A DNA stretch of 63,955 bases, filler included, from Reclinomonas americana ATCC 50394 (Eukaryota), in the NCBI GenBank assembly GCA_048213135.1. It is 14 parts of 14 records of this genome, joined end to end, with 100 filler letters (N's around TTAATTAATTAA, not from the genome) between each part and the next. Parts side by side here need not be neighbours in the genome. Positions count along the whole stretch, not along the records: positions 1 to 11,942 come from AFZH01020883.1; positions 12,043 to 19,598 come from AFZH01020885.1; positions 19,699 to 23,161 come from AFZH01020889.1; positions 23,262 to 24,457 come from AFZH01020890.1; positions 24,558 to 26,638 come from AFZH01020891.1; positions 26,739 to 29,184 come from AFZH01020892.1; positions 29,285 to 31,517 come from AFZH01020893.1; positions 31,618 to 34,379 come from AFZH01020894.1; 6 more parts are not named here. One strand, 5' to 3'. The notes below the pieces were generated by a model. It did no database searches, had not been told where the DNA came from, and worked only from the letters and a program-made list of their open reading frames with translations. Shown here piece after piece: positions 1-63,955 of this stretch. The position numbers and the translations under genes were made by a program. How positions within the stretch are numbered: position 1 is the stretch's first letter; each line of letters begins with the position of its first letter.

Positions 1-223
1 GATGTCTTGTGAGTGAGTGTGTGAGTGTGTGAGTGATATCCTCCCGGAATGTGCGACAAGCACAATCGTGTCTGGTCGTGTATATTGCTGACGGGCCAAA
101 ACTTTGACGCCCCCCTTTTTGCATTCGTTCCGCGACATTTCCCCCACGCACTCTTGTCTCGCCTTGTCCCCCCCTTCCGCTGCCCCCCGCCGCACTGCTC
201 ACCCTGCGTGGTGCTCTACACAG

Positions 224-662
224 GAAACCGGTGCCGGACCTGGGCACAATGAACGACATGCGGTACAGTCTGGGCTTCCTGCTACCGTCGTCTCATCTCC
301 CCATGGGGCGCTCGGCCACGTGCTTTGGCCACGCAGGCTACAACTGCACGCTGGTGTTTGCTGACCCAGAGAATGAGCTGGTGCGTGTGTGTGAGAGAGC
401 GGAGAGCAGAGAAAGAGAGAGCGTGTGTGTGCTGACACTCCAGCATGTCCACACACAGGCGTTTGCATACACACCCAACCAGTTCGCCTCCTTTGTCGCC
501 GGCTACAGCGAGGGCGGTGAGCCGCGGAGGCGAGTGCTTGTCGATGCTGTCTACGACTGTGTAGAGGCTATAATGCGGTCATTATCGTCGTCGTCCACGA
601 CCACCACCGCTTCTTCATCGTCGTTTGCAATGTCGGCGGCGAGCAGTGGTGGTCGGCGGTAG
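224..662 (+). CDS. 3' exons of a beta-lactamase-family (EstB/AmpC-like) serine hydrolase, 5'-partial
   Basis: Splicing the GT-AG intron 381-458 gives MRYSLGF..FGHAGYNCTLVFADPENEL|AFAYTPN..EPRRRVLVDAVYDC. This matches the family C-terminal pattern FGHxG..FADP..LAFAYxxN..DPR..LxxAxY. The catalytic SxxK lies upstream of the window. Confidence 0.75.
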
Positions 663-794
663 AAGAGTGTTTGTCTCCTTTGCTCTATGTGTATGTGTCG
701 TTTGCCTTATAAGAAGTCTATGTTGTGGTTGTATCGTTGGTCTTGCTGTCTTTCGTGACGAGGAGAAATGTAATAGCAGCACAGTTTCACTTTG

Positions 795-3700
795 TTATGA
801 CGGCGCCATCTCTTCCACTGGTGTGACGCGCTCTGCGTCGGCAGTCTTGCGCAGTCGGTCGACAAACCCGCCCGCGTATGGCTTGCGGTGACTGCTGGCG
901 GAACCGTGTCGTCGTCGCGCCTGGGCCCGCAGAGCCGGTGCGCCCATGACCGATGCTCTGTCGTGCATGGTCATCGGCGACGGTGTGAGGTCACCACGCA
1001 CTGGTGTGCGACGCGCCTGCTGGTGCTGCTGGAAGAGCGCCAGGGCAGGTGAGCCGCGTACTGGAGGCGGAGACACGCCTCGCTCGTTCAAGTCCACACT
1101 CGAGGCCAGCGACAGATGGCCGTCGTCAAAGAGCGGCGTCGAGCGGCCGACAGCCTCGCTGAGACCGCCAACAGTCGCAGTCATGAGACTGGCGGCGTGC
1201 ATGGACCATCGCCGGTCGACCACAATGTCAGAGTTGCCACTGGGTGCTTGCTGGTACCGGTGGTGGTGGTGGTGCTGGTGGTGGTGGTGATGGCCGTGAG
1301 TCTCGGCATCGGGACTGGGGGTTGCGCGCTCTTGCATCCAGGGAGCAAATACAGGCGACTGGCGAGTTATCACGCGAGAACTGCGGCAACAACAGTGGTG
1401 AGAACGGATATGCTGTTTCACACGTGTGTGGATCTCCATTCACGAAGAAGCAACGAAGACTCCTCACCTTGGCGATTTTGACTGGCGGTGTGCGTTACGT
1501 GAGGGAAATGGTGATCGTGAGGCAGCCGGTGGCGGTGTTCTTTGGCGACCCTGCGGTGGTTGCTGCTGTGGTTGTGAGCCGCGAAGGGCAAACTCCGCCT
1601 GCGCCAACTCCTGTGCTTGGTACATCAGCTGCTGCTGTTGTGAGGGTGGTCGACCAGAGACCGGCGGCGTGTTTTGCCGTCGCGAGGGAAGTGTCGGAGC
1701 GAATACAGGAAGCTGTGTGCGAGTCACCGTCAGAAAATGCAAGCGCCAGCGGTGAACATTAATGTCGCACTGCCGCACTCACCGGATTGTAACGGTGCTC
1801 CAGCACCAGCATGTCCATCATGCTGCGCGGCGGCGAGGTTGCGTCCAGCGGGGATTCGGCAGCCTCCGAGGACGGGGCCGTCTGCACATAGTCGGAGGCC
1901 ACAACCGAGTCATCCAGGTGCACGTACTCGTACGAGGCACGGCTGGAGGCTCGTGAGCTGGGACGCACGGCCGACGACGACGAAGACGACATGGGTCGAG
2001 AGGGCATGCTGATCGAAGGCGTCACCACATTCAGCGGCAGTACAGACCGCCCACCGCCGGTGCGCTGACTGATGTTGAGATCACCGTCGAGCGCGGCGTT
2101 TGCGTCGGGTGAGCTCTCAAGGGGCGCACCGAGGAGGTAATTTGGTGGCACTGCGACAAGGTAGGGGGATCACGAATAAGGCCAACGGCACACAACAATG
2201 CCACCAAGTCAACACACACGAACCACGGTGGAAGAGCGACGAAGGTACGCGGTCAAGCGCAGTGGAGGCGCGTGTGTTGCCGCCCACTGAGGACGACGCA
2301 GATAGACCGCGGGAGCGTGGCATCGGCAATGGCATTTGCGCCAGTTCCTCCCTCTCCGGCGCACCCTGCTCCGCCTCCTCGGTGGCATACGGATCGTCGC
2401 CGGGGGTGGGCATCAGGAAAAACGCCACATCACGACCGTCGCCCTCCGAGGAGCGGCGGTAGACGTTGTAGGAGGAGTGCAGCACATTGTAGGAGGTGCG
2501 GCCGACTCGCCGAGGCGCAGTCTGCGGCGCTTGATTGAAGCGATGCAACGCCTGCTGCGGGTCGGTAACCGTGAACTCGGGCTGCACGCGCGCGGCCAGT
2601 GAGGGGAGAGTGAGGGTGAGAAGAGAGTGGACGGTGCGCTGCCGCACCTTGGCAGGTACAGTGAACCAACGCAGTGGCACCACTGCGCCCTGTTCTGCCG
2701 CCGCCGAGGTTGACCTCAGGAGGCGAGCAGGCGACGTGGTACCGCTTGACGGCCGCACCGGCAACGACGCATTCAACTGCTCATCTTGCATGCTGGTGAT
2801 GAACACTCCCGGACCGCTGCTACTGTTGGCGCCATTAACTGCACAATAATTCAAAACGCAGTCACAACGTAGTTCTGCGAGCACCACCGCCTGCATCGCT
2901 CGCTGCCTACCGTGCACGAGAGCGCTGCCGGAGCGCCGCCCAATGGTGGCCGACGAGAGTCTCGGGGGAGCTGGCGACATAAGCAGCGACAGTGGCAGTG
3001 AGTGAAACAGGTCACCAACACAACGCATGAGAGAGAATGCATCGCGCACCGGGAGCCACGCTGACGGGAGCCATGTGCAAGGGCGCCCAACCGGGTGAGT
3101 AATCGTGTCCAGGGTTATGGCCACTGCAGCGATGGTAAGCATGCTGAGAGGAGAAAGGGAGGGGCCAAGCGTTGTCGACGCACCGTGCAGCATTCAGAGT
3201 CGACGCAAACCCCTCGCTTGCGAGAATGAACTTGCCAGTCCAATTGGCATTGTCAATAAACTGTGACAGAGAGAAATGTTAGCGCAGACGATACGGCGGC
3301 ATCTCTCCGCGCAGGAAACGCACCACTCGCAAGTCTGTGCTCCATGGCCGTGAGCTTCCAGACTTGAATTCCTGTTCGTCGGCATCGGATCTGTGCACAG
3401 GAGGAAAAAGTCATGTTGCTGTTGACACGAAGCGACAGCGATCGAGTCACGCAACTCGCTGGAGAACAAAAACGTCCAGAATCCACGCGGATTCCACAAC
3501 AGACATCGTGACTCGATCTGTGCAACGAACGAGCCGACGAACAGCGATAAGAAGCGCTGACACAGGAAGAGGTCACAGAAAAAAGAGTGCGCGCACCAAC
3601 ACAGTATGATCGCGCCACGAGGGAATGACGACGCTGAGTTGAGTTGGCATCGACAGCCCAGGCGCCGGTGCGAGGCGCCTGGCAATGTATCCGTCGAGCA

Positions 3701-4085
3701 CAGCCTTTTTGGATTTGAGAATCACCTGCTCCCCGACTCTCGGCTCGTGATGCTCCACGTTCTTATGTCGCTTCTGGTATTTCACCGGTTTGTCCTCGAC
3801 GTGCTTGTTCAGATCGACACTGTGCACAGCAGGCATGGTGAGCACACTGAAGGCGGGGGAGACGGGGGAAGACGATTGCAGCAGCAGCAGCACCACTTGC
3901 CATTTCGTATTGAAACGTGCACGATTGCTGGTGCTGGTGCTCGACATGTCCAGCGTCGCTGTGCACGAGTTGAGGCAACGAATGATTGGCACGGCAAAAG
4001 TAGTGCACACACCTTCCGACGCGGCTGATGGCGAGGCTGCCGAGGGTCGGCGGCTCGGTCGCGCAGAGGCGGACGACTTTTTCAT
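795..4085 (-). CDS. Hypothetical multi-exon protein(s) with a long Ser/Pro/Gln/His-rich C-terminus; exon structure uncertain
   Basis: A chain of minus-strand ORFs (795-1439, 1464-1778, 1759-2151, 2117-3193, 3573-4433) with coding-like composition is linked by apparent short GT-AG introns. No domain recognised. Confidence 0.45.
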
Positions 4086-4519
4086 GGCCGCCGGGATGTG
4101 TGGCAGGGAGATGGATTGTAGGATTTCGGGTCTGCGCCGAGAATAGTGAGACACTGTCGTTTTCACGTGCGCCAGAGTTGAGCCGCACGCAACAGTTCGA
4201 CTTCTGGTCTGGAGATCTCCCGCAGTGGGCCGAGGAGTTCCATGGCGCGCGGATTCGACCAGGTTTCCGTTTGCTGGAAGAGGGTGAGGGCGGCGCGGGC
4301 CAGCCACATCATCTTGAATTCGTCTGCGGAAGAGGGAGGGTGAGGGGGAAGGAGGGGGAGGGGGAGGGTGAGGGGGAAGGAGGAGAGGGAGGAGACAGGC
4401 ATCATGTGAAGAATCAGCTTCTCTGCTGAACAATAATGAGGAGGGGGGAATAGTGTGAGTGAAAGAAGCACAACAGCGAGAAAGACAGCTGTTGAAAGGC
4501 CCGGGCCACTCAGGTGGAA

Positions 4520-5580
4520 GACGTAAAAGAGGTAGTACCCTGTCGCCAGACGGAGCAGTTCAGAGGAACGAGAGCAGAACAGCCACGGAATTCCCGGCGC
4601 CCGTGAGCGGCAAAGATACAGAAAGAAGCCACTCGGGTGGAACATGTCAGAAAGGTAGCACCCCGTTGCTGGACGGAACAGTTCAGAAGAAAGAGAGCAG
4701 AACAGCCACGGAATTCCAGGCGCCCGTGAGCGGCAAAGATACAGAAAGAAGCCACTCGGGTGAAAGGTGTCACAAAGGTAGCGCCTCGTCACCAGGCGGA
4801 GTAGTTCAGAGTAAAAAGAGCAGAACAGCCACGGAATTCCAGGCGCCCGTGAGCGGCAAAGATACAGAAAGAAGCCACTCAGGAGGAACATGTCAGAAAG
4901 GTTGCGCCCTCTCGCTGGACGGAGCAGTTCAGAGGAACGAGAGCAGAACCGCCACGGAATTCCCAGCGCCAGTTGGCGGCGAAGATACAGAAAGAAGCCT
5001 CTTCGGTGGAACATGTCAGAGAGGTAGCGCCTCGTCGCCAGACGGAGCAGTTCAGAAGAAAGAGAGCAGAACAGCCACGGAATTCCCGGCGCTAGTTGGC
5101 GTCGAAGATGCAGAAAGAAGCCCCTCGGGTGAAAGATTTCAGAAAGGCAGCGCCCAGTCGCCAGACGCTGGAAGCAGGAAGCAAGAGAGAAGAAGAGACA
5201 AAAGTCTTCAACGGACAACAAATGAAACCATGAAGGTAGAAGACTATGACGGAGTCGAAAGCGAACCTCCCTGTCAACAGAAACTGGAAGCAGGAAGCAT
5301 CTCTACCGGGCGATTTAGGGGAAGTTGGGAACGAAAGAAACACAACCGTCGGACTGTAGCCTGAACCCAAGAGAGAGGGGAGTCGAAAGAGAAGTACCCC
5401 GTCGCCAGACACTGGAAGCAGGAAGCTTCTCTGCTGGCGATTAAGAGGAAGGGAGAGATACTTGGGAATGAAAGAAGCACAACCGTCGGACTACAGCCCT
5501 AAATCAAGAGAGAAGGGAGTCGAAAGAGAAGCGCCCTCCCGACAGACACTGGAAGCAGGAAGCATCTCTATGGGCGATCC
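4520..5580. repeat. 123-bp tandem array (about 5 conserved units) grading into more divergent ~115-135-bp units toward the 3' end of the LRR gene
   Basis: CAGAxxAAxxAGAGCAGAACxGCCACGGAATTCC recurs at 4561, 4684, 4807, 4930 and 5053 (period 123). CTGGAAGCAGGAAGC recurs at about 5169, 5284, 5412 and 5549. Confidence 0.95.
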
Positions 5581-7538
5581 AGATCCCGAACAATTCCATG
5601 GTGCCTTTTTCTTCCGAGCAACACGCGCACGCACCTGCTACATCCTTGCCAAACACTCGCGTGAGCGACAGTACCCGGGATTCGGTCAAAATCTGTTCGT
5701 CGAGCAGCACCAGCAACGACATCCAAGCGAAATCCGGGTACGCCGCCAGCGCCTCGGCAATCGGCACTGCGGTGCTCACATTCCACTTGGAGCCGGCCAC
5801 GAAAATATTAACAGCCGTCTCCATCTATAGCAGCTGCGTCAGCACCCTGGCGCACAGAAGAAAGCACGTGCTTGCACATCATCACACGGACCCGCAGTTT
5901 TCGCGGCACCGGGAAATGCAGCACGGAGAACATGAGGATGCCGAGGGCGTCCATTTGCTCACTGGAGAACACCGTGAGGAACGAGAAGGGGCTCTTGTCC
6001 GTGACTTTGAAACTGTGCCCATCATGTCAGTCAGCACACTACACTGCGGAAGCGAACACAGCATCGGAATGACGGACTCAACGACGTCACGAATTGCCCG
6101 TCGGTGTTCAACCGCAGCAGCTCGCACCGCTCAAAGTGGGTGGCGACATATTTGAGTCGCAAGCGATCCACGACTGTGACACAAGTAGGAAATGTTATGC
6201 GTGCATCCCAAGGGAAAAGGAAGTCGACAACAGCAAAACGCACATGGCGACCGAGTGGCCTGGTGGCCAAACTTCTCCAGGAACTCCACTGCCAGCGGCG
6301 CCAGTCGATCCTTATCCAGTGGTCGACCATCGTCGTCTTCGTCGCCACCACTCTGAGCACCCAACGACGCCTCCGCATCACCGATCATCTATCACGACAT
6401 CATAAGCAACACAGTACAGTCGTGCGCAACCGACAGCATGCATGCATGCACACCTGCTGGACGTATGCCGGGTTTGCTTGTGCGAATGCGTGCGCTCGCA
6501 TTCGCTCCTCGTACGTAACGAACTTGCCATCGAGAATCCACACCAGCGGCAACAGATGCACCAGCAGGAGTCGATCTACTCAACACACAGCTTCAGTCTT
6601 GCGGCGAACCAACAAAAGGACTTGACTACGATGCGCAACATTCAACCACCGAGCACAGTGGATTATCGCGCACATCCAGCTCCACAATGTGCACTCGTCG
6701 CAGCCGCAGCACCTCCTCAAACGCCAAGTCATTCCCGCGCAGAATCACCTGTCCCCACGCCCGCACACAGCCCCCACTCAGTGCCTCGGCCACGCGCGTC
6801 AACCGATTATGCGCGGCATCGATATCCCACAGACACAGAGTCGACAGTGGAGCAAAGGTCTCCGCCGGAAGCTCCCGCAACGAGTTCAGCGACACATCCA
6901 GGCGTTCCATTCTCGAAAATATCGATAGATCAGTGCCGCTCATGATATCTGAGTGGAGTGAAATGGTGGGAAAGTGTGAGGAAGTGTGAGGAAGTGTGGG
7001 AAAGTGTGAGGAAGTGTGAGGAAGTGTGTGAAAGTGTGAAGAAGTGTGAGGAAGTGTGAGGGAGTGTGAGAAAGGGTGAGAAAATGTGTGAAAGCGTGCG
7101 CAGTTCTTCTGTCTCTCTCCTGTCTTCTCTCTCTTCTCTCTCACTCTGTGTGCGTGTGTGTTGCTCACCGAGGTTGGCGTTTCGCAGGGAGACTATGCGC
7201 ACGGCATCGGGAGGCGTCGCACTGCCGAGCATGGCCAGCAGTCGCGGCTGAGTCAGCACGCGAGATGAAGGCAACACCGACTGTAGTTGTTGTTGTTGTT
7301 GTTGTTGTTCTGCTGTTGCTTTTGCCTTGGTGCGTGCCTTGGCGCGAGAGGAAGAAGAGGGTGCTGGCGCGAGGACGATTTGTGTGGGCGACGGCACGCG
7401 CAGCTCCAGCATCGCCGAGGTCATTGAGAGCGGAGAGCCGCCGAGCGTCGAGGGTGACATGGGGTCGCCGTCGAGAGAGAGAGGAGAGGGCGGAGGCCTG
7501 TCAGCCTCGGCAGGCGGGACTGCTGCTGCTGCCGACAT
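5504..7538 (-). CDS. Leucine-rich repeat protein with LRRcap (U2A'/SDS22-like), multi-exon
   Basis: ATG 7538. VRIVSLRNANL|..MERLDVSLNSLREL..LWDIDAAHNRLTRV..VILRGNDL..LDVRDNPL is followed by the LRRcap RLLLVHLLPLVWILDGKFVTYEER. The intron near 6946-7168 contains a GAAGTGTGAG 10-mer repeat. Confidence 0.75.
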
Positions 7539-8072
7539 CGCACTTTCACTGATCAACCACCGGGACAAAGCGGGACAGAAAGAGTGCACTCGCGCTGTAT
7601 CGTTTGATATTGGCGGCCAAACAGCATGATGATCACCATTTTGAGTGAGCTCCAGAAGCTGAAACATCACGAGATGCCTGCATGCTGGACGGCTCATGAC
7701 AAACATGGATCTGACGCCGAATTCCAAAAAAAGAAATGCAAGAGGTGTCAGAACACACAAAGAAACCGATGATGGTTGTTGTGGTTGACACCAACAAACA
7801 AGCAACAGCTGTCTTGATGACCAAGTCCAACCACATCCAAAACATCAACACAAAAGCCAATCTTGAAGAAGCAGCTAGCAGGTTTCCTGTGTGTACTAAC
7901 AAGTCGAGAACTGCGATTTTCACCGCATAAACGAGGTCAAACAGTGGACTTGATGCACTTGCATAGTCGCCATAGCATTTTCTGCGATCGTACACGGAAG
8001 CAAAGTCGGGTCCGGATCCGTGAAGCAAGCAATGCAGTGGAGGCGTCGTCAATGGTGGTTGTATGCGGTACA

Positions 8073-11000
8073 TTACTCTTGTTTTGAATTCGCCGACGCA
8101 TTCGCCGGCCGCGGTCGAATCACCGTCGGCGGCAACGCCATACGAGCCACGTGCGTCGACAAATCCTGCTGTGTCAGCATCGACGGCTGTGGACGCCGCC
8201 TGCGTGTTCGGAACTCAATCATGATGTCCCCCTCCGAGGCGATATCCGGACTCCCGGATCTCGACAATTCCTGCGCAAAATGTCAGCTACTTCACGCACC
8301 CTGCTGCGTACCAGAACGCATGCACCCACCTCGGAAGTCGGAACCGCCGAGAATGGCCGCGGAACGTGTGGCATGGAGAAATCCGGTCGCATGAGCGGCT
8401 GCGGAGGGACCGAGCCGACAAACGGCAGTGGGGGCAACGGCCGCTGCGATACATGCATGTCGTCGACATCGCTGGCCTCTTTAGTGGCGGCGACAGGCGG
8501 CGGTGGTCGTCGCGCTGCAGCTGAGTTGACAGTTGTACTCGGCTGCGCATGCACTGGACTACTTATCGAGCTCGACGACACCGACGACGACTGCGTGCGT
8601 CGGTGCACTTTGTTGGGAGACAAATTTCATAAGCACGCGCACGCGCAGAACAATGAGCGTACCTGTTGCGAGGCTCGTGTGGGAGGCGGTGGCAATGGAG
8701 CGCGCGCACGCGAAGCCGACAGCCGTGCAGCAAACAGCTCGACTGCGGCGGCCGTCAGTGGCGGACGTCCCACGCCTGACGCCCCACTCTCCGTGGACGG
8801 GCGTGTCAAGTTCGACTCGACAGCAGAACTCGGCTGCGCACAGCTGCATGTGAGCAACATATCCGCATGTTGCGTCGCGATGCACAATGATGCGCAACAA
8901 CACTCACCGTACTCGATGAAGATGACTGTACCGACGACTGACAGTGAGGAGGCAGAGAGACGAGCGTGAGTCAAAGTAACAACACCAGAAAGCAACCGAG
9001 GTCGAAAAACGCAAGACGCACCGGGTGTGGAACGCGCGAGGGCGGTGGTGGCAGCGGAGCAAGTGCGCGCGATGCAGACAACCGTGCAGCAAATAGCTCG
9101 ACCGCGGCGGCAGTGAGCGGCGGACGTACCGCGCCAGAAGGTCCATGAGCAATGCCGTTCTCAGATGATGGGCGTGCGCTAGGTTCCACACCAGAACTCG
9201 GCTGTAATCGCTGCACGTGAGTGCATGTCCACTTCTGCGAAGCATGAGTGTCGCCGATTCACACTCACCGTACTCGCCGACGACGACTGTGACGATGACG
9301 ATGCCTGTGGGAGACAGGAGGCACTCATTGTGTGAGCCGCACGCAAACTACTCTCAAATACCAATAAAAACATACGTACCGGGTGCGCGACTCGCGAGGG
9401 AGGTGGAGGCAGTGGTGCGAGAGCTCGGGATGCAGACAGCCGCGCAGCAAACATCTCGGCCGCGGCGGCAGTAAGCAACGGACCAGGCGCGCCGTCGCGA
9501 ACGCCACTCTCTGAAGAGGGGCGAGCGGCCGCTGCTGGCGGGCCACGCGGAAGGACGATATGTCGAAGAGAACTCAGCGACGGAATCGCGTGTGGCACGG
9601 GCACCAGGCGCATCGAGGATGCACTTTCCTCCATCGCAGAAGCAGCTCTGGTCGAGTTTCGACGCGGATGCGGCGGCAAGGGAGGCAACGACAGCGTGCT
9701 CGGGAACATCAAGACCGAAGGAGACAACACTCCTCGGCCACCGCTGTCTTGCTGAGCGACGCTGGCCGGATTCGCTGGGCGAATCGTCAGCGGAAGCGGA
9801 ACGACCGGCAGGCCAGCGATGGTGCTGGAGAGCATGGAACTGGGAGTTGGTGCCTCGTTCCGCACTGTGTGACGCACGTGAGGGCCGAGCACCACTGACG
9901 ACACAACAATGCGCCCCACGGTGGCCAAACCATCCAATGGCTCCACCACCGCCGCGTCTGCGTCGGGCATTGTCAGTGTCGTGACGTGCTTCGGCTCCAC
10001 TCGTTCCTCATCAGTAGCCGGTGGCGTCGACGACCACCACAGATCGGGAGACACGACAAACTGCCAGAAAGTAACGGCAACAGGCTGCAGCTGCTCGTCC
10101 TTGCATCGACGACGCCACCGTCGGCGAGCAGCGCACAGGAGACAGCAGCAGCAACAGAACACCAACAGAGCAGCCAGTAGCAGCGATACCAGTACCAGCA
10201 AAGCAATGATTGCTGCAGACACCCCCCCAGCCGCAGTCGATGTCACAACCGGCGATACTAGACACGGAGAAGAAAAAAGTTAGCCAAATACGCTGCACAG
10301 CACGAATGAACGTGCACACGAACCAAAGTAAAATGAGGACGACGAGTACAGCGCGTAGTCCGTCACATTGACGCCAAGCGGGATAACGTATGCGTCAAAG
10401 GTGTCGCCATCGTGCACCAACGGGTCGCCGGCGGTCGAATTGAGGGAGCTGGCGATAAAGCTCACAGAATTGGTGGTATACTGTTGATCTTGAGCCGACG
10501 AACTGCAGCGGCCGTAGACCACATCGCGCAGTGTATAAGTCTCGACCGCCGCCGAGTCGCTCGTCTGCTTGCGCAACTGCAGGCGACATACGATGATTAT
10601 GAGTCAGCGACGGCAAGTTCGACACACACACACGCAGGGCTGCCATACAATGCCTCACCAGAACAGTGAACGCCTGCTGTCCGTTCGGGGCATCACACTC
10701 CCAAGTCACTGTACTGTTGCCATAGAGCGGCAGCTGCAGCTGGAATTCTCGCGTAGACCCAGAAATGATGGAGCGGACCGATGGGACTGCACAACGAGGT
10801 AAGTATGGATGGAAATGCCGCACACCGACTCCGGTGACCGGGATCTCGAGGACGCACATCTCACAGTAAATGACTCGGATCGGCCAACAATTCGCTCGTC
10901 AAACGATCCCTGTCTCGTGCTGTCCGCCACAAGGAAGGTGACGGGAATGTTGCTGTCGATCTGGTTTCTCAGAGATCTAAGCGTGGGGGCCACTGACAGC

Positions 11001-11942
11001 GATACTTGAGAGGCAGGAATGTTTCGAGCAGACACCGCAATGAGACGATTCTCGGCAACTGCAGCGACAAGCGCACACGAGTCAGCTTGGCATGGAACCG
11101 CAGGTATAGACTATCAGAGGACGAGAGCGATTCAGTTACCGTTCCAAAGCTCGACATCCACAAGAGTCACCGACAGCGGTGCACGCCAGGTAACCGACGT
11201 CGCAGTATGACCGTACACGCTGTACACAGCGGTCTCCACCGGCGACGCGGCAGCCACCGTGGGAACAAGCTTGACAACAGGGGCTAATCCACGAAACACA
11301 TACACAAAAGGATAAGCAACCGACAAGAGTAGAGAGCCCGCGAGCAAACACACCTTGATTGATGGTCAACGTCACAACCAGCACACCACCATGGAGATCG
11401 TCAACAGACACATCGATGACAAAGCCTCGACCAGTCAGGTTGTCGACATTGCTGAAGATCGCCGCTCCGGAAATGAAAAACTCGCTCTGTGGGGCGACTT
11501 GGAGTGAGACCAGCATCAGCACAGCGGTACGAGCACTCGACATACCCGATTTGCGCCACCGACGATGCTAAAAATGTGAGACTGACAACAATTCTCGTCC
11601 ACAGCCGACAGCTCGCCAACGAACTCGCCACGACCAAGCGGCAAGCTGAATTCATCGGGTGTAATTCTGATACTGGTCGGCGGCACATTTGCTACGACAG
11701 AAAATTCTGGTGAGTGACACGACGACCGACGGCAAAAAAAGACGCACAAAAAAGCAATACGCATGCACGAAACCTTCATCGACAATGAAAGAGTTGGATG
11801 CCACAGCCATCTCCTGTCCGTCACAAAAGGCACCGACATCGACCTGCAAGCCGTTGCCACGCTGACCGGCCAACTGAAGAGACAGTGCGTGGCCAACAAT
11901 AACAAACAGTGAACTGTCGACACCGCCAACGACGTCAAACGT
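8073..11942 (-). CDS. Single-pass membrane protein with a cadherin-like ectodomain repeat and a triplicated Pro-rich cytoplasmic module; 5'-partial
   Basis: Ectodomain exons VVANVPPTSIRITPDEFSLPLGRGEFVGELSAVDENCCQSHIFSIVGG|..FFISGAAIF..FVIDVSVDDLHGGVLVVTLTI. TM segment AIIALLVLVSLLLAALLVFCCCCC is followed by RRRWRRR. The tail carries three copies of LTAAA(V/A)E(L/M)FAARLSASRAxAPLPPPP. Confidence 0.7.
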
Positions 11943-12101
11943 NNNNNNNNNNNNNNNNNNNNNNNNNNNNNNNNNNNNNNNNNNNNTTAATTAATTAANN
12001 NNNNNNNNNNNNNNNNNNNNNNNNNNNNNNNNNNNNNNNNNNGACAATCGCCCTGCCTGCCTTGTTGTTCGGAAAATTCCGAGGAAACCAGTTTCTTTTT
12101 C

Positions 12102-37561: not shown

Positions 37562-40500
37562 TCATTCTGCCTCCACCACTGTGGCGAAGCCGTTGTCGAG
37601 GACCCGTAGTGCCTCTTCGACTTTGTTGCTGTCCACCAGGAGGAAGTCCTCGGAATACCTGAGAAGTGAAAGGGAAGAGGGATGAGGGGGAAGGAAGAGG
37701 AGAAGAGTGAGGGGAAGGAGAAGAACAACAAGAACGAGCGGAGGGGAAAGGAGAAAGGAGAACAGGGAGAAGTGAGAGGAGATGGGAGAATGGTCATCAA
37801 GACAGCTGTTGCCGGCCGGTTTGTTGGTGAATGCAATGTTATTGAAGGAGAAAAGACAAAGAAAGAAAGCAGAGATGAGAGAGGAGACGGAGACAGGTAA
37901 TAACGGCAGAAAGGAAAGAGAAGCGGAGAACGAGAAGAGAAGAGACGAGTGAAAGGGAAGGACGACGAGTGGGAAATGAGAAAGAAGAAAGGAAGCGAAT
38001 AGACAAAGAGAAGAGAAGAGCGCAACAGTGGATGGGATGGAGGCGAAGAGAAGAAGATATGAGTGAAAGAATGGGAGGAGAAGCAGCGGAGCGCAGAAGC
38101 AAGCACAGGAGGAGAGGAGACATTGCGTACATGGAACAGGAGAAGATGCAGCAAAAAAACGAAGAAATGGAACAGCAGGTGAACACGAATGAGGATGAGA
38201 AAACATGACACGAATAGACGCGAGGAGTAGGACGTCAGGCATCAATGGGTGAGGCGAGGCAAGAAAGGAGAAGCACAGGAGGATGAGGGAAACTAGAGAA
38301 TGCGAGTGTGCGGCGAGGAGACGAAGAAAGAAAGAGGATGGGGGAAACTAGAGAATGCGATAGTGCGGCCAGGAGACGAAGAAAGAAACACACAGTTGAC
38401 GAAAGTGCGGGTTCTCGATCGTTTTTTTCGCGCGAGAGTGGGGCGAAGAGACGAGAAGGAATGCATGAGACGATACCTCGAAGAAAGGAACAGATGGAGA
38501 AGGGAGAAGAAGGAGTGAACCCTCGTTCGTTTTCCTCCATGTGCAGGATGCAGCAAACGAGCGAGGAGATGGGAAGTATTGAAGAGAAAGATGGGAAGAG
38601 GCGTGATGGGAGTCCTGCTTTTCTCTTTCAAACTTGAAGTCCGCTGCTCCCTCCCTTCCCCCTTTCCCCCTTTCCCCCTTTCCCCCTTTCCCCCTTTCCC
38701 CCTTTCCTCTCCCTTCTCCCTTCCCTCCCCCTCTGCACGCAACGTGGACAAGTAGAAAATGGAAATATGATGGCGCGCCAGCGGATTGCTGAGCATGTTG
38801 ACCGAGTGGTCGTCGCCCGAGCCCGACGCCGAGTTGCTCAACCGCATCGGCACCCACGACGACGAGTGCGCGACGAGCTTGTCACGCACTCGTGCCGGCA
38901 GCGACGCCCACCGCTCCTCCTCCACAATCACCGACACGTTCTTCTCGTCCCACGACATGGACAAGAAGTCACTGTTTGACAGGGAAAGTGAGCACGCCGC
39001 ATCTCTCCCTCCGACCCATTTGCAAGGCACGACGCAACCCTTCATCCAGCAAAAAGAGTCGCACAAACTCGGCCAGGCAGTGCTCAAAGAATACAGAGCG
39101 CTCCGCATGCACCGTCATCACCCTCCTCGTCAGCGGCTGCACGACCACGCGCTGCTCCTCCGGCACCGACTCGGCGTCGTCGGCGTCCGTGGCAACTGCC
39201 ACCACCGCGTCCTCTTCCCTGCGCTTGTCGGCCTTGAGTGCTCTGCTCAGGGCCTCGGTGGCCTCGACGAGTTCCTCCTCGCGCACGAGCAGGAGGTCCG
39301 AGTCGACGAGGGAGAGGTAGACGAGGGGGAGGTTGCGTTGGGCGAGGGGGCGGGCGAGGCCGGCGATGAGGCCGGTGGAGCCGAGGAGGTCGACGCCTTC
39401 CTCGACCTGGAGGGTAAAAGGGGAAGGAGTGAGGGAAAGGGGGATAAAGGGGAAGGGAGGGAGGGAAGGGGAAGGGAGGGGGACAAAGGGAAAGGGAGGG
39501 GGAGGGAGAATAAAGAGACAAGAGATAGAAAGAAAAATAAAGACAAGAAGAACGATGGAGTGGTCAAGGGAGAAAGAGGCAAGGCAGCAGGAAGAACAAG
39601 GAGATCAGCGAGAGGGAAAGAAAGACAAAACAAGAACATGACGAGACGAGTAGAGGCTGAGAGAGTGGGAAAGAAAAGACGGGAGCAAGGTAGAAAACAG
39701 GTGAAAGCAAGAACGGAGTGAGTCAGACAGAATGTGTATGTGTGTGTGAGAGAGAGAGAGGAGAGACACGAAGAACGAAACAAAGAGAATAAGTAACTGC
39801 AGTAGAACAAGGACGTCAGGAAGAGGGAATGAAAAACAACATGAACACATGACAAGGCATATTGAGGCCGTGAAGAGGAGAAGAAAGATAGGGAGTGCGC
39901 AAGAAAAGACAGAAGCAAGGCAGAGGACAGGTGAAACAATAGCGGAGTGGGTCAGGCAGAATGAGAGAGAGAGAGGAAAGAAAATAACCAAGGTAGAGAA
40001 AGCAAGGCCTCGGTGACAAGACCTTTGCAAGAAATGACGACAAAAAAGACAGAGGCCAAAAGTGAGAAAGAGAGAAGGAGAGTGGCAGATAGAATGAAGA
40101 GAAAGAGACGAGGCTGACAAAATACACACAACAACACCAACAAAACGAGAAAAGGGTACAGAAGACATCGAGAAACTGAAAGCGCAAGGAAACTGGCACA
40201 GATAGAGAGAGAGAGAGCGCGCGAGAGAGAGAGAGAGGAGGGAGTGGAAGCGAGAGAGACGCACAGAGCTGTCCAGGAAAATGGAGAGAAGCCGGAGACG
40301 GCTACAAAGGCTGCGAGGAAAAGGCAGGGCAGAAAAAGAAACTTGGAGAGCAAACAAGACAGAAAGAAGGAAAGTGAGACCACGAGAAGGACAGCAAGCT
40401 GCAAAGGGACACTGACCGCATAGGTATCGAGAAAGAGAATGACATGGAGTGGAAGCAAGAGAAAGTGGAATGAGAGAGACTGAATAGAACACAGAGAGAG

Positions 40501-41857
40501 AGAGAGACTAAATGGGAGCAGCAAGAAAGGCAGACAAGCAGGACAGGCGGATTGAGAGATAGCCCGCACGCAAGCCGCACAGAGAGCAGAGTGCACAAAC
40601 AAATAGTCTCGCAAGAAACAGGTTCGATATCACCGCCGAAAATACCTTGATGGCGCGATACGAGTCACTGCTCACGACAATGGCACTGCGCGTGTGGCCC
40701 GCTCCCACGGGCACTGGCACGCACTTGCTTTGCGCGGCGCGGACATCGGCGTCGGTCAGCAGCAATGAGAGGCCGCCTTCGTGTGTCCGCGTAATGTTGA
40801 GTACATTTGAGTCACTGCGCGCGCGCGAATGCACGTGAGACACACGGCCGAACGAATGCAGAGAGATGTGGACTTTCGTGGTGCGAGAAGTTGATGTCGT
40901 GCATGGGTTGACAGGCAGGCGAAGAGTGCAGGAAAAGCTGGGCTGCAAGATGAAGATTTAAGGAAGATAGACAACAAGAGTTCAAGGACAAGGATTGAAG
41001 GGGGTTGAGGAACAAGGGCCGAGGGTTCGTAGAAAGGGGGCTTGGGTGCAGAGTTTTGTAGGTAGAGGAGTGTTGGAGGTAGAGGGTCAAGGGCAAAGGT
41101 TGGAGTGCATGAAAAGCTCGTGGAATGGAGGAATTTGAAGAGCGGCGGAGGATATCGGAAACAGGGAATAGTGCAAGAGAATGGAGCACTGTGAGAGACA
41201 GAGAAGGAGTGCAGGCGCTCTTCCAACAGCTCAGAGTGAGAGAAGGGAAAGGAGAGCGAAAGGGAGATTCTCGTCAGCTCAGAGTGAGAGAAGGGAAAGG
41301 AGAGCGAAAGGGAGATTCTCGTGCGCGAGGAGAGTCGCCCGACCAAACATGCAATAAACAGAAAGAGCGAAAGAGGAGGAGGGAAGGAGAGAGGAGGGAA
41401 GAATGCTTTCAGAGGAGACACACTTGACTGAGAGAGAAGCAGGGGAGAAAAAGGGAAAAGAGTTCCGGAATCGAACACACGGCGTTGTTGTGATTGAGGG
41501 TTGGGAGGTGCATGCCACTCACTCATTCTCTCACGCACACAGACACACACAGACACGCACACACACTTCCTCACTCTCACATTGAGCAAGCACGGAGAAA
41601 TGCCACTGCAGTCAAAAAGAGACAAACTCTTTTCTCTCGAGTCCTCTTCTCACACACACATACACACAGCACCTTCTCTGCCTCTTTCTCTCTCTGTGTG
41701 AGAGTGTCTCCAGAGAGAGAGAGAGATGGACTCACCCGTGATAGAGCACATGCAACACGCCGAGAGCCGCGTGTGACACGTGCACGGGAGACACCGCGCA
41801 GAGGGAGAGTGTCTGGGTGAGTTGGCGCGAGGAGAGCGCAGGAAAGCGGGTTTGCAT
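37562..41857 (-). CDS. CASTOR/GATS-like tandem ACT-domain protein (exons 41857-41736, 40814-40646, 39406-~39033, ~38970-38744, ~37658-37562)
   Basis: Hand-splice is in phase. YRAIK|VEEGVDLLGSTGLIAGLARPLAQRNLPLVYLSLVDSDLLLVREEEL and VNMLSNPLARHHISIFYLST|YSEDFLLVDSNKVEEALRVL are two CASTOR_ACT signatures, each preceded by an N-type ACT-like segment. Confidence 0.8.
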
Positions 41858-42364
41858 GAGGAGGAGGTGTTCTCTTCGCGTGTGAGAAGTGGGAGACTTT
41901 TTTCGTGGTCGAAGATGCGGAGATTCCAATTATTGGCAGCTCTTTTTATTGGTTTTTTAAGGTGGCTGTGCAGGTGTGGAGGTGGGGGTGTATGAGAGAG
42001 TGTGGCGTGTGTGTGAGAGACAAGACAGCTGGCACTGCGGGGAGGTCGAGACAAGAAAGCGAACGCGACGTCGACGTCGAGAGTTTCTTGCTGCTTTCTT
42101 GGCGAGGGAGGAGGTGAAGGTGCTGCTGCAGGGAGGTCTGTGAGTGGCGCTGGTACATGCGCGTGAAAGTAGAGTGCATTTGGAGTCGTCGACGTCGCTG
42201 CAGAGTGTGCACTTGCTTTGTTGGCGATGTTTGAGGCGTGCACGAACACACTGGTTGGTTCGTCATCGGGGTCTGCAGGCAGTTCAAGAGGTTGCAAGCT
42301 GGTCACTGCATAGTCCTGTCATGCAAGTGTTAGTTTGTCAGAGGACCTGTCAGAGTGCACAACG
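41858..42364. promoter_or_regulatory. Probable bidirectional promoter between the CASTOR-like gene and the Ank-kinase gene
   Basis: The head-to-head ATGs are about 500 bp apart. CCAAT-T-ATTGG (CCAAT on both strands) lies at 41926-41936. Confidence 0.4.
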
Positions 42365-44584
42365 ATGGGTGCGGCGAAAGCGTGGAAGCTGGCGCAAGAG
42401 GGCGATGTGAAGGGACTGCGCAAGTTGGTGAAGAGCAAGGGTGCACAGACTCTGCTGAAGAGAGAGGAGATGGATGAGGGTGGCCTCTCGGCATTTTATT
42501 TTGCCGCTTCACGAGGCCATCTCTCTGTGTTGGAGTATTTGTGGGAGGAAAGTGGTGTCGGGCCACAACTCGCACAAATGGTCGACGACTATGGGTGGAC
42601 GCCACTGATGATGGCTGCCATCAATGGGCGTCTGCAAGTGGTGGAGTGGTTGCTTGCCGATGAGCAACGATGTCCGCCGGAGATGGTGCGGGCGGTTACC
42701 AAAGAAGAACAGTCCACTGCACTGCATTATGCTGCATTGTATGGCAAAGTAGCCATCGTGCGACTCCTCGCCACTCGCTTTCCCGACCTCATTCCCATGG
42801 TCAACAAGCGGGGCAAGACGGCGGCTCAATGGGCAGGCGGCAATAAGAAGCAAGTGGCCGAGTTACTCGGCCGCCTCGCTGCGCAGCCAGCACCACCACC
42901 TCGCCAACAACAACCACCGCAACAACAGCTACGCCCTGCTGCCTCCTCTCCATCCCCTAGGCCTCCATCACCGCCTCCGCGACAAGGTGTGACTCTTCTG
43001 CTGATGCGGACGCTCTCTCTTCCTGCTCGCTCACGCGTACGCTCTCCTCGCCCCATGCGCCTATCTGCATGACACACAGTTCCGGCGCGGCAGGTGAGAC
43101 TGACGCGCTTCTATCGCATCTGGTATGCACCGCGTGATTCCCGTCTCTCATGCTCTTGCTCTCCATGTGCAGGCTTCTGCACCGGTGGCTGCCAACGACG
43201 CCCCCGTGGCCCGCCAGCTTGCCGAGAAGGAAGCACTCAACGCCCAACTTCAGCGCGACCTCGCCGCAGCGCAGCAACAACAACAAGAGTGGGAACGGCA
43301 GCGACGAGAACATGAAAGCGCCGTGGCTCAGCTTCAACGAACAAACGCAGGGCTCCAACAGAGCAAAGCCGAGGCGGAGCAGAGGAGCACCCAACAGCAG
43401 CGATCGATCGAGGAGCTGCGGCAACGCAGCGCAGAGGAACACCAGAGGAACGTGCAAATGCAGCGTGTCAACGAGGAGCTGCAACTGAGCAACGCTGAAG
43501 TGCACCGGAGGAACGAAGAGCTGCAGCTGTCCAACGGAGAGCTGCAGCAACGCAACACTGAGGAACACCAGAGGAACGGAGAGCTGCAGCGACGCCTTTC
43601 TGAGGAGCAGCAGAGGAACGCTCAACAGCAGCGAACCATTACAGATCTCCAGCAACGCAGCGCAGAGGAGCAGCAGAGGAACGCGCAGTTGCAGCAAGGC
43701 AACACCCAGCTCCAAGCCGAACGGGATAGAGTCGTCTCTCTTTTGACTGTGGCTCTGCGTGACAAGGACGACCTCGCCGCGCAGCTGCAAGAAAAGGATC
43801 AACTCGTCTCCCAGTTGCGACAGGACCTCCTCCTCGCCCAAGGTCTGTCTCTCGTCCTGTTTCTTCGTGATGATGTGCTTCCGTGTTCTGTTCTGTGTCC
43901 TTTGTTCTCTCCATTTCTCATTTCCATTGACTTCCGCAGTCGACACCGCCGTGCAGCGTTTCGATTGGCCCGAGATCGTGCACGCCACCGACTCGTTCTC
44001 CCCACGCCTCAAGGTCGGCGAGGGTGGTCAGGGTGCCGTATTCATCACTTTGCTTCGCGAGATGCATGTGGCCATCAAGGTGCTCGACCCCGAGGCACCA
44101 TGGACGATGGAGTCGTTTGAGAGTGAGGTCTGTGTCTCTCTCTCTCTTCTGTTTCTCTCTATCTCTCTTTCTCCTCATTCTTCTCTTTTTCAGGTGGCCA
44201 CCCTCGGACGCCTGCGTGACCGTCGTATTGTGCCTCTTGTTGGCTACTCGGTAGGCGACGACAAGGCACGCTGTCTCGTGTACAAGGCCCTGCAGTGCGT
44301 GTTCATCTCTCTCTCTCATCAGTCATCGTCTCACTGAGGGAGCACACAGAATCCCCAACCTGGAAGATCTGTTGCTGCTGCCACGCGCCGGTCGTGCGCC
44401 ACTCACGGTCGTGCAGCGTGTGCAGATCGGCCTCGGGCTGGCCGAGGCCGTGGTGTTCTTGCACAAGGTCAGCTGGAAGAGAATGCCTTCTGCATCTTTC
44501 ATTCTTCCTCTGAGGCAGCCTTGCTCTCTTTGCTTGCACTACTTTCTCTCCTGTCGCTCACTTTGCCGTTCTCGTCTCTTCTTG

Positions 44585-44615
<31 letters not shown>

Positions 44616-45525
44616 GTCTCCTTCCTGATGTGCTTCCTGCATCGTGTCTCGCCTCGCCGTGCTTGTACTCGTTTCTCTTCTGTCACTCACTTTGCTGTTC
44701 GCTCCCAGTCCCACGTGTTCTCTACTACTCTCCCTCTCTCTTTCTCTCTCTTTCTCTCTCTCTCTCTTTCTGTCTGTCTGTCTTTCTGTGTCTGTCTGTC
44801 TGTCTGTCTGTCTGTCTTTCTTGTCTCCTCTCTCTCTCTCTCTTTCTGTCTGTGTGTCTCGCTCTGTCGCTTTCTCTTTCTCTAACTCTCGAGCTCTCTG
44901 TGTCTCTCTCTCTCTGTCTCTCTCTCTCTCTCTCTGCACCTCCCTGTTGTATTTTTCATGGTTTCTCCCTCGCCTCACTCACCTCCTCCCTCGCAGAATA
45001 ATGTCGTGCACCGCGACATCAAGCCCTCCAACGTGCTTCTCGATCACCGCTTCGAGCCATGCATTGGTGACTTTGGCATCGCAAGGTCGATTGCCGGAGG
45101 CAAGGTCTGCTCTTCTCTTCTCTTCCCTCTCTTTCTCGCCCTCGCTCACTCTCTCATCTCCCAAGTCAACTCCCGCCGCCGGCACGCCCGACTACATGGA
45201 CCCACTGGCCATTCGCGCTCGGCACCCCCTCCCGGAGCACGACGTCTACAGTATGGGCGTCGTGTTGGTGCAGCTGGTCACCACCAAACCGGTTGTGACG
45301 GTGGGCGAGTGGTCCCTCGCGTGGGATCGCTCGCCAGCCTCACTGCGCGTGATGGAGTTGGTGGACGGTGGAGTGGAGTGGACTCCGCGCATCGCCGAAC
45401 CGATGTTCGAACTCGGCATGCGATGCATGAGCGTGCGACGAGACAGACCGACGGCACAAGAGGCACTCGATGTGATGCGCTCGGTGCGCGAGGCGTGTGG
45501 GCAGTTCACGCTGGTTATTGATTGA
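42365..45525 (+). CDS. Ankyrin repeats + Gln-rich coiled coil + IRAK/Pelle/RLK-family protein kinase
   Basis: Ankyrins: GWTPLMMAAINGRLQVVEWLL. Kinase: QRFDWPEIVHATDSFSPRLKVGEGGQGAVF..VAIKVL..FESEV..LVGYS..CLVYK..VHRDIKPSNVLLD..IGDFGIAR..AGTPDYMDP..DVYSMGVVLVQLVT. All catalytic motifs are intact. Confidence 0.9.
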
Positions 45526-45748
45526 ATTGAAGGCAATGGTTGTGAGCTGAGAGTGGTGCCCGCTGGCGACTGTTTTCTTGGTCTCGAGCTCGATATCAAC
45601 GTCGCGACGTCGATCGGCATTCCTTCCCCGTTCCTCCTCCTGCTCCCTCCCACTGATGATCACCAAGCACCCACTTACTGCACTTGCAACGACTGCCACT
45701 CTTCTCACCACGCACAACGTCGCCTCCACACAGGACACTCACTCCCAA

Positions 45749-46130
45749 ATGATCACGCCGCGCTTTGATCATGAGTGCTCCCAAGATGACGACTACATCG
45801 TTACTCTCTCTCTCCTCTTGTCTGTCCCACTGCCTCTCTCTCACGTACTTTGACACACACAGACGGTCCTCATCCACGTCTCCCTCGTCCGCACACAAGA
45901 AATGGATTTCTACATCAGCGCTGCGGGCGCGAATTCAAATTCTACGTGCGCCCCTACTTTCTGCGCCTCCTCTTCCCCCACGAATTGGCCGACAATTCCG
46001 CACCACCAGAAGCAGAAGGAGCGCTGCAGGCAGAGACCACATACGACCCTGGCGCAGGCACAGTGAGTGTGCGATTGCCCAAGGCGGAACGCGGTCGCTT
46101 CTTTCCCGGATTGCACATGCATAGTGCCTA
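45749..46130 (+). pseudogene. SHQ1: SHQ1 5' duplicate, copy 1 (frameshifted)
   Basis: MITPRF..SQDDDYI plus the CS-domain exon, with a 6-nt insertion in exon 1 and a 5-nt insertion (ATCAGCGCTGCGGGCGCG vs ATCAGCGGGCGCG) in exon 2. Confidence 0.8.
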
Positions 46131-46334
46131 TGTGAGAGCAACAATATCGATCAAGCATTGACATTTCGATATCAACGTCGCGACGTCGAACGGCATTCCT
46201 TCCCCGTTCCTCCTCCTGCTCCCTCCCACTGATGATCACCAAGCACCCACTTACATTCTGCACTTGCAACGACTGCCACTCTTCTCACCACACAAGAAAC
46301 GTCGCCTCCACACAGGACACTCACTCACAACGAA

Positions 46335-46710
46335 ATGATTACCCCGCGCTTTGAGTGCTCCCAAGATGACGACTACATCGTTACGCTCTCCCCCTGAGTG
46401 TCTCTCTCTCTCTCTCTTTCTCTCACCCTTTGACACACCCACTGACAGACGGTCCTCATCCACGTCTCCCTCGTGCGCACACAAGAAATGGATTTCTACA
46501 TCAGCGGGCGCGAATTCAAATTCTACGTGCGCCCCTACTTTCTGCGCCTCCTCTTCCCCCACGAATTGGCCGACAATTCAGCACCACCAGAAGCAGAAGG
46601 AGCGCTGCAGGCAGAGACCACATACGACCCTGGCGCGGGCACAGTGAGTGTGCGATTGCCCAAGGCGGAACGCGGTCGCTTCTTTCCCGGATTGCACATG
46701 CTTAGTGCCT
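46335..46710 (+). pseudogene. SHQ1: SHQ1 5' duplicate, copy 2 (intact CS domain only, runs into the next repeat unit)
   Basis: MITPRFECSQDDDYI|TVLIHVSLVRTQEMDFYISGREFKFYVRPYFLRLLFP..YDPGAGTVSVRLPKAERGRFFPGLHMLS, then reads through to TGA at 46949. Confidence 0.65.
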
Positions 46711-46945
46711 ATGGTATAGCCGCTGCTCTCTCCCTTCCATCACAAAAGGTCGAGTCTAAGTACAACGAAAGCATTGACATTTCGATATCAACGTCGCGAC
46801 GTCGATCGGCATTCCTTCCCCGTTCCTCCTCCTGCTCCCTCCCACTGATGATCACCAAGCACCCACTTACATTCTACACTTGCAACGACTGCCACTCTTC
46901 TCACCACACACAAACGTCGCCTCCACACAGGACACTCACTCCCAA

Positions 46946-48288
46946 ATGATCACTCCGCGCTTTGAGTGCTCCCAAGATGACGACTACATCGTTACGCTCT
47001 CCCCCTGAGTGTGTGTGTGTCTCGCTCTCTCTTTCTCTCACTTTGACACAGACGGTGCNNNNNNNNNNNNNNNNNNNNNNNNNNNNNNNNNNNNNNNNNN
47101 NNTTAATTAATTAANNNNNNNNNNNNNNNNNNNNNNNNNNNNNNNNNNNNNNNNNNNNCGAGGCCAAGAGGCTGCAGCGCGCGACCGCCGGCGCCGCCGC
47201 CGCTGCCACCACCGAGAGCGACGAAAGTGCCGATCCCGACACCCGCTACGCCGCGACATTTCCGTGGACCGAGCCGGAGACCAAGACCATGTTGGCGCTG
47301 CCGAAAAAAGAATGTGCGTGCGCTCGCGTGTTTTCCTCTTTTTCTCCTGTTCCTTCTCACACTCGCGCGCGCGCGCGCGCACGCAGTCCTCGTGGAGAAC
47401 CCGCGCGTCCTGTACGTGGGCCTGGTGGATCTGCTCTTCGCCTACTGCTACAATCACCGCGTGACCGGCGGCGAGAACACGGTCGAGTCGGCGTGGACCA
47501 TTTGTACGCTGTCGTCGACGCTGTCGTGGTTGGATGTTGCGTGTGATTGCGCCCCGACGTGGTCCCTCGGGTCGTGGGGGAGCAACTGACGATATGCGTG
47601 CCAGGTGTTCTCCGACGTGGAGGAGTGCGTGGTCAGCTGCTTCCGACGAGCACTCTCCTATCCGTTGTATCGGCATTTCGGCTTGTGTGAGACGGTGAGC
47701 AGAAGAAGGAGTGTGGGGCGGTTTGGAGACGATGCCATAATTATGCATTTGTGCAGGTGCTCCGTGACGTGGCGACTGTGCTTTCGCTCGGACTGCCAAG
47801 GTGAGTAGCATTGGGGAGTTTCAGCGTGATGAAAGGTGACAGCGCATGATGTGAAGGGATGGTGAGAAGAGGGAGAAGAGGGGGAGAGACGTCGTAAGCT
47901 GCGATTGTTCTTCATGGCTTGCTTTGTTTTGGATCTCACTCTGTGCTGCGCCAGCGTCCTGCGATGTCTGCTGGAGATTCGCTACATTTTCGAGCACTCG
48001 GAGCCGCGCTACATTCTCAACAAGCTCTACATTGACGACTACTGCATTTGGATACAATCGCTGCGGTTTGTGTACAGTGGCGCACACTTCAAGTGGCAAG
48101 GGCCTTATCTCTCCCTCTCCTCCCACAGGTCTGGAAGTCTCAGACCGCTGCTGGAGCGAGTAGAGGCGTGTCACGTGAGCAAGGAGAGCATCGAGTGGCC
48201 GCTGGAGGCACTCGAATCGATTGCGGCAGAGGGAGGTGGAGAGGAGGAGGAGGAGGATATAGAGGAGCAGGACATAGAGGAGCGATGA
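46946..48288 (+). CDS. SHQ1: H/ACA snoRNP assembly chaperone SHQ1 (probable full-length copy, interrupted by a gap)
   Basis: Third MITPRFECSQDDDYI start. After the gap: GLVDLLFAYCYNHRVTGGENTVESAWTICTLSSTLSWLD, FRRALSYPLYRHFGL and RYILNKLYIDDYCIWIQ, which are SHQ1 domain motifs. Confidence 0.9.
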
Positions 48289-48389
48289 GGCGGAAAAAAG
48301 CGTTTGTAGACTGGCAAGGGTGATGAGGGAGTCTGCGGCTGAGTGCACTGGTTGCGAGTGAGAAAGAGAGAGAATGAGAAGAAGGCAAT

Positions 48390-50135
48390 CAAAGTTACAG
48401 TGTGCTGCGATTGTCCTTTCCTCCTCTCCTCTTCTCTCTCACACATGGAGCCACAATCGCTCTTTGTGCGCAGCATACAACCTGTACTCGCACGCAAACA
48501 GGCTCGCAAACGCCTGCTGAGTGCACTCTTTGCCAGTGTGCGACGCGCGAGTGAGGCCGTGTGTGCGATTGTTGAGAAGCAGCGGAGAGGCGGAGAAGGC
48601 GATGGAGATGGAGAAGAAGGGGAGGAGAATGGGGAGAGAATGGTAGGAGAAGAAGAAGAAGAAGAAGAAGAAGAAGAAGAAGAAGGCGATTACTGGTTGC
48701 AATACAGGAGCAATCAATGTTACAGTGTGCTGCGATTGTCCTTTGCTCCTCTCCTCTTCTCTTCTCTCTCACATGGAGCCACAATCGCTCTTTGTGCGCA
48801 GCATACAACCTGTACTCGCACGCAAACAGGCTCGCAAACGCCTGCTGAGTGCACTCTTTGCCAGTGTGCGACGCGCGAGTGAGGCCGTGTGTGCGATTGT
48901 TGAGAAGCAGCGGAGAGGCGGAGAAGGCGATGAAGGAGATGGAGAAGAAGTGGAGGAGAATGGGGGGAGAATGGTAGGAGAAGAAGAAAGGCGATTACTG
49001 GTAGCAATACAGGTGCAATCAATGATACACTGCGATTGTCCTTTCCTCCTCTCCTCTTCTCTCACACACATGGAGCCACAATCGCTCTTTGTGCGCAGCA
49101 TTCAACCTGTGCTCGCACGCAAACAGGCTCGCAAACGACTGCTGAGTGCACTCTTTGCCAGTGTGCGACGTGCAAGTGAGGCCGTGTGTACATGTGCGAT
49201 TGTTGAGCAGCAGCGGAGAGGCGGAGAAGGCGATGGAGATGGAGAAGAAGGGGAGGAGAATGGGGGGGAGAATGGTAGGAGAAAGAAGAAAGGCNNNNNN
49301 NNNNNNNNNNNNNNNNNNNNNNNNNNNNNNNNNNNNNNTTAATTAATTAANNNNNNNNNNNNNNNNNNNNNNNNNNNNNNNNNNNNNNNNNNNNAAACAG
49401 GCTCGCAAACGACTGCTGAGTGCACTGTTTGCCAGTGTGCGACGTGCGAGTGAGGCCGTGTGTGCGATTGTCGAGCAGCAGCGGAGAGGCGGCGGAGAAG
49501 GCGAAGGCGATGGAGAAGAAGGGGAGGAGAATGGGGGGAGAATCGGAGGAGAAGAAAAAAGGCGATTACTGGTTGCAATACAGGTTATAATTACAGTGTG
49601 CTGCGATTGTCCTTTCTTCCCTCTCACACATGGAGCCACAATCGCTCTTTGTGCGCAGCATACAACCTGTACTCGCACGCAAACAGGCTCGCAAACGACT
49701 GCTGAGTGCGCTCTTTGCCAGTGTGCGACGTGCGAGTGAGGCCGTGTGTGCGATTGTTGAGCAGCAGCGGAGAGGCGGCGGAGAAGGCGAAGGCGATGGA
49801 GAAGAAGGGGAGGAGAATGGGGGGAGAATGGTAGGAGAAGAAGAGGCGATTACTTGATGCAATATAATACAGGTTACAATGTGCTGCGATTGTCCTTTGC
49901 TCCTCTCCTCTTCTCTCTCTCTCACATGGAGCCACAATCGCTCTTTGTGCGCAGCATTCAACCTGTACTCGCCCGCAAACAGGCTCGCAAACGACTGCTG
50001 AGTGCACTCTTTGCCAGTGTGCGACGTGCGAGTGAGGCCGTGTGTGCGATTGTTGAGCAGCAGCGGAGAGGCGGAGAAGGGGATGATGGAGATGGAGAAG
50101 AAGGGGAGGAGAATGGGGGGAGAATGGTAGGAGAA
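48390..50135 (+). repeat. ~300-330-bp tandem array (at least 6 units), each copying the upstream sequence and start of exon 1 of the dynamin-like gene
   Basis: ATGGAGCCACAATCGCTC at 48445, 48773, 49070, 49630 and 49926, plus a partial unit at 49395. Each encodes MEPQSLFVRSIQPVLARKQARKRLLSALFASVRRASEAV. Confidence 0.95.
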
Positions 50136-53100
50136 GTGGGTGTGGGCGTGGGTCGAGTGGATGCCGATGTGGGAGAGGGAGTTGGAGTGGTGAGGATGTC
50201 GGTGGAGGAGGAGCAGGCGGAGGAGGAGCGGAGGAGAGTGAGAGCGGTGAGTGAGAGAGAGTGTGTGTGTGTGTTTTGGTGTCTGTTTGATCATCTGTGT
50301 GTGTGCATTGTGTGATCACTCTTTTCACTCATTTCCTTCTTTTTGTTCCTTTTCTCTCCGCTTTATCGTTTTCTTCGTCTCGCCTCTTCCTTCTCCTCCT
50401 CTCTATCTTCACTTTTACACTTGTTCACTTCTTTTGCTCTCTTCTTCTGTCTTTTCCCTTTCTCCAAGTTCTGCCCCTCTCCTCGTTCTCTCTTTGTGCT
50501 CTCTCTCTCTCTCTCTTCCTCGTGTCCTTGCTCTCAACATTTCTTTCTCCCTCTCTCCATCTTCTCCCCTCCTCCTTGTCTCTCATTCCCGTCTTCATTG
50601 TTCTGTTCTCTTCTTCTCTCCTCCTTCTCCTTCCCTTCTCTCTGCGTACGCTCACTCGCTCACCCTTACTCATCTCCTTGCTCTCAACAATCCTTGTCTT
50701 CGCGTTCTTTCTCCATCCGCTCTCCTCTTCTATCTCTTCGCTCTTCGCTCTTTGCACTCATTCCTTGCTTGCCTTCATTCCTCGTCTTCTCGTCTCCTCC
50801 ACTCTCATTCCGTCACTCTTTGCACTCATTCCTTTCTTTATTGTTCTTCCCTCGTCGTCTTCTCTCCTCCTTCTCCTTCCCTTCTCTCGGCGTGCACTCA
50901 CTCGCTCGCCCTTCCTCATATCCTTGCTCTCATCATTCCTTTTCCTCGCTTTCTCTCTCCCCTTGTCTCGCTCTCTCCTCTCCTCTCCACCCTCTTCACA
51001 TTCACTCCTCCTTCCCCTCACCCTCATCTCCTCCCGCAGTTCGACCCCATGTCCGTGCTCCAGTCACCCGAACTCGCACGCATCACGCGTCTGTTGGAAA
51101 AGGCAAGCCTCCTCATCCTGCACTCCACCCACCCACCCGCCGACTCTCATCCCCCCGCCTTCCCATTCACAGCAAGAATGCCGCTTGATGACCATTGGTC
51201 GCACCAACACGTTCCGTCTTCTCTCCGTTCCATTCCCCCTTGCTCCCCCCATTCACTCATCCCGGCTGCAGCGGCAAGTCCACGCTGTGGAACGCATTTC
51301 TCGGTGTCCCCCGCCTCCTCCGTCGCTCCAGCCGAGCATGCACCCCTCGCATTGTGGAGCTCGGACACGGCGAGGTCGGCGAGGCGGTGCTGCTGGACGC
51401 ACAGGGGCAGGTGCTGGAGTCGCGGCGCCTGGAGGGTCTGCGGCTGCCCGACGACATGGTGCGCCGACTCGCGCCGAGCCAGCGCATGCCGGCCGGTAGT
51501 GGGGTGGTGGGAGCGGCGGGAGTGGATGTGGCCGACGAGGAGCAGGTCGGGTGTGTGGTGTGCTGCCAGCTGCCGCTGACGGTGCTCGATACGGGTCTGT
51601 GCGTGATTGATTCACCGGGCCTGGGCGAGCTGCCGTCGTTGGATGCGGTGGTCAAGCAGCAGGCGGCGGAGGCTGACGGTATTATTTACATTATCGACAG
51701 TAGGGATCCCATGAACCGGCAGGTTTGTGTGGAGAAAGGGGAAGGGGCGGAGAGAGGGAGAGTGAGACAGGAGGGAGAGATGTGCGTGCTTGTGAGTTTC
51801 CTCTTGAATCGGTTGCTGATTTGCCCTCATGAGTCGCTGTTGTCTCTGTCAACTACTTTTCTCACTCTCTCTGGTTGTTTGAGTTTCCTCTCGATGTCTG
51901 CTGCGCTCCCCCGCCCTTGGGTCTTTGTTTGTAGGTTTATGTTAATCCTACATCTGTCTCTTTCTCCTCTCAGCGAGTTAGTGAGTATCCTCGCAAATCG
52001 CCATCGTACGCTGCATTTCAAACGACACAGTTCGTTCCGCGTGAACGTGACATTCTCTCCAACAATCACCATCGTTCTGGCACTCTGCTGTTCTCTCCCT
52101 TCTCTTCTTCATCGTCTGCCTGGCTCTGTTCGCCACTTTCTCTTCCCCTGCGTGCCTGTGAGGCATGCCCACGATGCAATTCGCTCCACGGGTGATAGTC
52201 TCCTTTTCCTGCTCTCTCCTTGCCACTCACCCTTCCCCTTTCCACTTCCTCCTTCCACCAGGACGTGGACACCCTCCGCGAACTCGCCGCCCTCGGCACC
52301 CCCATCATGTTCCTCGTCAACCTGTGGCAACGAGCCGACGACGACGAAGACGATGATGAAGAGGAAGATAGTGAGGCGGCGGGAATGAGGGAGCTGGAGG
52401 CGCTGGAGATGACCATTCGGGAGTTGCGTTCCTTCTCCCTCTCCATCCTCGCTCTCCTTCCCACCTTAATCCGCCACACCTTTTCCCCCTCTCAGGCGCT
52501 TGCGAGATGTCGGCATGGCCCCCGATGCCTCGCGCTTGCAGTTTGTCGACGTCAAGCAGGCGGTCTGTACCATCGTTTGCTTTGCTCTTCACTCAGCATC
52601 CTGCTCATCACTGACTCACGTTGCTGCTGCGCAGTGGCGCGCCTCGGCCGTGAGTCACCATGAATCACTTCATTTCTGCACTCTCGTGTCTGACATCCCC
52701 CTGCAGGGCCGAGTGTCGGCGTATCCAGCAGACTTCACCGTTTCGTCACTCTCTTCTCCCCTGCCTCCCCCTTGCCCCTCGCTCACTTTCCCATATCATT
52801 GCCAGCTCTTCATGACCCACCTCACCACCTTTGTCGGCGACATTTGGTCAGCGGAGACATTCCAAGCCGCGCGCGATCTCCAAACCGTGGTGCGCACTGT
52901 GCTACAGTCGCTGTTGCACGAACGGTGCGTGGAAACAGCGATGCTCTTGAGGTGCTGCATTCCTCCCTCACTCTTTCGCGCAGTGAATCCGGGGAGGAGA
53001 TTCGGCAGCGGTTCACGGTGACCGAAGAGGCGCTGCAGCGATTTCTTGACGCCATGTTGCGTGCTGCTGCCCCGCCTCTTGCCTTTCCTGCCAATAACTG

Positions 53101-53710
53101 ACCGCCTGCCACAGGACCGCCGTGCCCGCTGTGGTGGAGGATCGAGTGCGCGAGGGTCTCCGACAGATTGTGGCCGAGGATGCATTTCGCGCCGCCATTG
53201 TAGTCGAAGTGGACAGCGCGGTCATGCGTGGACAATTTAGCGTGCGTGCACAGCTTAGTTGCCTCATGTCTTGTTTCTCGTGACTAACCTCCATACTCAT
53301 GCAGTCCGTACCTGCCGGCGTTCGAAAGCGAGACCACACGAACCAGATCATTTGGGGGATTGTTCACAGACAGGTCTCGTCGCGTGGAAGAACCTTCTGC
53401 TTGTGCGCATTTCGCCTCACTACCCTCCCCTCGCAGTTGGAACAATCTCTGCAAGTGCCGGTCATTGTGGGGCAAGTGGTGGGCGCGGCGGTGGCGCGCG
53501 GTCGTGACCAGGTGCAAGCGTACCTCGACGAACTCGGCGACGGTCACTCGGCGACTCTTGCGCGTGTTTTGCAGGATGCATTTGGAGCGGGTACCGAACT
53601 TAGTGGTCCCGAGTTTCAGTGGGAGCTGGTCGGTGGCGTCAGCGGCGCAGGTGGTTCAATTGGCATGACTTTGCTGACGATTGGAGCGTTTGCGACGTCG
53701 GCGGAAACGG
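49926..53710 (+). CDS. Dynamin-like (Dynamin_N/BDLP/mitofusin-type) GTPase, N-terminal part of a multi-exon gene
   Basis: Exon 1 is 49926-50246 (phase 0), exon 2 starts at 51040, then a GC-AG intron 51103-51172 and an intron 51211-51271. This gives G1 IGRTNTGKSTLWNAFLG, G2 ACT, G3 VIDSPG, ADGIIYIID and a G4-position FLVNLWQ, then helical exons and the hydrophobic segment LVGGVSGAGGSIGMTLLTIGAF. Confidence 0.85.
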
Positions 53711-54157
53711 TGTGTCTCAACTGAAGGGATTCCTTTTATTGATTTTTGGCTTCTTTCCTCCTCGGTCTCTTCGTCTTTTTTCGCCGGTCCCCTCCCGCCT
53801 CCCGCCTCCGTCTTCCCCCTTGTCTTCCCCTTGTCTTGCCCCTTGTCTTGCCCCTTGTCTTGCCCCTGTCTTCCCCCATGTTCTTCCCCCCTTCCGTCTT
53901 CCCCCCTTCCATCNNNNNNNNNNNNNNNNNNNNNNNNNNNNNNNNNNNNNNNNNNNNTTAATTAATTAANNNNNNNNNNNNNNNNNNNNNNNNNNNNNNN
54001 NNNNNNNNNNNNNAGGCGCGCGCGGCGTGTGGGAAGTAGGTGGTGTGCGGGGGAGGGGGAAAGGGAAGTGGAGGAGAGAGAGAGAGAGAGAGAGAGTGAG
54101 ATTGATGCCGTGTCTCTTGTTTGCTTCGCTTTCGTCTCACCGTGTTGCCTCACGCAG

Positions 54158-55093
54158 TTTGGAACCATCAACGGCGCCGATTGCGCGATTGTCTCGCTTC
54201 CGCTGGATCCCGAACGACGACTCACATCGCTGTTTGCGGTTCACAATTTGCTGGCTTTCCGGTGAACTCCCTTGTATGCCTACCTTATCCGTCCAGCTGC
54301 TGACTCGCTTGCTGCAGTGGTCAGCGCGGTGTGCTGACTGCCCGTGCCGTTCAAGTTCCCGACTTGCTGTCACTCGTGCGCGCCGGTGAGTGACCTTTTT
54401 TCCATCATCGCAACCTCCGCCCTGCTGCTGAGTTAGAAGCAGATGTCGGCGATCGGCTGCGCGATCCCGATCAAATCCTCGTGTGCGTTCCACCATGTGA
54501 ATCGTCGCTGGCAGTCTTTGCGGTCGAGCGCTTCGGCACTGTGAGCACGGGAGAGCGCATCGCGCTGATTGCGAGCGTCATCAAGGGTCTGGCCGCCCTC
54601 CATCGACGCCGCTGTGCGCACGGCCACTTGCGCGCGGAGAACTTTCTTGTGCGTGGTACCATGTCACCGAAATCGGAGGCAGGCACTCGGGATGCTCATC
54701 TCTTTGTCACAGATGCAACGAGCCGGCGATCCCTCCAGCATTCTGCTGGCCGACGCCGGAGTGACAGGCGCGTTTGCTGGCAGCTGGGCCAACATGTCAC
54801 CGTGGATGATTCCACCGGAGCACCGGCGAGTGCCGTCGTTTGCCGGCGATGTGTTCTCGCTGGCCTGCATCATATTCCAAATCATCTTCATCAACGACGA
54901 TGTCGCCATGTTTGACAACGGCACTTCTGCGCATCCGGCACGCCCCGAGAACATCTTCGTGGAGCTGCCGGAGGAGTCTGTGGATCGTCTGTGGCAGCTG
55001 CTGGAGCGCTGCTGGTCCGACGATCCCGCCCGACGGCCCAGCTCGGCTGATATATTTGCCGAGTTTGCCTCCATGTTTGGCTCGGCGCCGTGA
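54158..55093 (+). CDS. Protein kinase-fold domain, probable pseudokinase; likely the C-terminus of the dynamin-like gene
   Basis: IKGLAALHRRRCAHGHLRAENFL|..LLADAG..WMIPPE..GDVFSLACII..LWQLLERCWSDDPARRPSSADI. HRD is HGH, DFG is DAG, and VAIK is CAIV. Confidence 0.8.
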
Positions 55094-55210
55094 ACTAGAA
55101 GGAAGAACGTAGTTAAATAGTTATATAAATGTACATGGTCAATTATCGGAGACGGGAGAAGTTACAGACATTGTAACACTTTTGTTTATTTTCATTTTTT
55201 CTCCCGCGAT

Positions 55211-55560
55211 TTACCACGCAGTGCGGCCAGCGTGACTCGCTGGCTCCGATGCCGACTCGTACGACGAAGACCCTGAACCTGGCAGGCGGTTGTCAGTGTC
55301 TTTCTGTGTGTGGATGTAAGAGGGTGGAAGAAAACAAACCACTCGATTTCTGGTCATTGTCGGCCTCTTCGTCGTCGTCCTCGGCCTCCACGGCGTGGCT
55401 GAAACGAGCAAAGCGCTGGTACTCGTGTGAACCGATGGCTCCCTGGTGCGAAGGAAAGGACAGAGGTGTGAGGGAATGGCGCGGAAGAGAGGATAGTATG
55501 AGGAAGGGAGAAAGAGGAGAGGGAGAGGAAGCGGGAGAGGGAGAGGAAGCGGGAGAGGAA

Positions 55561-55594
<34 letters not shown>

Positions 55595-58500
55595 NNNNNN
55601 NNNNNNNNNNNNNNNNNNNNNNNNNNNNNNNNNNNNNNTTAATTAATTAANNNNNNNNNNNNNNNNNNNNNNNNNNNNNNNNNNNNNNNNNNNNGGAGAG
55701 GAAGAGGAAGGGAGAGAGAGAGAGAGAGAGCGAAACAGAGAGACCGTTCATAACACGCAGATAGAGAAGAGGAGAACGACACACAGCCCCTTGTTGTTCA
55801 ACTTTCACCTCATCAGATGCACCAAGCTTCTCTATCTTAAACACGCCGAACTCAGCAAAACGACAAACATGGACGCAGATTGTTGCTGCCCTCTTTCGCA
55901 ACTAATCTCCTCACTCTGTCTCTCTCATTCGCAGAAAGGTAGCATCAAAGAGTTCGTTCCACGGACCGCACAGACAACAAGTCAACAAAATTCGCACACT
56001 GCCTCACTCGCGCACACGCAGATTGTTGCCGCTCACGCTCAGCCATTGTCCTGACGCACTCTTTTCCTTCTCATGCTCCACCATTGTCCTCTTATGACAC
56101 AGAGAGACATAGTTCGCTCTCTGTCTCCCTACATTTCCCCTCTCGCTTCGTCTTTTACACACACTCCGTCTCTCTCTCTCTCCCACACACACACACACAA
56201 ACACACATGTCAACACAGAAACAGAGAGACAAGAACACAGAGCTAAATCACGGACAACAGTCAGTAACTCACTGCTGCGCAAAAACACCTCCCTGCCTCC
56301 CTTCCCCATATTCCCCTTCCTCTTCACCCTTCTCCCTTTTCCTCACCCGATCAAACAACTCGGTAATGGTGCCATCATGCACACGGAGGAACCGCCGATG
56401 CGGCTCTGGATCGGCATTCTTGCGCAGCGTGAAGATGATAATCTGCACGTTGACCTCCTCAAAGTCCTCGTCGTACTCGTCAAACATGCGGAACTCGTAG
56501 ACCACGGCCCGGCGGCGTTGACCTGCAAATAGGGAAGGCGGAGGGGTGAGCGGATCAATAAAGAAAAACTATGTGTTGCGAAATCTTATGATTCCCTCTC
56601 CCTCTATCTCCTTTTCCCTCTCCCTCTTTTCACCCTCTCCTTCACCCTCTCCCTCTTCTTCCCCTTCTCCCCCTCTTCCTCCCTTCCCTTTCCCCCTCTT
56701 CCTCCCTTCCCTTTCCCTCACTCACCATTCGGCCCCCTCCACCTCTCCGCCTTGTCGACAATATAATGCAGCTCCTTGATGGACAGCTCCAAATCATGCG
56801 GCACGAAAAACACCTTCTCCTCGCCGTGCAGCCGCGTGTACACATCGTACATCAGGCCATTCATGTGAATGCGCAGAATGTACGTGTAGAGCACCGCCGA
56901 GGCCACTAGCACCAGCACAATGTCGATGAACACGGTGGCAATGGCGCCGAGCACGCCAACACCCTCCGAGTACACAAACTTGTTGTAGAGCTTGAAGGCG
57001 TCGCCGTAGGTCCAATTCTTGATGATGCAGTCGACCGTCACAATCAGAATGGGGTCGAGGATCGTGCCGAGGCCAAAGGCGATGACGAAACGCGAGCCCC
57101 ACGCCAGCGTCGTGTCCATCAGGCGTTGTGAGGCCCACGACATGAGAATGAGCAGTAGTAGAATGATAATGTTGAAGAAGACGCCAAAGGCGGTGGTGCC
57201 GAACTCGATGCCGACCGACAGCAGCTCCCACTGGTATTTCAGCTCGACGTGATAGAAGAGGGGGTTGTAGGAGGAGATCGGCACGCCAATCAGCTGCAGG
57301 TAGAGCCACTGGCCAAAGTAGTGCGTGTACAGACGCATCCATAGCACGCTGAGGAGCAGGAAGATCATGCCCCAGAACTCCGAGTTGCGCCAGTCCGACA
57401 GCGCCATGTCGGAGACGGTGGCGCGCCACACGTACGACATTTTGTGGCTGGCCTCTTTGCGGCCGCGGTAGGTGGTCTAGTAAATGGGGAAGGGGGAAAG
57501 GGGAAGGGGAAGGAGGGAAAGGGGAAGGGGGTGAGAGGAGGGAAAGGGAGTGGAGAAGAAAGAGGGAGTGGGGAAAGGGAGAGGGAGTGGGGAAAGGGAG
57601 AAGGGGTGGAGAAAGGGACAGGGAGTGGGGAAAGGGAGAGGGAGTGGGGAAAGGAAGAGGGAGTGGGGAAAGGGAGAGGGAGTGGCGAATGGGAGAGGGA
57701 GTGGGGAAAGGGAGAGGGAGTGGCGAATGGGAGAGGGAGTGGGGAAACGGACAGGGAGTGGGGAAAGGGAGAGGGAGTGGAGAAAGGGAGAGGGAGTGGG
57801 GAAAGGAAGAGGGAGTGGGGAAAGGGACAGGGAGTGGGGAAAGGGACAGGAAGTGGGGAAGGGAGAGGGAGTGGGGAAAGGGAGAGGGGGCGAGGAGAGG
57901 GACAGAGGGAAGTGAGAGAGAGAGAGAGATATGAGGTGAGAGCACAAATTGTGGAGAGACGACAGAATAAAAACGTGGCAGAAAAGAAGTCGTTGTGTTA
58001 CAAGTGACAGCAAGAAAGTACGCCAGGGAGACGAGAGAACACGAGAAACGGACTTCCCACAATCAACTCACCGGCTGTCGAATCGAATAACGATGGCGTT
58101 CCAGCTTCTGCGCCAGCGTCGGTGTTTTCTTGTGCACCGTCAGGCGTCGCTTGTACGCTCCCATGTTCTCCTTGACGTAGTCGTGGAGGAACATGTCGTG
58201 ATCGAGAACGTCGTCGCCGTGCACATAGTACGTCATGCCAGGGGCGACGCGGCGCATTTTGTGGAAATTCGACTGCAATAGGCAGAGGTGAGCACTCGAC
58301 AGCACCACTGCCCTCTCCACAATCCCCTCACGAAACTGTGTCTACTTCATCGCCTCGCAACAGCATCGTCGGCCTCGAGCGGTTGAAGCGACTGCGCCGC
58401 ACACACATGGAATTGGATTCAAACACAACACACGCTTGAACAACAAAACGACTCACCTTCCAAGTAGCGCCTCGTCGAGCGTGGCCACTGCCACCAGCTG

Positions 58501-61500
58501 GTTGTTCTGCTCGGGTTGACCGGCTGTCGTCCCACTTGTCGGCACAGCGCCCATCCCACTGTCACGGAGAGAGGGCACGATGAGACGATGAAAGAAGAAG
58601 CACACGTGGGACAAGAAATGACTCACGGTGTTGTGTGCTCCTCGCTCGAATTACGATTCTCACTGCGCAAGACGTGAGTTTGTGGCGAACAAAGAAATCA
58701 TTCAAGTTTTTACGCAACTCTGTCGCCATCGGAGCCAGGTTGCCCGGGGTCTGCACGCACCAACGTGAGTCACCAGCAGGAGGCCTTTGCAGAGACTTCA
58801 CCCCACCACACACACCTCCTGCATGCTGGTCGACACGGCGACTGGTTGCATGGACGACGCACGCAGGTCGTGCATCATGCGCTTGTCACGCATGGCCGCC
58901 ATGATTCCAGAGAAACCAGGTCGCTCGGGGCCACCCATCGCCGTCTCGCCCTCCATCCCGTCCTCCCCTTCAGCACCGGCCTTGTGTGCGCCATCATTGT
59001 CCGAGTCGTACTCCAAATCCGAGTCTATCGACAGCCAGTCATCAGTAGCAACGAATAAGACTCAGAAAGTGATGGGAAAAGGACACACCGAGTGAGCCCT
59101 CTGAATTCGACCAGTCCGAGTCGGACCACGTGTCCGAGTCGAACTGATTGGCTCCCGGTCGACTGTGCCGATCCAGATGCAGCAGGCGCGAGGTGAACTC
59201 GAGCTCACGAGTAAACTCGTCGCTGTCGCAGTAGCGGCGCGGCATGTGTTGCACCTCAAAGTACAGATTGCCGAGGAAGTTGTCGACGTCGTAGCGCACT
59301 GCGAGAAAGGGGAAGGAGAAGAGGGGGAAGGGTGTCAAAGGAGAAGGAAACATAAGAAGTTCTTGGATGTGTATGTGGGAGCAAGGAAGTGGTGCGTGAT
59401 AGCGTGAAGGGGTGCGCGTGAAAGCGAGAGGGTGAGTGACAGCGAAAGAGTGTGTGACAGCGAAGGGGGTGCGCAACAGATTACGGGAGATCGAGAGAAC
59501 AGCAAATAGGCAGGCAAATGGACAGACAGACAGAATGCGAGTGCGACGGCGAGAGAGTGACGGCGAGAGTGGCGAGTGCATCAGCAACCACGGGCGTGAG
59601 ATTGGGTGCGTGTACGAATGCGAGAGCCACACGAGATAGTGTGATAAAGTGGATGCGCATGTGTGAGTGGGCGAGTGCGTAAGCACGCAACAGATGGAGT
59701 CAAAGCGGGAGTAGTTGGAGATGGTGGGATCAAACGGTCCGCGCACGAGTGGGGTCCGGTACTTGCCCTTGACGACGTCGAACTGCAGACAAGCACGATG
59801 AGTGAGAAGTGACGATAAGAAGCGAAGGAAAGTCGGAGAGAGTACCTTGGCATCCAGCATCGGGAACACGCCCCACGCAATCACACGGTTGTATGGGCTG
59901 TGTTCGCCACGCAGCTGAGCAAAAGGAATGCATGCACGTCAGCAACAGGAGAGGCAGAAGAGAAAATAGAAGGAAGAGAGTCGCACCATGACGAGTTCGA
60001 AAAGGAACATGTTGTACGGACGCATAGCGGGTCGTGAGGGGCAAATGGTGGCCATGGTGTGCTGGAAGACCATCTCGATGGAGTTCCACTTGCCGTCGTG
60101 GTAGACCATCTGCGAGTATGAGGACAAGTGAGGGAGATAGAGAGACAGAGAGAGACAGAGAGAGGCGACAGGGAGAGAGGAGAGGGGAGAAGGAGGATGG
60201 GAGAGGGAGATGGAGAAGGACGAGATAAAGGAGAATGTGGCAGGGCAAGGCAAGCCGCACAGCGAAGCATAGCGCAGCACAGCAAAGCATAGCGCAGCAC
60301 AGTAAAGCATAGCACAGTACAGTAAAGCATAGCGCAAAGCATAGCGCAGCACAGCGAAGCACAGCAAAGCATAGCGCAGCACAGCAAAGCATAGCGCAGC
60401 ACAGCAAAGCATAGCGCAGCACAGCAAAGCATAGCGCAGCACAGCAAAGCATAGCGCAGCACAGCAAAGCATAGCGCAGCACAGCAAAGCATGCGCAGCA
60501 CAGCAAAGCATGGCGCAGCACAGCAAAGCATGGCGCAGCACAGCAAAGCATGGCGCAGCACAGCAAAGCATGGCGCAGCACAGCAAAGCATAGCGAAGCA
60601 CAGCGAAGCATAGCGAAGCACAGCGAAGCATAGCGAAGCACAGCGAAGCATAGCGAAGCACAGCGAAGCATAGCGAAGCACACCGAAGCATAGCGAAGCA
60701 CAGCGAAGCATAGCGAAGCACAGCGAAGCATAGCGAAGCACAGCGAAGCATAGCGAAGCACAGCGAAGCATAGCGAAGCACAGCGAAGCACAGCAAAGCA
60801 CAGCAAAGCACAGCAAAGCACAGCAAAGCACAGCAAAGCACAGCGAAGCATAGCACAGCACAGCGAAGCACAGCGAAGCATGCACCCCTTCTCACAATAC
60901 TCCCTTCATCCCTTCTATCCCTTCCTCCCTTCTATCCCTTCCTCCCTTCTATCCCTTCTCCATTAACGCACCTGCGTGGTCGCCACCTGCCCATCGCACG
61001 CCTCGCAGTGCTCGTTGAACTCACGATGCAGTGAGCACGGAGTCGCAGTAACCCGATTGGCTGCATCGCCCTTGCCAGCAGCCTTATCACCCTCGGTCGG
61101 CGGCTTCCACGGCATGCGATTACCGCCGAGACGATCCCACATGGACACGGTCAACACCTGCACTCAAATCAGTATTGGACACACACGCACACCATCAAGC
61201 CCTTGCAAGTAACGCACAAAGCAACCAGGCGGCAGCTTGTCCTTGACGGCACGCAGCAGGCGCAAGCGCAGGCGAATGGGCTGCGGTCGCGCCGACCAGT
61301 TGATCTCACGGCGGTCGGGTCGGCCGTACAAGTCGTCGGCATCCACCAGCTTGCCGTACTCCTCCACCACCTCGGTCTTGCGGCGATCGAGCACCGACTC
61401 CAGTTGCACCTTGGCCTCAGCAAAGGCCTCCTGCATGCGACGAATGCGCATCCTGTGTGCTTGCACGCGAGCCTCTTCACGCTTCTCGCGGCGAGAGATG

Positions 61501-62584
61501 CGGGCGTGCGTCTCATCGTGGGCCTCTTTCAGCAATCTGCGGCGCCCAAGTGATCAGAACAAGAGATGACCACAACCCAGAGAGAGAGAGAGAGAGAGAC
61601 AGGGTGCTCACCGCTCTTCGGCCGACTGCACGCGATGCAGCATCTCCTGGTGACGCAGCTCCTGTGCACGCTCTGCTCACAGAGAGATGTCAGTCACTCT
61701 GATTCATCCTCTCTCTTCCCCCTTCTTCGCAACCAACCATGCGCCAATCGCAATGCGCGCAATCGCTGCTCCTCCTCGCGCGCCTCCTTGACGTCGATCT
61801 TGCCAATGACGAGCACATCGTCGGCAGCCTCGCGATCAAACTCTTGCAGGTAGTCCGCACCACGTCCGTCTTTGCGAATGCGCCGCTTGATGCGCTCAAT
61901 CTCTCGCAGGCGCTCGCGGCGCTCCGCCGCCGCCTCCAGCACCGCCTCAAAGTCCATGCGTTCCAGCGGGTCGGGCGCGGTGTAGGAGCCTGTGGGTGTT
62001 GGAGTGAGGTGAGCAAGAGAAGGAGAGAAATGGAAAAAAGAGGAGATGAGAACCTCGACTCTCCGCCGAGGTCGGCCGCATCCCGGCGAGACCCGCAGCT
62101 GCGCCTCGCAGCGACGGACTCAGCTCCGGCGGCAGAGCAGTGGGCAGTGGTGGGCGGTCGACAAAGTCGTCTTCGACCGACGACGAGGAGGAGAGGGTGG
62201 AGCTGGCGCGACTGCCTCCGAAGCGGCGGCGGGGAGGGGGAGGGGTGGTGAAGGAGGTGTTGGAGGCCGCTGTGGGGGGAGGAGGAAAAAGGAGAAGGAG
62301 AGGCGAAGGTGAGGGAGGAAGGAGAAGGGAGATGGATGGCGAAGGAGGGTGAGGACGAAGGCGAAGAGAGATGGATGGGAATGAAGTGAAGAGAGACAGA
62401 TAGGGAAGGGGGCGAAGAGAGATAGATGGAAGGGGGCGAAGAGAGATTGGTTGGGAAGCGGGCGAAGAACAAGCGTATGACAGACAACACGGTCCAAGGG
62501 ACATGAGAGATATGGAAGCATGAGACTTGTGTTGAGTGAGAGATCTTGAGCACTTGCAGACAAGGATGCCCTGCCACTCATCAA
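55211..62584 (-). CDS. OFCC1-like (orofacial cleft candidate 1) multi-pass membrane protein; many exons, start uncertain, spans a gap
   Basis: WSARPQPIRLRLRLLRAVKDKLPPG..VSMWDRLGG, VYHDGKW..MFLFEL, IAWGVFP..GKYRTPLVRG and FLGNLYFEV. Multi-TM exon 56725-57440 (WMRLYTHYFGQW..GDAFKLY..HMNG..DVYTRLHGEE..FFVPHDLELS). Then HRRFLRVHDGTITELF. Confidence 0.7.
57485..57930. repeat. Intronic G-rich ~19-bp minisatellite (GGGAGTGGGGAAAGGGAGA)
   Basis: Direct inspection; about 18 degenerate units. Confidence 0.9.
60255..60882. repeat. Intronic 10/20-bp minisatellite (GCACAGCAAAGCATAGCGCA variants)
   Basis: About 60 decamers arranged in homogeneous variant blocks. Confidence 0.95.
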
Positions 62585-62701
62585 GCGAAGGTTGATATGT
62601 GTGTGTGTGAGAGAGCGAGAGAGAGAGAGAGAGGGAGAGAGAAAAAGAGTGTGAGTGACTGAGTGTGTGCGTGTGTGTGTGTGTGGGTGGGTGGAGAGAG
62701 A

Positions 62702-62758
<57 letters not shown>

Positions 62759-62864
62759 NNNNNNNNNNNNNNNNNNNNNNNNNNNNNNNNNNNNNNNNNN
62801 NNTTAATTAATTAANNNNNNNNNNNNNNNNNNNNNNNNNNNNNNNNNNNNNNNNNNNNCCATCA

Positions 62865-63955
62865 GCGCAACGGATTCGAACAGTACTGCATCAACTTTGT
62901 GAACGAAAAGCTGCAGCAAATTTTTATCGAACTCACTCTCAAGTCCGAGCAAGAGGAGTACGTCCGTGAGGGCATCCAGTGGGAGCCGATTGACTATTTC
63001 AACAACAAGATCGTGTGCGATCTTATCGAGGGACGGGTGCGCGATTCCCCTCGCCCGATGTGGATAACGCAAATGGTGTGCAATTCTTCTCATTTTATCT
63101 CGGTTGTGTGTGCAGCAACCACCGGGCATGTTCCTTTTGCTGGACGACACTTGCCGCGCAGCACACGCCATGGAGAGCCGCGTGGTCGACGAACAATACG
63201 TGGAAAAGGTGCAGCAGAATTTCAGCTCTCATCCACACTTCCGCTCTACGGGGACTGTCTTCACCATTCGCCACTATGCTGGTGAGGGACGCTTTTGCAG
63301 TGTTGACGTTGGTGGCGGAATCTAATTGTCTCCCCCTGTCGCCGTTGGGTGTGCAGGTGATGTCGAGTACGATGTTTACGGATTCTCAGAGAAGAACAAG
63401 GACTTGCTGTACCGTGAGCTGATTGAGCTCATGCTGGGAAGCTCGAATATGCTGGCGAAGCACCTGTTCCCTGCGGAGGAAGCCGACGATCGTCGTGTGC
63501 CGACCACCGCTGGCTTCAAGATGAGGGTGCGTGTGGTCCGTGTGCAGACGCGTGTACAACGGCATCTATGTTGACCGCCGATGCGTGTGCAGACGTCGGC
63601 CAACGACCTTGTGAGTACGCTCATGTCGTGCCATCCACACTACATTCGATGCATCAAGCCCAACGAGACCAAGCGGCCAAATGATTTCGACGACGACCGT
63701 GTCATGCATCAGATCAAGTATCTCGGCCTGCTGGAAAACCTGCGAGTGCGCCGCGCTGGTTTTGTCTACCGAGAGACATTTGTTAATTTCTTCACGCGGT
63801 ACGCTATTGTGTGTGCGTGTGGCGGATCTGTTGATTGTTGTTGACTCACCTGTGTTGGATTCGATTGAATCTCGCAGGTTTGCTCTGCTCTCGCGCGATC
63901 ACCTGCGCACTCTGCGCGAGGCTCGTGAATCGGGCGGCCTTGATCCAGAAACCGC
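62865..63955 (+). CDS. Class I myosin motor domain, internal exons (partial at both ends)
   Basis: [96 protein letters not shown] and [15 protein letters not shown]. Confidence 0.95.

Follow-up and report, generated by a model that had tools for sequence, protein, structure and literature searches.

Partial gene copies beside genes of Reclinomonas americana: placement of tandem arrays and silent divergence at two gene starts

In the window analyzed here, 63,955 nucleotides of Reclinomonas americana ATCC 50394 joined from 14 assembly records with filler (gaps) between them, pieces of genes are repeated beside the genes themselves, which raises the question whether duplication in this genome is directed to gene ends or only survives there. 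The initial annotation described terminal gene copies at five unrelated loci and attributed them to a local duplication mechanism that is biased to, or only tolerated at, gene ends. The observation is partly confirmed and the interpretation partly supported. Tandem partial gene copies are present at a winged-helix-like gene (locus 2), at SHQ1 (locus 4) and at a dynamin-like GTPase-kinase gene (locus 5) but not at the LRR gene (locus 1) or the ankyrin genes (locus 3), and the loci are not all unrelated, given that loci 4 and 5 flank a single gene, SHQ1.

Terminal copies of three genes

At locus 2, the 3' end of the gene is repeated downstream.

17790..18128, minus strand: winged-helix-like gene, last codons and 3' flank, in three decayed copies (alignment)
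18242..18559, minus strand: last coding exon of the winged-helix-like gene (codon model; weak HTH_IclR match, E 0.002, below the cut-off)

The approximately threefold repetition originally reported here is borne out by three copies with 76-88% identity to the gene end. Copy 2 has accumulated 6 silent and 8 replacement changes and one frameshift, and copies 3 and 4 are nearest to one another (0.91).

At locus 4, the upstream region and first exons of SHQ1 occur three times, as initially described, in copies that are 87-88% identical.

45590..46165, plus strand: SHQ1 copy 1, with upstream region, exon 1, intron 1 and exon 2 (alignment)
46166..46781, plus strand: SHQ1 copy 2, with upstream region, exon 1, intron 1 and exon 2 (alignment)
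46782..47058, plus strand: SHQ1 copy 3, presumably where the working gene begins (alignment)
47159..48287, plus strand: remainder of SHQ1 with the Shq1 domain, on the next contig (Pfam PF04925)

The units finish in or just past exon 2, the limit at this locus being the end of the CS domain. Copy 1 carries a 6-nt in-frame insertion, a 5-nt frameshift and an altered donor base, the frame of copy 2 is unbroken across the whole CS domain, and copy 3 runs into a gap after 7 bases of exon 2, so that the intact gene is presumed here rather than seen. A search of metagenome contigs with SHQ1 exon 2 yielded no homologue.

At locus 5, the upstream region and part of exon 1 of the dynamin-like gene form six units, in agreement with the original count of at least six, with a gap inside the array.

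48385..49872, plus strand: five partial copies, D1-D5, with ~85 bp of upstream sequence and codons 1 to ~70 of exon 1 (alignment)
49926..50246, plus strand: complete exon 1, 107 codons, with a GTGAGT donor, in the sixth unit, D6 (codon model; Dynamin_N and weak kinase matches downstream)

The ATGs of the partial copies are at 48445, 48773, 49070 and 49630, and D4 is cut by the gap at 49295-49394. D1-D5 stop at codon ~70 of 107 and lack the exon 1 donor, which is found (at 50247) in D6 only; exon 2 is placed at 51040. The unit spacings are 328, 297 and 296 nt, and the read-through frames of the copies differ and score as non-coding. A homologue search with the dynamin-like exon produced no match. 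A single type accounts for the four assembled junctions: GAGAAG microhomology is accompanied by a 22-nt filler, 9 nt of which match the local flank, a marginal similarity equaled by 6.4% of random 22-mers. The junctions at the other loci are decayed or unreadable.

Repeated copying outward from the gene, as pictured initially, does not agree with these arrays: the single junction type at locus 5 and the mutual similarity of the winged-helix copies suggest one founding event followed by later expansion. The location of the intact gene at the edge of the array follows from geometry, because any duplication across a start or a stop forces that layout.

The LRR and ankyrin loci

At locus 1, the 3' end of the LRR gene was thought to grade into a 123-bp array. 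The repeats sit, instead, in what is probably the last intron, followed by the probable terminal exon, and are not copies of the latter.

4163..4323, minus strand: LRR gene, probable true terminal exon with 2 nt and 53 codons including TGA (acceptor, phase, codon model)
4324..5634, minus strand: LRR gene, probable last intron, which contains the repeats of locus 1 (G/GTGCGT donor, pyrimidine tract, CAG acceptor)
4505..5200, no strand assigned: 123-bp tandem array (5.4 copies, without indels, no codon bias)
5251..5578, no strand assigned: 128-137-bp units with a core in common with the 123-bp array
5635..5824, minus strand: penultimate exon of the LRR gene (splice sites, codon model)

On the minus strand, the donor at 5634 and the pyrimidine tract with the acceptor at 4324 enclose the repeats, and the 161-nt exon 4323-4163 carries the LRR frame on to the TGA, its best frame being in register. 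The codon model scores this exon as coding (+0.173 per base), compared with an intron-like -0.152 for the read-through 5632-5510. This read-through seems to be the gene end that the initial annotation had taken. The LRR label comes from weak Pfam LRR_1/LRR_8 matches upstream, below the cut-off.

The array matches at 84% over 4505-5167, with pairwise identity of 80-88% among its units, which have no match above shuffles in the LRR exons and no codon bias in any of the six frames. Interpretation as coding repeats was considered and rejected: a frame is open on each strand, but the silent changes, 11 of 40 and 13 of 40, compare with expected shares of 27% and 24%. The codon-model score of the array (-0.02) is at the top of those of intron chunks (mean -0.27, maximum 0.03), and a remote coding origin is conceivable. 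Rfam gave no matches in the window at the gathering score, so that identity of the array with a known RNA is unsupported. Homologue searches with the LRR exon found no match; with the terminal exon, there were three, which covered no more than 23-28 of the 52 residues and were set aside; two of the three were rich in repeated stretches. An in-frame TAG at 5825-5827 was considered as a sign of a changed genetic code and, by eye, rejected as such: it fits a splice acceptor, and the standard code leaves two ankyrin frames of >600 codons open.

Locus 3 contains three ankyrin paralogs, arranged head-to-tail.

19699..20190, minus strand: ankyrin paralog A, truncated by a gap after exon 1 and the beginning of exon 2 (aligned to paralogs B and C)
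20257..20510, minus strand: frameshifted ankyrin 3' fragment with its own stop (alignment)
20703..23691, minus strand: ankyrin paralog B, with a gap in intron 1 (Pfam Ank; alignment)
23873..27061, minus strand: ankyrin paralog C, with two gaps in introns (Pfam Ank; alignment)

The 3' fragment reported at this locus does exist, but it lies inside the three-paralog array, where a paralog's end would precede gene A. In the best-aligned block, it is closer to the distant paralog C (96/113) than to the adjacent B (89/113); C and B score almost alike over a wider block (140/185 against 138/185), and B has the edge in the 5' part (43/61 versus 40/61). The fragment is a 3' relic within a whole-gene array.

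Placement of the arrays and divergence of the copies

In the 13 hand-annotated spacers of the window, copies make up 3230 of the 5617 intergenic bases (~58%). Partial copies are present in four spacers, and the nine copy-free ones are only 55-510 bp long. With spacers so short, a duplication of a few hundred bases that survives between genes will almost always include a gene end. The 12 non-simple arrays in harmless positions divide into 4 at gene ends and 8 in introns, whereas 3.2-4.0 are expected at ends under placements that spare the gene (P 0.40-0.61). Duplication is not enriched at gene ends in this window, although the count, from one window, 12 arrays and hand annotation, has low power and is compatible with a modest end bias. 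Thus, the ‘only tolerated' half of the initial proposal fits the data, and the ‘biased to' half is unsupported. The null is built on 12 of 24 clusters, leaving out 10 simple or short-period repeats and two further arrays inside coding sequence. Three copies of a gene-internal unit served as a control.

8658..9483, minus strand: gene-internal tandem array, three 359-bp units that include exons and introns

A window-wide excess of motifs consisting of X, its reverse complement and X again (42 versus ~14 expected) was dismissed as a specific signal because the control, with the complement in the middle, is equally raised (17 versus 6.5).

The 5' copies at loci 4 and 5 are not decaying as pseudogenes do, and their differences are biased toward silent ones. 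The term ‘decayed copies', apt for locus 2, is wrong for codons 1-48 of the dynamin-like copies, where 9 of 10 substitutions are silent and one is a replacement (P 3e-5 to 9e-5 versus a neutral 25-28%). Through codon 38, each of the 8 substitutions is silent, as are all 5 private substitutions of D3-D5 in codons 1-48, and the sole insertion there is 6 nt long. Silent differences that mark individual copies fall in codons 11, 14, 16, 23, 27, 28, 34, 35 and 43. Codons 49-70 contain several replacements and a +1 G in D3 (by eye). Among the SHQ1 copies, 6 of 7 substitutions are silent, and copies 1 and 2 differ mostly by silent changes although copy 1 is frameshifted. A phrase search of open-access full texts, a weak probe, found no literature on recurrent gene-end arrays or silent-only first-exon copies.

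A toy-scale simulation was run with 200 chromosomes, one of the six copies being under lethal selection and copies being replaced whole. Exchange between chromosomes at 2Nc of 100-300 resulted in 83-91% silent differences, and exchange within a chromosome in almost no differences. In this model, silent bias can arise without copy function if polymorphic homologous chromosomes refresh the copies.

Origin of the arrays

The explanation that we favor, with moderate confidence, is ordinary local tandem duplication combined with survival wherever a whole gene stays, the spare 5' copies being functionless and refreshed from homologs. In this intron-rich eukaryote, short tandem duplications (~100-600 bp) would arise all along the DNA, probably through error-prone break repair, and some would then be expanded by unequal exchange. 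Duplications within exons would mostly be lost, and those that fall in long introns or span the start or end of a gene would spare one whole gene and survive. With spacers of ~55-500 bp, the intergenic survivors would nearly always include a piece of exon and be bordered on one side by the whole gene. In the two young 5' arrays, the extra copies presumably have no job of their own, and unequal crossover or conversion between polymorphic homologs may copy working alleles into the spare slots, leaving mostly silent differences; this exchange step assumes sufficient heterozygosity and exchange rate. That the share of arrays at gene ends agrees with the null and that intronic and gene-internal arrays outnumber them supports survival as the only filter.

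The silent-only divergence of the 5' copies separates three ideas, namely, alleles captured from homologs, haplotypes stacked by the assembler and working extra starts. It is unlikely that the copies work, each as a promoter with a shortened first exon that is spliced from a cryptic in-frame donor to the shared exons or encodes a short N-terminal protein, with its codons under selection. The silent excess in codons 1-48, including the private changes of D3-D5, and the 6-nt insertion would fit such a role, as would the in-frame GT sites after codons 31 and 38, cryptic donors only, that are retained in all five ATG-bearing dynamin-like copies, and the intact CS-domain frame of SHQ1 copy 2. However, the native donor is absent, codons 49-70 carry replacements and the +1 G, the C-terminal read-throughs are dissimilar, with non-coding scores, SHQ1 copy 1 has a frameshift, the peptides are too nearly identical for diversification of the UGT1 or protocadherin kind, and between-homolog exchange produces the same bias without function in the toy simulation. 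The broader notion that such copies are selectively kept at many unrelated genes (here, the dynamin-like kinase and SHQ1), as redundant alternative starts or short N-terminal regulators, is similarly improbable; if true, added starts could raise or tune expression with no copy made of the gene itself, which would be a novel way for a microbial eukaryote to gain dosage or promoter diversity.

We also doubt that the assembly inflated the arrays, with two or few real copies per haplotype and diverged haplotypes stacked in tandem, so that several ‘copies' would be working alleles with silent differences. Each of the two young arrays has a gap inside, and false duplications often flank a gap (PMC9516828), but within contigs there are four distinct junction sequences plus the beginning of another at locus 5, and two at locus 4, whereas a diploid with a two-copy array gives only two junction alleles. 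Moreover, each flanking contig alone holds three units, and loci 1-3, 75-88% diverged, are within single contigs. Even if the number (four to six at locus 5) were inflated, the partial duplicate would stay real. We consider it very unlikely that mutation is directed to the starts and ends of transcription, via open chromatin, R-loops or polymerase collisions, and repeatedly copies termini outward. The abundance of partial copies in the spacers speaks for such a process, as does the finding that the two units at the greatest distance from the intact D6, namely D1 and D2, are also the most different from it (5 sites versus 2-3); against the process are the lack of excess above the survival-only null, the intronic position of locus 1, the whole-gene array at locus 3 and the common junctions and copy-to-copy similarity that indicate one event per locus with later expansion.

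Several known systems invite comparison. Polymerase theta end joining is reported to leave microhomology and templated filler where tandem duplications join (PMC7368036), and the head-to-tail copies here, with the GAGAAG motif and the marginally matching filler at locus 5, may resemble its products (also PMC4912351), fold-back insertions being reminiscent of templated extension in cis; the worm duplications, however, span 1 kb to 1 Mb in repair mutants, whereas here the units are short. The variable-first-exon clusters UGT1 and protocadherin (PMC1885805, PMC3325998) likewise consist of tandem promoter and first-exon units upstream of shared exons, but theirs are complete exons with their own donors encoding different proteins, whereas the dynamin-like units are truncated, without the native donor, and their N-termini hardly differ (1 replacement in 10). 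Gene conversion between working genes and non-working copies (PMC3924837) shows that paralog exchange can repair or preserve dead copies, a likeness to the first-exon arrays that depends here on the toy simulation. The gaps inside two arrays, one each in loci 4 and 5, and the allele-like silent differences would fit false heterotype duplication of the kind known from draft assemblies (PMC9516828), but several distinct junctions, and indeed most of them, lie inside contigs.

The arrays at loci 2, 4 and 5 look like members of an already known kind, partial gene duplicates, which comprise 21-53% of young duplicates in worm and flies and about 7% in yeast (Katju 2012, PMC3449122); the oddity is the silent-only difference in the two gene-start arrays. 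As in that class, part of a gene is duplicated with its flank and the breakpoint falls inside the gene, at loci 2 and 5, at the CS-domain end at locus 4 and not at locus 1. The differences are the 120-600 bp units, the 3-6 head-to-tail copies and the involvement of several genes in 64 kb; the parent copies named here are presumptive, that source asking for an outgroup to tell ancestral from derived copies. Under the favored combination of duplication and survival, a compact, duplication-prone genome would accumulate partial gene copies in its spacers without any need for targeting, and false exons and split genes are to be expected when such genomes are annotated.

Distribution of tandem copies

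All results refer to this one window, which is eukaryotic and intron-rich and consists of 14 contigs connected by 13 fixed 100-base joining spacers. Self-alignment of the window produced 24 local clusters; with 10 simple or short-period repeats and two clusters inside coding sequence left out, 12 arrays were kept, four of these at gene ends and eight in introns. The initial annotation had proposed a copying mechanism biased to gene ends. Under a null in which duplications are placed wherever genes stay intact, with gene-sparing placements (those touching a spacer or lying wholly within one of 30 long introns) counted for each unit length, 3.97 of the 12 arrays are expected at gene ends when the arrays are collapsed and 3.21 at their present lengths, so that the four observed are no excess (P for four or more, 0.61 and 0.40, respectively). 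With 12 arrays in one window, this is a small test, and a modest gene-end bias is compatible with it. Copies do dominate the 13 intergenic spacers, as had been claimed (3230 of their 5617 bases), and the long introns (∼21.5 kb) are a larger home of repeats than the spacers. The location of the whole gene at one edge of an array follows from the geometry of duplication.

Repeats found elsewhere in the window include:

8658-9483 (-): 359-bp unit in three copies, each spanning exons and introns, splice sites kept, within the tail of a probable membrane protein gene
60254-60882 (-): intronic minisatellite, 20-bp unit, 31 copies
57482-57929 (-): intronic minisatellite, 19-bp unit, 18 copies
43344-43703 (+): coding repeats of 63/126 bp that keep the frame, located where an ankyrin-kinase gene encodes its coiled coil

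Arrays and fragments near gene 3' ends

Gene and intron limits come from hand annotation of the sequence and are accurate to a few bases. Pfam confirmed ankyrin, SHQ1 (CS and Shq1 domains) and Dynamin_N in the window; the LRR and winged-helix names correspond to weak matches, below the cut-off.

The 123-bp array at the LRR gene had been taken for terminal-exon copies, a reading that did not hold. On the minus strand, the array and its 128-137-bp sister units are flanked on one side by a G|GTGCGT donor (position 5634) and on the other by a pyrimidine tract and CAG (position 4324). The units match no LRR exon, and in the open sense frame of the five units compared, 11 of 40 changes are silent, in line with the neutral expectation. 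The codon model, trained on 15 exons of the window, gives held-out exons a per-base score of +0.16 to +0.35; for 87 intron chunks the mean is -0.27 and the maximum +0.03. The predicted splice leads from a 190-nt phase-1 exon to a 161-nt last exon, which ends with TGA 77 bp from the next gene and scores +0.173 per base; read-through beyond the donor scores -0.152 and the array itself -0.02. Homolog searches for the LRR exons found none confirming this splice. An intronic position, as predicted from the splice signals and the codon model, is the best reading of the array and makes it a control against the gene-end finding.

Three copies of the final codons plus 3' flank were confirmed downstream of the winged-helix-like gene, with 76-88% identity. 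Copy 2 carries six silent changes, eight replacements and one frameshift, and copies 3 and 4 are mutually closest (0.91 over 46 bases), so that at least one copy derived from another copy.

The ankyrin locus consists of three head-to-tail paralogs (A, B and C), ∼70% alike; the apparent small gene between them is the first exon of each paralog. The 3' fragment is present and frameshifted, has its own stop, and is placed where a paralog end would precede gene A. In the best block, it shares 15 sites with the distant paralog C alone and eight with the adjacent paralog B alone (identity 96/113 and 89/113, respectively); over a wider block, B and C are level, and B is closer in the 5' part. The relic of a lost paralog appears to fit better than a stutter of B. 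Two observations touch this locus:

20514-20531: perfect 8-bp inverted repeat with a 2-base loop at the outer edge of the fragment, possibly another fold-back junction
20232-20244: 13 bases upstream of paralog A, identical to 46140-46152 at the SHQ1 copy 1/2 junction, either by chance or as a promoter word

Silent differences among copies of gene starts

The arrays at the SHQ1 and dynamin-like kinase gene starts are both real but cannot be considered unrelated because both flank one gene. SHQ1 is represented by three units, 576-616 bp long. The first copy is frameshifted, the second keeps its frame across the CS domain, and the third is cut off by a gap after 7 bases of exon 2, so that the intact SHQ1 gene is presumed. 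The dynamin-like array has six units of ∼300 bp, with a gap within it. The complete exon 1 (49926-50246) has a tail in which G begins 47 of the last 59 codons and which the codon model scores as coding; the five upstream units comprise codons 1 to ∼70 only, without the native donor. Homolog search for this gene found none. Additional features at these loci and at contig ends are:

49926-55093 (+): GTPase domain of dynamin type with a kinase-like domain after it, an arrangement reminiscent of DSTYK
19510-19598 and 31490-31517: run-on short patterns at contig ends, resembling low-quality pyrosequencing read tails

If these patterns are read tails, sequencing errors may account for homopolymer differences, for example the additional G of the third upstream unit.

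A silent bias of the 5' copies was overlooked in the initial annotation. Among the six dynamin-like units, nine of the 10 substitutions in codons 1-48 are silent, compared with 25-28% expected (P of 3e-5 to 9e-5), including all five private substitutions of the third to fifth upstream units. The low-complexity linker (codons 49-70) shows ∼4-6 replacements and two silent changes, counted by eye, which weakens the bias without abolishing it. Of seven coding substitutions in the SHQ1 copies, six are silent (a script was used for exon 2; exon 1 was read by eye). The older loci show no comparably strong bias (silent, 6 of 14 at the winged-helix-like gene and 11 of 23 at the ankyrin locus).

Origin of the copies

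The account we favor, with somewhat better than even confidence, is that break repair would create the first duplication and unequal exchange would afterwards multiply the unit, with the silent bias arising without working copies. At the dynamin-like locus, GAGAAG is common to both ends, and the junction includes a filler of 22 nt, 9 nt of which match the nearby flank; the match is marginal, being equalled by 6.4% of random 22-mers. Comparable junctions are among those described for polymerase theta repair (PMC7368036). Expansion by unequal exchange is suggested by the junction type common to the units. In a toy simulation of six copies with selection on the last only, between-chromosome exchange (2Nc 100-300) left 12-15 silent and 1-3 replacement differences, and within-chromosome exchange erased nearly all differences. 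Silent bias thus needs no working copies, provided that the organism is polymorphic, and working alternative starts, to which the bias might otherwise point, seem improbable. Inflation of the arrays by haplotypes is about equally unlikely: the dynamin-like units could number four if both contigs overlap as haplotypes, and four distinct junctions lie inside contigs. Least probable is a duplication process targeted to ends. The general claim of the initial annotation fails: three of the five loci fit the original description, and no special mechanism is required to explain where they lie.

The 5' arrays outwardly resemble the variable first exons of UGT1 and protocadherins, but two features that define those systems, complete exons with donors and different products, are absent here. 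Phrase searches of the literature turned up no paper on gene-end arrays that recur within a genome or on first-exon copies that differ at silent sites only, which is weak evidence of absence. Partial gene duplicates are described as a known and common class (PMC3449122), to which the copies at the winged-helix-like, SHQ1 and dynamin-like genes appear to belong, with the silent bias as one testable oddity.

In the SHQ1 and dynamin-like copies, seven insertions of at least 4 bases that are not part of simple repeats were found by eye. One is ambiguous, and four others follow the pattern X, its reverse complement, X:

45766, 45918, 49187 and 49585: pattern perfect in three, with 3 bases; last part of 2 bases in the other

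Window-wide, an excess of this motif is not specific. The insertions look like fold-back synthesis or a footprint of hairpin-type excision.

Follow-up and report, generated by a model that had tools for sequence, protein, structure and literature searches.

Reclinomonas americana ATCC 50394 carries a dynamin-like GTPase and, on the same strand beyond an assembly linker, a kinase fold with a degenerate active site. Are the two halves one gene of the kind known in animals as DSTYK (dusty protein kinase, RIPK5), or two neighbouring genes? To our knowledge, the large N-terminal region of DSTYK is treated as uncharacterised in the literature. Passages of a review describe the function of DSTYK as little known and connect the gene with urinary-tract malformations and spastic paraparesis SPG23 (PMC10492769). 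The locus analysed here is a real gene, rich in introns and distantly related to animal DSTYK, and its two halves probably constitute a single fused gene, a divergent member of the DSTYK family. The following features were recognized in the window, that is, the whole analysed stretch of 63,955 nucleotides, filler included:

49926..50246, plus strand: putative exon 1 of the GTPase gene (107 aa, ATG at 49926, open frame, donor gtgagt)
51040-51102 and 51173-51210, plus strand: exons 2-3, separated by a 70-nt GC-AG intron; exon 3 ends in GRTNT, the first half of the P-loop
51272..51722, plus strand: exon 4, the GTPase core, with GKST, the switch-I Thr and DSPG; Dynamin_N match and phmmer matches to DSTYK proteins
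52262..52422, plus strand: exon 5, with the G4 motif NLWQ and an acidic run
52496-52562, 52635-52649, 52707-52739, 52806-52924, 52984-53055, 53115-53241 and 53305-53373, plus strand: exons 6-12, the helical stalk
53437..53709, plus strand: exon 13, the last on the GTPase side before the linker; helical, then a Gly-rich hydrophobic segment (53626-53703), with a phase-0 donor at its end
53710..53913, plus strand: intron-like CT-rich repeat running into the linker and holding a TGA (53722-53724)
53914-54013, no strand: assembly linker, N44-TTAATTAATTAA-N44
54158-54261, 54318-54385, 54443-54648 and 54713-55093 (stop included), plus strand: pseudokinase of four exons, 252 aa, opening mid N-lobe with a phase-0 acceptor

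The GTPase-side model comprises 13 exons (49926-53709) and 603 amino acid residues. Its presumed first exon is the last of six units of about 231 nt in tandem and found no match in the Pfam scan. Exons 2-3 (51040..51210) align to the helix that precedes the P-loop in DSTYK proteins. All introns across exons 6-12 are of the GT-AG type and 57-73 nt long, the frame stays open throughout, and micro-exons of this stalk region encode a conserved Y-x-A-D-F. Another kinase gene lies nearby at 44886-45518.

Among 1.84 billion representative proteins, animal DSTYK proteins are the nearest relatives of the GTPase. An exhaustive phmmer search of this set with the GTPase exon (E<=1e-3) returned 11 matches, among them DSTYK or DSTYK-like proteins from Branchiostoma, Ptychodera and Nematostella and a kinase-bearing Branchiostoma protein. 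Three of the 11 contain a Pfam kinase: the uncharacterised Branchiostoma protein P0006 (XP_078600538), P0009 (Branchiostoma belcheri, XP_019629705) and, weakly, P0007 (Ptychodera flava, XP_070553793). Two of these, P0007 and P0009, bear the name DSTYK-like, and P0005 clusters with a 951-aa Nematostella DSTYK. Exon 4 is 27-36% identical to ten relatives. The best BLASTP match of the full model is P0009 (E 8.6e-21, 391 columns, 25% identity); it reaches far into the stalk (residues 113-479 of the model against 46-416 of P0009), and the MAFFT alignment also extends past the G domain. Homology thus continues beyond the G domain into the helices that follow it, as expected of a DSTYK family member.

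In a careful IQ-TREE analysis of 41 G domains (11 DSTYK-like rows and 30 other dynamin-like proteins, DLPs), the GTPase sits within the DSTYK-like clade (support 98/96) on a branch of length 1.4. It is sister to the true animal DSTYKs (90/80), with the kinase-bearing P0006 further out, and is therefore bracketed by fused proteins. A position of the G domain outside this kinase-bearing bracket is not rejected by the AU test (lnL difference 13.0, p 0.113). Together with the phmmer matches, this placement establishes as homology the resemblance to DSTYK that a preliminary description of the locus had recorded. The same description took animal DSTYK to join a dynamin-like N-terminus to an active kinase, which holds for the invertebrate DSTYKs examined: they combine Dynamin_N with a canonical kinase, and both their P-loop and their kinase motifs are intact.

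Exon 4 matches Dynamin_N (PF00350) with an E-value of 7.3e-9 and 36.3 bits (cut-off 27). The reported splicing of the P-loop GRTNTGKST is correct, a 61-nt intron dividing it into 51197-51210 and 51272-51284. Equally, G2 and G3 are intact: along with the P-loop (G1), the switch-I Thr (ACTPR, 51336-51350) and DSPG (51609-51620) occupy alignment columns that are invariant, the latter two in one 7-row and two 11-row alignments. The G4 motif deviates, as had been noted. It reads NLWQ (52319-52330) where six relatives read TKID, SKVD, SKIE, SKVD, NKWD and NRWD, a pattern of [TSN][KR]x[DE]. NLWQ has neither the Lys nor the Asp by which guanine is recognised and falls outside (N/T/S)(K/R)xD, the form that confers guanine specificity. 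The altered motif suggests weak or non-guanine-specific nucleotide use.

The fold of the N-terminal region was approached with an AF2 model of the homolog P0009 (residues 1-644, pLDDT 73.7). Its best structural match was BDLP (PDB: 2j69, E 7e-16), followed by Cj-DLP1/2, MFN2, IniA and MFN1; at the sequence level the match of exon 4 to BDLP in the PDB is marginal (E 0.94). Sequence and fold search together assign the DSTYK N-terminal region to the BDLP/mitofusin class of dynamin-like GTPases. The Gly-rich hydrophobic segment of the preliminary description is present at 53626-53703 and scores 1.43 on the Kyte-Doolittle scale, for which the usual transmembrane threshold is about 1.6. It aligns near a hydrophobic segment of P0006, and no such segment occurs at the aligned place in the four true DSTYKs. 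The return helices of the stalk are seen in all five aligned relatives and at 549-635 in the P0009 model and are absent from the assembled GTPase model.

The second half has a kinase fold without the catalytic residues. As first described, it lacks the VAIK Lys and the catalytic Asp, reading CAIVS for VAIK, HGHLRAEN for HRDLKxxN and DAG for DFG. The β3 Lys, the αC Glu and both the Arg and the Asp of HRD are missing, and with them the set of residues on which catalysis depends (β3 Lys, HRD Asp, DFG), present in P0009 as CAVKQ, HRDIKPQN and DFG. Structural kinase positions are kept, namely the Asn of RAEN, the Asp of DAG, PPE and CW..DP..RPS. The Pfam scan aligns two consecutive exons to positions 68-130 and 156-258 of the Pkinase profile, a collinear match that identifies the fold; taken singly, the two exons (E about 1e-3 each, 19-20 bits) stay under the Pfam cut-off of 31.7. 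The best phmmer matches in the PDB are generic: the GC-C pseudokinase (1.6e-5), Roco4 (3e-5, C-lobe exon) and ABL1. An HMM of DSTYK kinases, built locally without this kinase, gives 37.6 bits (E 1.1e-11), the lowest score of 66 matched proteins. In the kinase tree, for which the comparison set held no TKL/TK kinases, it groups with the DSTYK kinases at an SH-aLRT support of 88; its own branch is 5.3 long and adjoins another long branch. As judged from sequence, there is no strong DSTYK-specific signal in the kinase half. A dead kinase has a precedent within the DSTYK clade, since P0007 likewise lacks HRD and DFG (FNN for HRD, no DFG, Pfam E 0.01).

Changes that look disabling in both enzymatic halves, as well as the long branches (1.4 in the G-domain tree and 5.3 in the kinase tree), might indicate decay: a DSTYK-like paralogue, deprived of its G4 and of the active site of its kinase, would be turning into a functionless pseudogene. 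We consider this quite improbable: an open frame and canonical splice sites are kept over seventeen exons, the P-loop and both switches are retained together with many structural positions of the kinase, and pseudokinases are usually functional.

Whether the halves form one gene depends on what the linker conceals. The kinase was originally placed on the same strand after one 100-bp gap; the strand is right, and the gap is an assembly linker instead of genomic sequence. Within the window there are 13 identical N44-TTAATTAATTAA-N44 linkers (0 expected), each with stops in all frames, and the 100 bp at 53914-54013 therefore say nothing on the true distance. That no stop precedes it is accurate provided that the donor ACG/gtgtgt (53709/53710) is used; unspliced, the frame ends at the TGA 53722-53724, 4 codons beyond the proposed donor of exon 13. 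The reported lack of a start for the kinase stands, no in-frame ATG being found from the linker to the first kinase exon. By alignment, about 105-140 residues are missing between the halves, comprising the return helices and the beginning of the kinase, and the linker probably hides a corresponding 105-140 codons. Two metagenome scans yielded no sequence joining the GTPase and kinase halves.

A single fused gene is favoured because strand, order, phase-0 ends and the absent kinase ATG all fit: the GTPase side closes with a phase-0 donor and the kinase side opens with a phase-0 acceptor, both halves being correctly ordered on one strand. It is favoured as well because the missing part matches what relatives carry between tip and kinase, because the GTPase is bracketed by fused proteins in the tree, and because all 13 + 4 exons have canonical splice sites and open frames. 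Alternatively, the dynamin-like GTPase could stand alone, terminating at the TGA 53722 or within the linker, and be followed by an independent pseudokinase whose 5' exons lie in the linker. The stop shortly behind the donor, the faint DSTYK signal of the kinase and the AU test, which permits a G domain outside the fused bracket, would agree with this arrangement, as would the commonness of kinases here, given the neighbouring kinase gene. It nevertheless appears unlikely. An end at 53724 would truncate the DLP fold ahead of the return helices found in the five aligned relatives and the P0009 model, and the kinase fragment, devoid of a start codon, opens mid N-lobe at an acceptor. The kinase is not a paralogue of the neighbouring one either (tblastn, no match at E<=1), and a DSTYK-type GTPase followed by a same-strand kinase is the layout predicted for the family.

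Separately, the contigs flanking the linker 53914-54013 might not be genomic neighbours at all. The linker bears no information on length or evidence, the composition of its flanks shifts from CT-rich on the left to GA-rich on the right, and the contigs are short, the kinase-bearing one measuring 1581 bases. Such a scaffolding artefact is nonetheless highly improbable. The neighbouring gene SHQ1 crosses the linker 47059-47158 in correct order, so that the scaffold is locally sound; the exon-1 repeat stays in register over the linker 49295-49394, the same GA repeat occupies both flanks of the 55595 linker, and strand, order and intron phase are consistent with one gene.

If the halves are indeed one fused gene, its N-terminal part would be a BDLP/mitofusin-class module in which P-loop, switch I and switch II look working and G4 is altered, followed by an extended helical stalk whose Gly-rich tip is moderately hydrophobic. 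The linker would conceal the return helices of the stalk along with the first strand and the Gly-loop of the kinase. By analogy with BDLP and mitofusin, the G domain may bind and hydrolyse nucleotide to drive dimerisation and to open or close the stalk on a membrane, into whose bilayer the hydrophobic tip would dip. The dead kinase would serve as a docking or regulatory domain and not as an enzyme. The preliminary description had proposed a membrane sensor or scaffold with an activity pattern opposite to that of vertebrate DSTYK; both parts of this proposal are conjectural.

The protein is a very divergent DSTYK relative in which the GTPase motifs (P-loop, switch I, DSPG) are kept and the kinase is dead. 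On a tentative reading, a BDLP/mitofusin-type dynamin and a kinase may have fused before the sampled animal DSTYK clade (cnidarian to chordate) arose, and the gene may represent a deep-branching, possibly non-animal lineage whose working part is a GTPase of relaxed base specificity, its tip dipping into the membrane and the kinase providing docking only. DSTYK would then have started as a membrane-remodelling machine and become a signalling kinase only later. Should the fusion be confirmed, the gene would be a natural separation-of-function variant, suggesting that what the family conserves is membrane remodelling and offering a way into the function of the kinase-independent part of DSTYK; should the halves be separate genes, the finding would be a divergent dynamin-like GTPase beside an orphan pseudokinase.

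Among known systems, the ROCO proteins (LRRK2, Dictyostelium Roco4) also carry a GTPase together with a TKL-like kinase on a single chain, and the Roco4 kinase matches the C-lobe exon (E 3e-5). Their GTPase, however, is a Ras-like Roc-COR and not dynamin-like, and the Pfam scan gave no Roc or COR signal at this locus. With the BDLP/mitofusin class (Nostoc BDLP 2j69, Campylobacter DLP1/2 5oxf, MFN1/2, IniA) our protein would share the fold class, as predicted through the model of P0009 residues 1-644, which matches BDLP along its entire length, and, like the bacterial relatives P0004 and P0010, it has a hydrophobic tip at about three quarters of the length of the DLP module. In contrast, none of the named members of this class has a kinase domain, and sequence similarity is marginal. 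P0006, an animal protein like P0007, carries a strongly hydrophobic segment (KD 2.18) where the Gly-rich segment sits here, and its G4 is mitofusin-like (NKWD); it differs by an active-looking kinase (HRD, with DLG for DFG). Animal DSTYKs, represented by P0009, Lingula anatina (P0033) and Nematostella vectensis XP_048589780 (P0029), agree in the homologous G domain and stalk, in the acidic run after G4 and in the order of parts (N-terminal helix, Dynamin_N, long helices, C-terminal kinase fold), the continuity of which is presumed in our case. Their G4 reads [TS]K[IV][DE] instead of NLWQ; these three proteins keep β3 Lys, αC Glu, HRD and DFG, whereas the kinase here has lost the first three and reads DAG for DFG, and they are without the Gly-rich hydrophobic tip present here. 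The Ptychodera flava DSTYK-like protein P0007, unlike ours in its conserved G4 (SKVD) and in having no hydrophobic tip, shares with it the DSTYK clade, an intact P-loop and a degenerate kinase.

The preliminary description had joined a dynamin-like GTPase to a dead kinase across an apparent gap at 53914-54013. The two halves were modelled as follows.

49926-53709, GTPase half: 13 exons, frame open over 603 residues; exon 4 (51272-51722) is the GTPase core
54158-54261, 54318-54385, 54443-54648 and 54713-55093, same strand, kinase exons: frame-consistent, 252 residues followed by a stop

Eleven of the 12 introns in the GTPase model are GT-AG and one is GC-AG; ten measure 57-73 nt, while the two long ones, of 793 and 539 nt, are CT-rich. 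The GC-AG intron (51103-51172, donor gcaagc) lies between exons 2 and 3, and the remaining 14 modelled introns are GT-AG. The P-loop GRTNTGKST is indeed interrupted by an intron, 61 nt in length, as first stated. Exon 4 alone matched Pfam Dynamin_N (E 7.3e-9; 36.3 bits, cut-off 27). The G2 and G3 motifs reported as intact were found so: the switch-I Thr and the D-x-P-G of DSPG occupy columns that do not vary among the aligned relatives, as does Gly-Lys-Ser of the P-loop. The deviant G4 was also recovered, with NLWQ in place of TKID, SKVD, SKIE, SKVD, NKWD and NRWD in six relatives, so that the motif has lost its Lys as well as its Asp. A Gly-rich hydrophobic stretch (residues 576-601) closes the last GTPase exon; on the Kyte-Doolittle scale it averages 1.43 across 19 residues, against a usual transmembrane threshold of about 1.6. 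The model terminates at a phase-0 donor, ACG/gtgtgt. The claim that no stop precedes the gap holds only if this donor is spliced, since without splicing a TGA (53722-53724) follows four codons on.

The region 48429-50140 contains six tandem copies of a unit of about 231 nt, spaced 274-328 nt apart, each containing the start of GTPase exon 1, from the ATG to about codon 46-70, together with the region upstream. The last copy is the only one to reach the splice donor, and a linker (49295-49394) lies inside the array. It may be a genuine array of promoters and first exons, or may have arisen in the assembly.

An exhaustive phmmer search, with exon 4 as query and 1.84 billion cluster representatives as target, returned only 11 matches at E<=1e-3, the best with 38% identity. 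Three of the 11 carry a kinase domain by Pfam: the uncharacterised Branchiostoma protein P0006 (XP_078600538) and P0009 from Branchiostoma belcheri (XP_019629705) with strong matches, and P0007 from Ptychodera flava (XP_070553793) with E 0.01. P0007 and P0009 are named "dual serine/threonine and tyrosine protein kinase-like", and P0005 clusters with a 951-residue Nematostella DSTYK (dusty kinase). Four unnamed proteins of 281-309 residues (P0001, P0003, P0008 and P0011) grouped with the DSTYKs in the tree; the rest are P0002, which pairs with P0006, and two dynamins of bacterial type, P0004 and P0010, of which P0010 carries a TerB domain. The four unnamed proteins match the N-terminal part of DSTYKs as far as the motif YV[VI]DGxNL[FL]T and continue with unrelated tails; they look like first coding exons of DSTYK genes, extended by intron read-through of a prokaryote-style gene caller. 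For the full spliced model, the best BLASTP match was P0009 (E 8.6e-21, 391 columns), residues 113-479 aligning with 46-416, well past the G domain.

A phylogenetic reconstruction with IQ-TREE comprised 41 G domains, namely the one from the window, 10 DSTYK-like sequences and the 30 best-scoring other dynamin-like proteins, leaving aside cluster duplicates, P0005 and partial matches. The G domain of the window fell within the DSTYK-like clade (98/96), as sister to the animal DSTYKs (clade 99/97; sister join 90/80), with P0006 and P0002 outside. Kinase-bearing proteins thus stand on both sides and bracket it. In an AU test, however, the tree with this GTPase outside the kinase-bearing bracket was not rejected (lnL difference 13.0, p 0.113). 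The gene of the GTPase half is a divergent variant of the known DSTYK family, and the DSTYK idea of the preliminary description, whose observations are largely correct, is supported by homology.

A word-indexed protein search with exon 4 against longer proteins gave no matches, and the same search with P0009 retrieved only the Lingula DSTYK plus generic kinases and dynamin-like proteins (DLPs). The seven-row family alignment found no further fused protein among 7999 scored candidates, which were dominated by generic kinases and bacterial dynamins. None of 598 pattern matches of exon 4 in metagenome contigs was a relative, and the ESM Atlas, queried with exon 4, returned only generic bacterial Dynamin_N clusters, each scoring below 0.9. 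Sequence searches of the PDB turned up no DSTYK structure and gave no significant match to exon 4.

An AlphaFold2 model of P0009 residues 1-644 (m75b32df9310d; 11-row alignment; mean pLDDT 73.7, pTM 0.62) consists of a G domain followed by very long helices. Its top Foldseek match in the PDB was the Nostoc bacterial dynamin-like protein (BDLP) 2j69, aligned over the whole length with E 7e-16, followed by Campylobacter DLP1/2, mitofusin 2, IniA and mitofusin 1. This ranking identifies the N-terminal two thirds of DSTYK proteins as a dynamin-like module of the BDLP/mitofusin class. The literature searched yielded no description of the DSTYK N-terminus as dynamin-like; a review states that little is known of DSTYK function and sets DSTYK apart from the RIP kinases (PMC10492769).

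The first kinase exon has a good phase-0 acceptor, begins with FGTINGADCAIVSL and starts past the first strand of the kinase and most of the Gly-loop. No in-frame ATG occurs between the linker and this exon, in agreement with the reported missing start. Two exons match the Pfam Pkinase model at collinear positions (68-130 and 156-258), each at about 19-20 bits, below the cut-off of 31.7. Against solved kinases, the C-lobe exon matched the guanylyl cyclase C pseudokinase (1.6e-5), Roco4 (3e-5) and then ABL1. Compared with DSTYK kinases, the dead-kinase motifs were confirmed: CAIVS replaces the VAIK-type Lys, HGHLRAEN replaces HRDLKxxN and DAG replaces DFG, and the alphaC Glu is missing. The Asn, the DFG Asp, the PPE motif and CW..DP..RPS are retained. 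Judged by these motifs, the kinase half is a predicted pseudokinase. The kinase half was also scored with an HMM of DSTYK kinases from which it had been left out; its 37.6 bits were the lowest of 66 matched proteins. In a kinase tree whose set lacked TKL and TK kinases, it grouped with the DSTYK kinases (SH-aLRT 88), its branch having a length of 5.3 and lying beside the equally long P0007. The kinase half holds no convincing DSTYK-specific signal. In metagenome contigs, no exact match was found to a 26-base pattern of its first exon.

Another kinase exon, with an HRD-region match (44886-45518, +), follows ankyrin repeats at 42314-43069, and 42314-45518 may be one ANK-kinase gene. The kinase half was rejected as a tandem copy of this kinase, since the two sequences share no similarity.

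The window is eukaryotic, with many short spliceosomal introns; its 14 contigs are held together in a scaffold by 13 linkers of 100 bases, all identical (N44-TTAATTAATTAA-N44; 0 such motifs expected by chance). What had been described as a 100-bp gap belongs to this set. It is a placeholder set by the assembler, has stop codons in every frame and hence does not give the true distance between the halves. Order across another linker was checked with the SHQ1 gene.

46446-48285, + strand, SHQ1 gene: CS domain followed by two exons of the SHQ1 domain, across the linker 47059-47158

The CS domain lies 5' of the linker and the two SHQ1-domain parts 3' of it, all on the plus strand and in order; the exon-1 repeat of the GTPase gene likewise carries on across the linker 49295-49394. 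The scaffold is locally trustworthy on both counts, which speaks against a mis-join of the halves. Low-complexity GA- or CT-rich DNA surrounds most linkers, and the flanks of 53914-54013 differ in composition (CT-rich left, GA-rich right), in contrast to the linker at 55595. Such flanks count against a single gene and are consistent with missing sequence, but have no force as proof. A mis-join is very improbable.

The halves lie on one strand in the expected order; the donor of the first and the acceptor of the second are both phase 0, and the kinase fragment has no start. In the alignment with relatives, the stretch absent from the window corresponds to the part between stalk tip and kinase: the GTPase model stops near residue 540 of P0009 and the kinase fragment begins near residue 655, a region of about 140 residues in P0006. 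Joining 53709 directly to 54158 by splicing would keep the frame, both sites being phase 0, but was rejected as a complete account because it would leave out the return helices and the kinase Gly-loop present in all relatives. Two separate genes would accord with the lack of a convincing DSTYK-specific signal in the kinase half. If translation ended at 53724, however, the protein would have no return helices, a part of the DLP fold found at 549-635 in the P0009 model. Strand, order, intron phases, the startless kinase fragment and the family placement favour one gene; two genes are unlikely. That the locus is a decaying copy is quite doubtful. GTPase and pseudokinase probably belong to one fused gene.

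Elsewhere in the window, a fragment of a myosin motor occupies 62860-63955 (+) directly after the linker 62759-62858; a motif search of the preceding contig did not find the myosin P-loop part. Exons on the minus strand match GLE1 (28062-28502, GLE1-like, E 1.4e-8) and ACT_7 (38972-39604, E 4.2e-8). Most other long open frames have no Pfam match, and Rfam and tRNA scans of the window gave no matches.

BDLP and mitofusin suggest a mechanism in which the G domain, on binding nucleotide and dimerising, would open and close the helical bundles on a membrane; the hydrophobic tip would dip into the bilayer, and the pseudokinase would act in docking or allosteric control. With NLWQ the guanine-reading residues are gone, and nucleotides may therefore be used weakly or without preference for guanine. 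More generally, DSTYK proteins combine a BDLP-type dynamin with a kinase, a point that may prove more useful as a lead. In three true DSTYKs, from Branchiostoma, Lingula and Nematostella, the P-loop and the kinase catalytic motifs are both intact, and relative to them the pattern of the window is "GTPase mostly kept, kinase dead". A dead kinase also arose elsewhere in the DSTYK family, in P0007 of Ptychodera.
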